Source: Candidatus Dormiibacterota bacterium (lineage in GTDB: Bacteria; Chloroflexota; Dormibacteria; Aeolococcales; Bog-877). Taken from it: a stretch of DNA of 64,000 nucleotides. Below are positions 1-64,000 of this stretch, piece after piece. The notes below the pieces were generated by a model, which saw only the letters and a program-made list of their open reading frames with translations, had not been told where the DNA came from and made no database searches. Positions within the stretch are counted from its first letter, which is position 1; every line of letters starts with the position of its first letter. The DNA lies in NCBI GenBank assembly GCA_963701235.1, contig OY969577.1, positions 1,573,363 through 1,637,362 of the forward strand, given 5' to 3'. The position numbers were made by a program, and so were the translations under genes.

Positions 1-6
1 TCGCTT

Positions 7-330
7 GTGGGCGGCTTGCTGATCATCGGAACTCTGCTGGCGGCCAACTGGTTGGTGGGTCAGGGGCGACTCCGCAACCCACTGATCCGTCAATTCCTCC
101 AGCCACCCCCAACGGTTCTCGCGTCGGACGGGCACTGGAGGCCGGGCGCCCTCCGCCGTCAGGGGCTCGACCAAGAGGACGCCGCGGCGGCTCTTCGTGA
201 ACATGGTGTTGACAAGGTCCAGGAGACGACGTTGGTGGAGCTGGAGCCAGACGGCTCCATCAGTGTGGTGGCCAAGGATGGGGTGGCTGCACGACCTCGC
301 CGTCGAACCCGGCTTGTAAAGCGGCCTTGA
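7..330 (+). CDS. hypothetical protein, C-terminal part of a gene that begins upstream of the window
   Basis: ORF runs off the left edge of the window. The hydrophobic N-terminal stretch (LLIIGTLLAANWLV) suggests a membrane protein. No confident family assignment. Confidence 0.3.
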   Translation: MGGLLIIGTLLAANWLVGQGRLRNPLIRQFLQPPPTVLASDGHWRPGALRRQGLDQEDAAAALREHGVDKVQETTLVELEPDGSISVVAKDGVAARPRRRTRLVKRP

Positions 331-446
331 GGTCATTCAGCTCTCGGACGCTGCCGGCCGTGTTTCACCTCCGACTGCCTGGTGGCGGAAGAAGAGCTGG
401 GGCGACGTCGTACCCAAAGCGCCGGGCTAGACTCTGAGGCTGGCCA

Positions 447-980
447 ATGTCCAACGAGAAGAGCCACGCCGACCGAGCGGCGCGCTGGAATGCCATCGTC
501 GGGTCCGCGCTGCTCTTCCCCCTCGGTCCGGGCATTGGGGCCGTGCTGTTTCCATGGGTGATCACGGGCTGGCATGAGGGCGCGCCGTACCCGGTGGCGC
601 TGCGGGCGGTCGGCCTGATCCTGATCGCAGCTGGCGGCTTGGTTCTGGTCGTGGCGTGGGCGCGATTCGCCACCGAGGGCGTGGGCATACCCCTGCCAGT
701 TGAGCCGACTTCGCAACGGCTCACCGTCGGCGGACCCTATCGATATGTGCGCAACCCCCTCTACCTGGCTTGGGTCGCGGTCATAGTGGGCCAGGCATTG
801 GTACTCGGCAGGCCGGTACTACTTGTCTATGCGGCAGGAGTCGCCGCGGCCACGGTTGCGTTCGTCCACTGGGTCGAGGAACCGACTCTTGCTAAGCGTT
901 TTGGCGCCGAGTACGAGGCTTACCGTAGGCGGGTGCCCGGCTGGTCACCGCGCTCGCCACGCCGAACCTCCGTCCGCTGA
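447..980 (+). CDS. isoprenylcysteine carboxyl methyltransferase (ICMT) / phospholipid methyltransferase family membrane protein
   Basis: Several TM helices, and the RNPLY plus EEP-L-x-x-FG-x-x-Y motifs characteristic of ICMT/PEMT-family methyltransferases. Confidence 0.6.
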   Translation: MSNEKSHADRAARWNAIVGSALLFPLGPGIGAVLFPWVITGWHEGAPYPVALRAVGLILIAAGGLVLVVAWARFATEGVGIPLPVEPTSQRLTVGGPYRYVRNPLYLAWVAVIVGQALVLGRPVLLVYAAGVAAATVAFVHWVEEPTLAKRFGAEYEAYRRRVPGWSPRSPRRTSVR

Positions 981-1137
981 ACTGGCGCGGCTCAGCCCTA
1001 CTGGCTAGCGGCTCGGTCAAAGATTCGCTTGCCACACCCACTAGTGAGCAGAGGCCTTGGCCCCAGGTCCACCAGATCTCCCATCGTGGGCTCCTCCATT
1101 TGAAGTTGGCAGGCAATGGTCGACCACCCGCCGCCAC

Positions 1138-1722
1138 TCAATCGGGCCGCGGCGTCCATGGCTCTACCCACGGAGTCGCTGGCCAACCCTCGGCGGCTGC
1201 CAGGAGCGGGATCGCGGTGGCTCCGTCGATCGACTCGCGCACGATGTCGGCGTGGCCCACGTGGCGTGCCGTTTCCTCGATCAGGTGCAGCATTACCCAA
1301 CGCACCGACCAGGCCTCCACGTCCGCTGGAAACCAAGGCGCATCGCGCGGCACCGGCACCGGTTCACCGAGGTCGGTGACGGCGTAGATGACTTCGGCGG
1401 TACGCCGACCGACCGCCGCGTAGGCGTCGAGTAACTGCGTAAGCGTTTCGTCCGAACTCAAGCGGAAGTTGTCCGTGTACTCGCTTTCCTGGTCCCCCTG
1501 TCTCTGCGCCTGCGCCGGTGCCACAAGGTCGATCCAGTAACGCTCAACCGCCGTCAGGTGCTTGATCAAGCCGCCGAGCGTGAGCGTGCCTGCCGTGGCA
1601 GCGACACGCGCCTGGGACTCGCTGAGGCCATGAGCTTGAACGCTGAGTAGGTGGCGCTGCTGGTCGAGGAACGCCAGTAGCCCGTCGCGCTCATCGGATA
1701 CGGGACGAACGGTTCCAGGCAT
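1138..1722 (-). CDS. DinB/YfiT-like DUF664 family protein (mini-circle / mycothiol-dependent isomerase N-terminal-like)
   Basis: About 190 aa with the pattern LxxLxxxxWIDLV ... HLIEETARHxGHADIxRE, typical of DinB_2/DUF664 four-helix-bundle proteins. Confidence 0.5.
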   Translation of the reverse strand: MPGTVRPVSDERDGLLAFLDQQRHLLSVQAHGLSESQARVAATAGTLTLGGLIKHLTAVERYWIDLVAPAQAQRQGDQESEYTDNFRLSSDETLTQLLDAYAAVGRRTAEVIYAVTDLGEPVPVPRDAPWFPADVEAWSVRWVMLHLIEETARHVGHADIVRESIDGATAIPLLAAAEGWPATPWVEPWTPRPD

Positions 1723-1824
1723 CTCGGATCCTCCTGAGGCTCAATGGCTCGGCGACACTCAGGGTGGATCCTGGCACACTAAACCGGTCACCCTCTGGCC
1801 ACTTTTACGGCTATCCTCTGAGCC

Positions 1825-2808
1825 GTGCGTGCTGACCGACTCGTGGCAACCCTGCTGGTCCTGCAGGCTCGCGGCAGGATCACCGCGGCCGAGCTCGCCG
1901 CGGAGCTGGAGGTCTCGGAACGAACGGCGCGCCGCGACCTCGAAGCCTTGTCGATGGCGGGGATTCCGGTCTATGCCCAGCAAGGACGGGGCGGTGGCTG
2001 GTCGCTCCTTGGCGGCGCGCGAACTGACCTCACCGGGCTTACCGCCGCCGAGGCACGGGCGCTCTTTCTCGTGGCCGGTCCGGCTGTCACCCTGACCCCG
2101 GAGCTGGGTGCCGCGCTGCGCAAGCTCGTTCGTGCGCTGCCTGAGCCCTTCCGACCCGCGGCCGAACTGGCCGGACGGGCGGTTCTTCACGACTCCGCCG
2201 ATTGGGATCGGCCCTCGACCCGCGTCCCACCGCCGGCCCACCTCACACCCCTGCAGAACGCCGTTATCGACGGTGTCCAGGTGCGTCTGCGGTACGCGGG
2301 ACGTGACAGCGCGGCAACCGAGCGCATGGTGCATCCTCTCGGCTTGGTCGCGAAAGGACCGACCTGGTACCTGGTCGCCAACACCGACGCTGGACTGCGC
2401 ACCTTTCTCCTGAGCCGCATCCAATCACTTGAAGTCACGACTCAGCCGGCACAGCGACCAACAGGATTCGATCTCGACGCGGCTTGGCGCTCCACCATGG
2501 CGACCCTGGACGAGCGACGTTTACCGTTCTCTGCAACTGTGCTTGCCGACGCAGACTTTGTGCCGGTGTTGCGCTACGTTCTCGGCACACGCGCTTCCCT
2601 CCAGCTGGGTGGTCTCCTCAGGGTCCGTGGTCCCAGCATTGAAATCCTCGCGGCACAACTCGCTGGGTTTGCCGAGCACATCGAGGTCCTAAAGCCAGAG
2701 GAGGTGCGGACGCAACTTGCTCGACTCGGGGTGGCACTCACTCGTAGCTACGGACGCAAGCAAATGCGGGCAAAGCTACCTTCGGGCTCATTCGCGTCCC
2801 CACTCTGA
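1825..2808 (+). CDS. WYL-domain transcriptional regulator (N-terminal HTH plus WYL ligand-sensing domain)
   Basis: N-terminal HTH (ITAAELAAELEVSERTARRDLEAL), a central WYL-like segment (RYAGRDSAATERMVHPLGLVAKGPTWYLVA), and a C-terminal WCTD-like region. Confidence 0.65.
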   Translation: MRADRLVATLLVLQARGRITAAELAAELEVSERTARRDLEALSMAGIPVYAQQGRGGGWSLLGGARTDLTGLTAAEARALFLVAGPAVTLTPELGAALRKLVRALPEPFRPAAELAGRAVLHDSADWDRPSTRVPPPAHLTPLQNAVIDGVQVRLRYAGRDSAATERMVHPLGLVAKGPTWYLVANTDAGLRTFLLSRIQSLEVTTQPAQRPTGFDLDAAWRSTMATLDERRLPFSATVLADADFVPVLRYVLGTRASLQLGGLLRVRGPSIEILAAQLAGFAEHIEVLKPEEVRTQLARLGVALTRSYGRKQMRAKLPSGSFASPL

Positions 2809-3131
2809 GCTTGGGACCGGCCGCTTGTGCCACCAGCCCGAATCCACGCCTCCGTCCGGGGAATTAGGGGGAGCTGTGGCCTCCCGCCGTCGTGGCGGCT
2901 AGCCTGGTGGACCAGTTGCCACGTTGAGTAGGGGCAGGAACTGTACTAATGGGCGGCGAGGATCGTTAGTCTGGCACCGTCGCCGTTGTCCTGAGGAAGG
3001 CTGTTGGCGATCTGTGGGTCTTGCCTGCTGATGGATTGAATCAGGGGTTGCGTTGCGCCCGACGTTCCCACGGCCACCAAACTCGAACGGGACGAGCCAA
3101 GGGTGTCGGAAGAAGTTAGTTGGAGGTGAAT

Positions 3132-3953
3132 ATGGCTGAGGCAAAATTTCTGACCGGCAAAGTGATGATCGTAACCGGGGGTGCTGGGGGCATTGGAGGA
3201 GCCACTGCCCACGCGGCGAGCACCGCGGGCGCAGCCGTGGTGGTGGCTGATGTTGCCGACTCGGGCCAGGGGACCGTTGCCGGTATTAGGGAGGCCGGTG
3301 GACAGGCAGAGTTTGTGGCGTGTGACGTGTCCGAACCCGAGCAGGTGAGCGAACTCATCCGGCGGACGGTGGATAGCTTCGGACGAATTGACATATTGGT
3401 CAACAATGCCGGGATTGGCGGCGGTGGGTTGCGTGTCCACGAATTGGATGTCGAGTCTTGGGATCGCACCGTTGCCGTCAACCTGCGGGGACCGTTTCTG
3501 TGCTCTAAGTTCGCCATCCCTCACCTGCTTGCAGCCGGCCGGGGCGCGATAGTGAACGTATCCTCCGCCTATGGGCTTATCGGGGCACCTCTGTCAGCAG
3601 CCTATTGCGCCTCCAAGGGCGGGGTAATTAGCCTCACCCGCCAACTTGCCGCTGACTATGGGAGCGATGGACTCCGAGCGATCGCTATTTGCCCAGGGTA
3701 CGTAGACAACGATATGGGCGGCCACCGGGCTAGGCTCGCTCCGGCCGAGGCAGCGGCTGCGCTCGCGCGTCGAGAGGCAGCTGCCGCTCACCAGCCACTA
3801 GGTCGGCAGGCGCAGCCAGAGGAGATAGCTGATGTCATCGTTTTTGTGGCCTCAGACGCCTGTTCCTACATGACGGGCGCGGTTCTATCCGTCGATGGTG
3901 GAGCCACCGCGACCGGTTATTTCTCGCGTTGGGACTCCTCCGTTGGACAGTGA
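3132..3953 (+). CDS. SDR-family short-chain dehydrogenase/reductase
   Basis: Rossmann TGGAGGIG motif, NNAG motif, and catalytic S...YxxxK (YCASK). The track ORF starts at 3120; the ATG at 3132 (MAEAKF) is the likelier start. Confidence 0.75.
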   Translation: MAEAKFLTGKVMIVTGGAGGIGGATAHAASTAGAAVVVADVADSGQGTVAGIREAGGQAEFVACDVSEPEQVSELIRRTVDSFGRIDILVNNAGIGGGGLRVHELDVESWDRTVAVNLRGPFLCSKFAIPHLLAAGRGAIVNVSSAYGLIGAPLSAAYCASKGGVISLTRQLAADYGSDGLRAIAICPGYVDNDMGGHRARLAPAEAAAALARREAAAAHQPLGRQAQPEEIADVIVFVASDACSYMTGAVLSVDGGATATGYFSRWDSSVGQ

Positions 3954-4007
3954 ATGTGGGTCCCTGTCCTTTGCCGCTAAAGATGGTCAACCGTGGCCGT
4001 TAGAGAT

Positions 4008-4142
4008 CCAGGCGCCTTGAGCCAAGGTCAGATCTCGATGACCATCCATACCTACAGCCACGTAATCCCCGAGCCAATTGGCGCCGCGGCTCAGGCGGTC
4101 GACTCAGCCTTGGCCTGCGACAGGCCGCGGACGAATTGGTAG
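4008..4142 (+). pseudogene. 3' remnant of a tyrosine recombinase (integrase) gene, about the last 40 codons
   Basis: Translates to LSQGQISMTIHTYSHVIPEPIGAAAQAVDSALA*. This is closely similar, at both amino-acid and nucleotide level, to the C-terminus of the integrase at 9092-9705 (LGHSQISMTLNTYSHVIPELMGGAAKAIDSAFARG*). No upstream catalytic domain is present. Confidence 0.5.
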
Positions 4143-4368
4143 TTGAGGTAGACAACGCCAGCGTCGGTGGCCCGGAAGGTGGCGCGAGCCGGCCACGTCG
4201 GCGCGGATTGCGGTGCTGAAGGACCCCGGGCCAATCGGGTAGGCGGGCAGCCCGTTAGGCGCTACGGAAGGCTGAAAAGAGGGCTGGCGGCATTTGAGGA
4301 TGCCCGGCCCAGTGACCGCCGAAGGGGGGGTCCCACAGGGGGGTCGCCATCAGAAGCGTGACCTGGCG

Positions 4369-5187
4369 CTAGACAGTCCCCGCCAGAACTGCCAGCAGTC
4401 GTATCACCTCATAGGCCGAACGGAAGTCCTCGGCACTATAGGCCACGGTTGTGCCGTCCAGTCGCCTCACGCCAGGGATGAGCAGGCCGGGCTCGGCCAT
4501 AGCTTCGCGATGGAACGCGACCTCCAGTTCCACCGCGCCCTCGAACCTCAGGCTGCGTATCTGATCGCGCTGCTCGAGTGCCTTGGGAACGGCCTCCTCG
4601 ATTAGCCGGCAGGCCTCCTCGGGGTGAAGGGACTCGGCGGCGCGAGCGCCCAGTGCCACCTTCACGGTGACCGTGGTGACCCCGTCTATCACCTCCTTCG
4701 CCTCCTTCGACACCTTATCGTCGCCCGCCACCAGCACCACCGGTATTCCTAGGTGACCAGCCAGGGCAGCGTTGAGCCCAATCTCTCCGAGGGACTTGCC
4801 CTCGCAGCGGACGTCCGCTATGGCGACTCCGGAGATGGTGTGGGAGAGCACCGACGTCTCCGTCCCGACCTTGCCGTGATAGCCGATGAAAATCGCCGCC
4901 GAGCTGCCTTCGAGGCCTGTCACCATTCCCAGCGGCCGGGGCGCGCCCCTGACCAGCTTGGCTCTCCGGTCCAGTTCCTCGGGGATGAGATTGGTGAGAT
5001 GAGCGTGCGAGTCCGCCACCACCACGTCGGCCTCGGGTTGGTGGGCGAGCACTCCACGTACCGCCGCATTGGCCTCATTAGTCATGAGGTGGCGGCCGCG
5101 TTGGTAGTCGGGGGTGCCGGGGGAAACGTCGTCCGGAACCGCCACTCCGGCGATCCCTTCCATGTCCACCGAGATCAAGACCCGCAA
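4369..5187 (-). CDS. M55-family D-aminopeptidase (DppA-like metallopeptidase)
   Basis: MRVLISVDMEGIAGV... start and overall similarity to peptidase M55 / DppA D-aminopeptidases, about 272 aa. Confidence 0.65.
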   Translation of the reverse strand: MRVLISVDMEGIAGVAVPDDVSPGTPDYQRGRHLMTNEANAAVRGVLAHQPEADVVVADSHAHLTNLIPEELDRRAKLVRGAPRPLGMVTGLEGSSAAIFIGYHGKVGTETSVLSHTISGVAIADVRCEGKSLGEIGLNAALAGHLGIPVVLVAGDDKVSKEAKEVIDGVTTVTVKVALGARAAESLHPEEACRLIEEAVPKALEQRDQIRSLRFEGAVELEVAFHREAMAEPGLLIPGVRRLDGTTVAYSAEDFRSAYEVIRLLAVLAGTV

Positions 5188-5461
5188 GGCTTCCCTCCTG
5201 CGCTTGAGTTACCGTCACTTCGAGGATAAGAGAGACGAACTGGGCGCGGCTCAGAGGTCCGATGCCCTTCGGCTTATCCCCTCGCAGGCGCGGCAAAGCA
5301 TCCGAGGGTGACCTCTTGGGCTCAATCCCGATCCGTCCTTGATGCTGAGGCTGGTCGGCGTGACGGACTTTCTGAGCCTCCGAGCAGTTGGGCAGTCGCG
5401 CCTCGCGTGGGCCGGAAGGTCCCAAAGCCCAATCGGGAAGTAGACGGGTTCAGCGGTCGTT

Positions 5462-5839
5462 CTAGCCAGCGCCGGTCGTTTCGTACTCCTCGACCCGTGC
5501 CTGCATCAACGCCGCCAGGAGTTCGGTCGGCAGCTCGCGGTCGTAGGGCAACTTGATGAAGCCCTCACCGGCCTCATAACCGGCGGCCTCAACCTCGGTC
5601 TTCTGGGTCGCGAAGAACGGCGGAGAGAACCGCAGCGAGCAGTGGTTCTTGAAGTTCTGAAGCACCCACAGGTTCGTGTTCTCGCCGCGGACGTACATCG
5701 GCAGGTTCCACTTCAGTTCCTCCCGCGCCTTCGGGTCAGCATGGAGGCTCAGCTCTCTGAGCGCCTCGAGGTGCGGCCTCTGGACGTCGCTCAGTTGCGC
5801 GAAGAAGTCATCGACGCTCGTCCGCTTTGGCATCGGCAT
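5462..5839 (-). CDS. DUF1801 (YdhG-like) domain protein
   Basis: 125 aa with the characteristic DUF1801 N-terminal pattern (VDDFFAQLSDVQRPHLEALRE...KWNLPMY). A paralog lies at 23682-24056. Confidence 0.5.
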   Translation of the reverse strand: MPMPKRTSVDDFFAQLSDVQRPHLEALRELSLHADPKAREELKWNLPMYVRGENTNLWVLQNFKNHCSLRFSPPFFATQKTEVEAAGYEAGEGFIKLPYDRELPTELLAALMQARVEEYETTGAG

Positions 5840-5992
5840 GGCGTTTAGCGTAGTCCTGGTAGCAGCGACCCTGAAAACAGCCCCAAGGATGCGCCGAGGG
5901 CTGTGGTAACAATCCCCGCGCTCCCTACGTGGCCCTTCCTTGAGTGGCGGGGCAAGGAAAGGGCCGCGACATTAGTGGGCCTGAGATCAGTT

Positions 5993-6060
5993 GAGCCCAG
6001 GGCAAGGATTGAACCCGCGACCTCTGCCTTACCAAGAATCTGAATGTATGCGCTGTGCTA
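5993..6060 (-). other. tRNA-like fragment (degenerate partial tRNA-Gln-like sequence, possible old attachment-site remnant)
   Basis: Minus-strand sequence contains a T-arm (GCGGG-TTCAATC-CTTGC) and a GGTAAGGCAG D-loop-like segment. It resembles tRNA-Gln at 9779-9850 with the anticodon arm deleted, and cannot be folded into a complete cloverleaf. Confidence 0.3.
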
Positions 6061-6282
6061 CTGACTTCCGGGGTAGGTCAAAAATCCGTCCACTTTTGTG
6101 GTCTTGAACCGCCCTCGGCCGCTCCTCCACCTCGCCTCGGTGTAGGCGTCCAGGTCAGTCCACGCACCTCTGACTGAGCGCCAACCAGACGCTGAGCAGA
6201 CGCGGCCTCCCAAGGTCATCCTTGGCGCACCTCCGCCATCCAGTAGTATAATGTGCTAGGTAACTAAATAAATGGAGCTAGA

Positions 6283-6675
6283 ATGATCGAGTTTCACCTG
6301 GACATCCGCTCGGGGGTCTCTCCGTATCTGCAGATCGTCCATCAAGTGCGACAAGCCCTCCGACTGGGTCTCCTACGCGAAGGAGACCAGCTCCCCACGG
6401 TCAAAGAAGTGGTAGCGCGGCTGGCGATCAATCCCAACACCGTCCTCAAGGCATATCGGGAGCTCGAACACGAGGCGTTGGTGGGAGCCCGCCCGGGAAT
6501 CGGTACGTTCGTGATCAAGACCTTGAGCGATGCCCCTCTGGCGGAGCTTGGTCCCCTGCGCCATGACCTCCAGCGCTGGCTTGCCAAAGCGCGCCTGGCA
6601 GGGCTCGACGAGGAGAGCATCGAAGCTCTGTTCCTCGACACCTTTCGTTCCTCCACCCAGGAAGGGGTAGCGTGA
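6283..6675 (+). CDS. GntR-family transcriptional regulator (short, HTH plus small effector region)
   Basis: Winged HTH of GntR type (LPTVKEVVARLAINPNTVLKAYRELE). Overlaps the downstream ABC ATPase gene by 4 nt (operon). AT-rich promoter region at 6220-6282. Confidence 0.7.
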   Translation: MIEFHLDIRSGVSPYLQIVHQVRQALRLGLLREGDQLPTVKEVVARLAINPNTVLKAYRELEHEALVGARPGIGTFVIKTLSDAPLAELGPLRHDLQRWLAKARLAGLDEESIEALFLDTFRSSTQEGVA

Positions 6676-7568
6676 CCGCAGCAGTAGAGACCAGAGGATT
6701 GGGGAAGCGCTACCGGAGCCGATGGGCGCTGTCCGACTGCACTCTCTCAATTCCGACCGGGCGAGTCGTCGGGCTGGTCGGACCAAACGGTGCCGGGAAG
6801 ACGACCCTGCTCTCTTTGGCTGTCGGCCTGCTGTCCCCGACTTCGGGCTCGATCACTGTCCTCGGCGCTGAACCTGCTGCCACTGGCCGGCAGATGGGCC
6901 GGATCGGTTTCGTCGCCCAGGAGACGTCCCTCTATTCAAGCTTGACGGTTGCCGATCATCTCCAGCTTGGGGCGCACCTGAACCCAGGCTGGGACAACGA
7001 CCTCGCGCACAGACGGCTAGAACTGGTCGACCTCGACCTCGACCAGCTGGCTGGCTCACTCTCAGGGGGTCAGAAGGCTCAGGTGGCCCTCACTCTGGCC
7101 ATCGCCAAGCGACCCGAGCTCTTGATCCTCGATGAGCCTGTGGCGAGCTTGGATCCCCTCGCTCGGCGCGAATTTCTCCAAGTTCTCATGGAAACTGTCG
7201 CCGACGGCGACGTCAGCGTGGTGCTCTCCTCCCACAACGTCGCCGACCTCGAACGCATCTGCGATTACTTGGTGGTGCTGGTCTCCTCACGCGTGCAAGT
7301 AGATGGGGAGATCGAGAAGTTGCTGGCATCGCACCACCGCTTGATCGGACCCCGCCGCGCCCTCGCCACCCTGCCGAAGAATCAACAAGTCATCGAATCT
7401 AGTCACACCGACCGCCAGACCACTCTGCTGGTGCGCACTGAGGTGCCGATCCTCGACCCGAGGTGGACCGTCGAACCGGTCGGTCTGGAAGACCTGGTGC
7501 TGGCGTACATGCGACAAGCACGCGCCGTTCGGATGGCCGTCTTGGGGATCCAGCCATGTTGTGGCTGA
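6672..7568 (+). CDS. ABC transporter ATP-binding protein
   Basis: Walker A (GPNGAGKTT), ABC signature (LSGGQK), Walker B (ILDEP), and H-loop. Confidence 0.85.
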   Translation: MTAAVETRGLGKRYRSRWALSDCTLSIPTGRVVGLVGPNGAGKTTLLSLAVGLLSPTSGSITVLGAEPAATGRQMGRIGFVAQETSLYSSLTVADHLQLGAHLNPGWDNDLAHRRLELVDLDLDQLAGSLSGGQKAQVALTLAIAKRPELLILDEPVASLDPLARREFLQVLMETVADGDVSVVLSSHNVADLERICDYLVVLVSSRVQVDGEIEKLLASHHRLIGPRRALATLPKNQQVIESSHTDRQTTLLVRTEVPILDPRWTVEPVGLEDLVLAYMRQARAVRMAVLGIQPCCG

Positions 7569-8599
7569 CCTGGCGCCAGTACCGTACCCAGATCCTGGTG
7601 GCAGTGGGTGCTCTGGCAGCACTGGCAATCATCTTGGTACTGAGTGGTCCCAGTCTCGCTCACCTTTACAGCACCTCGGTCGCCACTTGCAAGGCGCATA
7701 ACGACTGTGCTAGCGCAAAAGCTGCCTTTCTCCAGCACGACTCCACCCTGAGAACCACGCTCGGCGTTGTCCTTCTGGTGGTCCCCGGAATCGTCGGAGT
7801 CTTCTGGGGGGCACCTCTGATCGCCCGTGAGCTGGAGACCGGTACCTACCGACTGGCTTGGACCCAGAGTGTCACTCGCACCCGGTGGTTGGTCGTTAAA
7901 GTCGGCCTCGTCGGCCTGGCCGGCATCTCCGTCGCTGGCCTCCTCAGTCTGATGGTGACCTGGTGGTCCGCACCTTTCGACCGGGTCACCATGAACCCCT
8001 TCGCGTCGTTTGACGAACGCGACATCGTCCCTGTTGCCTACGCCGTGTTCGCCTTCGCTCTCGGGGTCACCATCGGGATCCTCACCCGGCGCATCCTGCC
8101 GGCCATGGCTACCACGGCGGTCGCCTTCGTCGCCATCCGGTTGGTTGTGTTCTTTTTGGTGCGACCGAATCTCAACGCGCCGCTCCATCTCACCGTGCCC
8201 GACATCATCGGAGCCAGCCCGGCGACACCAAATCCCCGTGACTGGATCACCTCGACTCAGACCATCAACGCCGCCGGGCGAGTGATCGGGGAAAACGGAT
8301 ATGTCGGCAGCGGGCTTCGCATTGCCTTCGGAAAAACCCACGGAGTCACCATCAGCGGCGTAGGGTCATGCCCAAACATCACGATCCCACCGTTGCCCGG
8401 TCACTTGCAAGGCCCTGGTCCTGCGGGACCCCTCCTGGCGCAGAGATGCCTAGACCACCTTGGGGTACGTGATTTACTCACGTACCAACCGGCTGGGCGC
8501 TTTTGGACGTTCCAGTCGTATGAGCTGGCGATCTTTGTCGTCTTCGCCTTGCTCTTAGTGGGGATCTGCTTCTGGTGGGTTCGCCGTCGGGTAGCCTGA
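7556..8599 (+). CDS. ABC-2 family transporter permease
   Basis: ATG at 7556 (MLWLTWRQYR) overlaps the stop of the upstream ATPase. Six predicted TM segments. The track start (7463, GTG) is probably too far upstream. Confidence 0.6.
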   Translation: MLWLTWRQYRTQILVAVGALAALAIILVLSGPSLAHLYSTSVATCKAHNDCASAKAAFLQHDSTLRTTLGVVLLVVPGIVGVFWGAPLIARELETGTYRLAWTQSVTRTRWLVVKVGLVGLAGISVAGLLSLMVTWWSAPFDRVTMNPFASFDERDIVPVAYAVFAFALGVTIGILTRRILPAMATTAVAFVAIRLVVFFLVRPNLNAPLHLTVPDIIGASPATPNPRDWITSTQTINAAGRVIGENGYVGSGLRIAFGKTHGVTISGVGSCPNITIPPLPGHLQGPGPAGPLLAQRCLDHLGVRDLLTYQPAGRFWTFQSYELAIFVVFALLLVGICFWWVRRRVA

Positions 8600-8797
8600 C
8601 TGCCGACTTGAGACGTTAGCGGTAGTCACACCGCGAGATCCAGGACGCGAACTGTCGACCAGACGTGAGGAGGAAGTCAGCAAGGCGGTACGGGTAGGGC
8701 TCGTGGTGGTCTTTGAGATAGGTGGAGCCAGGGCGGGCTCCGCCGACAGAGCCTGACAAGGTCGGATGCACTAACTGATTGGCGCTCGTCTGCCGGT

Positions 8798-9705
8798 TTG
8801 GAGCCACCACGAGCGGCGGCGGTGGCGGGACCGTGGAGGCATCGGGGAGCTGCACCGGGTGGGCGTGCCGGCGTCGGGACGAACTTGCCGGTGTCAGGTG
8901 GCGGGGTTGGTCTGCCATGTCAGCTGTTCGCCAGCGGCCTATCGCCTCGACGCGTTCAAAACATCCGGGCAGTTCTCAGGGTCGCCCTTGCCGGCGCGGT
9001 CGCCCGGCGCCAGTTGCCCCTCAACGTCGCGGAGGCCGGGATGGTCGCCACTCCAAGATCGAGCGCCACAAGGTTCGTCCCATGACCTCACCCGAGGCTC
9101 AGGGGATCCTCGACGCCTTCGAGAGTCACCGACTCGGGGGGTTGGTCACCGTCATCCTCGGCCTCGGTTTGCGGCTTGTCGAGGCGTTAGGACTCCAGTG
9201 GTCCGAGGTGAACTTCGAGCAGGACCAGGTGCGGGTCGTCGCGACCCTACAGCGATTCAAGGGTGAGGACGGGATCCGGCGCTGGGAACTGCGACCGCCC
9301 AAGTCCGAGGAGTCAAACCGGACTCTGCCCCTCCCCGCTTCCGTGGCCGCAGCCCTTCAGGGCGAGCGCTCCCGGCAACGGCTCGCCCAACTGGCAGCGG
9401 GGCCAGCCTGGCAAGAGACGGGCTTCGTCTTCACCAGCCGCACCGGGGAGCCTTGGTCAGAGAACGGCGCGCTACACGCCTTCCAGAACGCCCTCGCCGC
9501 GGCTGACCTTCCCCGGATGCGACTGCACGACCTCCGCCACGGGACAGCGACCCTGCTACTGGCTCCGGGAGTGCCGGCGCGGGTGGTCATGGAGATACTT
9601 GGCCACAGCCAGATCTCAATGACGCTCAACACCTACAGCCACGTCATCCCCGAGCTCATGGGTGGCGCAGCTAAGGCGATCGACTCAGCCTTCGCGCGCG
9701 GGTGA
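8798..9705 (+). pseudogene. tyrosine-type recombinase/integrase, frameshifted and N-terminally truncated
   Basis: Complete catalytic domain at 9092-9705, with R...HDLRH...Y in LRLVEALGLQWSEV ... MRLHDLRHGTATLL ... LNTYSHV. The core-binding-domain homology (VQNIRAVLRVALAGAVARRQLPLNVAEA) sits in a different frame (8798-9085), so the gene is frameshifted. It is immediately 5' of tRNA-Gln. Confidence 0.7.
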
Positions 9706-9778
9706 GTTCGAGGAAATGGGTGTCAATCCACTCCTGGGCCTGCCAGCCGAGGCACGCCATTTGAGATCAAAATAGGGG

Positions 9779-9850
9779 CTGGGGCGGAAGGATTCGAACC
9801 TTCGGATGGGGGATCCAAAGTCCCCTGCCTTACCACTTGGCGACGCCCCA
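9779..9850 (-). tRNA. tRNA-Gln (anticodon TTG)
   Basis: 72-nt cloverleaf with acceptor TGGGGCG/CGCCCCA, anticodon loop CTTTGGA, T-loop TTCGAAT, and discriminator G. CCA is not encoded. The 3' end faces the integrase pseudogene 74 nt away. Confidence 0.85.
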
Positions 9851-9924
9851 AGGCGCGATCAGATTAGCGGAGGCATGCACCTGCGTCGCACCGGCCACCT
9901 CGTGCTTGCGTGGTCTCCTCCGGG

Positions 9925-10863
9925 TCAGCCCCGGGTCGGGACCTCCCGAAAACGATCGATGGCGGCCAGGCAGCCGTCGGGGTGGGTAAGAGGCAGCCTG
10001 TGGTCGCCAAATGGGAGAAGCGACAAGCTCACGTTGCGGTGTCGCGCTGCCAGCTCCGAGAGGAGCACCGGGTCAGGAACCGGATCGTTCACGGGCAGGA
10101 CGATGTGCACCGGGGTAGTGATCTGGTCGAACCAAGCCGCACCGTCCGCCTCAACGACGCAGGCCTCGAGGATCTGCCGGTAGGTGCTGACGCTGGGCTC
10201 GAGTCCATTGCGCGGGCCACCGGGTAGGTTCAATCTCAGCAGACGCGCGGCTTGGGCGGCTACCGCCGATCTGGCACCGGGGCCTCCGTAGAGCGCCTCT
10301 GCCAGATTGCGGTTCAGGGGACCACCAAACTGCAGGGGCGTCACGCGGCGGAGACGACGGCGAGCGGACTCGGGGTTCGAGTACAGCAAGGGGCTGATCG
10401 CCACTACTGCCCGCACCCGGGTGGGATGGCTGGCTGCGGCCCGGAGCGCGACAACTGCTCCCAGACCATGGCCGACCCAGAGTGCGGCTCCGGGAATCTC
10501 GAGCCCGTCCAGACTGTGAACCACAGCGTCCACCTGCTGCTCTGGGCCGTACCCATCCTCCGGTCGGGGCGACGATCCGAACCCCAGCAGGTCGGGGACA
10601 ACCAGAGGGCCGGGGTCCCCGAGCTCGTCGAATGCTGAGCCGAAGTACTCGGCCGATCCCGAGAGCGGATGCAACAGCACCACCGGCGCGTCGCCGTGGC
10701 CGAGCACCTCGACACTGAGGTAGGGGTGGCTGAGAACCCGCTCAGGCGGCGACCAGCTCACCTCCCGACGCCGTACCGCCAATCGCGCGGCCAGCGCGGC
10801 TGCCCCGCCCCCTCCCACGGCGGCTGCCGCTAAGGCTGCCTTGCGAGTCCGGGAGCCCCACAC
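9925..10863 (-). CDS. alpha/beta-fold hydrolase
   Basis: HGxG nucleophile-elbow region (WVGHGLGAVVAL), N-terminal hydrophobic anchor, and a C-terminal acid/His region. Confidence 0.6.
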   Translation of the reverse strand: MWGSRTRKAALAAAAVGGGGAAALAARLAVRRREVSWSPPERVLSHPYLSVEVLGHGDAPVVLLHPLSGSAEYFGSAFDELGDPGPLVVPDLLGFGSSPRPEDGYGPEQQVDAVVHSLDGLEIPGAALWVGHGLGAVVALRAAASHPTRVRAVVAISPLLYSNPESARRRLRRVTPLQFGGPLNRNLAEALYGGPGARSAVAAQAARLLRLNLPGGPRNGLEPSVSTYRQILEACVVEADGAAWFDQITTPVHIVLPVNDPVPDPVLLSELAARHRNVSLSLLPFGDHRLPLTHPDGCLAAIDRFREVPTRG

Positions 10864-10972
10864 CTAAGCGCCACCTCTAGGTGGCGCCGGGTTGGGTCCT
10901 GTCTCCACTTGCGAGATCGACGCGCGCTTCTCCAAGACGACAGATGATAAGGACACGCCCTAACGCGACCGA

Positions 10973-12994
10973 TCATCTACCGCCGGCGTTGACCTCGGTT
11001 GACCAGCGCGCGGCCAGGGTCAGGAACGGACCCAGCGAGCCCGGGTCGTCGATGGCCCCTGGGTCGAGGGCCTGGTCTGGAGTCATCCCCTCCAATATCC
11101 GCTTGAGTGGCACCTCCAGTTTCTTGCCACTCCGGGTCCGGGGAATCCTCCCTACCTCCTGGATCAGATCGGGAACGTGGCGGGGTGACAACTGATTCCG
11201 GATCCGCTGCTTGAGCTCCGCCGTCAGCTGGTCGGTAAGGGCGAGCCCCGGGGAAAGGACCACGAAGAGAGCCAGGCGAGAGCTGCCATCGGCTCGGGCA
11301 ACGTCGACAACCAGGCTGTCGCTGAACTCGGCCGCCTCCTCCACCAGTCTGTAAATCTCAGCGGTCCCCATCCGGACTCCGTTACGGTTGATGGTGGCAT
11401 CGGAGCGCCCGTAGATGGCCACTCCCCCATCAGCGCGGACTTTGATCCAATCTCCGTGCCGCCAGACACCGGGAAACGTCGAGAAGTAACTCTCGCGATA
11501 CCGGGCGCCGTCCTCGTCACCCCAGAAGAACACCGGCATCGAGGGCATCGGCTCGGCGATCACCAACTCCCCCACCTCATCGACGACCTCGACTCCGGTC
11601 TCATCGAAGGCCTCAACTCGGGCGCCCAGACCCCGGCACTGGATCACCCCGGCCCGCACCGGCAGCCAGGGACAGCCCAGCACGAAGGCCGTGCAGAGGT
11701 CGGTGCCCCCGCTGAGCGAGGCCAGCCACAGGTCCCGCTTGACCGACTGGTAGACCCACTCGAATCCGGCTGGGGACAAAGGAGATCCTGTCGATCCCAC
11801 GAAACGAATGCTGGCCAGGTCAAACTGCCGGCCGGGTTGAACATCGGCCTTCATGCTGGCGCTCAGATGGCCGGCGCTGGTCCCGAAATGGGTCACCCGC
11901 GCCTCGGCCGCCATTTCCCAGAGCCGGCCGAGGTCTGGCGCCGCTGGACTCCCGTCGTAGAGGACGACCGACGCCCCCACCAGCAGCCCGCTGATCAGGT
12001 AGTTCCACATCATCCAGCCGGTGGTGGTGAACCAGAAGCTGCGGTCGCCGGGCCCCAGGTCGGAGTGAAGGCCCAGAACCTTGAGGTGCTCCAGCACGAT
12101 GCCGCCATGGCTGTGCACGATCGGCTTGGGCGGCCCGGTGGTACCTGACGAGAAGAGGATCCAGAGGGGATGGTCGAAGGGGACCCTGACGAACTCCGGC
12201 TCGACTGGGTCACCCACCAGCTCCGCCCACCCAACGCTCCCGGATGGGTCTTTGGACGCATCGTCCACCAGGTAGGGCACCGTCACCAATTGCACCAGCG
12301 TCGGGAGTCCAGCTTGGAGCTTGGCCACCACTTCTCGGCGGTCGAAATCCGCCCCGCCGTACCGATAACCGTCGGCTGCCAGCAGGACCTTGGGCCGGAT
12401 CTGTTCAAACCGATCCAGCACCGCCCGCTCTCCGAAGTCCGGGGAGCAGCTCGACCAGATCGCGCCCAGGCTGACTGTGGCCAGACAGGCGACCACGGCC
12501 TCAGGGATGTTGGGCAGGTAGGCGGCCACCCGATCTCCCCGCCGCACACCCATCTCCCGGAGGTGGGCGGCGACACTGCCTACCTGCTGGCGGACCTCGG
12601 CGCCGCTCAGCTGGTGCCTGGGCCGGAGCTCAGAGAAGGCGATCAGGGCGAGGTCAGATCCCGAGATCGACCTCAATGCGTTCTCCGCGTAGTTGAGCGT
12701 GGCTCCCGGATACCATTCGACCTCGGGCATGACGCCACCCCTCAGCGCCGGGCCTCGACCCCGGTCGCCGACCACTTCGAAGTAGCGCCAGATGGAGTCC
12801 CAGAAAGACGCGAGGTCGCGGGTGGACCACTCCCACAGTTCTGGGTAGTCAGCCGTGAGCAGTCCTCGTTCCCGCGCCAGCCAGGTCGCGTAGTCGGTCA
12901 ATCGCGACCTGGCCACCCTCTCTGCTGGAGGCGTCCAAAGCAGGGCGCCCTCTTCAGGTCCGGACCGGTCGGCCACGGGCGCACCATACGTCAT
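10973..12994 (-). CDS. acetoacetate--CoA ligase (acetoacetyl-CoA synthetase)
   Basis: 673 aa. N-terminal SFWDSIWR.. signature of acetoacetyl-CoA synthetases, and AMP-binding motifs (SSGTTGPPK, YGxTE-like). Confidence 0.8.
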   Translation of the reverse strand: MTYGAPVADRSGPEEGALLWTPPAERVARSRLTDYATWLARERGLLTADYPELWEWSTRDLASFWDSIWRYFEVVGDRGRGPALRGGVMPEVEWYPGATLNYAENALRSISGSDLALIAFSELRPRHQLSGAEVRQQVGSVAAHLREMGVRRGDRVAAYLPNIPEAVVACLATVSLGAIWSSCSPDFGERAVLDRFEQIRPKVLLAADGYRYGGADFDRREVVAKLQAGLPTLVQLVTVPYLVDDASKDPSGSVGWAELVGDPVEPEFVRVPFDHPLWILFSSGTTGPPKPIVHSHGGIVLEHLKVLGLHSDLGPGDRSFWFTTTGWMMWNYLISGLLVGASVVLYDGSPAAPDLGRLWEMAAEARVTHFGTSAGHLSASMKADVQPGRQFDLASIRFVGSTGSPLSPAGFEWVYQSVKRDLWLASLSGGTDLCTAFVLGCPWLPVRAGVIQCRGLGARVEAFDETGVEVVDEVGELVIAEPMPSMPVFFWGDEDGARYRESYFSTFPGVWRHGDWIKVRADGGVAIYGRSDATINRNGVRMGTAEIYRLVEEAAEFSDSLVVDVARADGSSRLALFVVLSPGLALTDQLTAELKQRIRNQLSPRHVPDLIQEVGRIPRTRSGKKLEVPLKRILEGMTPDQALDPGAIDDPGSLGPFLTLAARWSTEVNAGGR

Positions 12995-13013
12995 CCCGGG
13001 CAGCGTCCCGGGG

Positions 13014-13400
13014 CTAGCTCAAGGGGCTGTCCACGATCCGGAACGGGATGTCGGCGTCGTCGGAAATGTGGTAGCTGGCACAGATCCGGTGGTAGCCATC
13101 GGCGACGATCAGAGGCACCCCCTGGGGCAGGTCTCCCCTCACCAGCAGCACCGGCGAGAGCAGTCCCCCCTTGCGCACGGTCCTGAGGTCGCGCAGCACT
13201 TCAAGGTCTTCCATCGGCATCAGCGGCAGCCGACTCGCCCGCAACAGGTCCTTGGCCTTGCCATGACTCACCGGAGCTGCCTTCAGCTTCCGCACCACCG
13301 CAGCGACATCGGTCCGACCCAGTGTCAGGGAGAGATAGGCGCTGGCAGCCGGGTAGTCATGCGGATCCGGCTCCGACTTCCAGTGCTCTTTCTTGGCCAA
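13014..13400 (-). CDS. hypothetical protein, possibly ParB/sulfiredoxin-like domain
   Basis: 128 aa. The segment LLSPVLLVRGDLPQGVPLIVADGYHRICA weakly resembles the ParB N-terminal (ParBc) fold. Coding-like GC3. Confidence 0.35.
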   Translation of the reverse strand: MAKKEHWKSEPDPHDYPAASAYLSLTLGRTDVAAVVRKLKAAPVSHGKAKDLLRASRLPLMPMEDLEVLRDLRTVRKGGLLSPVLLVRGDLPQGVPLIVADGYHRICASYHISDDADIPFRIVDSPLS

Positions 13401-13463
13401 TTACCCACCTCCTCCCGCATCGCAACTCACTCCAAGCAGGCCGACCAGCCTGACGCACGCAGC

Positions 13464-14345
13464 CTAAGGCTTTGTCCGCCGGACCGGGACGTCAACCGCC
13501 CGATGCACCGGATTGAAAATCGACCGGTTACCTGCTCCCTGGGCTGCCGCTTCGGCGACCGGATCCTGACCCCCCGGGCCTCTGAGCACATAAGCGATCG
13601 CCACCGCGATCACCATCCCCAGCACCGGGCCGATCGCATAGACCCAGTAATTGGTGAAGTTGAGAATCACCAGTTCGGGACCGAATGAGCGAGCGGGGTT
13701 CATCGAGGCGCCGCTGATCGGGCTGGCCCAGAGGCCGGCCAGGGCGATGTACCCAGCCACTGCCAGGGCGGATAGAGCCCCGACGTTCTGAGCGCCAGAC
13801 GCGGTTCCCAGAATCGTGGTCACCAGGCCCAGAGTGAGCAGCGCCTCGATCATCATGGCCTCGCCGCCGGAGATCCCGGCTCCCGGCTCGGTAGCACCGA
13901 GCATGCCTGCCTGCCCGAGCACCACGGATAGGAACACGCAGGCCAGGGTGGCTCCCAGGAGCTGCGCGATCACGTATGCAGGCACCCGGCGCCAGGGGAA
14001 GTCCCTGCGCATGGCAAAGGCCAGGCTCACGACTGGGTTGAGGTGCGCTCCAGAGACCTTGCCCATCGAAAGGATGACCGCCATCACCATCAGGGCGGGC
14101 GCCACCACCTCCGCCGTCCGCCCCACGGATCCGTGGCTGACGGCGGATACCACGCCCGCTCCGGCAGCGACGGTAACCAGCATGAAGGTCCCCAAGACCT
14201 CGGCGAAGATCCGGCGCCACTCCTGGGTGGGGTCCAGAAAGACAGCGATCCAAGCTGGCTCGAGGTGCTCAAGAGCCGCCGCCCCGGCATCACTAGCGGG
14301 CTGGGCCGGCCCTTCGTGACCGGCCGGGGGGTCAGGATTGGCCAT
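13464..14345 (-). CDS. MIP-family channel (aquaporin / glycerol facilitator)
   Basis: Two NPA boxes (HLNPVVS and NPARSFGP) and six TM helices. Confidence 0.8.
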   Translation of the reverse strand: MANPDPPAGHEGPAQPASDAGAAALEHLEPAWIAVFLDPTQEWRRIFAEVLGTFMLVTVAAGAGVVSAVSHGSVGRTAEVVAPALMVMAVILSMGKVSGAHLNPVVSLAFAMRRDFPWRRVPAYVIAQLLGATLACVFLSVVLGQAGMLGATEPGAGISGGEAMMIEALLTLGLVTTILGTASGAQNVGALSALAVAGYIALAGLWASPISGASMNPARSFGPELVILNFTNYWVYAIGPVLGMVIAVAIAYVLRGPGGQDPVAEAAAQGAGNRSIFNPVHRAVDVPVRRTKP

Positions 14346-14474
14346 CGAGGCGCAAGTAAACGCGATCTGGGCCTCCCCGCGCTTGCTAAAGGCTGGGACC
14401 CCATGTCGTGAATCGATGGCGCCGGTTCGACTGTCCCGAACCTTCAGCTGCCTGTGTGGAACGGGTCCCTGCGG

Positions 14475-15350
14475 TTAGCTGGGCTGGCGCACCGCCCAGG
14501 CGCCGGTTCGGGTTGCGGTCAGCTGGAAGTACGCGCGCCGCACCGCGACCTGGGCGACGGCCGCGGGGAACGCGGTATCGGCTTCGAAGTCAATCGGCCG
14601 GCGCGAGGCTTGAAACCCGGTCCGGGCGAGGTCCGCCAGATGCTGCAGCTCAGCCTGCTGGTTCCGCCCGAAGGTGGAGTCGACCACGGCCCCGTGGCCG
14701 GGGACGAGCTTCTCCGGACCCAGCTCCAGGAGAACGCCCAACGTGTCTGGCCAATCGAGGGGGAAGGAGTCGTCGAACGAAGGCGGTTCACCCTCTTCGA
14801 GAAGATCTCCGGCGAAGAGCACCCGGGCGTCACCAACCCAGACCGCCCCGTCGTTGTCGGTGTGGCCTCGACCGGGGTGGATCAGGGTTACGACTCGCTC
14901 ACCCAGGTCGAGCTCGGCCCGGTCGTCGAAGAGACATCCGGCCTGGACGATCGGGCTGGCTGCGACCTGTTGCGCAAGTCCAGGATCGGTCTCGCGGAGC
15001 CGAGCGACCACGGCGCGTTGCTCGACCGGCCCCTCCCAGCGCAGATGCTCGGCGCAGAGCCGCTGACTCCAGATCGCTTCGGCCTCCAGCGCTCCGTTGC
15101 CGAAGCAGTGGTCGAAGTGGTTGTGGGTGTTGACGGCCTCAAGGGGACGATCCGCCGCCACCTGCTTGGCCAAGTGCACCAGCTCCTGTCCCTCGGTCAG
15201 GGAAGCACCGGTGTCCACCAGCAGAGCCCGCTCCCGGCCCAGTACCAGGCCGACGTTCGCCCGAAACGGATCGAGGGGCATCGTGAAGAGCCCCTCAGCC
15301 AACTCCTGCCAGCCACGGGTCGGGGCCATGGGCACATCTTGCGCTGGCAT
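14475..15350 (-). CDS. MBL-fold metallo-hydrolase
   Basis: HxHxDH motif (THNHFDHCFG) and downstream His/Asp ligands (HPGRGHTDND, GHG). Confidence 0.7.
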   Translation of the reverse strand: MPAQDVPMAPTRGWQELAEGLFTMPLDPFRANVGLVLGRERALLVDTGASLTEGQELVHLAKQVAADRPLEAVNTHNHFDHCFGNGALEAEAIWSQRLCAEHLRWEGPVEQRAVVARLRETDPGLAQQVAASPIVQAGCLFDDRAELDLGERVVTLIHPGRGHTDNDGAVWVGDARVLFAGDLLEEGEPPSFDDSFPLDWPDTLGVLLELGPEKLVPGHGAVVDSTFGRNQQAELQHLADLARTGFQASRRPIDFEADTAFPAAVAQVAVRRAYFQLTATRTGAWAVRQPS

Positions 15351-15585
15351 GCGCCAAATGCGGCGTTTCGGGTTAGATGTTACGAAATCGTGAGCCTCGA
15401 TGATCTGCGACCACGGCCTTGGGGGATCCCGCGGGCCGTACTATCGAGACGGCAATTTTGGAGAACGCGGCGGCGTCCTTAGGAAGGTTGGAGGGCAGCA
15501 GGCAGTGGCGGACGCGATCGGCGAAATCCCGCTCGCGCCACCGGTACCCCGGGTTGGCGGAGCAAAACCGGCCCTGGTCGCGATC

Positions 15586-16122
15586 GTGCCAATTCGGGCC
15601 CTGCCCCTGGTGGCGGCTGCCCTGGCATTTCTGGTCACTGCCATCGTCGGCAATTGGTTTTGGGCGCTGGACTTTCTCCACGTCGCCGGCGGTGGTCTCT
15701 GGACCGGGGTCGATCTATTCGTCGGACTGGTGATCGGGCCGATCCTGGGGCGGATGTCGATCCCGGCTCGAACTGAGTTCGCCACCAGGTTCATGCCCAA
15801 GATGTTGGTGATCATGCCGACCCTGGTAATCATCACTCTGGCCTCGGGACTGCAGCTGGCGCGGCTGACGGGAACTCTGGCCGTCCCCTACCCCAACCAC
15901 TGGTGGCTGGTGGCTTCGTTCGTCGTCGTCGGGCTGATGGCGGTAATCGCGATCGGGGTCCTGGAGCCCGCCAATCTGGCGGTCCTCTTCGAATTGAAGA
16001 AGCCGAGCCCCAACGGCCAACTCATCGGCGGGCTCATGCGACGCTTCATCTACACCGCCGGGATCACCGGTGTGCTCCAGGTGGCGACCTTGATCATCAT
16101 GACCCGGATCGCTACGTGGTAA
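15586..16122 (+). CDS. hypothetical integral membrane protein
   Basis: Several TM helices. Start uncertain (the track ORF begins at 15400; the first hydrophobic segment begins near 15586). Confidence 0.4.
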   Translation: MPIRALPLVAAALAFLVTAIVGNWFWALDFLHVAGGGLWTGVDLFVGLVIGPILGRMSIPARTEFATRFMPKMLVIMPTLVIITLASGLQLARLTGTLAVPYPNHWWLVASFVVVGLMAVIAIGVLEPANLAVLFELKKPSPNGQLIGGLMRRFIYTAGITGVLQVATLIIMTRIATW

Positions 16123-16544
16123 CCGGTGGGCCACCCGCCACCAGCCGCCAGCTCCCGCCGATCACGGCGGTGGTGGTGCTGTCGATGGCGATGGTGATCG
16201 CCGGCGGCATCTACCTGGCGGCATATTTGCCCAAACAGGCGCCGTTGCCGCTTCCGATCGCGCTGGTGACCGTGGGGGTGGTCCTCTTCGCGGTCGCCGC
16301 GCTGATGCTGACTCGACTCGGCGAGTTCGCCTGGGACCGCTTTTTTCAGGTCGGCGGTTGGGCGTTGCTGGCGTACGTGGTCATCGTCGGGATGCTGGAG
16401 TTGGTCCTGGTAATCGACCAGACCCGTGGTGCGCTCTTAGCCCTCCTGACGGTGATCCTGCTGATCTTCGCGCTCGACATCCCGCTGTTGCTGGGCTTCT
16501 CGGTAGCTCGTTTTCAGGAAACAGCGAGCCCGCCAACCTCCTAG
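16116..16544 (+). CDS. hypothetical integral membrane protein
   Basis: Four TM helices. The GTG start overlaps the stop of the upstream membrane-protein gene (TGGTAA). The two could be one gene split by a frameshift. Confidence 0.35.
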   Translation: MVTGGPPATSRQLPPITAVVVLSMAMVIAGGIYLAAYLPKQAPLPLPIALVTVGVVLFAVAALMLTRLGEFAWDRFFQVGGWALLAYVVIVGMLELVLVIDQTRGALLALLTVILLIFALDIPLLLGFSVARFQETASPPTS

Positions 16545-16721
16545 AGGACGAACCGCCAACAGCGAGGTGACGGCAATCGCACAAAGATCGGCGGGCTTCC
16601 GGTCCAACTGCTGAACCGCTCGGGGAGATTGCGACTTGGCGAGTCATCTGCAACCTCTGTGCCGGACCCGGGATCAGTCGCCTCGAAGGTAGTGTGCGGC
16701 CTCCGGCTCGACCGCCAACTG

Positions 16722-17159
16722 TCATCGCCGCTCGGCCACCTCTCTTAGTAGAAACAGGACCTGGGCTATGGACCGTTCCAGGTCCTCCTCCCTCCACTTC
16801 AAGACGTCCTTGCCATCGGCGAGCGCTATCGCATTGGGCATCTTGTTGCGAAAGGGATCGACCGCCGCCAGCTGAGCCGACAAGGCCCGCTGCAGTCGCC
16901 GCCTCTCAACCGCACCGGCCGAGTTTGGTGCCTTGGGAAAGCTGGGCCCCAGTTGGCCCAGAAACACGGCTTGCATCTCGAGGAGGAACACCAGCAATAG
17001 CTCGAGGCGTCGCAGCTCGGAGTCGGTCTTCGCCAGCTCCTGCGCCCGACGCGCCGCCGCCGCCGAGCGCCGCTCGATGCTCCAAATCCCGACGCCGACG
17101 AACAGGAGGACAAAGAGGATGAGGATCGAAACCAGTAACTGCGCAGCCTCCACGGCCAA
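16722..17159 (-). CDS. hypothetical membrane-anchored protein
   Basis: N-terminal TM helix followed by a charged, coiled-coil-like region. Confidence 0.35.
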   Translation of the reverse strand: MAVEAAQLLVSILILFVLLFVGVGIWSIERRSAAAARRAQELAKTDSELRRLELLLVFLLEMQAVFLGQLGPSFPKAPNSAGAVERRRLQRALSAQLAAVDPFRNKMPNAIALADGKDVLKWREEDLERSIAQVLFLLREVAERR

Positions 17160-17257
17160 AACTCTAGGCCGCCGTCGGCGGCTACGCCGGATGCATCAGC
17201 CGCTTGGTTGCGAAGTCAGCCTTCTGCCTTCGTGACCCGCTCGTCCCGCCGGGATGC

Positions 17258-17692
17258 CTACCGGCGCTCGACCGCGGCCTTGAGTCCCTCCAGCACCGGA
17301 CCCCAGTTGTTTTCAGCCATCTTGTCGGCCTCTTCCTGGCTGGCGTTGTTGTCTTGCTTGACGGTGAGAGTGGTCGTGCCCTCCTCCCCGGCCAGCTCAT
17401 AAGTCACCGTGTGGTAATTGTCGGGCGTGTCCTCGGTGCCAGCCGTCGGGCTCCAGTGCGTCACCCTAAGCAGCTGGCGTGGTTTGACCTCGAGCACGCT
17501 GCCCTTGTCCTCGTAGGTACTGCCCTGCCACTCGCCTTTCCAGGTGATCGGGCTTCCGACCTGCCAGTCGGTCTCCATGTTCGTTCCGTACATGTATTGC
17601 CTCACCATCTCGGGGTCCGTCAGGGCCTGCCACACTGCATCGGCCGAGGCATTGATGGTGATCGACTTCTCAGCCACAAACGAATCTTTCAC
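17258..17692 (-). CDS. SRPBCC-family protein (Aha1/activator of Hsp90 ATPase homolog-like domain)
   Basis: 144 aa with the characteristic SRPBCC/AHSA1 pattern (INASADAVWQALTDPEMVRQY...GS..T..WKGEW). Confidence 0.6.
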   Translation of the reverse strand: MKDSFVAEKSITINASADAVWQALTDPEMVRQYMYGTNMETDWQVGSPITWKGEWQGSTYEDKGSVLEVKPRQLLRVTHWSPTAGTEDTPDNYHTVTYELAGEEGTTTLTVKQDNNASQEEADKMAENNWGPVLEGLKAAVERR

Positions 17693-17771
17693 GATCTCTT
17701 CATATCACTACCGCGGCACTGGCGTGCGGTTGGCCACTATCCTTGCCGGATTTGCGTGGCGAGTTTGGTTT

Positions 17772-20700
17772 TTAGGCGGATGCGCTCTCCCTGGCGCTGG
17801 GCGTGCCGAGGCGCTCAATCCAGGGGTGCGCCTGCAGGCTCTGAAAGGTCCCCAGGGCCAGATCGCGCAGCGGCCCTGCCTTGTCCTCACGACCGCGAGC
17901 CAGCAGCCACTCAGCGTGCTCGGTCTGGGTCACTGCGAGGTCGAAGGGCGCGCCGAGATCCCGGAACCCAGCTTCGGCCGCCACAAACCCCGGTTCCACC
18001 AAATCATCCTGGCCGGCGGCCGTGGACAACCTGGCACCGAGCCTAGCCACCTGGGCCCGGAGCCAGGGCGTGACCTGCCCTGAATGGGCCTGCCTGACCG
18101 TGTCCAGTAACTCATGGGCACGGCCCAGGTCGCCCTGATCCAGCGCAGCCTCGACGGCCTTGATCAACAGCCTCTTGACGTGGCTCTGGGTGAGCCCGAT
18201 TCCGAGCTCGGCTCGGGTCGCCAGGAACTCCTCGGCGGCCGCCAGGGCTTCGGCCGGGCTGCCCTCCGCACGACGGACCTCGGCCATCGCCGCCGCGAAC
18301 TCCCCCTTAGTCTCCCAGTCCTCGGAACTGCGCGCGGACTTCATTGACTCGATCGTCGCCTTGGCCTTGGCGAGGTCCCCCCGGTGGACATCGATCGTGG
18401 TAAGGGCCAGGAGTGCTGCTGTCCAGGTCTCCAAAGACTCAAATTCCTCTGCGTTGCGCACCGTCTCGGCCTGCACCTCGGCTTCCTCCCAGCGACCAAG
18501 GTTGATCAGTGAGCCGAGCGAGCCGGTGAGTACGGTCAACTCCCAGAAGCGATCGCCCACCCGGTGGGCCAACTCCAAACGCTGCTCGTCCATGGCGACC
18601 GATTCAGCCCAGCGATCCTGGGCGATCAGGGCCACCGCCAGGTTGTTGTAGGCCCGTTGCGCCGCGGCCGTGAGGCCGTCCTCGAGAGCCACCTCCAAGG
18701 CTCGCCGGAGCAGAACACCTGCCTCGTCCAGCCGGTCACTGTGCATTAGGCTGACCGCCTTGCTGCTGAGTGCCTGGGAGTAGACCTCTCGGAGCTCGAG
18801 ATGCTCGGCGAGTTCCAGGCCCTCCTCGAGCACGGGATTCGCCTCGTCGTAACGTCCGGCCAGGGCGAGGATGCGGCCCAGTTGGGCCGCCACCAGGGCC
18901 AGATCGGGGTCGGCCCGGCCACCGGCAAGCCCGGAGTAGGCCTTCTGCATGCGCTCGATGGCCTGCTCCACGTGACCGCGGACCCATTCCGCCCCGGCCA
19001 AGCGAGCCTGGACCCTCGCCGCCGCGCGAGTGTTGTCCGCGGCTTCGAACAGCCGGCTGGCCTCCTCATATCGGCTGGCCGCCTCATCCGGGCGTCCCCG
19101 CAGCTCCGCCATCTCGCCCGCTCGCTCGGTGAGGGCCGCCTGCTCCAGTCCCGATTCGCTCAGCTCGGCGGCTCTAACGAAGGCGAGCTCCGCCTCTTCC
19201 GCTGCGGCCAGCGCAGCCGCCCGCTCCGCCGCCCGCACCAGCATCTCGCGGGCCTTGTTCTTGATCTCCCGGGCGCCAGGTTCGTCCGGGTCCAGGCGCC
19301 AGGCTTCCAGGTAGTGCGAGGCCAGGACTTCGACTATCTCCTCGGCGTCCCTGCCCCTGGTCCGCTCGAGATAGGTGGCGACTGCGAGGTGCTTCGACCG
19401 ACGTTCCCGCTTGGAGAGGGTCTCGTAGGCGACGGTGCGCACCAGGTCCTGCAGGAACCCGTATTGACCCCGCTCTGGGGAGCGGGGGTCGGCTTGGACC
19501 GAGAGCACCTCCTTGGCCACCAGGGTGCTGAGGATCGGCCCGAGCTCGTTCTCACTGTGGCCCGAGAGCGCTGCCAGGCCCTGAAGCGTGAAGGTCTTGC
19601 CCAGGACCGAGGCATCTTGGGCCAGCTGTCGCTCCTCTGGGGACATTCCGTCCAGACGTGCCGCGATCAGTGCCTGGAGGGTCTCCGGCACCTCGAGGGT
19701 GTCGATCTGTCCGGTGGGGCGGTAGGCCGAGCCCTCCTCGACTAGAAGTCCCCGGTCCAGCAGCATCCTCACCGTCTCCACCGCGTAGAGGGGGATCCCC
19801 TCCGCCCGCCCCCGGATGCGCTCGGCCAGCGGCTTGGGCAGCCCTGGGACCAAGCCGGTGAGGAGTTTGTCCATGGCCGCCGGCGTGAGCGGTTCGAGGT
19901 GGACCGAGGTGGCGTTCCGGGTCGACGCCGCCAGAGCGGTGGCGGCCACGTCGGGGCGGACCAGACTCACCACGAACAGGGGATACGCCCTCGACCACTC
20001 CATTAGATAGGCGATGAACTCCAGCAGCGAGGGGTCGGCCCACTGCATGTCCTCGAAGACCATCAGCACCGGGCTCTGCTCGGCTAGGCGCTCGAAGAAG
20101 AGGCGCCAGGCGGCAAAGAGGTCCTGCTTGTCGGGTGCGGTCCGCTCCTCCAAGCCGATCAGGTGAGCTAGACGGGGAAAGACGAAACGACGGTCCTCTA
20201 AGTCGGGGACATATTCATCGACCGCGGCCTGGAGCTTGGCCGCCGCCGACTCGCGGTTCTCTGCCTCCAGGATGCCCGCCCGGCCTCGCACCATCTCCGC
20301 GAGTGCGAAGTAGGTCACGCCCTGCCCGTAGGCCAGACAGCGGCCCTGGTGCCAGAAGTAGCCCGACTGCAGGCCGTCCATGTATTTGAAGAACTCCCAG
20401 GCCAGCCGGGACTTGCCAATCCCGGCGATCCCGGTGACCTGCAGCAGGTGGGCCCGCTTGTCCTCGGTGCAGGCGTGGAAGACCTCCTTGACCAGCCTCA
20501 GCTCACGATCACGACCCACGAACGGCGCCTCCAAGCGCTCGGACTTGAGCAGGCCGCCGCGGCCGGCCACCACCCGGAGCGCGCGATAGAGCGGGACCGG
20601 TTCGGCCTTGCCCTTCAACTCGTGGGTGCCGACATCCTGGTAGGCGACGGCCGCCTCGGTGACCCGCTTGGTGCTCTCGCCTACCAGCACCGTCCCGGGC

Positions 20701-21326
20701 TGACTCTGGGTCTGGATCCGGGAAGCGGTGTTGACCAGGTCACCCGCCACCATCCCCTGGCCTCTGGCTCCAAGATTGACTGCGGCCGTTCCGGTCAGCA
20801 CCCCGGCCCGGGCTGCCAGCCCAGGCGCCTTGACCTCCTCGCCCAGGGCGGCGACCGCTTCCACCAGGTCCAGCGCCGCCCGGACTGCCCGCTCGGCGTC
20901 ATCCTCCTGGGCCACCGGGGCTCCCCAGACCGCCATCACCGCGTCCCCGATGAATTTCTCAACTGTGCCGCCGTAGCGCTCGACCAACTCCCGGCAGACG
21001 TCGAAGTAACGGCTGAGCAGCTCTCGCACCTCTTCGGGGTCCCTCGACTCCGAGAGGGTGGTGAATCCCACCAAGTCCGCGAACAAGACCGACACCACTC
21101 GCAATTCGACCGTGTTGACGGCATCTGGCGGCGGCGAAGAGTAGGGCGCCGCCGCAGCTGACCCGCGGCCGGTGGCGCCTAGCGCTGCGCCACACTCGCG
21201 GCAAAACTTCTCCGTCGCGCCGTTGGCAAATCCGCAGGCGGCACATACCTGAGCTACCGCCGCGCCGCATTCGCCACAGAACTTGCTGCCCGGGATCGTC
21301 TCCGCCCTGCAGTTCGAGCAGACCAC
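17772..21326 (-). CDS. multidomain protein: tandem zinc ribbons, class III adenylate/guanylate cyclase domain, STAND/AAA ATPase, TPR repeats
   Basis: N-terminus CxxC...CxxC ×2. Cyclase catalytic motifs (VLFADLVGFT, EKFIGDAVMAVWGAP). P-loop (GIAGIGKS). A long C-terminal array of TPR-like helical repeats. No C-terminal LuxR HTH recognised. Confidence 0.8.
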   Translation of the reverse strand: MVCSNCRAETIPGSKFCGECGAAVAQVCAACGFANGATEKFCRECGAALGATGRGSAAAAPYSSPPPDAVNTVELRVVSVLFADLVGFTTLSESRDPEEVRELLSRYFDVCRELVERYGGTVEKFIGDAVMAVWGAPVAQEDDAERAVRAALDLVEAVAALGEEVKAPGLAARAGVLTGTAAVNLGARGQGMVAGDLVNTASRIQTQSQPGTVLVGESTKRVTEAAVAYQDVGTHELKGKAEPVPLYRALRVVAGRGGLLKSERLEAPFVGRDRELRLVKEVFHACTEDKRAHLLQVTGIAGIGKSRLAWEFFKYMDGLQSGYFWHQGRCLAYGQGVTYFALAEMVRGRAGILEAENRESAAAKLQAAVDEYVPDLEDRRFVFPRLAHLIGLEERTAPDKQDLFAAWRLFFERLAEQSPVLMVFEDMQWADPSLLEFIAYLMEWSRAYPLFVVSLVRPDVAATALAASTRNATSVHLEPLTPAAMDKLLTGLVPGLPKPLAERIRGRAEGIPLYAVETVRMLLDRGLLVEEGSAYRPTGQIDTLEVPETLQALIAARLDGMSPEERQLAQDASVLGKTFTLQGLAALSGHSENELGPILSTLVAKEVLSVQADPRSPERGQYGFLQDLVRTVAYETLSKRERRSKHLAVATYLERTRGRDAEEIVEVLASHYLEAWRLDPDEPGAREIKNKAREMLVRAAERAAALAAAEEAELAFVRAAELSESGLEQAALTERAGEMAELRGRPDEAASRYEEASRLFEAADNTRAAARVQARLAGAEWVRGHVEQAIERMQKAYSGLAGGRADPDLALVAAQLGRILALAGRYDEANPVLEEGLELAEHLELREVYSQALSSKAVSLMHSDRLDEAGVLLRRALEVALEDGLTAAAQRAYNNLAVALIAQDRWAESVAMDEQRLELAHRVGDRFWELTVLTGSLGSLINLGRWEEAEVQAETVRNAEEFESLETWTAALLALTTIDVHRGDLAKAKATIESMKSARSSEDWETKGEFAAAMAEVRRAEGSPAEALAAAEEFLATRAELGIGLTQSHVKRLLIKAVEAALDQGDLGRAHELLDTVRQAHSGQVTPWLRAQVARLGARLSTAAGQDDLVEPGFVAAEAGFRDLGAPFDLAVTQTEHAEWLLARGREDKAGPLRDLALGTFQSLQAHPWIERLGTPSARESASA

Positions 21327-21488
21327 CCACGCCTCCTTCAGAGCCCGACGCGCTCCGAATGGTAACGATCGAGGCCCGGGATCACGACACGGGTCCCGAT
21401 CAACGCGGCGACGCTAGCGGATCTTCTCATTGCCCAGCAAGTTGGCTGGGCGGTCCGAGGAACGACCCACTCACGCTTCGGACCAGGG

Positions 21489-21719
21489 TTGAGAGAGGAT
21501 CTGCAAATGGTCTGGGATTTGGGTGCCGCGCCCCCAATCGTGCCCTTGCTGCTGCTGACCGGCGCCGCGGGCTACTTCATTCCCACCTTCATAGCCATGG
21601 ACCGCCACCACCGGCGCGCCGCCGTGTTCGCGGTCAACCTGCTCTTGGGGTGGACCTTGATCGGTTGGTCAGTGGCCCTGGACATGGCACGCTCAGCGCC
21701 GCCGTCCCCGCCGACGTGA
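21489..21719 (+). CDS. superinfection immunity (Imm) family small membrane protein
   Basis: Matches the family signature YFIPTFIA...R.H......AVNLLLGWTLIGWSVAL. Start may be the internal Met (MVWDLG). Confidence 0.55.
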   Translation: MREDLQMVWDLGAAPPIVPLLLLTGAAGYFIPTFIAMDRHHRRAAVFAVNLLLGWTLIGWSVALDMARSAPPSPPT

Positions 21720-21781
21720 TCGGCCCCGGACTCGTCCATTTCAGCGACTTGAATAGCTCGCGTGACAGGCGGGTACCCGCC

Positions 21782-23011
21782 CTAGGCCGGCTTCACCGCC
21801 CGAACGATGGCGCTGAACATGCCGTCCGCCACCGGGTGACTCTCGATCACCTCGACGTCGGAGAAGCCCTGAGCTAGCAGAGCTTGGTGGTACTCGGACC
21901 GCGTCAACGCCCCCGCGATGCACCCGACGTAGCTGCCACGCTCCGCCCGCTCCTCGACCGAGAGCCGGTCCTCGGCGACCACGTCGGTTATCGCGAGCCG
22001 GCCGCCCGGGCGGAGCACTCGGAATGCCTCGCGCAAGACGGCGCTCTTGTCCGGCGATAGGTTGACCACGCAGTTGGAAAGAATCACGTCCACCGCCTCG
22101 GCCGGAAGCGGTACTGACTCGATCTCTCCCTTCAAAAACTCGACGTTGCTGGCGCCAGCCTCGCGTGCATTGGCTGTGGCCAGCTCCAGCATCTCGTCGG
22201 TCATGTCCAGACCGTAGACCTTGCCGCTCGCTCCCACCCGTCGGGCGCTGAGGAGCACGTCGACGCCAGCCCCGGATCCGAGGTGAAGGACGGTCTCGCC
22301 GTCGTGGAGATCCGCCACAGCCGTGGGGTTCCCGCATCCCAGGCTGGCCAGCAGCGCTCCCGCAGGCAAGCCCTCGCGGTCATCGTCGGCATAACTTGAC
22401 GCTCCGAACCCGTCCTCGACAATCGCCGATGCGCAGCAGGAGGCTTCGCGGCAAGAGGCGGTCGCCGCTCCCCCAGCTGCACGGGCTGCGGCTGCGTATT
22501 TGACACGGACTTGTTCTCGTAGAGCGGCCTTGGTGTCGGCCCCCGGCTGGGCGTTCGGCACAAGCTCCGCGAGAAGACCAAGGACTCGCCGATCAATTTC
22601 GTCTCTGATCCTCCGGATCTCCTCGAGAGACCTGCCTTCGGGATCCGCCACCTGCCAGTCCAGGTAGCGTTTGCCGGGGAAGAACGGGCAGGCGTCGCCG
22701 CATCCCATAGTCACCACCACGTCCGAGGCGCGGACCGCCCCGGCGGTCAGTAGCTTGGGAGACTCGCCGCCGAGATCGAGGCCGACCTCGGCCATGGCTC
22801 GTACTACTTCCGGGTTCACCTCGCTGGCAGGCTCAGAACCGGCCGATACGACGTCGAGATTGCCACCCGCGCGGGCGGCCAACAGCGCCGCCGCCATCTG
22901 AGAACGGCCAGCGTTGTGTACGCAGGCGAAGAGCACGCGCGGCACTGATCCCAACGTCGCCACCTCGGCTACCGAAGGCCAGCCATCACTGCGTAGGCTA
23001 CACCTATCCAT
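21782..23011 (-). CDS. fusion: arsenate reductase (LMW-PTP type ArsC) plus arsenite S-adenosylmethionine methyltransferase (ArsM)
   Basis: N-terminal CVHNAGRSQMA P-loop, CGDACP and DP motifs of thioredoxin-coupled ArsC. C-terminal SAM-MTase motif (VLHLGSGAGVD...VYGLDMTDEML) with ArsM-type conserved cysteines (CC, LGCGNP). Confidence 0.65.
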   Translation of the reverse strand: MDRCSLRSDGWPSVAEVATLGSVPRVLFACVHNAGRSQMAAALLAARAGGNLDVVSAGSEPASEVNPEVVRAMAEVGLDLGGESPKLLTAGAVRASDVVVTMGCGDACPFFPGKRYLDWQVADPEGRSLEEIRRIRDEIDRRVLGLLAELVPNAQPGADTKAALREQVRVKYAAAARAAGGAATASCREASCCASAIVEDGFGASSYADDDREGLPAGALLASLGCGNPTAVADLHDGETVLHLGSGAGVDVLLSARRVGASGKVYGLDMTDEMLELATANAREAGASNVEFLKGEIESVPLPAEAVDVILSNCVVNLSPDKSAVLREAFRVLRPGGRLAITDVVAEDRLSVEERAERGSYVGCIAGALTRSEYHQALLAQGFSDVEVIESHPVADGMFSAIVRAVKPA

Positions 23012-23121
23012 CGACGTTGGTCAATGGATAGAACAAGGTGGAGTCAGGTCCTCCGCTCGCACATTCGCACCCTATCCCTGCAGCCGCTGCAGCGGTGGTC
23101 GGTCTCGTGCCCTGGCGGCGT

Positions 23122-23685
23122 TTACAAGCGGCCGCGCGATGGTCGGGCAGCCCGCCCGCCGGTCGGGGCCGTGATGGTCGCCGCCCCCACCGTGACGAGA
23201 ACATCCCAGCTGTTCCGAAGCGAGATGACCAGAAGCAGGATGGTGACAGGGATCAGCTGGCCCAATCCCGATCGAAAGTCGCCCGCCGCCAGCAGCCCTC
23301 CGCTGGCGATGACGCCGAAGAACCCAAGTTCAATCAAGCCGAAACGCAGCAGCAGATGCCAGATGCTGATGGTGCGCTGCGTGCTCCGAACACCCGAGAT
23401 CAGGCTCGGTACCGTCAGCAAACAGGTGGCGGTCCCCAACCCGATGAGGGCGGCGCCAGTCGAGATGGCACTCTGGCCGGGTATCAGCATGAACAGGGCC
23501 AGCACCAGGGTTGCCGCGAAGCCGCTCAGGGTGACCCTCGCCAGACCCTGGACGTCGGGCCGCGATACCACCACTCGCAGGTGCAGGGCTAGACCCACGA
23601 AGAGAAGTCCGACGAGCCCCGCAGCCGCCTGGCCGGTGGTCGAGTAAAACGAGTGCCAGCTCTGAAGCGTCGCTTGGTAGGTCAA
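23122..23685 (-). CDS. hypothetical integral membrane protein
   Basis: Five to six TM helices. 4-nt overlap with the upstream DUF1801 gene. Confidence 0.4.
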   Translation of the reverse strand: MTYQATLQSWHSFYSTTGQAAAGLVGLLFVGLALHLRVVVSRPDVQGLARVTLSGFAATLVLALFMLIPGQSAISTGAALIGLGTATCLLTVPSLISGVRSTQRTISIWHLLLRFGLIELGFFGVIASGGLLAAGDFRSGLGQLIPVTILLLVISLRNSWDVLVTVGAATITAPTGGRAARPSRGRL

Positions 23686-24056
23686 CGCTTTCGAGCCAGT
23701 TTCTCAAGGCCTTCACCACCGCTCGATCTCACACGCTGCTGGATAAGTCTTCGGATCGCAGCTCGAGGCAGCGGTTGATTCAGAGGAAAGCGCAGTGTCG
23801 ACTTAGCCGACATGTTCCCCTCCAGCCCGACACCGCGCGCGTCCTCCAAGCTGAACGAATACAGGCCGATGTGCCGTGCATGCGCTTGGAAGTACGCGAG
23901 ACGACCACGCAGGTAGTAGGCGGGCATCCCGTAGCTGATGCCTTCGTCGGCCTCCGGCGCCGCGGTCCGAATGGTCTCCCGGAGCTCCTTCAGCATCGGC
24001 CGCGCAGCGTCAGATGCGGCTGCGATGTACTCGTCAATACTGCTGGGAGCACTCAC
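23682..24056 (-). CDS. DUF1801 (YdhG-like) domain protein
   Basis: IDEYIAAASDAARPMLKELRE...GMPAYYL pattern. Paralog of 5462-5839. Confidence 0.5.
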   Translation of the reverse strand: MSAPSSIDEYIAAASDAARPMLKELRETIRTAAPEADEGISYGMPAYYLRGRLAYFQAHARHIGLYSFSLEDARGVGLEGNMSAKSTLRFPLNQPLPRAAIRRLIQQRVRSSGGEGLEKLARKR

Positions 24057-24172
24057 GGCCCTCGAGCTTAACGCTCCCGTCGCTCGGACCCGGGCCTAGA
24101 GGGCAGAAACGACGGGTCTGGGGCGGGACGCTCCGACTATAAGCCGCGCACAGTCAGCGCCAATGCGCCTCT

Positions 24173-26282
24173 CTAGGTGCCCGCGGCGGCGAGGGGTCGC
24201 AGAGAAGCGGCAACAATGCCGTCCACATCCACCGGGCGTCCATACCAGTAGCCCTGGGCGAAGGCTACGCCGCCAAGCGAATTTAGGGTAGTCGCCTCGG
24301 CGCGGGTTTCCACGCCCTCGGCGATCAACTCGCTGCCGGTAACCCGCGCGAAGTGTGCTAACGCGACGATCATGGCCTGTCGAGCGGGATCCGAGTTCAC
24401 CCTACGGATGAGACCGATATCCACCTTGATGAAGTCAGGCTGGAGTTCCACGATGTGCTGGAAATTCGCGGTGCCGGCCCCCGCGTCGTCGACCGCGACT
24501 CGGACCGCCCCGAGTTGCTGGAGCGCGATTCGGATCGCCGCATAGTCGGTTATCACGTCGTGCTCAGTGATTTCCAGGACGAGGGGGCGATCGGACTGGT
24601 TCAGGATGGTCCGCACCCTGTCAGCCTGACTCAGGATTAGGGGTGAGGCGTTGACATTCAGCCAGAGGCCCGGGGGCAGGCCTCGGCCCACTCGGATCGC
24701 CAGCTCCAATGTGGCAAATTCAAGCTCCGCGCCCAGGCCCACGCTCCAAGCGGTGGAGAATTGGGTGTCGGGGGACTCCATCGCTGAACCGGGTCAGCGC
24801 CTCGTAGCCCACAACCTGGTGGGTCCTTACGTCGACAATGGGTTGGAAGACCGGCCGAAACGCCGTTGTGTCGATGATCGTCTGAATTCTGGCGTGGTGC
24901 TCAGCAGCGAGCTGTTCCGCATTCAGGTCGAGGGCCAGGAGGGTGCTGGCGGCAGAGCCAAACTCAGCGATTGCGGACAGGTTCTCGATAGTCGCCTCGG
25001 CCTTGGCGGGATTGACAGAGCCCACCAGAAGCACACCCAGGGTGTGCTGTCCATAGCAGATTGGTGCGTACGCCACGCTCTGCACATTTGCTTGTGTGAG
25101 CGTCTCTCCATAGGACCCGTCCTCAACTCGCTTCCTCCAGCGCTCCGCCCACGGCCCCTCGGCAGCACGCTCGATGAGGTAAGAGGCCCGCACGGCAGGC
25201 AGGTTGTCCCCGGCCGACACCGGGAAGCTCTCTCGAGCTGTGACGGCGAGCACGGTCGCGCCCCCAAGGGAAGTGAACACGATCAGCACAGAAAAGTCCG
25301 CCCCGTCCAAGCCGCAGAGTTCCCCGCAAATCGCCTTGGCCGTCTCCTCGGTAGTCTCTCCGGGCCGCAGCCGAGCGATCGCGCCCGCCACCTCCGCCCG
25401 GTCTCGGAGTTTTTGTTCCAGCTCCCAGTGGGCGGCCCGATCCTGGGTGACGTCCTGGCCCAGGATGACTGCACCGAGCGTGGCACCGGCGCGGTCCCGA
25501 AGCAAGATGGCGCTAACCACAACCGCTCGCCGAGTGCCTGACTGGGTCACGACTTCGGAGGCCACCGGGTGCTCTAAATCGCTGACCAGGAATCCTTCCG
25601 GCAGCGGCTGGCCGGGGGCAAGCCTGGTGCCAACTGGCAACAGATCGCAGACGGGACGCCCGATCAGATCGGCGTCAGCCCGGCCGCTCAGGGCGCACAG
25701 CGCCGGGTTTGCGTACGAGATGCATCCCTCTGTGTCGACGGTGGCCACGAATAGGTCGAAGCGCGTCAGCGTCTGACTGAACTGACCTTTAACCAACTCG
25801 CGTTGGCTGGCGCTGCGAAGGACCCCAAGAATCCTTCCGTCCTCAAGGCGGCGCTGCTCGATCTCAACGGCAATTGTTGTTCCGGTCTTGTGGCGGTAGC
25901 GGATCTGGGAGATCAACGAGGGATGGGCAGTGGATGCGGCCATGCGCTGGCGCTGGGCCTCCCGATCCTCGGGGGCAACCAGCATAGACAGAGGGGCACC
26001 AATCAGCTCGGAACGCGCGTAGCCCGTCAGCAACGAGGCACTGACGTTGACGTCAACGATCCGATGGGTCCGTGAGTCCGCAAGAAAGATCGAGTCTTTG
26101 GTTCGATCATCGGGGCTGCCCGCGCGGGTTGCTCCGTTCTCGGAGAGTCTGCGGGCCGACCTGTGGGCTGTCGCCAGGGTTCGCGGAGCCTTGCCGCGAG
26201 GCGCCCTACCCGGGTGGATCCGATCGGACGAAGCCGTGCCGCCCGACTTTTGGGGGCCCGGCAGCCGGCTTGAGCTGCCCAT
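24173..26282 (-). pseudogene. PAS/GAF sensor protein with C-terminal EAL (c-di-GMP phosphodiesterase) domain, interrupted by a frameshift
   Basis: ORF 24720-26282 has PAS/GAF regions and the start of an EAL domain (FQPIVDVRTHQVVGYEALTRF). The EAL domain continues in another frame in ORF 24173-24781 (PDTQFSTAWSVGLGAELE...EITEHD...DDAGAG...GYWYGRP). The frames switch near 24,750-24,790. Confidence 0.55.
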
Positions 26283-26546
26283 TGATCGAGCCTAGCCGCC
26301 TCACCCTCGGCGGGACATGACCAAGCCATCACGGTCCCATCTCAGTATCGGAAGCCATCCAAGGCCCTCGGCGGGCAGCCCAGCGGCGTTTGCCTGAACT
26401 ATCGCCCCGAGCCGCCCCACGATTTCGGCCTGGGATTAGCATGGACCCACTGTGTGAGCTGCCTAATCGAGCGGAGACCGGGACGCCCGGGGGCGCGGGC
26501 CATCCGGACCTTGCCCGCCGACCGGAGTCACAAAGAGGGACAGCAC

Positions 26547-26687
26547 CCGATGAGGCTCAGTACTCGGGTCGCGCTGCTGGTCGCCGGGGCGGCCATCGGT
26601 CGACGCCGCATCAGGCGGTTCCTCGCCCTGGTGGTGGTGGTCGTGGTGGTATTTATCCTGGTCCGGGTTAGCGGATTCACCCTTTAG
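26547..26687 (+). CDS. putative small hydrophobic peptide (46 aa)
   Basis: ATG preceded by AAAGAGGGA Shine-Dalgarno. Product MRLSTRVALLVAGAAIGRRRIRRFLALVVVVVVVFILVRVSGFTL. High GC3. Confidence 0.25.
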   Translation, partial: PMRLSTRVALLVAGAAIGRRRIRRFLALVVVVVVVFILVRVSGFTL

Positions 26688-26915
26688 CGTGTCGGGCACT
26701 TGTCTGGCTGAGGGAGTCGCCTGAAGTACATCGTCCTAACGGGTCTGTACTGCACCGCGGCCTGAGCCGTCTCCTCCCGCCCGATAGTCACCCTAAGAGG
26801 TGATGCAAAGGAACGACAGCGACTGGTACGCTCTTACACGTCTGCAGGGGTAGGAGAGAGGATTCGGGCCCAGCTTTCCCAGACTCAGTCGGCCAGAGGT
26901 CGGAGGGTCGAAGAG

Positions 26916-28751
26916 ATGGTATTTAGGTCACGCGGCTCTATCGAAAGGCTAGCTGCTGCCGGCGCGGCGGCCCTCCTGCTCGCGATGGCTTTGGGTGGCA
27001 ATCCCACTGTGGCACGGGCCAGCGGCGGCTCCGGTGGGACAGCGACTTTTGCACTGCCTCCCAGCGAGACGCCAAATGACGTCTTTCCGTTCGTCAGCGG
27101 CAATCTAGGTAATAACGTCGATTTCCTGCAGTTCTCGCCGTTGCTATATCGGCCACTGTACTGGTACGGGATTAACGGGATGCCTACGATCAACTACCAG
27201 CAGAGCCTTGGCGAACCTCCACGGTTCAGCAACGGCGGGAAGACCGCCACGGTCACCCTTAACCGAAAGTTCACTTGGTCAGACGGACGCCCCGTCACCA
27301 ACAGGGACGTGGAATTGTGGATGAACATCCTCACCACGGAGAAGTCGAACTACTTTGGTTACGCGGTAGGGAGCATTCCCGACGACGTCACATCGATGAG
27401 TTTCCCCGCGAACACTCCCTACCAGTTCAGTCTCACTTTCAACAAGGCTTACAGTCACCTTTGGCTCCTCTACAACCAGCTCAGTGAGATCGTCCCGCTG
27501 CCGTCCCAGCTCATGGATCGCACATCTGCCTCCGGCCCGGTTGGTAACTACGACACCACTGCGTCTGGCGTGATTGCCGTCTACAACTACCTCAATTCCC
27601 AGGCCCAGGATCTCGCCACCTACGCGACCAATCCGCTTTGGAAGGTCGTCGACGGACCTTGGCTGATCGACTCCTACAGTTCAACCACTGGAGAGGCTAG
27701 CTTCGTTCCCAACGACAAGTACACCGGCCCGGGCAAGCCGAAACTTGCGAAGTTTGAGGAGCTACCCTTCACCAGCGATGCAGCGGAATTCGACGCGCTG
27801 CGTGCCGGTGAGGTCGACTACGGGTACCTGCCCGCGGAGGATCTCTCGCAGGAGAGCTACTTCACCAAGCGCGGATACAAGGTGGTGAAGTGGGTCGACT
27901 TCGGCTTCAACGGTGCGTTCTACAATTTCACCAATCCCAAGACCGGTCCGATATTCAAGCAGCTGTATATTCGCCAGGCCTTCCAGAAGTTGGTCAACCA
28001 GCCGCAGATCGTCAAGGACGTCTATCACGGTCTGGCACTTGCCCAGTACGGTCCAATTCCGTCGATTCCAGTCAATCCCTACTCATCTAAGAAGGTTGCG
28101 GATAACCCCTACCCCTTCAGCGTCGCCGGCGCCAAGAACTTGCTCTCAAGCCACGGCTGGACGGTTCACCCGGGCGGGATCGACGTTTGCTCCAAGCCCG
28201 GCGCAGGTTCTGGGCAGTGCGGAGCCGGAATCGCCAAGGGCGCGCAGTTGAACTTCAGCTTCGAAGTAGCGAGTGGGTCTCCCCCGTTTCTCGCCGAGGT
28301 TGAATCCATGCAATCCGACTGGTCCGACGCCGGCATCCATGTGACTCTGTTGCAGCACCCCCCTGATGAGATCTACGCGACCGCCATCCCCTGCGTCAAT
28401 GGCGGTCCTGGCTGCTCCTGGGACATGGCCGATGGCGGAGCACCTGGATTCACGGCCACCTACTCACCCGAGTACCTGCCGATCGGAACGCAATGGTTTG
28501 CCAGCAATGGGGGGACCAACGCTGGGGGGTACGACAGTCCGGAGATGGATTCTCTTATCGACACGGCAGGCACCGACTCTTCGCCTACGGCCATCCAAGC
28601 CATCGGTGTGTACGGCGCTGAGAACTTGCCTAACCTTTGGGAACCGAACTATCCCTACCAGCTCTCGGTGATCAGCCCCAAGCTCCACGGCGCGCTGCCA
28701 CAGGACCCCAATCTCAACCTGTATCCGCAGAACTGGACGCTGAGTTCGTAG
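26916..28751 (+). CDS. secreted ABC-transporter solute-binding protein, family 5 (peptide/nickel/oligosaccharide type)
   Basis: Signal peptide, size (611 aa), and scattered SBP_bac_5 landmarks. Lower GC and different codon use than its neighbours. No adjacent permease or ATPase genes. Confidence 0.55.
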   Translation: MVFRSRGSIERLAAAGAAALLLAMALGGNPTVARASGGSGGTATFALPPSETPNDVFPFVSGNLGNNVDFLQFSPLLYRPLYWYGINGMPTINYQQSLGEPPRFSNGGKTATVTLNRKFTWSDGRPVTNRDVELWMNILTTEKSNYFGYAVGSIPDDVTSMSFPANTPYQFSLTFNKAYSHLWLLYNQLSEIVPLPSQLMDRTSASGPVGNYDTTASGVIAVYNYLNSQAQDLATYATNPLWKVVDGPWLIDSYSSTTGEASFVPNDKYTGPGKPKLAKFEELPFTSDAAEFDALRAGEVDYGYLPAEDLSQESYFTKRGYKVVKWVDFGFNGAFYNFTNPKTGPIFKQLYIRQAFQKLVNQPQIVKDVYHGLALAQYGPIPSIPVNPYSSKKVADNPYPFSVAGAKNLLSSHGWTVHPGGIDVCSKPGAGSGQCGAGIAKGAQLNFSFEVASGSPPFLAEVESMQSDWSDAGIHVTLLQHPPDEIYATAIPCVNGGPGCSWDMADGGAPGFTATYSPEYLPIGTQWFASNGGTNAGGYDSPEMDSLIDTAGTDSSPTAIQAIGVYGAENLPNLWEPNYPYQLSVISPKLHGALPQDPNLNLYPQNWTLSS

Positions 28752-28816
28752 TCACCTAGGCGCCGGCGCTCGTTTCCGAAGTTTCGATGCAACCCCTAGG
28801 CCAGCGCGGCTAGAAC

Positions 28817-29362
28817 CTAGACGTTGGCGGCGAAGGCCTGCCGGAGCCAGTCCACCACTGCTTCGTCGACGTCCGTCACGGCGGTCAGCGCGATCCGGGC
28901 GTTGACGTAGTCGTTGCCGAGGCCGGGTGCAGTCAGCAGCCGCCCTTTGGGGAGGGCGCCGGGGAGGCGCAGTCCCAGGTCGAGCCGGTCGCGCGTCGAC
29001 GCCCGAATTAATGCGAACGTCCGCCTCGGAGTCAGCAGAGTGATGTAAGTCTTGCGTGGCTGCACTTCGACCTCGCCCACCTGTACCGCGCGTGCTAGCA
29101 GCTCGTCGAGGATGGGTCGGAGCTTCGGCCGGTCAGCGTACTGGCCGTCGATGAGCTCGCCGCTCGTGGCGAGGAGGAAGTCGGGATATCCGAAGCGCTC
29201 CCACACGATCAGCATTTGCGGATATCCGGTGACGCCCTGCTCGTTGAGCCAGGTTCGCAGGCGCTGTTGGTCAATGTCGCCGAGGGCGCCGACTCGAGAC
29301 ATCCACGGGGCGAGCCCTTCGCCGGTGCGGCGCTCGAGGCTCTTCTCGATTCTCTCCCGCAT
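28817..29362 (-). CDS. DUF4287/DUF5655 domain protein
   Basis: Start taken at MRERIEKSLERRTGEGLAPWM (DUF4287-like). The C-terminal part resembles DUF5655. The track ORF extends further upstream across integrase-remnant DNA, which is probably not coding. Confidence 0.5.
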   Translation of the reverse strand: MRERIEKSLERRTGEGLAPWMSRVGALGDIDQQRLRTWLNEQGVTGYPQMLIVWERFGYPDFLLATSGELIDGQYADRPKLRPILDELLARAVQVGEVEVQPRKTYITLLTPRRTFALIRASTRDRLDLGLRLPGALPKGRLLTAPGLGNDYVNARIALTAVTDVDEAVVDWLRQAFAANV

Positions 29363-29439
29363 CTGAGCCCATGAGCGTGGTGGAACCGGCGGCGGCGCGT
29401 CGCTCGCGGCGGACTCCGGCACGTCTCGCAGTATGCCTA

Positions 29440-29520
29440 AGCGCCCAGCGGACCGGGGCGGGGCGGCGCCAGCTACGCGAGACCAGTGACCGCTTGGGTG
29501 AACTGTTGCGCCGACCGGCC
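29440..29520 (+). pseudogene. short 3' remnant of a tyrosine-recombinase gene (second family)
   Basis: Encodes ...RQLRETSDRLGELLRRPA. The last 12 aa are identical, with a nearly identical nucleotide sequence, to the C-terminus of the integrase remnant at 33150-33497. Confidence 0.35.
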
Positions 29521-29564
29521 GCACCGGCCAACTGGCGCTTCACTGGGTGGGTGGGTCCGCGCCC

Positions 29565-29610
29565 CTTGTCAAGTTATATTGACAAGGTCTGTTCGTCAAG
29601 ATATATTGAC
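29565..29610. promoter_or_regulatory. two adjacent palindromic operator-like sites in an AT-rich promoter region
   Basis: CTTGTCAAGTTATATTGACAAG (29565-29586) and GTCAAGATATATTGAC (29595-29610) are perfect inverted repeats built on a TTGACAA half-site. The second ends 3 nt before the ATG at 29614. Confidence 0.5.
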
Positions 29611-29613
29611 AAC

Positions 29614-29922
29614 ATGAATTCAATCTCGATCACAGAGACAACCGATGCTCTCAACCGACAACTGGGCGAAGTGGTTGCCACCGACCCCATGGCCGTACTG
29701 GCCGCGCTCAAGGCCGTTCACACCGTGGTGGCCCACAGGGAACGGGAGGCGGTATCAGCCGCTCTGGTTGACCACACGTTCCGGGAGATCGGCGACGTCC
29801 TGGGGGTCTCAAAACAGGCGGTCTTTCAACGATTCGGTAAGGACTGGGCCGTCACCAGCAAGGCCCAGATGTCCAAGACAGATTGGAAGCAGCAGGTCAA
29901 GCAAAAGCTGGTCGGCCCGTAA
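29614..29922 (+). CDS. small HTH DNA-binding protein (102 aa)
   Basis: C-terminal HTH resembling sigma-70 region-4 or small-regulator folds (TFREIGDVLGVSKQAVFQRFGK). Sits directly behind the palindromic operators. Confidence 0.5.
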   Translation: MNSISITETTDALNRQLGEVVATDPMAVLAALKAVHTVVAHREREAVSAALVDHTFREIGDVLGVSKQAVFQRFGKDWAVTSKAQMSKTDWKQQVKQKLVGP

Positions 29923-30005
29923 ATCTGCCCGGCTGGCACCATCTCTCGCCGCTTTAGTTCCTCCTCTTCGGCGAGACTCGTCGGCGGAGTTCCACCCAAA
30001 GAAAA

Positions 30006-30036
30006 AGGGCCGGGGCGATTGGGGTTGCCCGGCCCA
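30006..30036. terminator. GC-rich hairpin between convergent genes (bidirectional terminator candidate)
   Basis: GGGCCGGGGC-gattggggtt-GCCCGGCCC, a 9-bp stem, located between the HTH gene (+) and the zinc-ribbon gene (-). Confidence 0.45.
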
Positions 30037-30143
30037 GATTAGCGCCGAAGCGGGTTCCCAGAAGCGATCTTTGAATTCTCAGACCGCCTCAGCGCGACAA
30101 AACTGGTTCATCCCCGGGTCGGCGGGGTTGCTGCCGGCCTTGG

Positions 30144-30323
30144 TCAGTCGCGGGAGGGTTGAGCTCCGACCGAAGCTGGCTGTACTTCAACCCAGTTGAT
30201 CTCGCGTCCACAGGCCGGGCAAGATCCGAATTGCTCGCCGTCGGTGGCCGTGATCCGGGCCTTGCAGACATCGTCGCCTTCGTAGATCCCTGACTCCAGG
30301 CATATCTCGCTCGACATGGGCAT
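30144..30323 (-). CDS. small zinc-ribbon protein (59 aa)
   Basis: Not in the ORF track (below the length cut-off). ATG-initiated, high GC3. Product MPMSSEICLESGIYEGDDVCKARITATDGEQFGSCPACGREINWVEVQPASVGAQPSRD, with C...C...CPAC metal-binding spacing. Confidence 0.35.
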   Translation of the reverse strand: MPMSSEICLESGIYEGDDVCKARITATDGEQFGSCPACGREINWVEVQPASVGAQPSRD

Positions 30324-30693
30324 GGCCTTTCTCCAGGACCGTCCGCCCCTCCCCAGAGGCTGACTTGGGCGGCCCAGACACCGAGCCTATCTCGTGCTAG
30401 TCCGCCAGCGTCTAGCCGAAGTGACTATAGGGTGACGCCGCAAAATCCAAGGCCGGGAGGACACGCTCCCGGTCGGTGGCAGCGCGTTGTTGCTTCGCGT
30501 TCCCCCGGGCACTGTCTCTCTGGGGTCGGCCTGAGCACCATGTCAAGCTTGCTCGGCCACACCAGGGTCAGCTTCATCCCCTCGACCTAAGGAAGCTATC
30601 AGTGCCACTGCCCACAGCGGGCCATCTCGGGGGGTGGATCCGTGACCGGAAGCGTTAGCTGGGGCTCGACTACTGACGCCGCCCAGCGGCTTG

Positions 30694-30717
30694 CTATTTC
30701 GGCAAGTGGCGAAATAG
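30694..30717. promoter_or_regulatory. inverted repeat upstream of the ArsR-family regulator gene (candidate ArsR/SmtB operator)
   Basis: CTATTTCG-gcaagtgg-CGAAATAG, a perfect 8-bp arm inverted repeat ending 10 nt before the GTG start at 30727. Confidence 0.45.
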
Positions 30718-30726
30718 ACTGAGGCC

Positions 30727-31032
30727 GTGTCCGGGCAAGTCTTTACCGACGATCTCGATGACGCGCTCCGGGCGCTCTCCCATCCCACCCGGCGAGCCAT
30801 CATCCGACTCACGACCCCAACCGACGTGCCTGCGACGGAGCTGGCCGAAGAACTCGGCATCGCCCCGGCGACCGCCTCAGAGCACCTCCGAGTGCTCCAC
30901 AGAACCGGCCTGATCGAGCTCACCGCCACGGGCACCTGGCGCCGCTACCAGGCTGTGCCCGCCCGGCTCGAAGCGGTGGTCGATGCCCTCATCCAAGACC
31001 TCCGCACCCAAAACAACAAGGAGCAGTCATGA
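30727..31032 (+). CDS. ArsR/SmtB-family transcriptional regulator
   Basis: HTH_20 pattern (LSHPTRRAIIRLT....ATELAEELGIAPATASEHLRVLHRTGLI). 4-nt overlap with the downstream gene. Confidence 0.75.
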   Translation: MSGQVFTDDLDDALRALSHPTRRAIIRLTTPTDVPATELAEELGIAPATASEHLRVLHRTGLIELTATGTWRRYQAVPARLEAVVDALIQDLRTQNNKEQS

Positions 31033-31745
31033 CCGCACGACTCGCCCACTTCGAGATCCTCGGGCCCGACGACCGATCCTTGGTCGCCTTCTACCACGAC
31101 CTGCTGGGCTGGCCGACGGACAGCCAAGGACCTGGCTACACCCTCGTGCACCTCGAGGGCGGACCCGGCGGGGCCATAATCGAATCCCCCGACAGCCGGG
31201 TCACCCTGGACGTCACCGTAGCCGACCTCGACGCCACCGTGGCCCGAGTCAGAGACCTCGGCGGTCAGATCCCCATGCCGACCCGGAAGGCAACGCCCTC
31301 TCGCCCATCCAAGACCGCCCATCCCCAGACCGCTGAAATGCCCGCCGGCTACTCAGGCACCCCCCAGGCCCGGAAACTCGGCGTCAAAGCTCAACAGCGT
31401 GTGTCGCTCGACCGGCCCCCGGATGGATGGTCACTCACCGACCCGCCCGCCGACCTGACCTATGTCGAGGCGCCTGAGCCCGCCGATGTCATCATCGGCT
31501 TCTTCACCGCCTCGGAACAGCTCCCGTGGCGCCTCCCGGAGCTAACCCGACGCATCTACCCTTCGGGTGCCCTGTGGATCGCCTGGCCGCGAAGAGCGGG
31601 CGGCCACGAGAGCGATATCACCGACAACATCGTCCGTAGCCACGCTCTGGCCCTCGGAGTAGTCGACATCAAGGTCGCCGCCATCGACCACGACTGGTCC
31701 GGGCAACGAGTGGTGTGGCGCATCTCCAACCGCAACCAGCCATAA
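31029..31745 (+). CDS. fusion protein: N-terminal VOC/glyoxalase-family domain plus C-terminal DUF3052 domain
   Basis: N-terminus HFEILGPDDRSLVAFYHDLLGW (VOC). The region from GYSGTPQARKLGVK to the C-terminus matches the DUF3052 family pattern. Confidence 0.55.
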   Translation: MTARLAHFEILGPDDRSLVAFYHDLLGWPTDSQGPGYTLVHLEGGPGGAIIESPDSRVTLDVTVADLDATVARVRDLGGQIPMPTRKATPSRPSKTAHPQTAEMPAGYSGTPQARKLGVKAQQRVSLDRPPDGWSLTDPPADLTYVEAPEPADVIIGFFTASEQLPWRLPELTRRIYPSGALWIAWPRRAGGHESDITDNIVRSHALALGVVDIKVAAIDHDWSGQRVVWRISNRNQP

Positions 31746-31772
31746 CAGAACAGATCCACCAGAGGTGCGGGC

Positions 31773-32288
31773 TTGATCCTCCCGAAAGACCGCGACCCTC
31801 GCTTCGTGACGATCCGACGCGGTGGGACCCTCACCGATTCGGATCACCAGCTTCTCGCGCTGTGGGCAGCAGCGTGCGCGGAGCACGTCCTTGACCTCTT
31901 CGAGTCGGCTCAGCCCGAGGACCCGCGCCCACGTCGCGCGATCGAACTCGTGCGGGCCTGGGCGCGCCGCGAAATCACGATGACCCAAGCTCGCGCGGCG
32001 GCCGGCCATGCAATGGCCGCGGCCAGAGACCTGCGTGGGGCAGCACGTCATGCCGCGTACGCTGCCGGCCAGGCCGCGGCCGTCGCCCACGTCGCCGCGC
32101 ACGAGCTCGGCGCGGCCGCCTACGCGATCAAGGCTGTGCGTGCTACCGCGCCGGAAGGAGAGGGCGAGCGCGCGGGGCGAGTCGAGTGCCGGTGGCAGCG
32201 CGACCAGCTCCCGGAGGCGATTCGCGAGCTCGTACTCGACGACCAGCGGTTGCGGGACGACATCTGCTGGTCGGTGTTCGGCTCCTGA
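31773..32288 (+). CDS. hypothetical alpha-helical protein (resembles putative immunity-protein families)
   Basis: 171 aa, Ala-rich helical repeats. No confident family assignment. Confidence 0.4.
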   Translation: MILPKDRDPRFVTIRRGGTLTDSDHQLLALWAAACAEHVLDLFESAQPEDPRPRRAIELVRAWARREITMTQARAAAGHAMAAARDLRGAARHAAYAAGQAAAVAHVAAHELGAAAYAIKAVRATAPEGEGERAGRVECRWQRDQLPEAIRELVLDDQRLRDDICWSVFGS

Positions 32289-32573
32289 CCAGCTGTCGGC
32301 AAGGATTCAGTTATCTGAGTGGAGCGATCAAATTGGTCACTCAGTTCCTCCAGCCGTGAGAGATCAAGAGGGCAGCTGCCAAAGGCAAGGCGGTAATGGG
32401 CCTCCAGGCCGAGGTGAGGGCTTCACTCATAGCGGGCGCCCGTCGGTAGACTTCGAGCACCGCTTTGGGATCCCCCCTCGGCGGTTTCTGGGCCTGGCAG
32501 CCCAAATGTCGCGGCCCTTGTTTGGTGGCCGACGATTCGCGGTGCTTAGCGCCAGGGGGAAGGAGAAAGGGTC

Positions 32574-33074
32574 ATGAGTCTCATCGACGGGGCGCTGACT
32601 GCCAATGCAACCATCGCCAATGACTTCGATTCCAACCGTGGGAAGCCACCGAAGCCCCAGATCGCGATCGTCACCTGTGCGGATCCTCGGCTAACCAAGA
32701 TCGGGCAGATGTTGGGTCTGGCCGACGCCGATGTCGACATGATCAGGAACGTCGGCTCCGTGATCGATGACGACTCGATCCGGTCGCTTGTCGTCTCGAC
32801 CAGGGTGCTGGGCAGCAGGGAAATAATGATCATCAACCACACTGGCTGCGGGATGACAACGTTTGCCGACGCAGAGCTAGAGGACCGGCTTCGCGAGGAG
32901 ACGGGGCGGGCGCCGACTGCACCAGCCAGGTTCTACAGCTTCACTGACGTCGAGCAGAACACCAGGGAGCAGATTGAGAAGGCCAGGTCTCATCCATGGA
33001 TCTCGCAGGACGTTCCGGTCAGGGGCTTCATCTATGACGTCAACACCGGGCGGCTCAGTGAGGTCTCTGCATGA
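32574..33074 (+). CDS. beta-class carbonic anhydrase
   Basis: Zinc ligands CADPR and HTGCG. Strong SD (AAGGAGA) upstream. Confidence 0.7.
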   Translation: MSLIDGALTANATIANDFDSNRGKPPKPQIAIVTCADPRLTKIGQMLGLADADVDMIRNVGSVIDDDSIRSLVVSTRVLGSREIMIINHTGCGMTTFADAELEDRLREETGRAPTAPARFYSFTDVEQNTREQIEKARSHPWISQDVPVRGFIYDVNTGRLSEVSA

Positions 33075-33149
33075 CCCGGAGACAACCTAATCGTCTGACC
33101 CTGGGCCCAACCTGCCCTCCTCGCGGCAGAAGCCTTCGAAGGTCGCAAG

Positions 33150-33497
33150 CTTCACCACCGATCGAGGCCAGCCGCGGAGCGGGGCTGCGATCAGCCACGC
33201 CTTTCAGTCGGCGCTCGCCAAGGCAGGGCTCCCGGTGATGCGCTGGCACGACTTGCGGGCGGTCTACGGGCCCTCCTGCTCCAAGCCGGGACGGACATCA
33301 GTGTCGTCTCCAAGATGCTCGGCCACTCAGCCGTCGGGGTCACAAACAGGCACTACGCCGGCGTGGGCGAGGCCCTCGGTCGACAGGCCAGCGACCGCTT
33401 GGGTGAGCTGCTGCGCCGCCCCGCTTGGCAGCTAAATGACGCTCTCCCCACGGGCTTGGGGTCGTTCCCGAATGCTTCGAGGAGGGCGCTGCATTGA
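33150..33497 (+). pseudogene. 3' remnant (about 100 codons, frameshifted) of a tyrosine-recombinase gene
   Basis: Conceptual translation across two frames gives ...AFQSALAKAGLPVMRWHDLRAVYG..LLLQAGTDISVVSKMLGHSAVGVTNRHYAGVGEALGRQASDRLGELLRRPA. This is the HDLRH ... LGHS ... Y catalytic C-terminus with no N-terminal domains. Confidence 0.55.
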
Positions 33498-33609
33498 CGA
33501 CCGAATAACCTCAACCATCTAAACGAGGTCCGATAAGTATGGACGACGGGAGCCCTGTGCCCAGCGTAGAGCGAGTCTGCGGCATCAGCTGACCCTGCCC
33601 GGGATCGGG

Positions 33610-34266
33610 CTACTGGAGGAACAGAGGCTGATAGAGGAAGAACGGCGTCGGGGGGTTCCACAATGTACCGTCGACGTAGCAGTAGACGACACCGTAGTAG
33701 TTGCCCGGGCCAGGTGATCCTGCCGCCGTTGGCCACCCCACAGTCGCGGATGCTACCCGATCTGGCGGAAGCGTGACTTGAGTCGACCCAGGAGGCAAAG
33801 CAGCCTTAGAACTCCAGGTCACGTCAGCCCAGAGGCTCGGAGGAACTGTCGGATTACCGCCGAGCGCGAACGGTAACGCCCCGTGGGTTATTAGCACCCA
33901 ATAGGACACCGTCTCAGCCGTGGAAGACACTTTCCGCAAGTAAACCGAGATGAACGGGTCCGTGGTTGGGGTGATGGTGCGGGGCACTTCCTGCAGCACG
34001 TTCGAGGGTTGCGGGCCGGTCAGCATCCCATACCACTTAACCGAGAAAGGGAGCATGTCCGGGACCACGGAGGCGCCGTTCCCACTCGGGATAGCGGCCT
34101 CGCGCAGAAGCCGGGGATGGGCGTCGCGAGCAAAGCCGGTGAGTTGGGGCGGTTCATACCCGTGATCGTGGCTGGGCAAGGTCGCAGGCGCCGCACAGCT
34201 AGCGACAAAAAGGAGGGCCAACGGCAGAACCGGCGCCAAGACGTTCCGAGCCCTGAGTCTGTCAGT
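33610..34266 (-). CDS. hypothetical secreted lipoprotein
   Basis: Signal peptide with lipobox (LALLFVASCAAP). Lower-GC gene. No recognisable domain. Confidence 0.4.
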   Translation of the reverse strand, partial: TDRLRARNVLAPVLPLALLFVASCAAPATLPSHDHGYEPPQLTGFARDAHPRLLREAAIPSGNGASVVPDMLPFSVKWYGMLTGPQPSNVLQEVPRTITPTTDPFISVYLRKVSSTAETVSYWVLITHGALPFALGGNPTVPPSLWADVTWSSKAALPPGSTQVTLPPDRVASATVGWPTAAGSPGPGNYYGVVYCYVDGTLWNPPTPFFLYQPLFLQ

Positions 34267-34701
34267 CATCTCGAGCCTGCCCAGCGCGACCTTAGCACCA
34301 CTATTCCCCTCAGAGCGAGGGTGGGCGAGAGACGCGAGTCTCACGTATTTATATGACGTTGGGTGGGCCAGCGACGTTCCCTAGGTCGGCTGCCGAGATA
34401 CGAGTGGACGGCGAGGTTAGGTCCCCACCCCCTATGCCACGGTTCATCGCCAGTGTGTCGGGCAGCCGTCCGAAAAGCAATCGTTCGGCGCTGCTCCGGC
34501 CCACTACGATTCAGCCTCTGACCCCCGAAGAAACCGCGTCGTGAGATCAAATCGACAAATTGGCTCACTTCCAGAGCAGCGGTTTACGACCTAGCTGTCG
34601 ATTTTGTGCCAAGGCGGAGCGACCCCAAGTTGACCCCCAAGGGACACTCGAACCCTGCTAAACGCTGACACACCCTGACGGGGTTTTGATCTTGAAAACG
34701 G

Positions 34702-34773
34702 AGCCGACGCGGGGATTCGAACCCCGGACAAGCGGTTTACGAAACCGCTGCTCTACCACTGAGCTACGTCGGC
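34702..34773 (-). tRNA. tRNA-Thr (anticodon CGT)
   Basis: 72-nt cloverleaf with acceptor GCCGACG/CGTCGGC, D-arm GCTCAGTGGTAGAGC, anticodon loop TTCGTAA, and T-loop TTCGAAT. Confidence 0.85.
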
Positions 34774-34980
34774 CTGCGAACTGGCGACTTGCGACCCGTT
34801 GAGAGTAGCGCCCCAGCCAACCAGTAAGCCCGTGCCATGAGGTCGGCGGCCTACGACGCGCGCTCTGTCCTGCTCGCGAGGATCATCTTCGCGCCGCCGT
34901 CCAGTCGTCCCGATAACCGGGGTTCAGAGTCGCGCTCGGGCAGCACGCAGGCGCTCAGCTCCCCCGTGCCTCCGACCGAC

Positions 34981-37638
<2,658 letters not shown>

Positions 37639-37709
37639 GCGCCACCTCCCGATCCGATCTTCTCACAGAGTTTTTTTACCCGCGCTGCGGAGCCTGGAAA
37701 CCGATCAGC

Positions 37710-38672
37710 TCAGGACGCCAGGAACTCCGTGATCAGTCCGGCGGTGCGCTCGGCCTGAGTGGCGGGGAAGAGGTGACCGGCATCCGGTACCACCTCCAGC
37801 CTGATCCCGGGGTAGTAACTGAGTTGGGGAGCCGCGTCTCGGAGCAGGAGCTGGCGGTCCTCGCTGCCCCATATCACCAGCACCCTGCCGGACAGCAGTC
37901 CCAGGGCGGGCAGCAGTTCCGATTCCGAGCGAAGGCGCAGCGGTTGGAACAGGCGGCTCACTAGAACGAGGTCGGAACCGCTCCCGAATCGCCTTCTCAC
38001 CAGCCGTGCGTAGGGATCATCGCTCCAATTGGCGTCACCTCGAGCGCTGCCCGCTAAGGTCAGCCTGCGCGAGAGGGCCAGCAGATCCATGGTTCCAGGG
38101 AACAGCGCCAGATTCCACTGGAGCGGGATGCGACGGCGGAGTCCCAAGGGGCTGAGCAGGACCAGCCTTCTCACCCGCTCTTGGTTGGCCACGGCGAATC
38201 CGCCTGCGACGAGGCCTCCCAGCGAGTGGCCCACCAGGTCGAACTCGGCGATCCCCAGCTGATCCACCACCGCCGTGATCGCCTCAGTCCAGGGAGCAAC
38301 GGGATGGCCCCTGAAGGCCACAGCATCGCTGAGCCCGCTGCCAGGCAGGTCGACCGCCACCACCCGATGACGGTGGGCCAGCTGGGCCAGCAGGCCGGGG
38401 AAGTCCCCCACCGAGGCGCCCAGTCCGGGAACGAAGACCAGCGCGCTCGCTCCTGCACCCCCGACCAGAACGTGGACCCTACCGGCCGGGGTGTGGACAT
38501 AGCGATGGTCAGCCACCAGCCCAACCGCGTCGAGGCGTCGGTCTAGCGCCGACTCCAGCTCCGCCATCGGGGGGTCCGAAACCGCGGCGCGGCGAGCCCA
38601 TCCCACCAGGGCGACGTAGCCGCAGACCGTGAGCCCAAGCCCGATCGCAAGATCAAGCTTGGGTCGCTTCAC
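37710..38672 (-). CDS. alpha/beta-fold hydrolase, membrane-anchored
   Basis: GHSLGG nucleophile elbow and N-terminal TM helix. The GTG start overlaps the dnaK stop (GTGA). Confidence 0.6.
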
Positions 38673-40594
38673 ACTTCCTTGAACTCGGCGTCGACGACGT
38701 CGCCGTCGCTGCCCGCGGCGGCATTCGGCGCCCCGGCGGCGGGCGGGATGTCATCACCTCCGCCCTCCTCCCCGTCCGAACCCGGCGTCGAGGGGCTGGC
38801 CTGCTGGTAGATGGCCTCGCCCACCTTTTGCAGCGCATCGGAGAGCTCCTTCTGCCGACTCTCGATGTCCTCGGCATTCTGAGCCGCCACCGCCTCCTTC
38901 AGGGCATCCGTCTTCTGGGTGATCTCGTCGCGAAGCTCCGGCGAGATCTTGTCGCCGTGCTCTCGCAGCGTCTTCTCGGCGGTGTAGACCAGGGTGTCGG
39001 CCTGGTTGCGCCGGGAGATCTCCTCGGCTCGCTGGCGGTCCTCGTCGGCGTTGGCTTCCGCCTCCTTGACCATCCTCTCCACCTCCTCCTTCTGGAGGGT
39101 GGTTGAGCCGGTGATGGTGACCTTCTGCTCGCGCCTGGTGCCTAGGTCCTTGGCGGTCACATTGAGGATGCCGTTGGCGTCGATGTCGAAGGTGACCTCC
39201 ACCTGAGGCACACCCCGCGGCGCCGGGGGAATCCCGTCAAGCATGAAGCGCCCCAAGGTCCGGTTGTCCTTGGCCAGGGGCCGCTCGCCCTGGAGCACTA
39301 CGATCTCCACCGAAGACTGGTTATCGGCGGCGGTCGAGAAGACCTGGGTCTTGCTGCTGGGGATGGTGGTGTTGCGTTCGATCAGCCGGGTGTTGACCTC
39401 GCCCTCGGTCATGATTCCCAAGGAGAGCGGGGTCACATCCAGGAGCAGCACGTCCTTGACCTCGCCCTTGAGGACGCCGGCCTGGATCGCAGCCCCGACG
39501 GCGACCACCTCATCGGGGTTGACCCCACGGTGGGGCTCCTTGCCGCTGAGCTTCTGGACCAACTCCTGGATCACCGGCATCCGGGTGGAACCGCCCACCA
39601 GGATGACCTCGTCCAGGTCACTGGTTTTCATGCTGGCGTCTTTCAGAGCGTTCTCGAAAGGCGCCTTGCAGCGGTCGGTAAGATCGGCCGTCAGCTGCTC
39701 GAACTTGGCCCGCGAGAGCCTGGTGTCCAGGTGCTTGGGACCGTTCTGATCGGCAGTCACGAAGGGCAGGTTGATCTGGGTTTCCTGGAGCTGGGAGAGC
39801 TCGATCTTGGCCTTCTCGGCGGCCTCGGTAAGGCGTTGCAGGGCTTGACGATCCGTCTTCAGGTCGATGCCCTGCTCCTTCTTGAACTCCTCCGCTAGCC
39901 AGTCGACAATCCGTCGGTCGTAGTCGTCTCCACCCAAATGGGTGTCGCCGTTGGTCGACTTGACCTCGAAGACCCCCTCGCCGACCTCGAGGATGGAGAC
40001 GTCGAAGGTGCCTCCGCCGAGGTCGAAGACCAGGATCTTCTCGGACTCCTTGCGGTCCAAGCCGTAGGCCAGCGAGGCCGCGGTGGGCTCGTTGATGATC
40101 CGGAGCACGTTGAGGCCGGCGATCTGGCCCGCGTTCTTGGTGGCCTGGCGCTGGGCGTCGTTGAAGTAGGCAGGGACGGTGATCACCGCGTCGCTGACCT
40201 TCTCCCCTAGATACGACTCAGCGTCGACCTTCAGCTTCTGCAGGATCATCGCCGAGATCTGCTCGGGGGTGTACTTGGTGCCGCCTATGTCCACCTCGGC
40301 GCGACCGTCCTTGCCGGCCACCACCTTGTAGGGGACGATCTTGCGCTCGCCCGCCACCTCGTTGTAGAGGCGGCCCATGAAGCGCTTGATCGAGTAGACG
40401 GTGTTCTCGGGGTTGACCGCAGCCTGGCGCCGGGCCAACTGCCCGACCAGCCGCTCCCCACCTTTGGTAAAGGCCACCACCGACGGGGTCGTGCGACCGC
40501 CCTCAGCGTTGGGGATGACAACGGGCTCGCCGCCCTCCATGACGGCGACCACTGAGTTGGTCGTTCCCAGGTCGATTCCGACGGTCTTGGCCAT
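38669..40594 (-). CDS. dnaK: molecular chaperone DnaK (Hsp70)
   Basis: [26 protein letters not shown], and the full Hsp70 architecture. Start taken at the conserved MAKTVGID, 24 nt inside the track ORF. Confidence 0.92.
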
Positions 40595-40626
40595 TAAGTC
40601 TGCGAACCTCCGTAGCACTGAAGCCT

Positions 40627-40645
40627 GGTGCCAGCCTGCGGCACC
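40627..40645. promoter_or_regulatory. inverted repeat in the dnaK 5' region (candidate operator)
   Basis: GGTGCC-agcctgc-GGCACC on the plus strand, about 30 nt upstream of the dnaK start on the coding strand. It is not a canonical CIRCE or HAIR element. Confidence 0.25.
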
Positions 40646-40718
40646 GCTAGAGCTACCCTACCGCAGCCGGGCACCGCCCAAACGCGTGTCCATCTCCCCA
40701 TCCCACCCCCGCTCTCCG

Positions 40719-41237
40719 GTGTTCGATGATTCCAGCGTGCAGTGGACGAATCCCAGTCCCCGCCCGCGCTCCAGGTGGCGCTTGCGAACGCTCGCGGGTG
40801 CCCTGCTGGTGGGTCTGGTCGCCGCCCTGAGCTTGGCGACCACGCGCCCGCCGGAGAGCGCCAATGGCCTCGGCATCCTGCCCAGAACCCAGTCCCTGCT
40901 GGAGCAGAGCGGAGTCACCTTGCATACGCCTCACCGATCGGCCCACGTCAGCGCGGCTCAGGCCGAATCGGCGGCCACCGCGGGCCAGTCCGGGGCGCTG
41001 GTGGACCAGGTTCTGCTCGCGGTCGCGGTTGGCTCCCGAGGCTCAGCCATCTCGCCCCCGGGAAAGCTCTGTTGGGTGGTCTTCCTCAACCCCGCCGCAG
41101 CGGAGGCGACCAATCCGCCGGCGCCGGGTGTCATCCATATGGACACGGTGCTGGTCGACGCCCACACCGGCACGGTCATCGAGGGCTTCATCTCCTTCGG
41201 CAGTACCACGCCCAACTCCAAGGTCGGCAGCGAGTAG
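40719..41237 (+). CDS. hypothetical secreted/membrane-anchored protein
   Basis: In-frame GTG after the region that overlaps dnaK. Has a TM or signal segment (LAGALLVGLVAALSLA). The upstream part of the track ORF is antisense to dnaK and probably not coding. Confidence 0.3.
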   Translation: MFDDSSVQWTNPSPRPRSRWRLRTLAGALLVGLVAALSLATTRPPESANGLGILPRTQSLLEQSGVTLHTPHRSAHVSAAQAESAATAGQSGALVDQVLLAVAVGSRGSAISPPGKLCWVVFLNPAAAEATNPPAPGVIHMDTVLVDAHTGTVIEGFISFGSTTPNSKVGSE

Positions 41238-41289
41238 CTCGACCACTGGCCGCGTCTGATCGGGCCAGCACCAGGGTGGGCCGCCCCCG

Positions 41290-42777
41290 GTGCGACACAA
41301 TCGCCGAGTGCTGCGCCTAGCGTTGAGGTCCGCCCGAGCCCAGCGCGCGGGCGGGTTGTCGTCACTCCCCAGCGCAATCGGGCTGGTGCTGGCAGTGGCA
41401 GCGGTTGTCTATTTGCCGGCGCCGGCACAGTTGGTGAGCTTCCAACCCAACCGACCCCCGGCCGGCGCTCTGCCCTGGTTGTCGGTCAGCCAGGGCCGGG
41501 TCGCCGACAGTCAGGGTCGGACCGTCATCCTCCGCGGCTTCAACGACGACGCGCTCCTCCAGATCGCGGGGGAGCCGCCCTCCCCGCCGATGACGCCTGC
41601 GGACGCCTCTCTGATGGAGGCGGAGGGCTTCGACGTGGTCCGGCTGCCGATCTCCTGGTCACTCTTGGAGCCCCACCAGGGGCAGTTCAGTAAGACCTAT
41701 CTGCGCCGGATCAGAGAGGTGGTCGCGCTCTGCGCCAGCCACCACCTCTACGTGGTGCTCGACATGCACACGGAGGACTTCGGGGTCGGCTTCGGCGGCA
41801 GCGGAGCCCCGGACTGGCTGTCGATCCCAGGTGTACCTGACCTCCACCTGCCCTTCCTGACCCCGGCCTGGCAACGCCACCTCTCACCTGCGGTGAATGC
41901 GGCCCTCGCCTTCTTCTGGCTCTATCCCAACTGGCAGCGGCTCTACTGGCAGGCGTGGGCAAAGGTCGCGGCTGAGTTTCGGGGCAACTCCGCGGTCGCC
42001 GGCTACGACCTCTACAACGAGCCCCATCCCTTCCCGGTGCCGCCGGCCATCTTCGAGACCCATGTCCTGTGGCCCTTCTACGCCGTCGGCATTCGATCTC
42101 TGGCCAAGGTCGACCCCAACCACCTCTTCATCGTCGAGGGCGACCTCTTCGCCGACCTCCCCACCGCCGTCCGTCCCCTCTCGGCACCGGACCTCGTCTA
42201 TTCCACCCACCTCTACAGCGGCAGCATTCTCGGGCCTACCTTCAACGGCAGCGCCGGGCCCCTTCAGGCCGAGCTCGAGCAGGGGCTAACCGAGGCGCGT
42301 CAGCTCCCTGCCGCATACTGGACCGGAGAGCTGGGTATCGACCACACCCGTCCCATCGCCGCCTCCTGGGCGCGCGCCGAGATCTCCCTCTCCAACCGCT
42401 CCCTCACCGGTTGGGCCTGGTGGCAGTGGAATGATCCGGACGACTGGGGAGTTGAGCGAGGCAACGGCCCTGTCGACCATGCCTGGCTCGATGTCCTGGC
42501 CCAGCCTTTCGTCCGGGCCTCTCCTGGCACGCTCAGCGATCTCAGATACGAGGTGAAGTCGTCCACCCTCTCGGCCCAAGTCAAGTCCGCGGCGGTGGGC
42601 AGCCAGGTGCTGGTCTCCTGGCCAGCCTCGGTGGGGGCGCCAATCGTGCTCAGCGAGTGCGCCCGGCTGGCCTCGCCCTACCTACCCGCCAGCGGGGAGC
42701 TGAACCTCACGCTCACAGCCCCCGACTGCAAGATCGAGATCACAGGGGTGGTCACTGCCCTAAGGGGCCTGCCCTAA
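41290..42777 (+). CDS. glycoside hydrolase family 5 (cellulase-family) protein, secreted
   Basis: GFDVVRLPISW, the NEP catalytic-acid motif (YDLYNEPH), and the downstream GELG nucleophile region. N-terminal signal/anchor. Confidence 0.6.
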   Translation: MRHNRRVLRLALRSARAQRAGGLSSLPSAIGLVLAVAAVVYLPAPAQLVSFQPNRPPAGALPWLSVSQGRVADSQGRTVILRGFNDDALLQIAGEPPSPPMTPADASLMEAEGFDVVRLPISWSLLEPHQGQFSKTYLRRIREVVALCASHHLYVVLDMHTEDFGVGFGGSGAPDWLSIPGVPDLHLPFLTPAWQRHLSPAVNAALAFFWLYPNWQRLYWQAWAKVAAEFRGNSAVAGYDLYNEPHPFPVPPAIFETHVLWPFYAVGIRSLAKVDPNHLFIVEGDLFADLPTAVRPLSAPDLVYSTHLYSGSILGPTFNGSAGPLQAELEQGLTEARQLPAAYWTGELGIDHTRPIAASWARAEISLSNRSLTGWAWWQWNDPDDWGVERGNGPVDHAWLDVLAQPFVRASPGTLSDLRYEVKSSTLSAQVKSAAVGSQVLVSWPASVGAPIVLSECARLASPYLPASGELNLTLTAPDCKIEITGVVTALRGLP

Positions 42778-43769
42778 GAGCTCTCCCACACCCCACTGAC
42801 TTGGCTGCGGTGACCCGCGTCCAGGACTCGCAGGTTTAGTTCCGCGTCGTCTGCCTCGGTCGGAAGCAAAGCCCCGCCGCCGACCCGGGCGGTGAAGGCC
42901 GACACCATCTTTTGGTAGGGATCGGCCGCCGGGGTGGGGATGCGTCGAGAAGTGCCTCCGGGAGTTGGACTCATCCACAGTGGAATCGCCTCCTTATGCC
43001 AGGCGGTGAAGGGCTTGGGGATGGTCAGGGAGGCCTCAGTGCCGATCAGCTCCAGCCGCTGGTGCTCGGCCGACTCGAAGCTGTAGGCGAGCTCCGCCGA
43101 GGTCGGCCCTCGCGGCGTCTCAAACTCCATCAGCATGGAGCCGTCGCTGACCACGCCGTGTTTTAGATCTGCTCGGGCCAGCACCCGGGTGGGCTCGCCG
43201 ACCAGCCAGCGGCAGGCATTCACCAGGTAGGACCCGACGTCGTAGAGGGCGCCTCCCCCCAAGGCCTGCTCCCAGCGGACGTCAGGCTCTGGCCCCAGGG
43301 GAAAGGTGAAGGTTCCTTGCAGATGGCGCAGGCTGCCGAGGCTGCCGTCGGCGACCAGTTCGCGGATCAACTGCCAGCGCGGGTGATAGCGGTACATGAC
43401 CGCCTCCGCCAGCACCACGCCCGCCTCGGCAGCGGCCCTGCGCATCTCCATGGCCTCGGCCGCGGTCAGTGCCAGAGGTTTCTCGCAGAGGACGTGCCTG
43501 CCGGCGGCCACCGCCCTCAGGGTCCAGGGCCGGTGCAACGAATTGGGCAGCGGGATGTAGACAGCGTCCAGGTCGACCTCGAGCAACGCCTCGTAGCTCG
43601 GGCAGAGCCGCGGAATCTGGAACCGGGCCGCCATGTCCCGGCCTCTCTTGGGGTCGCGGCTGGCCAACGCCACCAGCGCGCCCCCGGCGCCGAGAATCGC
43701 GGGAATCACCGCCTTATTGGCGATGTCAGCTGCTCCCAGCACCCCCCAGCGGAGCCGTGCCGCGGTCAC
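42774..43769 (-). CDS. Gfo/Idh/MocA-family oxidoreductase
   Basis: Rossmann start (LRWGVLGAADIANKAVIPAI) and the EKP motif (VLCEKPLAL). The GTG start overlaps the stop of the upstream gene (GTGA). Confidence 0.65.
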   Translation of the reverse strand: MTAARLRWGVLGAADIANKAVIPAILGAGGALVALASRDPKRGRDMAARFQIPRLCPSYEALLEVDLDAVYIPLPNSLHRPWTLRAVAAGRHVLCEKPLALTAAEAMEMRRAAAEAGVVLAEAVMYRYHPRWQLIRELVADGSLGSLRHLQGTFTFPLGPEPDVRWEQALGGGALYDVGSYLVNACRWLVGEPTRVLARADLKHGVVSDGSMLMEFETPRGPTSAELAYSFESAEHQRLELIGTEASLTIPKPFTAWHKEAIPLWMSPTPGGTSRRIPTPAADPYQKMVSAFTARVGGGALLPTEADDAELNLRVLDAGHRSQVSGVWESS

Positions 43770-45463
43770 ACCCGAATGTTGAGCGGCTGCCCCAGCTCGG
43801 CCGCGCGGAGGGCGGCCTCCATCAACGCCACGTTGCGGCGTGCCGACTCCGGGGTCACCGCCAAGGGCTCCCCGGCGAGGAGGTGACCGGCCAGGTTGCG
43901 GTAGAAGGCCTGGGGCGGTGGAGCCGGTAGCGAGAGCAGCTGATCGTGACTCTCCCCGGAACCGCTGGGGGTGAGGATGTGCAGCTCGCAGGGCAGGTCG
44001 GTGACCGGAAGCCGTTCTTCGACCAGCTGGCCGCTCGGCCCGCGACTGGTCAGCCTGCCCTCGCGCCAATGGCCCACCGCAGCGCCCTGCGTTCCCAGCA
44101 CGTACCACTTGGGCTTGCGGGCGGCGGCGATGTCGGAATGTATGAAGGTCGCCTCGGCCCCGTTGCGAAAGGTCATCCGGAGCTCGAAGTGATCGTCGTT
44201 GGTCACGTCCTGCCAGACCAGCTTCTGATTGCGGGCCGAGACCTGCACCACCTGTGCCGGGATCAGCTGCAGGATCCAGTCCAGGTAGTGCGCTCCCCAG
44301 TCGAAGATCACGCCGCCGCTGACCGGGGAGTGGGAGTGCCAGTAGTGGCAGGGATGGTCATAGCCGCCGACGAACGCCTCCAGATGAAAGATCGACCCCA
44401 GGTCACCGCGCTCGATGGCCGCCTTGAGAGCCAGAAAGTCAGGATCCCAACGGCGGTTCTGGTAGACGGTGAGGGTCTTGCCGGTCTCACCGGCCAAATC
44501 CACCAGCCGGTCCGCATCATCGAGGTTGAGGCAGAAGGGCTTTTCCAGCACCACATGCTTGCCCGCTCTCAGGGCCTGCTCGGCCAGGGCCGCGTGAGTG
44601 TTCGGAGGAGTGGAGATGATCACGACCTCGACGCCGGGCTCCTCCACCAACTCCGCCAGGCTGGTGGCCACCGCCAGCTCGGGAAGTAGCTGGCTGACTG
44701 CCTCGACTCGGGTTGGATTAGGGTCAGCCACCGCCCGCAGGCTGAGCCCGGCCACCGCCGCAATCGAAGCGAGGTGATCGGGCCCGATGGCCCCGTAGCC
44801 GAGCATCCCAAGCCCGACGTAGTCTCGCTCCACCTCGCCGGCCAGGTAGCGCAGACCTCGATAGAGCAGCTCCTGAACCTCGGGCTCCCGAAAGGTGGCC
44901 GCGGCCTCGCCCATCCCCCAGTAGAAGACCCGTCCCGCGCCCGGCTCCCGGACGTAGGCGACCGGGAGTCTCCTGGCCCGCCAGGTGGTATCGAGCAGAA
45001 CCCGGCAATCGGGCGGCGCCTGGGGCTGGGTGTAGCAAGAGTCGTGCAGGGTCAGTGAGCCGGCCAGACGGCGGGTGATGTCGTGATCGCCATCACTGAC
45101 CCGGCTCACGATCTCGCTCCTGGGCAGACGTCCGTCCGGGCTGCCCCCGACCAGCTCCAGGTAGTCGCTGGCCCCGGCCCAGGTGGCATTGGTGCAATGC
45201 AGGCCCAGGAATCCGCCTCCCCGGCGCACGAAGTTGCAGAGGCCGGCCTCGGCCGCCGGGAACAGCTCTCCCTCGGGAGGGTGGGCTACGACCACGTCGT
45301 ACCCGTCAGGTCGGCTAAGCGCGGAAACGTCGCCGGTGACCTCGGCAGTGATGGCACCCGTCCGGTCCATGTACTCCAGCCAAGGAGCCAGGTCCTCGGC
45401 CTGCCGACCCCCCGCCACCACCAAGGTGCGAATCACGCGGACTACCCTGCTCCCGGCTTCCAT
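43766..45463 (-). CDS. fusion: ThuA-like (trehalose-utilisation, class I glutamine-amidotransferase-like) domain plus Gfo/Idh/MocA oxidoreductase domain
   Basis: N-terminal about 220 aa resembles ThuA (GGGFLGLHCTNATWAG). The C-terminal part has the GFO Rossmann and EKP motif (VVLEKPFCL). Confidence 0.6.
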   Translation of the reverse strand: MEAGSRVVRVIRTLVVAGGRQAEDLAPWLEYMDRTGAITAEVTGDVSALSRPDGYDVVVAHPPEGELFPAAEAGLCNFVRRGGGFLGLHCTNATWAGASDYLELVGGSPDGRLPRSEIVSRVSDGDHDITRRLAGSLTLHDSCYTQPQAPPDCRVLLDTTWRARRLPVAYVREPGAGRVFYWGMGEAAATFREPEVQELLYRGLRYLAGEVERDYVGLGMLGYGAIGPDHLASIAAVAGLSLRAVADPNPTRVEAVSQLLPELAVATSLAELVEEPGVEVVIISTPPNTHAALAEQALRAGKHVVLEKPFCLNLDDADRLVDLAGETGKTLTVYQNRRWDPDFLALKAAIERGDLGSIFHLEAFVGGYDHPCHYWHSHSPVSGGVIFDWGAHYLDWILQLIPAQVVQVSARNQKLVWQDVTNDDHFELRMTFRNGAEATFIHSDIAAARKPKWYVLGTQGAAVGHWREGRLTSRGPSGQLVEERLPVTDLPCELHILTPSGSGESHDQLLSLPAPPPQAFYRNLAGHLLAGEPLAVTPESARRNVALMEAALRAAELGQPLNIRV

Positions 45464-45511
45464 CTGCCCGGCCCCGGCCGACCGACCTGGCGCTCACTGT
45501 AACCTACCCAA

Positions 45512-45982
45512 GTGGAGATATTCGTGCCCCCAGAGACGATTGAGGACCTGCGCCAGGCGGTCGGGTCAACCTTGGGTCCCAGTGACTGGGTGGAGCTCGA
45601 CCAAGCCAAGATCGACGCCTTTGCCGAGGTCACCGGAGACCAGCAGTGGATCCACGTCGACCCTGAGCGGGCCGCGGCCAGCCAGCTCCACACCACCATC
45701 GCCCACGGATACCTGACCCTCTCGCTGACTCCGATGCTCCTGGACCAGCTCAACCATGTCCGCCACCACGCCACCAGCCTCAACTACGGGCTCAACCGGC
45801 TTCGTTTCCTAACCCCGGTGCCGGCCGGCAGCCGGGTCAGGCTGAGGGCCAAGGTGCTGGAGGTTCGCGATCGGCCCCCCGAGGGGTTTCTGGTCACCTA
45901 CGAGCTCACCTACGAACTGGAGGGCTCGGAGCGGCCGGCGCTGGTGGCAGAGTCCCTCAGCCTTCTCCTCCCCCGCGGCTGA
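45512..45982 (+). CDS. MaoC-like (R)-specific enoyl-CoA hydratase / hot-dog fold dehydratase
   Basis: 156 aa. DxxxxxxH-type hot-dog motif region (GDQQWIHVDPERAAAS...TIAHGYL). Confidence 0.65.
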   Translation: MEIFVPPETIEDLRQAVGSTLGPSDWVELDQAKIDAFAEVTGDQQWIHVDPERAAASQLHTTIAHGYLTLSLTPMLLDQLNHVRHHATSLNYGLNRLRFLTPVPAGSRVRLRAKVLEVRDRPPEGFLVTYELTYELEGSERPALVAESLSLLLPRG

Positions 45983-46715
45983 CCAGCCCGCCTCCACGCC
46001 GCCCGACGTGGAGGGCGACCACCCCAGCCGTCATCCGATATTGGTGGACCGGGTTGAAGCCGGACCGATGCAGCCAGGAGGTCACCAGGTCCGGCGCGGC
46101 AAAGGCGGCGATCGAGTCGGTGAGGTAGCGGTAGGCGCTGTCCCGGCCCAGCACCGCCCTGGCGATCACCGGGATCAGCCGGCGGCTGTACCAGCCGTAA
46201 GCTGGCCGCAGAAGTGGGTGGACCTGGCTGAACTCGAGGATCACCGCCCTCCCCCCCGGCCGCAGGACTCGAGCCAGCTCGTCGAGCGCACTCTGGCGAT
46301 CGTCGATGTTGCGGAGGCCGAAGGCCATGGTCGCGGCATCGAACGATTCATCGGCGAAGGGAAGGGCGCAGGCGTCTCCAACCACGAATCTCACTTCTGG
46401 CACCCTGGTTCTGGCCACCTCCAACATGGCCTCGGTGAGGTCGATCCCCACCACCTCGCCGGAGACGCCAACTCTGCGGCGCAGGAGTTGGGCCAGAGCT
46501 CCAGTCCCAGTGCAGACATCCAGGACGCGGTCGCCGGGCCGGGCCCGGGTGAGCTGGGCGGCCCGACGACGCCAGCGCCGGTCCTGGCCCTGGCTGAGCA
46601 GGGAGTTGAGCACGTCGTAACGCAGTGCCAGGCTGGTGAACATTCCCCTCACCGCCTCCGGCTCCGGGCTCCCCACGGTCGGCAACCCGAACGGGGCGAT
46701 CCCGCCCTGGCTCAC
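45957..46715 (-). CDS. demethylmenaquinone / ubiquinone C-methyltransferase (UbiE/MenG family)
   Basis: MFTSLALRYDVLNSLLSQGQDRRWRR ... VLDVCTGTGAL ... MAFGLRN ... LRPGG. GTG start placed so that it overlaps the upstream stop (GTGA). Confidence 0.65.
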   Translation of the reverse strand: MSQGGIAPFGLPTVGSPEPEAVRGMFTSLALRYDVLNSLLSQGQDRRWRRRAAQLTRARPGDRVLDVCTGTGALAQLLRRRVGVSGEVVGIDLTEAMLEVARTRVPEVRFVVGDACALPFADESFDAATMAFGLRNIDDRQSALDELARVLRPGGRAVILEFSQVHPLLRPAYGWYSRRLIPVIARAVLGRDSAYRYLTDSIAAFAAPDLVTSWLHRSGFNPVHQYRMTAGVVALHVGRRGGGLVSRGGGEG

Positions 46716-47608
46716 GCCGGGGCCGCCACCGCTTCGGTGACTGGGAGCGCGGCCTGTCGGTAACTGAGGCAGGCGCAGTCGATAGCCTCGGGAAGCGCGA
46801 TCAGAGCGTCGAGGGCCACTCGTCCCAGCTCCTCCGCCCCCTCGCGCACGATCGCCCGGAGAAGGTCGAAATCCCACTCCGGGCGCACTCCCTCGGCGTA
46901 GTTCAGCACCATCTCAACCGACCCGAAACACGCCCCAATCTCACGAGCCAGATAGACCTCGGGGGTAACGGTCTGGCTGATGATGTCACCCCCCATCCGA
47001 GCCAGCGCCGCCACCTCGGCGGCGGTCTCCATCCTGGGGCCTTCCACGGTGACGTGGACGGCCCGATTGAAGGCCCTGGTCGCCTTGTCGGCTGCGAACT
47101 GCCGGGCCCGCTGCCAGAGTGCCTCGCGGATCTCCGGGCAGAAGGGATCACGCATCACCAGAATCACCCCGGGCTCGAGCTGGCCGCCCCGTTGCTGGGT
47201 GAAGTCGATGAAGTCGTGGGGTACCACCAGGTCTCTCGGATGGAAGTGCTGGGTGATGCTTGCAGACCCGGACTCCGCGACCACCCGGACCACCCCCGCC
47301 CGCTCAAATACCCAGAACAGGGCCAAGGCCTTTTGAGCCCGCTCCTGGCTGGAGCGCCCCGCCAGCCCGGCGCCCAGCCCGGCGTGGGGCCGGGAGAACA
47401 ACACCGATCTCTCGCCGCCGCCCTCAAGCGCCACCTCAAAGTGGGTGACCGGAGGGGTGCTCCCGAAGGGAGTCTCGAACACGGATTCGCGGGCGAGTAG
47501 CTTGACCGAGGACTCCAGCTCAGGAGAACCCTGCGTGCCGGTCCCCGAACCCCCGAGGAGAGCGAACTTCGCCTTGGGGATGCCGGACTGCCGACTTGCC
47601 CTGACCAT
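46712..47608 (-). CDS. purine nucleoside / 5'-methylthioadenosine phosphorylase-family protein (PNP_UDP_1)
   Basis: GGSG ... TPFG ... and the C-terminal MT-PE-YLAREIG-Y pattern typical of MTAP-type phosphorylases. N-terminus uncertain. Confidence 0.5.
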   Translation of the reverse strand: MVRASRQSGIPKAKFALLGGSGTGTQGSPELESSVKLLARESVFETPFGSTPPVTHFEVALEGGGERSVLFSRPHAGLGAGLAGRSSQERAQKALALFWVFERAGVVRVVAESGSASITQHFHPRDLVVPHDFIDFTQQRGGQLEPGVILVMRDPFCPEIREALWQRARQFAADKATRAFNRAVHVTVEGPRMETAAEVAALARMGGDIISQTVTPEVYLAREIGACFGSVEMVLNYAEGVRPEWDFDLLRAIVREGAEELGRVALDALIALPEAIDCACLSYRQAALPVTEAVAAPA

Positions 47609-47735
47609 CGATCGAGTATATGTGCGGCTTCGGAGCCCACCTCGACCGCCATGGAACCGCCCGTGCGGGCCGGTCGCGGCCTAAGCTGCGAAGCTCAGCC
47701 CACCTGGGCGCGCGCGGCGGGAATCTCGCGGCCGG

Positions 47736-48896
47736 TCACGGCTGCGGCTCTCGCGCCGGACGCCATCCGACAATCTGGCGTTTTGCATGCGGAGAAGCAG
47801 ACGTGGTTTGCCGCCTGGTGCCGGGTGCTGCGGGCAGAAGGAAGTAGATTCTGGCACCCCTGCTTGGTGCGGGATCGACCCAGATCCGGCCACCCTGAGC
47901 TTCGATCAGACCTTTGGAGATGGTCAGGCCCAGACCCGAACCGCTACTGGCTGTAGACCGCGCTGTGTCGGCCCGCCAGAATGGCTCGAATACCCGGGCC
48001 TGAGCCGGGAGCGGAATGCCGCAACCGGTGTCGCTGACGGCCACCAGGATGGCGCCCGGCTGTTTGGCTGCCGACACCCGGATCTCGCCCCCGGCGGGCG
48101 TGTGCTGCAAGGCATTGGTGATGAGGTTGGAGACGACTCTCTCCACCTTCTCCGGGGCACACAGGGCGGCGAGGTCGCCGTCGAAGTGGTCGGTCCGGAG
48201 GGTGATTCCCGCGCCCCTGGCCGCCGCCTCGAACCAGCCGGCACAGGTCTCAATCAGGGCAACCAGATCCACCACCTTGATCTCGTCTTGAGTTGCTCCG
48301 CTGTCGATGCGGGCCATCTCGAAGAGTTCGCTGATCCTCCCCTCCAGCAGCCGCACCTGTTCTTGGAGGGGCGGTAGGTACTCCGCAGTGTTTGCCAGGC
48401 CGTCCTCTAACGCCTCCAGCATGGCTCGAATCGAGGTGACGGGAGCCCGGAGATCGTGACTGGCCCAGGTCACCAGGTCCCGCCGAGCGTCGAAGAGATC
48501 CTCCAAGTTCTGGGCCATGATGTTGAAGGAAGCCGCTAGTTCGGCCAGCTCCGCTGGTCCACCGCGGGGAGCCCTGGCTGCCAGTTCGCCGGCTGCCAGC
48601 GCGGAAGAGGCAGCCCTGAGTCGCTGGAGCCGTCCCATGATCCGGCGCTCGACCAGTGCAGCGCCCGCCAGGGCCGCCAGGGCCGAGGCGGACGACACCA
48701 CCAAGATCGCTTGGGCTGGCCCTCCGTGGAACATCGCTAGACCGGATACCGATACCGCCGCCAGGGGCAGGCCCACCGCCAACATTGCCAGCGCCACCAG
48801 CTGCAACCGGACCGTCGGCAGCAGTTGTAGTGCCAGCGCCCCGAGCACCCCGGCAACCAGGGTGGCGGAGCCAACGGCCAAGAAGAGGCCGATCAC
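47736..48896 (-). CDS. sensor histidine kinase (two TM helices, HAMP, HisKA, HATPase_c)
   Basis: H-box (SHDLRAPVTSI), N and G boxes. Start taken at the GTG that overlaps the response-regulator stop. The track ORF extends further upstream. Confidence 0.7.
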   Translation of the reverse strand: MIGLFLAVGSATLVAGVLGALALQLLPTVRLQLVALAMLAVGLPLAAVSVSGLAMFHGGPAQAILVVSSASALAALAGAALVERRIMGRLQRLRAASSALAAGELAARAPRGGPAELAELAASFNIMAQNLEDLFDARRDLVTWASHDLRAPVTSIRAMLEALEDGLANTAEYLPPLQEQVRLLEGRISELFEMARIDSGATQDEIKVVDLVALIETCAGWFEAAARGAGITLRTDHFDGDLAALCAPEKVERVVSNLITNALQHTPAGGEIRVSAAKQPGAILVAVSDTGCGIPLPAQARVFEPFWRADTARSTASSGSGLGLTISKGLIEAQGGRIWVDPAPSRGARIYFLLPAAPGTRRQTTSASPHAKRQIVGWRPAREPQP

Positions 48897-49576
48897 GGCA
48901 CGAACCGATAGCCCACTCCCCAGACGGTCTGGATCAGCGCTGGACTGGAGGGGTCGTCCTCGATCTTCTCGCGAAGCCGGCGCACATGAACGGTGACCGT
49001 GCTGGCGGCGGTCTCCACGCTGCGCTGGTGACCCCAAACTCTGGTCAGCAGCTGGTCCCGCGAGAACACCACCCGGGGGTTGCCAGCCAAGAAGCGCAGC
49101 AGGTCGAACTCCAGGGCGGTGAGCTCAACCTGGGCGCCGCCGACCGTCACCTCGCGTGCCTCTGAGTCAATCACCAGAGCGCCGGCCTCAATCGGTAGGC
49201 TTCGCGCCGGAGCAGCCGACGCCCGACGAAGCACCGCTTTGACACGGGCGGAGAGTTCGCGAGGAGAGAACGGCTTCGTAACGTAGTCGTCGGCTCCGAG
49301 CTCCAGGCCGACAATGCGATCGGCCTCCTCAGAGCGAGCGGTAAGCAGGATCACAGCTGTCTCACCGCGATCGCGGATCCACCGGCAGAGGTCCAAACCG
49401 TTGAGGCCGGGGATCATGAGGTCAAGGACCACCAAGTCGGGGTGGGCGCGCTCTAGCAACTGCCTCGCCTGATCACCGTTGCCCGCCTGCACGACCTGGA
49501 CTCCGTCCCGCTCCAGATAACGGGTCACCACGTCCCGGACCACGGCATCGTCATCGACCACCAGCACTGTTGCCAT
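48893..49576 (-). CDS. OmpR-family response regulator
   Basis: Receiver domain (VLVVDDD ... D at LDLMIPG) plus winged-helix trans_reg_C (...GYRFVP). Confidence 0.85.
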   Translation of the reverse strand: MATVLVVDDDAVVRDVVTRYLERDGVQVVQAGNGDQARQLLERAHPDLVVLDLMIPGLNGLDLCRWIRDRGETAVILLTARSEEADRIVGLELGADDYVTKPFSPRELSARVKAVLRRASAAPARSLPIEAGALVIDSEAREVTVGGAQVELTALEFDLLRFLAGNPRVVFSRDQLLTRVWGHQRSVETAASTVTVHVRRLREKIEDDPSSPALIQTVWGVGYRFVP

Positions 49577-50051
49577 CTTCAGATCGTATCCCCACCATCC
49601 GAATCAGCCTCCCCCAAGGGCTGCCCCGGTTGAGCGTGCCGCGCTGAGCGATGCGGTAGCGACCCCTGTCAAGCCTCGCTATGGACGCCTTGCTTTGGCA
49701 TGTTCGCGCTCCGCACTCCTCGAGAAGAACCCGCGGTGAGATGCCTCTAAGGCTCAAGGGGGGAAGTGACGCGGCCCTTGTCGAATCCTTACGAAATGAT
49801 TGCGCCCCAAGGTTCCGCTGAGATTCGGAGCCCAATGGCCAGGGTGGTCACGCCGATCCTCCAGTCCCGAGCCGCGCCTCAGTCGACGTCACCGAAAGGT
49901 AATCCCAGCTTCCGACTTACTTAAGGTCCCGGGGCTACGGTCGGAACAGGGACTCGACACCCAGCTCAGTACGGCTGGCCGCGGAGAGTCTCTGCCCCGG
50001 AAGCTCCGGCCCCAAGGGCTCACTGACCATGCCGGAAGGAGGAAGCGCCCG

Positions 50052-51197
50052 ATGAAGAATCTGTTGCGACTGGGTACCACAGTTGCCTTCCTGGCCAGCT
50101 GCGCCACCCTGCTGAACCTACCGGTCAGCGCTGCCGATCCGGGGCAACCCAGTTGGGGGGGCGGTCAACACTTGGTCTTTGCTCAGACCAATGGGGCAGG
50201 TGGTAACCAAGTGATCGTCTACCGTCACACTGCCGAGGGTCCCATCCTGGTGGGCCGCTACCTCACGGGTGGGGTGGGAGCAACCGCCAGCGCTGCGGTG
50301 GTGGATTCCTTGGCGTCACAGGGTTCACTGGTTTTCGATCCTGGCCACCAGGTCCTGATCAGCGTCAACGCCGGCAGTGACTCGATCTCGGTTTTCCAAG
50401 TTGGGGGCGGCGGAATCGCCTTGCGCCAGGTGCTCTCCTCTGCAGGCTCGTTCCCCGACAGCATCGCCGTCAGCGGGCAACTGGTTTACGTTCTCAACGG
50501 TGGTGGCGTCGGGGTGCTACAGGGATATCACTTCGACGGAGATCGGCTGCGCCCGATTCCTGGCTCGGCCCGCTCCTTGGGCTTGACCAACACCGATCCC
50601 CCCAACTACCTGGAGTCGCCCGGGCAGGTTGGATTCACCCCAAATGGCAGGCAGTTGGTGGTCACGACCAAGGCCAGCGGCAGCGACATCGATGTCTTCA
50701 CCGTGGCCGCAAATGGCCAGCTGGGCGCGCCCACAGTCAACCCCAGTGCGCAACCGGTGCCGTTTGGGTTCACCTTCGACAACTTCGGCCACCTGGTGGT
50801 CACGGAGGCGGGTTCCAGCAGCGTCACCACCTACAACCTCAGTCCAGGCGGTGGCCTGATAGCGATCGCGACCCTCGGAGACGGACAGGCAGCTCTTTGC
50901 TGGATCACCCGGGTTGACGGCTTTTACTACGGCGCCAACGCCGGCAGCAACTCCCTGAGTGGCTACACCGTGGGCTTCAACGGCAGCCTGGCCTTGTTAG
51001 GCCCCGACGGTGGGGTGCTCGCCAACACCGATGCCGGTCCCATCGACATGGCGGTCGGCTCCGATGGCGTTCTCTACGCCGAGGCCGGCGGGGCCGGGGC
51101 TATTGATGAGTTCCAGATCAACCGGAACGGGTCGCTCACGGCGATCGGATCCGTAACCGGACTAGGGGCAGGGATCGAGGGGATCGCGGTCAGTTAG
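50052..51197 (+). CDS. secreted beta-propeller protein (lactonase / YVTN-type repeat family)
   Basis: ATG at 50052 with GGAAGGAGGA RBS, signal peptide, and repeated blade-like Gly-rich segments. The long (about 480 nt) upstream region looks non-coding. Confidence 0.55.
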   Translation: MKNLLRLGTTVAFLASCATLLNLPVSAADPGQPSWGGGQHLVFAQTNGAGGNQVIVYRHTAEGPILVGRYLTGGVGATASAAVVDSLASQGSLVFDPGHQVLISVNAGSDSISVFQVGGGGIALRQVLSSAGSFPDSIAVSGQLVYVLNGGGVGVLQGYHFDGDRLRPIPGSARSLGLTNTDPPNYLESPGQVGFTPNGRQLVVTTKASGSDIDVFTVAANGQLGAPTVNPSAQPVPFGFTFDNFGHLVVTEAGSSSVTTYNLSPGGGLIAIATLGDGQAALCWITRVDGFYYGANAGSNSLSGYTVGFNGSLALLGPDGGVLANTDAGPIDMAVGSDGVLYAEAGGAGAIDEFQINRNGSLTAIGSVTGLGAGIEGIAVS

Positions 51198-52388
51198 GTC
51201 TTCAGTCTGCGGGAGCGCCGCCCCCGAGGGTGGCGCTCCCGCCCTGCCCGGGCCCTCGGCCCGAGAAGTCCGGACCGGTCCCAGAGATCGGGACTGAACC
51301 GGGCCGAGGCTGAATTCCGCCATCACCGGGAAATGGTCACTGGCCCGGCGGGCCAGCTCCGCCAAGTCGCCCCCGCGACCCACCACCTCACAGCGGACCA
51401 ACCGACGGTCAAGTCCTCTGCTCACGAAGACGTAGTCGATCCGCGCCGCAGGTTGATAGGTGGGACATGTAAAAGCGCTGGCCCGGGGATGGAGCGCACG
51501 CAGGCAATCGATGTATCCCGCTCGGAGCATGCTCCTTACCGCGGCCCGCGGCAAGAGCGCCCCCAGGACCGCGTCGGTCGCATCTCCTCTCGGCAGGACT
51601 TCCAGGAAGGGATGGACCAGCCAAGGCAGCCGGGGTAGTCCGCTGCGCACCGCCTCGGGCAACTCCTCGACCACGGCATCGGCGGTCTCCGGGTCCTGCC
51701 ACCAGCGCAGTCGCGACAGTCCCGGCGGAATCGGCCCCATCGCTCCCGACTCCTGGAGAACTCCGGTTTTGCGCCAGAGATTGATCTGCGCGAAAAAGTC
51801 GGTGGCCTGAATTCGGTCTCCGGGAGCCAGCGAGTTGAAGTCTCCGATGACCAGGTGGGGAGCCTCGGGATGCTGAGCCGCATGACCCTGGACCGTCGCA
51901 AGCTCGCGAACACGGTTGGGCTCGGCCCGCCCGCGGCGTTGAAATGCCGCGGTCAGGTGGACCGTGTGCAGGCAGATTTGGTTGATCTGGCTGCCCGTCG
52001 GCGTCTCCAACCAGACTTCCAGCGAGTTGCGCAGGAGCACAGTGGGCTCGCGATGGTTGAGCCAACGCGCCACCGGAAGTCGCGAGAGCACCGCCTGGTG
52101 CCGTGCCATGGCCCGCTGCGGCGGCGTCGGCGCGACGCCGTAAATGAGCTGATAGCCGAGCTGGTCGGCGGCACGGGCGACCGCGGATCGGTCATCCGCC
52201 TCCTGTAGCGCCACCACGTCGGCGTCAACCAAGCGCAGCAGCTCGGTGATCTCGCTCCAGCGCCCGCCACCCCCCAGGAGGATGTTGTAGGTGGCGAAAC
52301 TCACCGTTGGATAGCCCGCCGGGTGGGGCGAAGGCCTCTGCCCGACCGGGGTCGAACCCATCGGCCTGATTCTAGACTCGGTGCTCAC
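51162..52388 (-). CDS. endonuclease/exonuclease/phosphatase (EEP) family protein
   Basis: FATYNILLGG near the N-terminus, VALQE, GDFN, and the C-terminal SDHFPV motif. Confidence 0.6.
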   Translation of the reverse strand: MSTESRIRPMGSTPVGQRPSPHPAGYPTVSFATYNILLGGGGRWSEITELLRLVDADVVALQEADDRSAVARAADQLGYQLIYGVAPTPPQRAMARHQAVLSRLPVARWLNHREPTVLLRNSLEVWLETPTGSQINQICLHTVHLTAAFQRRGRAEPNRVRELATVQGHAAQHPEAPHLVIGDFNSLAPGDRIQATDFFAQINLWRKTGVLQESGAMGPIPPGLSRLRWWQDPETADAVVEELPEAVRSGLPRLPWLVHPFLEVLPRGDATDAVLGALLPRAAVRSMLRAGYIDCLRALHPRASAFTCPTYQPAARIDYVFVSRGLDRRLVRCEVVGRGGDLAELARRASDHFPVMAEFSLGPVQSRSLGPVRTSRAEGPGRAGAPPSGAALPQTEDLTDRDPLDPCP

Positions 52389-52417
52389 TCTCGAAGGACT
52401 GCAAAATCAGGGGCGAC

Positions 52418-53242
52418 ATGCCCGCTTTCATCTGCCGGACCTGCGGGGTCCAGCAAGCTTCGGGGCCACTTCCACCGCCAATCTGCCCAATCTGTGCCGA
52501 CGAGCGCCAGTACGTCGGCCGCGAGGGTCAGAGCTGGACCACCCTGGCAGACATGCAGGGCAAATATCACGACGAGCTGACCGAACTGGAGCCGGGACTC
52601 TGGCAGATAACGACGGAGCCCGCTTTCGGGATAGGCCAGCGGGCTCTGTTACTGACCACCCCCGGGGGCAACCTCCTGTGGGACTGCCTGAGCTTTCTGG
52701 ACTCCGCCACCCTGGGGGACGTGCTGGACTTGGGCGGACTGGCCGCGATCGCCATCAGCCACCCCCACTTCTATGGCAGCTGCGTCGAGTGGAGCCTGGC
52801 CTTCGGCGACATTCCCGTCTACCTCAGTGCCCGCGATCGCCAATACCTGCCCCGCCCCAGTCCGGCCGTTGTCCACTTTGAGGGCGACGAGATCGAGCCC
52901 ATAGACGGTCTGCGAGTTCTACGCCTGGGGGGGCACTTTCGCGGTTCGACAGTGCTGCACTGGCGCGCCGGCGCGGCCGGCAGGGGAGCCATGCTGACCG
53001 GCGACACCATCGCGGTCGCTGCCGATCGCCGCTGGGCCGCGTTCCTTTACAGCTATCCCAACCGGATTCCCTTGCCCGCAGGGGACGTGGCCGCCATCGG
53101 CAGCCGGGTAGGTGGGCTCGACTTCGAGCGCGTCTACGGAGCCTGGCCGGGCGACGACATCCTCGGTGACGCCAAGGCCGCGGTGCTGCGCTCGGTCGAG
53201 CGCTACCTGGGCATGCTCGACGGGTCCTGGGAACGTGGCTGA
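52418..53242 (+). CDS. MBL-fold metallo-hydrolase with N-terminal zinc-ribbon
   Basis: CRTCG...CPICADE zinc ribbon, followed by an MBL fold with the HxHxDH-equivalent region (ISHPHFYGS). Confidence 0.6.
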   Translation: MPAFICRTCGVQQASGPLPPPICPICADERQYVGREGQSWTTLADMQGKYHDELTELEPGLWQITTEPAFGIGQRALLLTTPGGNLLWDCLSFLDSATLGDVLDLGGLAAIAISHPHFYGSCVEWSLAFGDIPVYLSARDRQYLPRPSPAVVHFEGDEIEPIDGLRVLRLGGHFRGSTVLHWRAGAAGRGAMLTGDTIAVAADRRWAAFLYSYPNRIPLPAGDVAAIGSRVGGLDFERVYGAWPGDDILGDAKAAVLRSVERYLGMLDGSWERG

Positions 53243-53276
53243 AGGCGCGCGGCCCAAACTGCGACTTCCACGACGG

Positions 53277-53864
53277 GTGACCGCGGCCCCAACCCGAGCC
53301 AGCGCCTGGGTCCTGGCCCCAGTTCGCCACCACCCCTGGCCGACTGCCGTCGCCGGCGGCAGCCTGATCCTAGGTTTGGGAGTGAGCCTGGGATCCTTTG
53401 CGTTGCAGAGCCGGTTCACCACCTCCTATGAGGCGGGCCACCATCTCAGCGGTTGGCAGAACTTCCTGCGAGTGGGCGCGCCCTGGCAGGCCTTGATCCC
53501 GGTCGTGCTGGCTGCCGTCCTGGCCGCCTGGGGAACCCTGCGACTGGGCAGCTCCCAACCAGAGCCCCCCAGCCGCCTGAGCAGCAGGGCGGCCAGCAGC
53601 GCCCGCCGGCTTCGAGAGGCGCTCAGATCCGAACGCCGTGCCGTTGGCGTGGCCTTTGTGGTGATCTCCGGTTTGGTGGGCATGGTGCTGGTACGGGTCA
53701 TCGTCTATGCCCTGCTGGCACTGACCGGCAGCCGTCTGGCCGGGGCGACCCTGGGTGGGGTCGCGATTGAGCTGGCGTTCTGGGTAGCCGCCTGGGGGTC
53801 ATTCTGGAACTGGAATCGGAGCTATCGCTCCCGCCTGGAAAACTGGGGGGTCTCCGACGGCTGA
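53277..53864 (+). CDS. hypothetical integral membrane protein
   Basis: GTG start chosen after the upstream stop. Four TM helices. Coordinates follow the ORF track (see the note on the 1-nt inconsistency). Confidence 0.35.
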   Translation: MTAAPTRASAWVLAPVRHHPWPTAVAGGSLILGLGVSLGSFALQSRFTTSYEAGHHLSGWQNFLRVGAPWQALIPVVLAAVLAAWGTLRLGSSQPEPPSRLSSRAASSARRLREALRSERRAVGVAFVVISGLVGMVLVRVIVYALLALTGSRLAGATLGGVAIELAFWVAAWGSFWNWNRSYRSRLENWGVSDG

Positions 53865-53916
53865 GCAGCTTCAGCTCCTCTCCCGGCGCAACTGCCCACT
53901 TTGCGAGTCGGCCCGA

Positions 53917-54165
53917 GTGATCCTGCTCGAATTGGCAGCGGCGCACAGGATGGTGGTTTCCGAGTACGACATCGACGAGGACCCGGTGCTGCGGGCGCGG
54001 TTCACCGACCGGGTGCCGGTGATCCTCTACCGCGATCGGGTTCTGGCCGAGGGCCAGGTCGATGCCGCCGAACTGCGAGTTGCGCTGGATGAGCTTGTAA
54101 CCCGCGAAGGAGCTCGGTCTGACGATTCTGTAACGGAGGCGGGTCTGCAGCCGGATCGAGGCTAG
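53917..54165 (+). CDS. glutaredoxin-like protein (DUF836/NrdH-like)
   Basis: DIDEDPVLRARFTDRVPVILY pattern of small glutaredoxin-family proteins. The expected CxxC active site (CPLC) is encoded in-frame just upstream of this GTG, so the true start is probably further 5'. Confidence 0.5.
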   Translation: MILLELAAAHRMVVSEYDIDEDPVLRARFTDRVPVILYRDRVLAEGQVDAAELRVALDELVTREGARSDDSVTEAGLQPDRG

Positions 54166-54175
54166 ACTTCGGCCC

Positions 54176-55789
54176 ATGGCCGAGCTCCGCGCCCACCCTG
54201 GGGGGGCAGCGCCGGAACTTTCGGTGGTTCTGCCGACGCGCAACGAGGCCAGCAACCTCGCGCCCCTACTAGCAAGGTTGGAGGGCGCTCTGACCGGGGT
54301 CGAGTTCGAGCTGGTCTTCATCGACGACAGCGACGACCAGACCGCCGAGCTGCTGGCCGCCGAGGCGAGCCTCGATCACCGCATCCGAGTGATCCACCGC
54401 GACCCGGAGAGGCGGACGGGCGGGCTAAGCACCGCGGTGGTTCAGGGCCTGCGCGAGGCCCGGGGTCGGCTGGTCTGCGTCATGGATGCGGACCTGCAAC
54501 ATCCCCCTGAGACCATCCCCGCCATGCTCGCGGCCGAGCGCAGCGGGGCCGACCTGGTGGTCGCCAGCCGCTACCTGGCTGGGGGCAGCCGGGAGGGATT
54601 GGCTGGGGGCTTCCGGCACTTCGTCTCGAGAGCGGCCAGTGTCCTGGTACGGACAGTTTTTGTGGAGGCCAGGACCAGCACCGACCCCTTGGCCGGGTTC
54701 TTCCTGGGCCGCGCCTCGCTGCTGCGGGGGCTCGAGTTCCGCCCGGTGGGGTTCAAGATCCTGCTCGAGCTCCTGGTCTGCTCACCCCACGACGTAGTCG
54801 TGGATGTGCCTCTCCAGTTCCAGGCCCGGGCTGCGGGCGAGAGCAAAGCCAGCACCGCCCAGGGTCTGCTCTTCCTCCGCCACGTCTGGTCGCTGGTCTG
54901 GGACGTGCCTGGCAGTGCCCGGATCTGGAAGTTCGCCGCCGTGGGGATCACTGGCCTGGGCCTGTTCCTCATCCTCATCGAGCTGGGCGGAGTGGTTCTG
55001 GGCTGGCCGGCGCTGGCGGCCTGGGCGGTCGCCTTCGTGCTCTCCGCGGTCTGGAACTTCGGCTGGAATCTGAGGCTCACCTTCGCCGATCTGCGCCGCG
55101 AGCGCTATCCCTTGATGCGCCGCTACGTCTCCTCCGCGCTGACCGCCGGCGGAGCCCAGCTGGTGGTCTTCCTGGGCCTGGTCGGCACCTCGCTGCCCCT
55201 GGTCCTGGATGGCCTAATAGCGGCAGTTGTGGGAATGGCGGTGAGCGCCACCTTCAACTGGCAGCTCGCCCGCAGGCACCGGCGTCCGGCGCAGCAGCCG
55301 ATCGGGGTCGATCACTTCCTGACCCAGTTGAACAGGGCCGGTCGGGCGCAGCTGACCGTGATGCTGGATCCCCAGGGTCAACAGCTCGCGGTCACCGGCC
55401 AGCCCCCGGCCGCGGTCAGCCAGCTGCTCACCTCCCTGGCCGAGCTCGCCAGAGAGGGTGGGGTGCCTGTCCTTTGGGTCGAGCCTCCCTCGAGCCGGCC
55501 CCAAGCCAGGACCAACGTCGAGCTGGAGTCGGTGATGGCCCTGCCGCTGGCGCTCCCCGGCTTCGCCGGCTGCACGGTGGCGCTGCAGAAACGCAGCCGC
55601 TCGGCCTTCAGCTCCGCGGACCTGGAGGCGACCATGCGTCAACTGGAGCGGTTGCGCCCGCGGCTGGGATTGGGACCCTCGGGTGACGACAGCGGCCAGC
55701 CGGTCGCGGTGGCAGTGGGACCGGACCGGTCCGAGGTCAGTGGTAGTCGTGAGCCGAAGGGACGGGGAACAGCGAGTCGGTCGGGGTAG
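54176..55789 (+). CDS. GT2-family polyprenol-phosphate glycosyltransferase (DPM1-like) fused to a GtrA-like membrane domain, with C-terminal extension
   Basis: LSVVLPTRNE, the DxD motif (FIDDSDDQT), and MDADLQHPPE. GtrA-like TM helices follow, then about 150 aa of extra C-terminal sequence. The 3' end overlaps dnaE2 convergently by about 50 nt. Confidence 0.75.
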   Translation: MAELRAHPGGAAPELSVVLPTRNEASNLAPLLARLEGALTGVEFELVFIDDSDDQTAELLAAEASLDHRIRVIHRDPERRTGGLSTAVVQGLREARGRLVCVMDADLQHPPETIPAMLAAERSGADLVVASRYLAGGSREGLAGGFRHFVSRAASVLVRTVFVEARTSTDPLAGFFLGRASLLRGLEFRPVGFKILLELLVCSPHDVVVDVPLQFQARAAGESKASTAQGLLFLRHVWSLVWDVPGSARIWKFAAVGITGLGLFLILIELGGVVLGWPALAAWAVAFVLSAVWNFGWNLRLTFADLRRERYPLMRRYVSSALTAGGAQLVVFLGLVGTSLPLVLDGLIAAVVGMAVSATFNWQLARRHRRPAQQPIGVDHFLTQLNRAGRAQLTVMLDPQGQQLAVTGQPPAAVSQLLTSLAELAREGGVPVLWVEPPSSRPQARTNVELESVMALPLALPGFAGCTVALQKRSRSAFSSADLEATMRQLERLRPRLGLGPSGDDSGQPVAVAVGPDRSEVSGSREPKGRGTASRSG

Positions 55790-58700
55790 GGTCAGCCGCC
55801 TGGGGCACCTGTCGAGGCAGCGGCAGCAGTCTCTCGACCAGGAGGCTGAGAGCCCCATCAGCCACCTGCAGCACCCCCTCGGCGCAGATCACCGGCTCAT
55901 GGTTGGCCCAGGATCGGTGGGCCTGGTAGACCGGGGGACGGAGCACCAGGTCCAGGTGCGCAGTCTCGTCAACCACCGTGAAGAAGCGCATCCCATGGGC
56001 GGAATAGGGCGCCTGGCGGGTTATCACCAACCCGGCGGCTCGCACCCTGGTGCCATTGCCGAGCTGCCGTACCTCGGCCAGGGGGATCGCCCCCAGTTCG
56101 GTCAGCTGTGTCCGCAGGAAGGAGACCAGGTGCTCACCTGTGGTCAGGCCCATGATTCGGTAGTCGGCCGCGGCCCGCTCCCTCGCCGTCAGATCCGCCA
56201 GTCGCGGCGGTTCCGCCGGCAGCGCCAGCAGCTGCTGCTGCCTGGCATTCGCCGGCTTGGCTTGGCCTGAGCTCGGGGCCGACCGCTGACCCCGGCTCCC
56301 CGTCAGCTCCTCCTCCACCGACTTGAGTCGCCAGAGCAGCTTGCGACGGGACTCACCGAAGCTGTCCAGGGCACCCACCATCACCAGCGAGTCCACCGCC
56401 GGCCGGGGGAGCTCGGTGCGGCGCCAGAAGTCCTCCGGCGATCGATAGGGACCTAGCTCACGCTCCCGGTCCAGCTCTTCACCCAGGTTCTCGCCCAGCT
56501 CTCTGACGTAGTTGAAGCCGAGTCGGACGCCGAACTGGTGGGGAGTCCTCGATCCCGTCTCCAGCTGCTCCAGGTGACAGCGGCTCCGGCTCAGGTTGAC
56601 GTCCACCGAGAGCACCTTGACCCCGCGGCGCTTGGCGTCCTCGACCAGGACCGAGGGGTGGTAGAAGCCCATGGGCTGGTGGTTGAGCAGCCCTACCAGG
56701 TAGGCGGCGGGATGGTAGAGCCGGAGCCAGGCGGTCTCATAGGCGGTACGGGCGAAGGCCGCGGCATGACTGCGGCAGAAGCCGAACTCGGCAAAGCCTT
56801 TGACCGCCTCGAAGAGCTCGGCAGCCACCTCCCTCGGCACCTGGTTGCGGGAGCAGCCGTCCAGGAACCCCTGCTCCAGAGAGGACATCTCCACTCGGGA
56901 GCGATGGCGGTTCATGGCCCGGCGGAAACGATCGGCCTCACCGGCGCTGAATCCGGCCAGCTGCATGGCAATCTCCAGGATCTGCTCCTGGAAGAGGATC
57001 ACCCCCAGGGTGTCGCGAAGGATCGGCTCCAGCAGCGGATGGAGGTAGCTCACCTTCTCGCGGCCCTGGCGGCGACGCATGTAGGGGTGTACCGCCTTGC
57101 CCTGGATGGGGCCGGGCCGAATGATCGCCACCTCGACCACCAGGTCGTTGAACTCCTTGGGGTTGGTGCGCGGCAGGGTCTGCTGCTGGGCCCGGGACTC
57201 GATCTGAAAAACCCCGATGGTGTCGGCCCGAGCGCACATGGCATAGACCTCGGGGTCGGCCAGGTCCAGCGCCTCCAGGTCGGGACGCTCGCCGCTGGCC
57301 CGCTCCAGCTCATCCAGAGTCTCGGCCACCACCGAGAGGGTGCGCAGCCCGAGCAGGTCAATCTTGATCAGGCCCAGATCCTCGACGTCATCCTTGTCGA
57401 ACTGGACCACCACCCGGCCGGGCATGGTGGCCCGCTCCAGGGGAGCGATATCCCAGAGCGGCTCCCCGGTGACCAACATGCCGCCCACATGGATGGAGAG
57501 ATGGCGCGGCACTCCCACCACCGCCTCCACCAGGCTGGCGAACTGGCGCCAAGACGGAGAGCCCAGGACTTGTTCCGAGAGCTCACCAGCCGATTCCAGC
57601 AGCTGGGCGACCATGGCCTGCTCACCCTTCCCGTACCAGCGGTCCACCGAGCGGCTGAGCCTGTCCACCACCGGCTGGGGCAGCCCGAAGGCGGCCCCCA
57701 CCTGGCGGACCGCCATCCGGAGCTGGAAGGTGATGACGGTGCACACCATCCCGGTCCGATCCTGACCGTAGGTGTCGTAGACATGGCGGAGCAGCGGCTC
57801 CCGGTGGGCGCTCGAGATATCGATATCGATGTCGGGCGTGCCCTGCATCTCCTCGTGGAGAAAGCGCTCAAAGAGCAGGTGGTGAGCGATGGGGTCGACC
57901 CTGGTTATGCCCAGCAGATAGGCCACCAGGCTGTCGGCGGCGGAACCCCTGCCCTGGGCCGGTATCCCCTCCCGGGAGGCGAAGTCCATCAGCTCCCAGA
58001 CGATCAGGAAGAACTCGGCCAGCTTGCACTTGGCGATGATCCGCAGCTCATGGAGCAGCCGGGCCTCGACCTCGGGGCTGGGACTGGCGTACCTGCTCGG
58101 CAGCCCTCGGCGGCAGAGCTGCTCCAGGTACTGGTCGGGGCTGAGTCCCGTAGGCGCCTTGAAGCCGGGGAAGCGGCTGTGGCGAAAGTCCAGCTTGAGC
58201 TCGGCACGGGCGGCCAGATCAGCTGTCGCCTGGAAGGCCGCCGGATAGGGCAGCAGCTCCATCAGCTGCTCTCCCTCTCGCATCTGGTACTGGTGGTTGG
58301 GCAGTAGCAGCCCCCGCTCGGCTGCCTCTTCCAAGGTGCAGTTGTGGCGGATGGCGGTGAGCACATCCAGCAGGGCCGCCTCTGGGGCTGTGGCATATCT
58401 GGGGGCGCCCGAGACCAAAAGCCCCACCCCGGTCCGCAGGGCACAGGCGGCGGTCTCCGCCGCCAGCCAGCTGTCTCCGGGATGGAGATGGTGAAGCATG
58501 GAGAGGTAGACCAGGCCGCTGGGGAAGGCCTGGCGGAGGGCCAGGGCAGCCCGGTCCGCCGCCTCCCTGTCACCGCGGAGAAGGGCCAGGCTGATGGGAC
58601 TGTGGGGTCCTCCCGCCATCACCGTGCAGCGGCTGACCTGCTCTGGGGCCACCCAGGTGTCGACGCCGACCTCCGCCCGGTCGCGCCGGCTCCGTCGGCG

Positions 58701-59120
58701 GGCCAGCGCCGGCGAGGGGACGGCATCGCGCTCATCGGCCGCCCTGCCCGCCGCATCGGCGAGGACGGCTTCCAATCCCGTCAGGTGGAGGCGGTGAGCC
58801 CCCTTCTCCCCCGCCAGCTGAGCCCGGCTCACCGCTCGGCAGAGTTGCTGGTAGGAGGGGCGGTCGGTGGCGAGCAGGACCAGCCGGCCCCCACCCTCCA
58901 GGTCCAGCTCCGCCCCCACCATGACCGCCAGCCCGACCCGCTCGGCAGCCTGGACCAAGCGCACCGCTCCATAGAGGCCACCGCGGTCCACCAGGCCCAG
59001 GGTGGCCATCCCCAGCTCGGCGGCCCGGGCGACCATCGCCTCGGGAGCGCTGGCACCTTCCAAAAAGGAGAAGTAAGAGCGGGCCCAGAGTTCCGAAAAG
59101 CGGGACTGAGGCATCGCCAC
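55737..59120 (-). CDS. dnaE2: error-prone DNA polymerase (DnaE2/ImuC, Pol III alpha paralog)
   Basis: 1127 aa. N-terminal PHP domain (ELWARSYFSFLEGASAPEAMVARAAELGMATLGLVDRGGLYG), polymerase core motifs, and the OB-fold C-terminus typical of DnaE2. Confidence 0.9.
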   Translation of the reverse strand: MAMPQSRFSELWARSYFSFLEGASAPEAMVARAAELGMATLGLVDRGGLYGAVRLVQAAERVGLAVMVGAELDLEGGGRLVLLATDRPSYQQLCRAVSRAQLAGEKGAHRLHLTGLEAVLADAAGRAADERDAVPSPALARRRSRRDRAEVGVDTWVAPEQVSRCTVMAGGPHSPISLALLRGDREAADRAALALRQAFPSGLVYLSMLHHLHPGDSWLAAETAACALRTGVGLLVSGAPRYATAPEAALLDVLTAIRHNCTLEEAAERGLLLPNHQYQMREGEQLMELLPYPAAFQATADLAARAELKLDFRHSRFPGFKAPTGLSPDQYLEQLCRRGLPSRYASPSPEVEARLLHELRIIAKCKLAEFFLIVWELMDFASREGIPAQGRGSAADSLVAYLLGITRVDPIAHHLLFERFLHEEMQGTPDIDIDISSAHREPLLRHVYDTYGQDRTGMVCTVITFQLRMAVRQVGAAFGLPQPVVDRLSRSVDRWYGKGEQAMVAQLLESAGELSEQVLGSPSWRQFASLVEAVVGVPRHLSIHVGGMLVTGEPLWDIAPLERATMPGRVVVQFDKDDVEDLGLIKIDLLGLRTLSVVAETLDELERASGERPDLEALDLADPEVYAMCARADTIGVFQIESRAQQQTLPRTNPKEFNDLVVEVAIIRPGPIQGKAVHPYMRRRQGREKVSYLHPLLEPILRDTLGVILFQEQILEIAMQLAGFSAGEADRFRRAMNRHRSRVEMSSLEQGFLDGCSRNQVPREVAAELFEAVKGFAEFGFCRSHAAAFARTAYETAWLRLYHPAAYLVGLLNHQPMGFYHPSVLVEDAKRRGVKVLSVDVNLSRSRCHLEQLETGSRTPHQFGVRLGFNYVRELGENLGEELDRERELGPYRSPEDFWRRTELPRPAVDSLVMVGALDSFGESRRKLLWRLKSVEEELTGSRGQRSAPSSGQAKPANARQQQLLALPAEPPRLADLTARERAAADYRIMGLTTGEHLVSFLRTQLTELGAIPLAEVRQLGNGTRVRAAGLVITRQAPYSAHGMRFFTVVDETAHLDLVLRPPVYQAHRSWANHEPVICAEGVLQVADGALSLLVERLLPLPRQVPQAADPTPTDSLFPVPSAHDYH

Positions 59121-59146
59121 ATCATACGAACTGATGTTCGCTTTCG

Positions 59147-59875
59147 GTGGCCAACCACTCCCCTCAGGTCTACGATTTCCCAGTGCGCTCCGCCCTCAGG
59201 CTGATAGGCGCCGACGGCTGCCCGGGTGGCTGGATGGTGGCGCTGGAGTACGCCGACCGAAGCACCGCCCTGGAGCGCTGGGACACCCATCTCCTGAGCG
59301 CCGTCAGCAACCGTCGCTCGGTGCTGGCTGCGGTACTCGACATCCCGATCGGGCTTCCGCTACAGGGGTCCCGTGCTTGCGACCATGAGGCCCGCCGGCT
59401 GCTGGGCTGGCCAAGGCTCACCAGCGTGTTCCCAGCTCCCTTGCGCCCGATGCTGACCGCGACCAGTTACCAGGAAGCTCAGGACATCCGGCGCCAGATC
59501 GATGGCAAGGGTTACTCGCGCCAGGCCTTCGGGATCCTGGCCAAGGTCAGGGAGGTCGACGAGGCGCTGGCGCGACGAGATGCTCAGAAGCTGTATGAAG
59601 GGCACCCGGAACTGGCTTTCCGCGAGCTCGGAGGGGCCGCGCTGGGGTCCAAGCACACCGTCGAGGGCCGATCCCACCGGCAGCGACTGCTGCTGACCGA
59701 GTTCTCCGAGGTGGCGAAGGTGAACCCCGGGCGACCTTCGAGCGAGGACGCCCTGGACGCTTACGCCTGCCTTTGGACCGCCCGACGGATCGCGGCTGGG
59801 ATGGCGAGCTGGGTTCCCAGCCAGGGCGAGGAAACCGACCCTCAGCTGGGGATCCCGATGAGGATCTGGTTCTAG
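59147..59875 (+). CDS. DUF429 domain protein (RNase H-like fold)
   Basis: 242 aa. N-terminal [14 protein letters not shown] pattern typical of DUF429. Confidence 0.55.
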
Positions 59876-61803
59876 CTGACCGGCTCCGGTGCGGGCCGCT
59901 CCCGAGCCGGATCCGCCTCCGCTGGGACCTCCCCAGCCCCATTGCTGGCCACCGAGGGCGGCGCCACCGCGCTCGGTTTGGGCGGAAGGCCGGTGACCTT
60001 GAGGATCTCCTCCTCGTCGAGGGATTCGTCTCGCAGCAGGGCCTGGGTCAGCGCCTCCAACTTGTCCCGATTCTTACTCAGCAGATCGCAGGCCTCGGTG
60101 AAGCACTCCTCGACGATCCGTTTGATCTCGGAGTCGATCACCTGGGCAGTGACCTCGCTGTAGGGGCGCTGGGGCATGACCAGCGCCTGCTGCTCAGGCT
60201 CCTCGGTGAGGTTGAGCGGGCCTACAAGGGGGCTCATTCCCCAGTGGACCACCATCTGCCGTGCGATCATCGTCACCTGCTGGAGGTCACTCTCGGCTCC
60301 GGTGGTGACCACGTCGTAGACCAACTTTTCGGCCGCCCGGCCCCCCAGCGCCCCGACGATGCGGGCCCTCAAGTAGGTCTCGGGGTAATTCTGGCGGTCG
60401 TCGACCGGTGACTGCACCGTGACCCCGAGGGCCCGGCCTCGAGGCACGATCGAAACCCGTCGTACCGGGTCCGCCTCGGGGATGAGCAGGCCCAGCAGGG
60501 CATGACCGCTCTCGTGACAGGCGGTCCGACGCCGATCGTCCTCGGAGAGCACGATCCGCCGCGCCGCCCCCAGGAGCACCTTCTCAAAGGCGTCGGTGAA
60601 GTCGGCCATGGTTACCGCCTTGCGGTCCCGGCGCGCGGCCAGGAGTGCCGCCTCGTTGACCAGGTTGCGGAGCTCGGCCCCCACCAGTCCCGGGGTCTGG
60701 GAGGCCACGCTGTCGAGATCGACGTCGTCGGCCAGGGGCACTCCCCGGGTGTGGATCTTGAGGATGGCGGCCCGGCCCACCCGGTCCGGGGGCTGGACCA
60801 TGACCCGGCGGTCGAAGCGCCCGGGTCGGAGCAGGGCGGGATCGAGTACGTCGGCCCGGTTGGTGGCGGCGAGCACGATCACGCCCTCGCGGGAGTCGAA
60901 TCCGTCCATCTCGGTGAGGATCTGATTCAGGGTCTGCTCCCGCTCGTCGTGACCCCCGAAGCTGGGGCCGGCCCCACGGCTGCGCCCGATGGCGTCGAGC
61001 TCATCGATGAAGATGATGGCCGGGGCTGCGGCGCGGGCCTTGGTGAAGAGGTCGCGGACCCGCGATGCCCCGACCCCCACGATCATCTCGATGAACTCCG
61101 AGGCCGAGAGGCTGAAGAACGGCACCTTGGCCTCGCCCGCCACCGCCCGGGCCAAAAGGGTCTTCCCGGTACCGGGCAGCCCCACCAGGAGCACTCCCTT
61201 GGGCACGGTGCCACCGAGCCTTTGGTATTTGGCCGGTTGGCGCAGGAAGTCCACGATTTCCTCTAGTTCCTCCTTCGCCTCCTCGATGCCGGCAACGTCG
61301 GCGAAGGTGGTGGCCGGGCGCTCCGCGTCATAGAGGCGGGCCTGGCTCCGCCCCATGCTGAAGATGCCGCCACTGGACGACGCAGATACCCGGCGCATCA
61401 GGTAGATGAAGCCGAACACGATCAGCAGGGTGGGACCAAAGCTGAGCAGCAGCTCCTCCCAGAAGGGGGTGAGCGTGCTCTCGGCATTGATGGTCACGTT
61501 GTGCTTCTGGAGCAGAGACTCCAGGCCGCCCCCGGCGAAGCTAGGCAGCTGAGTGGTGAAGTACCTGACCTTGGTCTTGGAGGTAGCGGTGGTCCCGGTC
61601 AGGTGCCGAAAGGTGCCGTTGATCGTGCCCGAACTGGTGGTGATGCTGCTGACGTCGTTGCTGGTGAGGTCCTTGACGAAGGTGCTGTAAGGGATGGTGA
61701 TGGTCTTGGGGGCAGCCGGAGCCAGGAAGACGTTCACGATCAGGACGTTGAGGACCAGGATGATGATCAGCGGCAGCCAGCTGCGCATCGAGCGGTAGTT
61801 CAT
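59872..61803 (-). CDS. ftsH: ATP-dependent zinc metalloprotease FtsH
   Basis: Two TM helices, AAA module ([12 protein letters not shown]), SRH, and the HEXGH zinc site (CHESGHAL). Start taken at MNYRSMRSW. The track ORF has a Pro-rich 23-aa extension up to 61872. Confidence 0.9.
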
Positions 61804-62146
61804 GGGCGGCCGCCCGCTGGGTGAGGGGTTCGAAGGGGGCGGCGAGGTCGACGTGGCCGGACGGTCGGGCATGTGGTGACGCTAGCAGATGAGGTTCGCC
61901 GTCATCCCCAGGTCCGCTCCAGCCCCCAGCGTCGGGAGGCCAGGTCCAGCCGCAGGTCGAGGCAGCGGCCATCTGCGAGCAACACTCGCCAGATGGCGCG
62001 CTGGACCGGACTGTCGGGCGCGACCCGCCACCATCCCACCTCGACCCGCCAGCGCTCCACCACCTCCACCACCTCCACCCAGCCGGTGCCGGTGTCCACC
62101 GCCAGCGGCCCTGCTGTGGCACTGTCGGAGCGAACCTCGATCGAAG

Positions 62147-63388
62147 TCAACGGGAGTTCCAGACCAGCCGCTCCTCGGGTACGTCCCCGGGATGTCCTGG
62201 ACGCACCTCCACCCGCCAGACCAGGCCGGTGCCGAATCGGTCGTGGAGGCGGTCCACCGCCCGCTTGATCACCTCCCGGTCAGCCGCCCGCCCCTGCCAG
62301 AGTCCGATCTGGTTCACCGGCGGGGCGACCAGGTCAAAGGCCTCCAGCTCCACCACCGTGACCGGGGTCTGGAGACGAGCCCTACTGAAAAGGCTGAGCA
62401 GCGGCCCCATCAGCTCATCGGCGGTGGCCATGGGAGCAGGAGGCGCCACCTCATCCCACCAGAGTTGCCGATCCGGTTGGGCTGCATGCCTGGGCTCGTC
62501 CTCGCCGCGCAGGAGCAGCCGTATCCGTCCCGCTGCCCTTCCCTGCCGGGACAGCTCCTGTGCCAAGCCCCTGGCCAGTTCGGCGGCACCGAAGCGCAGC
62601 GACTCGGAGTCGTCGACTCCCCCCGCCAGGACCCGGCGCACCCCACAGGGGAGCGGCTCCCGCCAGGGATCGACCCCGGCGGAGTCCTGGCCCCGGCAGA
62701 GTCGGTGGAGAAGAATCCCGTCCGGGCCGAACTGGCGCTGCAGCTCCACCATGGTGATCGAGGTGCAATCGCCGCAGGTGTGGAGACCGAACTGAACCAG
62801 CCGCTCTGCGACCTGGGCCGGGATCGGCAGCTCAGTCACCGGCCAATTGGCCAGAAATTCCGCGGCCTTTCCCTCCGGTACCAGGCGCACCCGGCCTGGG
62901 TCCGCCAGCTGAGCCGCCACCCAGGCGGAGAAGCGGGAGGGACCCACGCCGACACTAGGCGTCACCCCCAGAGCCTCCTCAATGGCGCGGCCGCACTGAG
63001 CGGCCCGCAACCCCTCCTGGGGCCTGAGGGGATCGCTTCCCGCCAGATCGACGTAGGCGCTGGCGTCATCCCCCCACTCCACCAGCGGGCTGCAGGCGGC
63101 CAGAGCCAGCCGGGCGATCCGTCGCAGCTCAGTCAAAGCCGAGGGGTCGGCCGAGAACCGAGCCGCTAAGGGGCAGAGGACCTCGGCCCGAGGCCAATCC
63201 TGGCCGGGCCGTACCCCCTGAGCCCAGGCAGGCGCTGAAGCCGCCATCACCACCTGCCTGCCACCCGGACCCTGGCCCCCCACCAGCACCGGCTCTCCCT
63301 TGAGCTCGGGATGGGCACGCCAAACCAGCACCAGCGCCAGGTGGGGAAAGGTGAGGCAGGCCAGGCGCGCCTTGTGGCTCCGGCTCAC
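62147..63388 (-). CDS. imuB: ImuB (Y-family polymerase-like, catalytically inactive mutasome subunit)
   Basis: N-terminal ACLTFPHLALVLVWR...PVLV...VMAAS..A...GVRPGQ pattern of ImuB/DinB-like proteins lacking the catalytic acidic triad. About 413 aa. 4-nt overlap with the upstream imuA'-like gene. Confidence 0.7.
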   Translation of the reverse strand: MSRSHKARLACLTFPHLALVLVWRAHPELKGEPVLVGGQGPGGRQVVMAASAPAWAQGVRPGQDWPRAEVLCPLAARFSADPSALTELRRIARLALAACSPLVEWGDDASAYVDLAGSDPLRPQEGLRAAQCGRAIEEALGVTPSVGVGPSRFSAWVAAQLADPGRVRLVPEGKAAEFLANWPVTELPIPAQVAERLVQFGLHTCGDCTSITMVELQRQFGPDGILLHRLCRGQDSAGVDPWREPLPCGVRRVLAGGVDDSESLRFGAAELARGLAQELSRQGRAAGRIRLLLRGEDEPRHAAQPDRQLWWDEVAPPAPMATADELMGPLLSLFSRARLQTPVTVVELEAFDLVAPPVNQIGLWQGRAADREVIKRAVDRLHDRFGTGLVWRVEVRPGHPGDVPEERLVWNSR

Positions 63389-63990
63389 CGGTGACTCCCG
63401 GCCGCCTGAGGCAGCGGCTCCACCGCCAACTCCTCGTCCCCTATCGCCACCGACTCCTCGAGACCGATCCGCAGTGGGTAGGGCCGGGGAAAGTTGAGCT
63501 GTAGCTGGCAGCTGGCCCCAGGAGCGCCTAGATGACTGCGGCTGACCTGCACCTCAGTCCGGAGACCGCAGATATCCCCATGGGCCCAGGACCAATCAAG
63601 TCGCCAGCACTCCAGCTCCAGGCAGATCCTCTCTTTGAGTACTGCTGGGATCCGCCCTCCCCCCAGGACCAAGCCCGCGCCAGTTCCCTCGGAGAGGGCC
63701 GCCAACAGGGCCGCGGGGGCAGCGCCGGGGGTGAGGCGGGACCAATCATCGGCCACCAGCAGACAGAGGCCGACACCGGCCTTGGCCAATGCCCTGGCCG
63801 CCGCCCAGCCCTCCTCCGAGCTCCTGGGCCTGACCAGCCAGAAGTCGTCCAGCTCACCCCCATAGGCCTCGACAGCGCCGGGATCCACCTCCAGGGTGAA
63901 GTCGACCAGGGCTACCGATTCAGACCGGGACGCCTCCGCCGCCAGCGCTAAACCGAGATCGCATGCCCCAGAGGAAGGCTCCCCCAGCAA
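63385..63990 (-). CDS. ImuA'-like (RecA/SulA-fold cell-division-inhibitor family) protein, possibly truncated at the window edge
   Basis: RecA-like fold protein located immediately upstream of, and overlapping, imuB. The ORF reaches within 10 nt of the window end. Confidence 0.5.
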   Translation of the reverse strand: MLGEPSSGACDLGLALAAEASRSESVALVDFTLEVDPGAVEAYGGELDDFWLVRPRSSEEGWAAARALAKAGVGLCLLVADDWSRLTPGAAPAALLAALSEGTGAGLVLGGGRIPAVLKERICLELECWRLDWSWAHGDICGLRTEVQVSRSHLGAPGASCQLQLNFPRPYPLRIGLEESVAIGDEELAVEPLPQAAGSHR

Positions 63991-64000
63991 CCGGCTGATC

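What the first reader, a model, noticed from the sequence alone, without database searches (positions are those of the whole stretch)
17772..21719. 1184-aa zinc-ribbon / class-III cyclase / STAND-ATPase / TPR protein adjacent to a superinfection-immunity (Imm) family gene
The large protein combines a nucleotide-cyclase effector-like domain with a STAND P-loop NTPase and a long TPR sensor array. Mycobacterial cyclase-ATPase-LuxR regulators share this architecture, but here there is no C-terminal HTH. STAND-TPR proteins with N-terminal effector domains also serve as antiviral sensors (Avs-like logic). The divergently oriented neighbour, 160 bp away, is a small membrane protein with a clean superinfection-immunity family signature, which is a phage-derived function. 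Whether this pair is a signalling regulator or a defence-type sensor/effector cannot be decided from sequence alone.
Basis: partly seen in the sequence, partly recalled or inferred. Interest (0 to 1): 0.5.

Follow-up and report, generated by a model that had tools for sequence, protein, structure and literature searches.

The report
Cyclase-STAND-TPR signalling protein, unrelated Imm neighbour
The large gene is a real and probably active zinc-ribbon / adenylyl-cyclase / MalT-type STAND ATPase / TPR protein from a very large, multi-copy family of bacterial signalling proteins, and the small "superinfection immunity" gene beside it is a chance neighbour, so this is an ordinary signalling gene and not a phage-defence pair.

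Summary
Both ORFs exist as described. The large one is 17772..21326 (-), 1184 aa. The small one is a 70-76 aa PF14373 membrane protein at 21489/21507..21719 (+).

The large protein has a double zinc ribbon, a class III cyclase with all catalytic residues invariant, a MalT-type STAND NTPase with intact Walker A and B, and about 500 aa of TPR repeats. There is no DNA-binding domain. The lack of an HTH is normal for the family, not a truncation: of the 102 closest 50%-cluster representatives with room for an N-terminal domain, 101 carry the cyclase, and none examined has a LuxR HTH.

The family is huge (71,599 representatives at E<=1e-3). It is multi-copy in Dormibacterota and Actinomycetota MAGs and sits among housekeeping genes.

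The Imm link fails in both directions. Only 1 of 80 homolog loci has Imm within 6 kb, and there a hydrolase gene lies between the two. A syntenic relative keeps Imm but lacks the cyclase gene.

No Avs model matched. No defence genes recur nearby, and no phage record carries the full architecture. Four close paralogs sit next to cNMP-binding proteins.

Best reading: a ligand-gated, oligomerisation-activated adenylyl cyclase used in physiological signalling. Low interest.

The parts
17772..21326 (-). Whole gene: 1184-aa zinc-ribbon / class III cyclase / MalT-type STAND NTPase / TPR protein. The stop codon is at 17772-17774.
   Evidence: ORF. Pfam domains. More than 8000 homologs, the best 98% identical in a Candidatus Dormibacterota MAG. 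AlphaFold model with mean pLDDT 83.7.
21177..21326 (-). Residues 1-50: double zinc ribbon with four CxxC pairs. A disordered linker follows at residues 51-71.
   Evidence: PF12773 DZR, E 1.6e-8. 67 of 83 aligned homologs have the double CxxC..CxxC pattern. The GTG start has a conserved GGAGG SD. Residues 51-71 have pLDDT below 50.
20571..21110 (-). Residues 73-252: class III nucleotide cyclase catalytic domain, predicted adenylyl cyclase.
19959..20525 (-). Residues 268-456: nucleotide-binding domain of the STAND NOD (AAA_16). Walker A is G299-S306 and Walker B is F424-E425-D426.
19407..19958 (-). Residues about 457-640: helical domain and winged-helix domain of the NOD. The wing hairpin is at residues 528-537.
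   Evidence: Secondary structure of the model. The best Foldseek PDB hit is the STAND-TPR protein PH0952, 6mfv, at 8.9e-12 over 796 columns.
17802..19406 (-). Residues about 641-1175: arm plus TPR/SUPR-type sensor superhelix. No HTH follows it.
21507..21719 (+). Small two-TM membrane protein of the Imm_superinfect family. It is 70 aa from the ATG at 21507; the ORF opens at a TTG at 21489. It is a neighbour and NOT a functional part of the cyclase gene.
   Evidence: PF14373, 58.7 bits. phrog_1039. Orthologs of 57-88 aa in Dormibacterota. It is present without the cyclase gene in the syntenic L081/L082 and in L084.
17258..17692 (-). 144-aa AHSA1/SRPBCC-family gene, 79 bp downstream on the same strand. 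It is present or absent together with the cyclase gene in the three comparable genomes. Any functional link is unproven.
   Evidence: PF08327, E 5.7e-25. A partial match is present in L001 and none in the other 79 homolog loci. It is absent from L081/L082.

Best explanation
The gene encodes a cytosolic, ligand-gated nucleotide cyclase, most likely an adenylyl cyclase, built on a MalT-type STAND switch. It serves physiological second-messenger signalling in a Candidatus Dormibacterota chromosome.

**Proposed mechanism.**
1. At rest, the NOD holds ADP in a closed form. The arm and TPR domains keep it autoinhibited. This is inferred from PH0952 and MalT (PMC6468293).
2. An unknown inducer binds the C-terminal TPR superhelix (inferred).
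3. The NOD opens, exchanges ADP for ATP and multimerises. This step is inferred; the invariant Walker A and B motifs are shown.
4. Multimerisation brings the N-terminal class III cyclase domains together. These domains work only as dimers, with the active sites at the dimer interface. cAMP is then made. This step is inferred; the complete, invariant catalytic residue set on one chain, as expected for a homodimeric cyclase, is shown.
5. The cyclic nucleotide is read by cNMP-binding proteins encoded elsewhere. None is in this window, but four close paralogs have one next door.

**Unassigned part.** The N-terminal double zinc ribbon is a common, conserved add-on with no known role.

**The Imm gene.** The divergent Imm-family gene is an unrelated resident of the chromosomal backbone.
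For: **Architecture and fold.**
- Domain architecture.
- Model with mean pLDDT 83.7.
- The Foldseek top hit is the MalT-like STAND PH0952.

**Catalytic competence.** D84, D128, K124, R173, N199 and R203, and the Walker A and B motifs, are invariant in 83 homologs. The cyclase is the most conserved region at 79% mean identity, against 45% for the last TPR block.

**Family size and make-up.**
- 71,599 representatives at E<=1e-3 and 6,596 at E<=1e-30.
- 101 of the 102 nearest representatives with room for an N-terminal domain carry the cyclase.
- The only extra domains found are a Ser/Thr kinase and BTAD, both signalling or transcription modules.

**Copy number.** There are several copies per MAG.

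**Genomic context.**
- The window carries DnaK, ClpB, DnaE and FtsH.
- The immediate neighbours are an ArsC-ArsM fusion, an aquaporin and a metallo-beta-lactamase-fold gene.
- Neighbours of homologs include an ABC transporter, an oxidoreductase and DnaE.

**cNMP readers nearby.** cNMP-binding-domain proteins are adjacent to four paralogs of 74-76% identity: L002, L034, L027 and L012.
Against: - No member of this HTH-less clade has been characterised in the literature I could search.
- The inducer, the oligomeric state and the nucleotide made are all unknown.
- The second substrate-specifying position is Met192, not the canonical Asp or Thr, so ATP specificity rests on Lys124 alone.
- No cNMP-binding gene lies in the 64-kb window.
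- Four cNMP-binding neighbours among 81 loci is only modestly above a rough chance estimate of 1-3, and L002 and L034 represent a single evolutionary event.
- A 2026 preprint predicts that some cyclase-STAND fusions are immune. Those are NACHT or AP-ATPase types.
- An uncharacterised PHROG family, phrog_25255, matches residues 38-737 at E 1.7e-54.
Confidence: 0.72

Rival explanations
1. Defence-type sensor and effector. The STAND-TPR part would recognise a phage protein, Avs-like. The cyclase would emit a cNMP alarm, Pycsar-like. The Imm-family membrane protein might act as partner or effector.
For: - The N-effector / STAND / TPR layout resembles the logic of Avs proteins.
- PADLOC PycC models hit the cyclase domain at 8e-20.
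- phrog_25255 matches residues 38-737 at 1.7e-54.
- A 2026 preprint predicts immune roles for cyclases fused to NACHT or AP-ATPase STANDs.
- The C-terminal TPR block is the most variable region.
- One paralog (L027) sits next to a membrane protein with a cNMP-binding domain.
Against: - No Avs or other STAND defence model matched at E<=0.1.
- The NTPase is AAA_16/MalT-type, not NACHT or NB-ARC.
- Imm is not co-conserved in either direction. It has no cNMP-binding domain.
- Among the 144 nearest neighbour ORFs of 36 loci, no PADLOC family is hit by more than 3 members. The PycTIR and TIR-effector hits go through the cNMP-binding domain only.
- The window's neighbours give only a generic methyltransferase hit.
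- 50,697 phage records and the BFVD viral structure library hold cyclase-only matches.
- The locus is housekeeping chromosome.
Confidence: 0.07
2. A truncated or decayed LAL-type (MalT/LuxR) transcription regulator of the mycobacterial Rv0386 / Rv1358 / Rv2488c kind that has lost its C-terminal HTH.
For: It shares the cyclase-ATPase-TPR order with those Mtb proteins. The NOD and sensor are MalT-like.
Against: - All top 120 homologs lack PF00196 in their precomputed Pfam lists, and they end at the same conserved C-terminus (P1168, W1169).
- None of the best 150 NOD-TPR representatives examined has a C-terminal HTH.
- The ORF is intact from a conserved SD-preceded start to a stop shared with homologs.
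- The HTH-less form is therefore the family's native architecture.
Confidence: 0.01
3. The same STAND-gated enzyme, but the product is not cAMP (for example cGMP or a pyrimidine cNMP). Alternatively, the cyclase domain acts mainly as a nucleotide-binding regulatory module and not as the output.
For: Met192 replaces the canonical Asp or Thr at the second specificity position and is nearly invariant. Rv0386, with a non-canonical Gln-Asn pair, shows both adenylyl and guanylyl cyclase activity according to the preprint read.
Against: Lys124, the adenine-selecting residue, is invariant. So are both metal-binding Asp residues, the transition-state Asn and Arg, and the gamma-phosphate Arg. Such strict conservation argues for catalysis. 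The closest solved relatives are adenylyl and guanylyl cyclases.
Confidence: 0.15

Closest known systems
MalT and MalT-like STAND ATPases (E. coli MalT; Pyrococcus PH0952, PDB 6mfv)
   Different: The effector is an N-terminal class III cyclase preceded by a zinc ribbon. MalT has a C-terminal LuxR HTH and PH0952 has an N-terminal ArsR-like HTH. Sequence identity is only about 14-15%.
Mycobacterium tuberculosis Rv0386 / Rv1358 / Rv2488c (class III cyclase - ATPase - TPR - LuxR HTH)
   Same: N-terminal class III cyclase, then a MalT-type P-loop ATPase and TPR region. The function is in cAMP signalling.
   Different: The Mtb proteins end in a LuxR-type HTH, whereas this protein and its whole near family do not. 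This protein has an N-terminal double zinc ribbon. Its substrate pair is Lys-Met, against the Gln-Asn pair reported for the Mtb cyclase in the preprint read. I could not compare the sequences directly because the Mtb sequences are not held here.
TOMM system kinase/cyclase fusion protein (NCBIfam TIGR03903)
   Same: The cyclase-AAA-TPR part aligns over residues 54-839 with profile positions 262-1045, 248 bits. Kinase-cyclase-NOD-TPR relatives exist close to this clade (P0189).
   Different: The score is far below the 706-bit cutoff. There is no N-terminal kinase domain.
Avs (antiviral STAND) proteins and Pycsar cyclases
   Different: No Avs model matched. The structural match to Avs3 is poor. 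There is no killing effector, no adjacent cNMP-binding effector and no defence-island context.
Phage T4 Imm / PF14373 family (for the small neighbour only)
   Same: A clear family match, with the conserved YF.PT..A..R.H....A..NLLLGWT.IGW core in a protein of about 70 aa with two hydrophobic segments.
   Different: It is encoded in a conserved chromosomal backbone of Dormibacterota MAGs, not in a phage or prophage. Function in this setting is unknown.

Membership tests
Class III nucleotide cyclase (PF00211) | Profile match above the curated threshold, and the cyclase fold | tested here: met
Class III nucleotide cyclase (PF00211) | Two metal-binding Asp residues, the transition-state Asn and Arg, and the gamma-phosphate Arg | tested here: met
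   D84, D128, N199, R203 and R173 are present and invariant in 83 homologs. Positions were assigned from the alignments to Cya2 and CyaB.
Class III nucleotide cyclase (PF00211) | Canonical adenine-specifying Lys + Asp/Thr pair | tested here: inconclusive
   K124 is invariant. The second position is M192, aligned to the Thr of CyaB.
Class III nucleotide cyclase (PF00211) | Catalysis as a dimer | not testable with these tools
   All catalytic residues lie on one chain, which fits a homodimer. No assay or multimer model was run.
STAND NTPase, MalT-like clade | P-loop NBD with Walker A and B, followed by HD and WHD (the NOD) | tested here: met
STAND NTPase, MalT-like clade | C-terminal TPR/SUPR sensor like MalT domain III | tested here: met
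LAL / MalT-LuxR transcription regulators, including Mtb Rv0386-type cyclase-LAL proteins | C-terminal LuxR/GerE helix-turn-helix | tested here: not met
   No GerE or other HTH at E<=0.1. The model is TPR-like hairpins up to residue 1173. PF00196 is absent from the precomputed Pfam lists of all top 120 homologs. It was not found in the seven outliers scanned among the best 150 representatives.
Avs (antiviral STAND NTPases) | Match to an Avs family model, or structural similarity to Avs | tested here: not met
   PADLOC returns only PycC hits and one weak TPR hit. Avs3 8dgc ranks 49th with TMq 0.15.
Avs (antiviral STAND NTPases) | Cell-killing N-terminal effector, and association with defence islands | tested here: not met
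   The effector is a cyclase. The window's neighbours are non-defence genes. Among 144 neighbour ORFs of 36 homolog loci, no PADLOC family has more than 3 hits, and those hits go through generic domains.
Avs (antiviral STAND NTPases) | Activation by a phage protein | not testable with these tools
   This needs binding or infection experiments.
Pycsar | Cyclase gene paired with an adjacent effector that carries a cNMP-binding domain (TM or TIR type) | tested here: not met
   AHSA1 and Imm have no cNMP-binding domain. A profile search found no such domain in any ORF of the 64-kb window. In four paralog loci the cNMP-binding neighbours have no detectable TIR domain.
TOMM kinase/cyclase fusion (TIGR03903) | Score above the equivalog cutoff, and an N-terminal kinase | tested here: not met
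   248 bits against a cutoff of 706. No Pkinase hit.
Imm_superinfect (PF14373), for the neighbour gene | Profile match above the gathering score | tested here: met
   58.7 bits against 27.9. phrog_1039 at E 3.7e-14.
Imm_superinfect (PF14373), for the neighbour gene | Phage or prophage origin, and exclusion of superinfecting phage | tested here: not met
   The context is a syntenic chromosomal backbone in several MAGs (MIP-MBL-...-Imm-...-ClpB) with no phage genes adjacent. The exclusion function itself cannot be tested here.

The most novel reading that the evidence does not exclude
The paralog-rich, HTH-less zinc-ribbon / cyclase / MalT-type STAND / TPR proteins of Dormibacterota and Actinomycetota could be intracellular pattern-recognition receptors. 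Each paralog's TPR domain would sense a different foreign or danger molecule and answer with a cNMP alarm, read by adjacent or distant cNMP-binding proteins. This would extend the recently predicted immune cyclase-STAND fusions to the MalT clade.
Probability: 0.07. Interest if true: 0.6.

Novelty: new member of a known kind. Interest (0 to 1): 0.17.

Why it matters
It matters little for this locus. The apparent sensor/effector pair with a phage-immunity gene is a coincidence of gene order. The large gene belongs to an abundant, already annotated family ([quoted passage not shown]).

The general point still stands. Tens of thousands of bacterial STAND-gated cyclases have no known ligand. No full-length member has a demonstrated activation mechanism, and oligomerisation-driven cyclase dimerisation would be a simple, testable one. 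Public records also seem to miscall the start of close homologs, which drops the zinc ribbon.

Tried and rejected
1. **Imm as partner.** I tested this from both sides. tblastn and a motif scan of 80 homolog loci found it only in L001. Context look-ups of Imm orthologs showed no cyclase-STAND neighbour. Rejected.

2. **Truncated LuxR regulator.** Rejected on family architecture.

3. **Conserved partner gene.** I clustered flank ORFs from 81 loci. The most recurrent neighbour occurs in only 14 loci (an ABC transporter), followed by an oxidoreductase (10 loci) and DnaE (9 loci). There is no conserved partner.

4. **Defence context.**
   - PADLOC on the protein, on the window's neighbours and on 144 neighbour ORFs gave only generic or cNMP-binding-domain-mediated hits.
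   - The mad2 hit is the ArsM methyltransferase.

5. **Phage origin.** tblastn against 50,697 phage records and Foldseek against BFVD found only cyclase-only or generic repeat and ATPase matches.

6. **cNMP receptor in the window.** None found.

7. **Mobile island.** The integrase and tRNA-Gln at 8.8-9.9 kb lie about 8 kb away, and I found no att repeat that encloses the locus.

8. **Searches that gave nothing.**
   - No supplementary tables of the 2026 STAND phylogeny paper are held as text.
   - The AFDB fold library was not available.
   - A literature search for Dormibacterota plus adenylate cyclase found no papers.


Full report
**Observation**

The window is high-GC DNA (0.61-0.70). The best protein matches place it in Candidatus Dormibacterota. 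It is ordinary chromosome: DnaK, ClpB, DnaE and FtsH all lie within the 64 kb.

The reported ORF is 17772..21326 on the minus strand and encodes 1184 aa from a GTG. A GGAGG Shine-Dalgarno sits 5 nt upstream of that GTG. The whole stretch is conserved in the nearest relative, so the N-terminal zinc ribbon is translated.

Pfam gives these domains:
- DZR at residues 3-46.
- Guanylate_cyc at residues 76-242, E 3.1e-23.
- AAA_16 at residues 268-453, E 4.1e-22.
- TPR_12 / TPR_MalT from about residue 720.
- No HTH of any kind at E<=0.1.

The divergent small ORF opens at a TTG at 21489. The likelier start is the ATG at 21507, which gives 70 aa and matches the homologs. It matches PF14373 Imm_superinfect at 58.7 bits against a cutoff of 27.9, and it matches phrog_1039.

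**Anatomy of the large protein**

An AlphaFold model built on 83 homologs has mean pLDDT 83.7. It shows the following parts:
- A small beta-rich zinc ribbon (residues 1-50).
- A disordered linker (51-71).
- An alpha/beta cyclase domain (72-252).
- A P-loop NBD (268-456).
- A helical and winged-helix region, with the wing at 528-537.
- An uninterrupted run of helical hairpins from about 641 to 1173.

In the 83-sequence alignment the catalytic residues are invariant. They were located by the alignments to Cya2 and CyaB:
- Both metal-binding Asp residues (D84, D128).
- The adenine-selecting Lys (K124).
- The gamma-phosphate Arg (R173).
- The transition-state Asn and Arg (N199, R203).
- Walker A (G299xxGxGKS306) and Walker B (E425-D426).

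The second specificity position is a nearly invariant Met192, where CyaB has Thr. ATP is therefore the likely substrate but is not proven.

Mean identity to homologs falls along the chain: cyclase 79%, NBD 77%, HD/WHD 70%, first TPR block 60%, last TPR block 45%. The enzyme and the switch are under strong constraint. The distal sensor diversifies, but it stays alignable throughout.

**Is the missing HTH a truncation?**

No. All 120 listed homologs (57-98% identity) have the same domains. None has PF00196. They share the C-terminal end (P1168, W1169 nearly invariant).

I searched the NOD-TPR part alone (residues 255-1184) against 1.84 billion cluster representatives. It found 71,599 proteins at E<=1e-3 and 6,596 at E<=1e-30. 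Among the best 150:
- 102 have room for an N-terminal domain, and 101 of these carry the cyclase. 62 of them also carry the zinc ribbon.
- The outliers I scanned carry a Ser/Thr kinase in front of the cyclase (P0189) or a BTAD/SARP-type domain in front of it (P0238). None has GerE, a nuclease or TIR.

The HTH-less cyclase-STAND-TPR form is a native, very large family. The mycobacterial LuxR-fused forms are more distant cousins.

**Is the Imm gene a partner?**

No.

From the cyclase side, a scan of one genome per species returned 80 loci with relatives of 51-90% identity. tblastn and a family-motif scan found an Imm-family ORF within 6 kb in only one of them. That locus is L001, the 90%-identical ortholog in a sister MAG. 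Even there a 299-aa alpha/beta-hydrolase gene sits between the two, so the 160-bp divergent arrangement is specific to this genome.

From the Imm side, the orthologs are small Dormibacterota proteins. In L081/L082 (Imm 81% identical) the locus is collinear with the window: MIP, MBL, the homologs of ORFs 15400, 15903 and 16694, then Imm, then ClpB. Only about 560 bp separate the ORF-16694 homolog from Imm, and nothing there matches the cyclase gene or the AHSA1 gene. L084 also has no such neighbour.

Imm therefore belongs to the conserved backbone. The AHSA1 + cyclase-STAND pair is an insertion or deletion next to it.

**Defence or signalling?**

Against defence:
- PADLOC hits are PycC models matching the cyclase domain, plus one weak TPR-repeat hit. 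No Avs or other STAND defence model matched.
- The window's neighbours are an acyl-CoA synthetase, an aquaporin, a metallo-beta-lactamase-fold protein, an SRPBCC protein, an ArsC-ArsM fusion (NF008823 at 295 bits, cutoff 263) and a PAS-GAF-EAL protein. The only PADLOC hit among them is the ArsM methyltransferase matching mad2.
- Clustering the flanks of 81 loci gave no conserved partner. The most recurrent neighbours are an ABC transporter (14 loci), a pyridine-nucleotide oxidoreductase (10) and DnaE (9).
- In the 144 nearest neighbour ORFs of 36 loci, no PADLOC family is hit by more than three members.
- No phage record and no BFVD model shows the full architecture. One uncharacterised PHROG family (phrog_25255) does resemble residues 38-737.

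For signalling:
- The family is multi-copy. Three loci each come from MAGs JBAPNX01 and JBAUWA01, two of them about 6 kb apart on one contig. Pairs of hits share the same listed contig length.
- The added domains in near relatives are a kinase and BTAD.
- The 'PycTIR' and 'TIR effector' hits among the neighbours turned out to be cNMP-binding domains with no TIR.
- A profile search found cNMP-binding proteins adjacent to four paralogs of 74-76% identity:
  - A stand-alone 139-aa cNMP-binding protein lies right after the stop codon in L002 and L034.
  - An MFS-like membrane protein with a C-terminal cNMP-binding domain lies in L027.
  - A protein with an unknown N-terminus and a cNMP-binding domain lies in L012.

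This supports a cyclic nucleotide as the family's output. The enrichment is modest: roughly 1-3 such neighbours would be expected by chance among about 900 flank genes, which is my estimate. No cNMP-binding ORF lies in this window.

A 2026 preprint predicts immune roles for cyclases fused to NACHT or AP-ATPase STANDs. The NTPase here is MalT-type, and its cyclase is the slowest-evolving part of the protein. That is the opposite of the accelerated evolution the preprint uses as its criterion.

**Mechanism**

I commit to the following mechanism, with confidence about 0.7 for the overall reading.

What is shown:
- The domain order.
- The complete catalytic and Walker residue sets.
- The MalT-like NOD and sensor folds.

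What is inferred from MalT and PH0952 (PMC6468293) and from the obligate-dimer chemistry of class III cyclases (established knowledge):
1. The resting monomer holds ADP and is autoinhibited by arm-NBD and sensor-NBD contacts.
2. An unknown inducer binds the TPR superhelix.
3. The NOD opens, takes up ATP and multimerises.
4. The N-terminal cyclase domains are brought into head-to-tail dimers and make cAMP.
5. cNMP-binding proteins elsewhere read the signal.

The zinc ribbon has no assigned role. The downstream AHSA1/SRPBCC gene comes and goes with the cyclase gene in the three comparable genomes, but it is absent from the other 79 loci. A link is possible but unsupported.

**Comparison and novelty**

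This protein works like MalT with a cyclase as output. It is the HTH-less counterpart of Mtb Rv0386-type proteins. It is not a member of the LAL regulators (no HTH), of the Avs families, of Pycsar (no adjacent cNMP-binding effector) or of TIGR03903 (248 of 706 bits, no kinase).

Close homologs are already in public databases, annotated as adenylate/guanylate cyclase domain-containing proteins. It is a new member of a known kind.

Interest is low, about 0.17. What remains of value is general: a huge family of STAND-gated cyclases for which I found no characterised ligand or activation mechanism.

Noticed in passing
L002:9627-10046, L034:9696-10214, L027:9922-11634, L012:4685-5680: Four close paralogs (74-76% identical to the window protein) have a cNMP-binding-domain protein as immediate neighbour. 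L002 and L034 have a stand-alone 139-aa cNMP-binding protein just after the stop codon on the same strand. L027 has an MFS-like membrane protein with a C-terminal cNMP-binding domain. L012 has an unknown N-terminus plus a cNMP-binding domain. These are possible dedicated readers of the cyclase product.
   Followed up: partly
window 17258-17692 (-): An AHSA1/SRPBCC gene lies 79 bp downstream of the cyclase gene on the same strand. The two are present together in the window, with a partial AHSA1 match in L001, and both are absent from the collinear L081/L082. AHSA1 is not found beside the other 79 homologs.
   Followed up: partly
window 8779-9851 and 4021-4119: A tyrosine-integrase gene (8779..9705, +) abuts tRNA-Gln (9776..9851, -). 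A 99-nt stretch at the integrase 3' end (9602-9700) is 80% identical to 4021-4119. This suggests an integrated element, or a remnant with a second integrase fragment, to the left of the tRNA.
   Followed up: partly
window 24173-26282 (-): A PAS-PAS-GAF-EAL gene is split into two overlapping ORFs, 24720..26282 and 24173..24781. The EAL profile is divided between them (positions 4-39 and 46-236). This is a frameshift, a pseudogene or a sequencing error near 24750.
   Followed up: no
window 13464-15350 and 21782-23011: Arsenic-type genes flank the locus. There is an ArsC(LMWP)-ArsM fusion (arsenite methyltransferase NF008823, 295 bits), an MIP aquaporin and a metallo-beta-lactamase-fold protein. 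The MBL-MIP pair recurs upstream of another paralog in L007.
   Followed up: partly
P0001 (98% identical to window 17772-21326): The public record of the nearest homolog is 1107 aa and lacks the zinc ribbon. Many 1107-1113-aa homologs look the same. The conserved SD and GTG and the conserved CxxC pattern suggest that some of these are start-codon miscalls.
   Followed up: partly
P0189, P0238: Near relatives of the NOD-TPR module carry extra N-terminal domains in front of the cyclase. P0189 (1512 aa) has a Ser/Thr protein kinase, like TOMM_kin_cyc. P0238 has a BTAD/SARP-type activator domain.
   Followed up: partly
window 17772-21326 against PHROGs: phrog_25255 (unknown function, profile length 1125) matches residues 38-737 at E 1.7e-54. 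Yet no GenBank phage record or BFVD model has the cyclase-NOD architecture. The origin of that PHROG, possibly a prophage call, is unexplained.
   Followed up: partly
L018 and L021 (contig JBAUWA010000049.1): Two family members (77% and 74% identical to the query) lie about 6 kb apart on the same contig. This indicates local duplication of the family.
   Followed up: no
L081:2739-4998: The collinear relative has galK and galT inserted where the window has none. The Imm-to-ClpB interval is 4 kb there against 13 kb in the window. The stretch between MBL and ClpB is a variable region in these genomes.
   Followed up: no

Follow-up and report, generated by a model that had tools for sequence, protein, structure and literature searches.

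A tRNA-Thr(CGT) locus in Candidatus Dormibacterota as a probable remnant of a decayed tandem array of integrative elements

Introduction

Next to an intact tRNA-Thr(CGT) gene of an uncultured soil bacterium (Candidatus Dormibacterota), the 64-kb window considered here (the whole stretch of DNA that was analysed) contains truncated integrase sequences interspersed with small genes, and the question raised by this locus is whether these pieces are the two ends of one island, incidental scars in ordinary chromosomal DNA, or traces of several insertions at the same target. An initial sequence-only reading favored a mosaic island beginning at 29440, bounded by two integrase remnants and accompanied by a degenerate, inverted partial copy of the tRNA. 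The analysis described below makes it highly probable that the locus preserves what is left of at least three integrative elements that inserted in tandem and have since decayed and lost their mobility; all would belong to one temperate-phage-like family of Candidatus Dormibacterota that targets tRNA-Thr(CGT).

Extent of the variable region

Matches to ClpB, which is encoded next to the tRNA gene, are named Candidatus Dormibacterota, and the order DnaK-Abh-ClpB-tRNA-Thr is kept in relatives whose ClpB is 86-91% identical. In seven relatives, synteny on the ClpB side is perfect for more than 12 kb, and the point where it is lost coincides exactly with the tRNA 3' end or the adjoining arm. The DNA past tRNA-Thr is different in every relative compared (L091, L093, L094, L095, and L180), the comparison covering five to six relatives, all of them metagenome assemblies. 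The genes of the window are missing downstream of tRNA-Thr in the seven relatives identified by ClpB (the sequence of L181 and L182 is very short); the proposal that horizontally acquired mosaic DNA lies at tRNA-Thr is supported.

In L094 and L180, an ancestral flank of the order Lactamase_B-MIP-AMP-binding-Abh-tRNA-Gln, equivalent to 9.8-16.5 kb of the window, is found immediately past their own tRNA-Thr inserts, and synteny of the window with both genomes stops at 16510-16536. The position of this flank places the variable stretch of the window at 16537-34699 (Table 1), so that the distal limit of 29440 proposed initially was wrong. The remainder on the flank side encodes AHSA1-like, guanylate-cyclase/AAA/TPR, LMWPc-methyltransferase, DUF1801, PAS-EAL, low-GC SBP_bac_5, and DUF5655 proteins, and it yielded neither att nor integrase traces. 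The guanylate-cyclase/AAA/TPR gene is relocated relative to L094; since at least one chromosomal block has moved into the variable region, some of the apparent cargo could be relocated chromosomal DNA.

Table 1. Features of the tRNA-Thr locus, with positions in the window.
Feature	Position	Strand	Basis
Remainder of variable region, ancestral flank side	16537-29439		Synteny end, Pfam, GC
Relic A, last ~31 codons of integrase gene	29440-29537	plus	tblastn with P0129, aa 359-389
Two palindromic operator-like repeats, 18 nt	29568-29585, 29595-29612	plus	Repeat family D15
Sigma-70-like promoter, overlapped by the operator-like repeats	29579-29607	plus	Match 11/12
Small HTH gene	29614-29922	plus	Weak HTH matches in Pfam and PHROGs
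Zinc-ribbon mini-protein gene, 59 aa	30144-30323	minus	ORF; called as gene in public assemblies
ArsR-type regulator and VOC/glyoxalase module, two genes (cargo)	30727-31745	plus	Pfam
Imm5-like putative immunity protein gene (cargo)	31773-32288	plus	PF21805, E=5.6e-38
Beta-carbonic-anhydrase-like (CA) gene (cargo)	32574-33074	plus	PF00484, E=1e-12
Relic B, integrase pseudogene, C-terminal third	~33105-33491	plus	PF00589; tblastn with P0129, aa 284-389
1-kb segment, Relic B to Relic C	33492-34488	minus	One lipoprotein-like gene
Lipoprotein-like gene	33610-34269, or to 34344	minus	ORF list; lipobox ..FVASC
Relic C, last ~19 nt of integrase gene, continuous with P arm	34489-34507	plus	
P arm of attachment site (type 1), intact	34508-34699	plus	
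tRNA-like block, copy of anticodon-stem half-site and loop (AGAGCAGCGGTTTACGA)	34563-34589	plus	
Tandem direct repeats CGACCCCAAG / TGACCCCCAAG(GG), candidate arm-type integrase-binding sites	34620-34643	plus	
Identity (core) segment of attachment site, tRNA-Thr 3' half	34700-34748		
tRNA-Thr(CGT), intact	34700-34773	minus	ARAGORN; Rfam tRNA 72.9 bits

Three integrase relics and their intact relatives

The reference for interpreting these pieces is an intact prophage-like element found in L178 (Logan SRR11596703_96776) and L179 (ERR14365101_42942), which in L178 encodes a terminase large subunit, a primase/helicase, Xis-like and Cro/CI proteins, and a 389-aa integrase. In L178 the integrase gene, an arm of ~200 nt, and the tRNA-Thr 3' half are contiguous. 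Integrases of this type have an N-terminal extension followed by SAM-like and catalytic domains (PF14659, PF22022, PF00589). The order in L096 is integrase, arm, tRNA 3' half, and a different arm, without a full tRNA.

Alignment and tblastn recognized three separate integrase 3' tails in the window (Relics A, B, and C), all of them pseudogene pieces; no intact integrase gene lies inside the island. Relic A, situated in the DUF5655-HTH intergenic region, is well conserved only over its final ~55 nt: the intact 389-aa integrase P0129 matches 29440-29532 at 61% identity (tblastn, E=2.5e-5), and 29488-29537 is 90% identical at the nucleotide level to L178 10056-10105. Identity of Relic A to L096 is 83%. 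Relic B is more extensive, with P0129 matching 33121-33437 at 70-91% identity (tblastn), 33149-33424 being 88.4% identical in nucleotides to the intact L178 gene, and its reconstruction matching Pfam PF00589 over profile positions 97-166 of 172 (E=4.9e-10). It is truncated at its 5' end against the CA gene and damaged by an internal deletion of ~190 nt near 33150 and a frameshift near 33270; a piece of 18-22 nt at 33134-33155 corresponds to mid-integrase sequence of L096 and L097. The WHDLR, LGHS, and HY motifs of the tyrosine recombinase domain are retained and the N-terminal two thirds are gone; because the box I arginine region is deleted, Relic B is homologous to tyrosine recombinases but cannot be active, while its intact relatives, P0129 among them, have the full tyrosine recombinase architecture. 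On its 3' side, Relic B continues into a diverged tail and the beginning of another kind of arm, type 2 (33438-33491); tail and arm start were traced to L097 only (3684-3764, 83%), and Relic B may stem from a variant element or from recombination instead of integration at the window's tRNA-Thr. Relic C, which the sequence-only reading overlooked in counting two remnants, lies within a blastn match of window 34489-34727 to L178 10085-10329, and the correspondence was read manually from the alignment that shows the three tails; it ends in ..AAPAHY, as compared with AAPAN* in the intact gene.

Relics A and B have the 12 residues SDRLGELLRRPA in common, as initially reported, and both are true integrase 3' ends. 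Their nucleotide sequences, first described as near-identical, do align as a direct repeat (29480-29519 and 33385-33424), but at 85% over 40 nt; the best local match in a search within the window is 31 nt at 90% (E=2.7e-5). Also borne out is the distinction from the tRNA-Gln-associated integrase, which is related to Relic B at 47% identity over 72 aa. The role of the relics as boundaries did not hold: since the L178 integrase lies at the tRNA-proximal end of its element and reads into the arm, each relic would mark where a different element, now decayed, ended on its tRNA side, which makes A, B, and C probable landmarks inside an eroded array rather than island boundaries.

Genes between the relics

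The labels first given to the ArsR-type HTH, glyoxalase/VOC, Imm5_like, and beta-carbonic anhydrase products hold, whereas the DUF3052 assignment of the VOC protein C-terminus is sub-threshold (E=0.02). In L098 and L099 alike, the ArsR-VOC pair (86-91% aa identity) has integrase relics as neighbors; in L099 a tRNA-Thr 3' half adjoins it as well, and the zinc-ribbon gene is also present next to ArsR there, in inverted orientation. The CA protein matches phrog_26042 over its full length (E=2.6e-30). PHROG matches at 29.4-34.7 kb comprise only the HTH, Imm5-like, and CA families, with functions not known or accessory; no gene of this interval matches a phage gene of L178, and the structural, lysis, replication, and lysogeny modules of a functional prophage were not found in it. 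No Pfam or PHROG family matches the lipoprotein-like protein, whose 1-kb segment is missing between integrase and arm in L178 and L096 and may be leftover cargo of the tRNA-proximal element. The lower GC content noted initially is real but weak and heterogeneous, at 63.9% for the region vs. 66.2% for the window (17% of equal-sized windows are as low), with individual genes ranging from 59% (HTH) and 60% (CA) to 67% (ArsR and VOC) and 71% (Imm5-like).

The attachment site

The tRNA-Thr(CGT) gene, whose presence ARAGORN and Rfam confirm, consists of two halves with differing histories. Alignment of the window with L091 and L093-L095 reveals no differences in the 5' half among these five close relatives and two alleles of the 3' half, one in the window and L091, the other in L093, L094, and L095. 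The T-arm allele of the window is unlike that of most relatives, and the window's 3'-half allele, together with the adjoining 190-nt arm, occurs also in L091 and in element-borne copies and is lacking on the L093, L094, and L095 chromosomes. In L091 the tRNA carries the window-type T-arm allele, and the common allele survives 6 kb away on a displaced fragment that precedes a P' arm. Islands ending in a displaced tRNA 3' half in direct orientation were found in L091, L093, and L180, and direct repeats bound the islands of L180 and L093, which span 4.8 kb and 2.4 kb, respectively, the ancestral flank coming next in L180; all three are regarded as integration products, the element family being established for neither L180 nor L093. 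A search for a direct repeat of the tRNA-Thr 3' half had been suggested initially; pattern search, blastn-short, and Smith-Waterman alignment with both alleles found no displaced fragment in the 64 kb, nor does a P' arm occur anywhere within them.

The P arm has its counterpart in the DNA separating the integrase stop codon from the tRNA 3' end of the intact element, and lies directly 3' of the integrase gene in both L178 and L096. Over the 34489-34727 match it is 79% identical to L178 (blastn), and it is 75% identical to L096 10215-10449; the arm shared with L091 is 85% identical over 203 nt, tRNA included. Its conservation maxima are GAGCAGCGGTTT and the tandem TGACCCNCAAG repeats. The latter, CGACCCCAAG and TGACCCCCAAG, are kept in the window, L178, L096, and L091, and recur on the opposite side of the core, in the P' arm, in L097 and at the L091 displaced junction; no further copy exists elsewhere in the window. 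The former is the 12-nt invariant core (34574-34585) of the tRNA-like block, which is the longest invariant stretch of the four-locus P-arm alignment (window, L091, L096, and L178; one change in L097). The 23-mer at 34563-34585, ~115 nt beyond the tRNA 3' end, is complementary to 34742-34764 at 19/23 positions, with a 13-nt exact core. Taken in direct orientation, the block matches 34724-34742 equally well, at 16/19 positions (family D18). The three half-site copies lie at 34575-87(+), 34728-40(+), and 34740-52(-). Rfam does not call the block as a tRNA. The inverted partial copy of tRNA-Thr is real as sequence, but no other block of the arm is as well conserved, which sets it apart from degenerate debris; most likely it represents a putative extra core-type integrase-binding half-site.

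Alternative explanations

That 29.5-33.4 kb is a single 3.9-kb element bounded by its own 40-nt att repeats, with A as attL and B as attR, is barely credible and largely refuted: the repeat is direct and flanks a compact gene set, yet its copies are only 85% alike, both are in-frame integrase 3' ends 88-90% identical to the L178 gene, only B, and not A, continues upstream as integrase coding sequence for another ~280 nt, and the att core of the family is demonstrably the tRNA-Thr 3' half. It is also quite improbable that the integrase fragments are incidental scars amid the regular chromosomal genes of this lineage, the differences among relatives reflecting general loss of synteny rather than acquisition. 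Such an origin would agree with the genome-typical GC of the ArsR, VOC, and Imm5-like genes (67-71%), with the guanylate-cyclase block as chromosomal DNA moved into the interval, and with the identical arrangement in all conspecific assemblies (at least 99.9% identity). Against it stand the break of the long ClpB-side synteny precisely at the tRNA 3' end or arm, the occurrence of ArsR-VOC in two further genomes next to integrase relics and a tRNA-Thr half, the 59-62% GC of the HTH, CA, zinc-ribbon, and lipoprotein genes, and the presence of the CA family in phage genomes.

The tRNA-like 23-mer could be a functionless, decaying leftover, either of a tRNA-Thr duplication in inverted orientation or of a former inversion between att sites, as its inverted match to the D-stem and anticodon-stem and a flanking 9-bp inverted repeat might suggest. 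This is unlikely, however, in that the 12-nt core does not vary among four arms that diverged independently and have flanks of only 75-85% identity, and it recurs with one change in a fifth locus, L097; the block always occupies the same position in the interval from the integrase stop codon to the attachment-site core; the 9-bp inverted repeat is not kept in L178 or L096; and the loop part fits the direct orientation (D18) better, as expected of a half-site and not of a gene fragment.

Proposed history of the locus

For the tandem array favored here, we infer the following order of events. A live element would encode a tyrosine integrase of ~380 aa, with an N-terminal arm-binding region, that recombines an attP of the order integrase gene, P arm (~200 nt), core, and P' arm, the core being the tRNA-Thr 3' half, which starts at the anticodon stem and comprises the remaining 48-49 nt of the gene. 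With crossover in the anticodon stem-loop, the site presumed for the window as well, the 3' half of the element would become part of the functional tRNA, and its chromosomal counterpart would end up at the distal end of the island. By this scheme, the tRNA of the window would carry a 3' half of element type that is still contiguous with an intact P arm; the integrase of the most recent element would have been reduced to its last 19 nt (Relic C), and earlier elements would have been displaced outward and eroded to a pseudogene (B) and a tail of ~55-98 nt (A). The surviving cargo between the relics would comprise the lipoprotein gene and then the CA, Imm5-like, ArsR-VOC, zinc-ribbon, and HTH genes, the last with its operators. 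As the displaced tRNA fragments and P' arms have all been deleted, excision is no longer possible, and the tandem-array history is reconstructed from integrase tails alone, three separate 3' ends being found in the window without internal tDNA fragments. Points against an array are the lack of displaced fragments and P' arms; the need for several independent deletions, each ending inside an integrase 3' end, to leave relics of 19 nt and ~55 nt; and a cargo unlike the genes of L178.

Comparison with known systems

Among the closest systems is the L178/L179 element, with which the window shares integrase nucleotide identity (88% for B, 90% for A), a P arm (79%), the tRNA-like block, the tandem repeats, and the tRNA-Thr target. 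L178 differs in that it still encodes a terminase and has its lysogeny and replication modules intact, none of these genes being found in the window, and in having the common T-arm allele rather than the variant one.

Phage lambda and mycobacteriophage L5 have heterobivalent integrases and an attP with arm-type and core-type sites. The tRNA-Thr element family resembles these systems in the N-terminal extension of its integrase and, judging from sequence, in the short tandem direct repeats of both arms and the apparent inverted-repeat core derived from the anticodon stem. It departs from them in a conserved additional sequence copy of the core half-site, with overlap-like sequence, within the P arm, ~115 nt from the core, and we know of no direct precedent for such a copy inside a P arm.

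Islander describes tDNA islands with a regenerated tDNA and displaced fragment, an anticodon-centred attP, and tandem arrays (PMC4383910). The window retains only the proximal arm and core, its other defining mobile parts having been destroyed, and Islander-type software would not call a locus in which the array is visible only by three integrase 3' tails. Nevertheless, an intact tRNA with an element-derived 3' part is regenerated at one end of the window's island, and the likeness to class 'A' islands and prophages extends to the tyrosine integrase, the element-borne tRNA 3' half that regenerates the gene (PMC4383910), the displaced 3' fragment at the far end in L091, L093, and L180, and, both as probable features, repeated integration at one tDNA and a crossover in the anticodon stem-loop. 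Taken together, the locus is best described as a genomic-island graveyard of an ordinary, already known type that has ceased to be mobile.

tRNA-Thr locus in relatives

By its ClpB homologues, the organism belongs to Candidatus Dormibacterota. Several public assemblies are at least 99.9% identical to the window in this region and cannot test island status, and a look-up of the carbonic anhydrase (CA) returned conspecific assemblies only, at 99.9% identity or more and uninformative on presence or absence; the clpB neighbourhoods of more distant relatives, with ClpB 86-91% identical, were therefore compared (L091/L092, L093, L094, L095, L180/L181 and L182). On the clpB side, gene order matches the window perfectly in all of these for more than 12 kb (PNP, methyltransferase, MaoC, ThuA/GFO, GFO, cellulase, hypothetical, DnaK, alpha/beta hydrolase, ClpB, tRNA-Thr), the common block being shorter at its far end in L180/L181 because these contigs end, and tRNA-Thr(cgt) was found in every one. 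A contig scan with ClpB returned mostly distant phyla with a best match of 66%, its useful yield being L001 alone, where the order DnaK-ClpB-tRNA-Thr is kept even at this identity, that is, at phylum depth. Past tRNA-Thr the DNA differs in every relative compared, which makes the locus a hotspot rather than a block of conserved genes. Separately, in L093 a 458-aa Pyr_redox_2 gene (12783-14304) lies between clpB and tRNA-Thr, where a spacer of ~60-110 nt is found elsewhere.

The manner of integration can be read from these relatives. Across five aligned sequences (window, L091, L093-L095) the 5' half of the tRNA does not vary, and only the distant L001 differs; the 3' half occurs as two alleles with compensatory T-stem changes. 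The L091 tRNA carries the window-type 3' allele followed by the same arm as in the window (85% over 203 nt); 6 kb further on, a displaced 3' half belongs to the other, common allele and leads into a different arm with tandem TGACCCACA repeats. Such a pattern is the signature of an element that brings in a 3' half of its own and displaces the previous one. With the anticodon stem-loop shared and the T arm differing between the copies, the crossover must fall in the anticodon stem-loop, which is the 'anticodon-centred' class of tRNA integration described by Islander (PMC4383910). A 4.8-kb island in L180 is closed by a displaced 3' half with Lactamase_B-MIP immediately after it, and a 2.4-kb island in L093 has the same form.

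Extent of the variable interval

Beyond the tRNA-Thr inserts of L094 and L180 lies a Lactamase_B-MIP-(hypothetical)-AMP-binding-Abh-tRNA-Gln block, which occupies 9.8-16.5 kb in the window. Since this flank homology ends at 16510-16536, the variable interval of the window is 16537-34699, ~18 kb. The sequence-only reading had proposed an island at 29440-34773 bounded by two integrase remnants; the interval is more than three times that size, and the remnants do not serve as its bounds. Nor was a direct repeat of the tRNA 3' half present in the window with either allele as query.

No integrase or att traces were detected in the outer 13 kb of the interval. The guanylate-cyclase/AAA_16/TPR gene, which in the window lies between tRNA-Thr and the Lactamase_B to tRNA-Gln block, is found just past tRNA-Gln in L094, so a chromosomal rearrangement is superimposed on the outer part of the interval (window 16537-21326 compared with L094 20698-22682 and L180 16186-19816). 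Two chromosomal blocks swap order between two tRNA integration hotspots, their orientation unchanged. Also within this part, the PAS-PAS-GAF-EAL gene is two ORFs in the window and L081 and a single 703-aa gene in L082 (99.9% identical), probably owing to a frameshift error of the long-read assembly or to a very recent pseudogene. The SBP_bac_5 solute-binding gene is probably foreign as well: at 58.9% its GC is the lowest in the region, falling to 55% in sub-windows, and it stands alone, neither an ABC permease nor an ATPase gene adjoining it. The C-terminal remnant of one more integrase matches residues 274-306 of the tRNA-Gln integrase at 67% identity and lies ~5 kb from the intact gene for that integrase, suggesting that tRNA-Gln too has a decayed array, the second in the window.

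Features of the window at tRNA-Thr and in the regions compared with it
Feature	Position	Strand	Remark
Integrase C-terminal relic	4017-4115	+	
tRNA-Gln integrase gene	8779-9705		intact
tRNA-Gln	9776-9851		ARAGORN
Guanylate-cyclase/AAA_16/TPR gene	17772-21326	-	
PAS-PAS-GAF-EAL gene	24173-26282	-	
SBP_bac_5 gene	26916-28751	+	
Annotated 183-aa protein	29371-29922	+	
Relic A	29440-29537		
CA, Imm5-like, VOC, ArsR, Zn-ribbon and HTH genes	between relics B and A		cargo
Beta-carbonic-anhydrase-like protein	32574-33074	+	
Relic B	~33105-33491		5' end cut off against CA gene
Segment of ~1 kb	33492-34488		lipoprotein-like gene
Relic C	34489-34507		final 19 nt of integrase gene
P arm	34508-34699		
Half-site AGCAGCGGTTTAC	34575-87	+	pattern search
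tRNA-Thr(cgt)	34700-34773	-	ARAGORN
Core	34700-34748		element-type allele of tRNA 3' half
Half-site ACAAGCGGTTTAC	34728-40	+	T-side of anticodon stem
Half-site AGCAGCGGTTTCG	34740-52	-	D-side of anticodon stem

Integrase family and an intact element

The two remnants that the sequence-only reading had described as near-identical do share a direct repeat (29480-29519 and 33385-33424, 40 nt at 85%, by repeat finder), a level at which the description is somewhat overstated; their best local match is 31 nt at 90% (blastn-short, E=2.7e-5 within the window). The first copy translates to TSDRLGELLRRPAAPAN, and the second is a frameshifted integrase C-terminus (...FTTDRGQPRSG..WHDLRAVYG / ALLLQAGTDISVVSKMLGHSAVGVTNRHYAGVGEALGRQASDRLGELLRRPAWQLN) whose stitched sequence matches Pfam Phage_integrase PF00589 at positions 97-166 of 172 (E=4.9e-10). 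A search with a 98-aa reconstruction of relic B recovered only eight short fragments, each of which came from Dormibacterota or from unnamed metagenome contigs. One contig, L096, carries a longer integrase pseudogene, followed directly by a homologue of window 34515-34747, which spans the DNA from the neighbourhood of relic B to the tRNA and, of the tRNA itself, just the 3' half, and then by unrelated sequence.

Intact genes came within reach only with a profile made from these fragments and the reconstructed pseudogenes of L096 and L097, which found integrases of 373-389 aa bearing PF14659, PF22022 and PF00589. The closest, P0129, is encoded on L178 (1-10329, Logan SRR11596703_96776); because a terminase large subunit, a primase/helicase, an Xis-like HTH_17 protein and a Cro/CI pair accompany the integrase, L178 is a prophage-like element, and both it and L179 appear intact. 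In IMG/VR the L178 integrase has no close relative, the best match being 30% identical. In L178 the integrase stop is followed by ~200 nt of P arm and then by the 3' end of tRNA-Thr, where the contig stops. Each relic aligns to this layout: window 33149-33424 to L178 9811-10087 (88.4% nt identity), 34489-34727 to 10085-10329 (79%) and 29488-29537 to 10056-10105 (90%). On the tRNA-Thr att core and the 88% identity to the window relic, we assign L178 to Dormibacterota.

A tRNA-like block in the P arm

The inverted tRNA-Thr copy noted from the sequence was confirmed, 34563-34585 being complementary to 34742-34764 at 19/23 positions with a 13-nt exact core. Rfam detected nothing apart from tRNA in the window, and called no tRNA at this block. 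Across four loci (window, L178, L096, L091), where the flanks are 75-85% identical, the longest invariant run of the P-arm alignment is GAGCAGCGGTTT (34574-34585), followed in conservation by AGTTGACCC/CAAGGG, the second of the tandem repeats, and by the bases that adjoin the tRNA end. The block is also present in L097, with one change in the 12-nt core. The arm repeats of the P arm, TGACCCNCAAG, are candidate integrase-binding sites.

We conclude that the block is a conserved component of attP. It joins the D-side flank with a loop in T-side orientation, as expected for a stand-alone core-type half-site, and it is probably an additional, predicted integrase-binding site. A fuller reading, in which the block is a functional third core-type site (anticodon-stem half-site plus overlap-like sequence) serving synapsis or recombination direction for the integrase of a new Dormibacterota temperate-phage family, and forms with the arm repeats the first described att system and hotspot of the phylum, is possible but rather doubtful.

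Integrase relics and cargo

Inside relic B, ~190 nt are deleted near 33150 and the frame shifts near 33270; its tail is a diverged one of its own, and its end carries the start of a different arm common to L097 only. That 33425-34488 is a clean insertion splitting one integrase tail was considered and rejected, since the alignment of integrase tails gives relic B a diverged tail and arm start of its own, shared with L097. The sequence following the integrase stop in these two relics (ACGCTCTCCCCA..GGGGT..CCCGA.TGCTTCGAGGAGGGC; window 33438-33491, L097 3700-3764) is shared only by them and is unrelated to the P arm of the intact element. With the integrase tRNA-proximal in the element layout, three tails would mean that three or more elements integrated one after another into a stack, later deletions having taken out internal cores and P' arms. 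Tandem arrays of islands at one tDNA have been described by Islander (PMC4383910). Outside the described sites, the window contains no displaced tRNA fragment, P' arm motif or arm repeat above chance.

Pfam upheld the earlier gene labels ArsR-type HTH, glyoxalase/VOC, Imm5_like and beta-CA, with DUF3052 sub-threshold only, and matched no family to the lipoprotein. The lower GC claimed for these genes is real but slight (63.9% versus 66.2% for the window), uneven and somewhat overstated, 17% of equal-sized windows being as low. A metagenome scan with the VOC protein gave mostly C-terminal-domain-only matches, the informative ones being two short contigs, L098 and L099, each with another copy of the ArsR-VOC pair (86-91% aa identity). 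Because both contigs have an integrase relic next to the pair, and L099 additionally a tRNA-Thr 3' half but no complete tRNA, this recurrence supports the status of at least that module as cargo.

Along its whole length, the beta-carbonic-anhydrase-like protein matches phrog_26042 (E=2.6e-30), a phage protein family whose function is unknown. Inside the Imm5-like gene, at 32081-32274, six independent short-read contigs end (L083, L084, L086, L087, L088, L090); no repeat is present in the window at 32.08-32.27 kb, and the breaks probably reflect a coverage drop at a local GC of ~72%, strain heterogeneity being possible as well.

Corrections to public annotation are of practical value. The 183-aa protein annotated in L081 and L082 is one frame running through relic A, the operator palindromes and the HTH gene, and fuses an integrase relic to that gene. 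Two palindromic operators overlapping a near-consensus promoter (29579-29607) stand ahead of the HTH gene, whose translation probably begins at the ATG at 29614, behind this promoter. At 33.3-33.5 kb, the ORF of 60 aa and others like it are pieces of integrase pseudogene.

Comparison with known systems

Taken together, the earlier interpretation is partly supported. In Candidatus Dormibacterota, integration has recurred at tRNA-Thr(CGT) beside clpB, which makes this site a hotspot, and the att layout and the intact representative L178 describe a temperate-phage-like family in a phylum with few described mobile elements. A full-text literature search for 'Dormibacterota' and 'prophage' gave no match with either term in title or abstract. 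Compared with the genomic island class of Islander, the window has a regenerated tDNA and is absent from relatives, but it lacks an intact integrase and a displaced fragment, and it is best called a remnant array. Tyrosine integrase, replacement of a tRNA 3' half, tandem accretion and decay are textbook features that will not surprise a specialist, and everything here agrees with what is well described for integrative elements targeted to tRNA genes and for what their decay leaves behind. The integrase family, the att layout and the intact L178 add new examples, drawn from a phylum without cultures, to a type of system that is itself not new.
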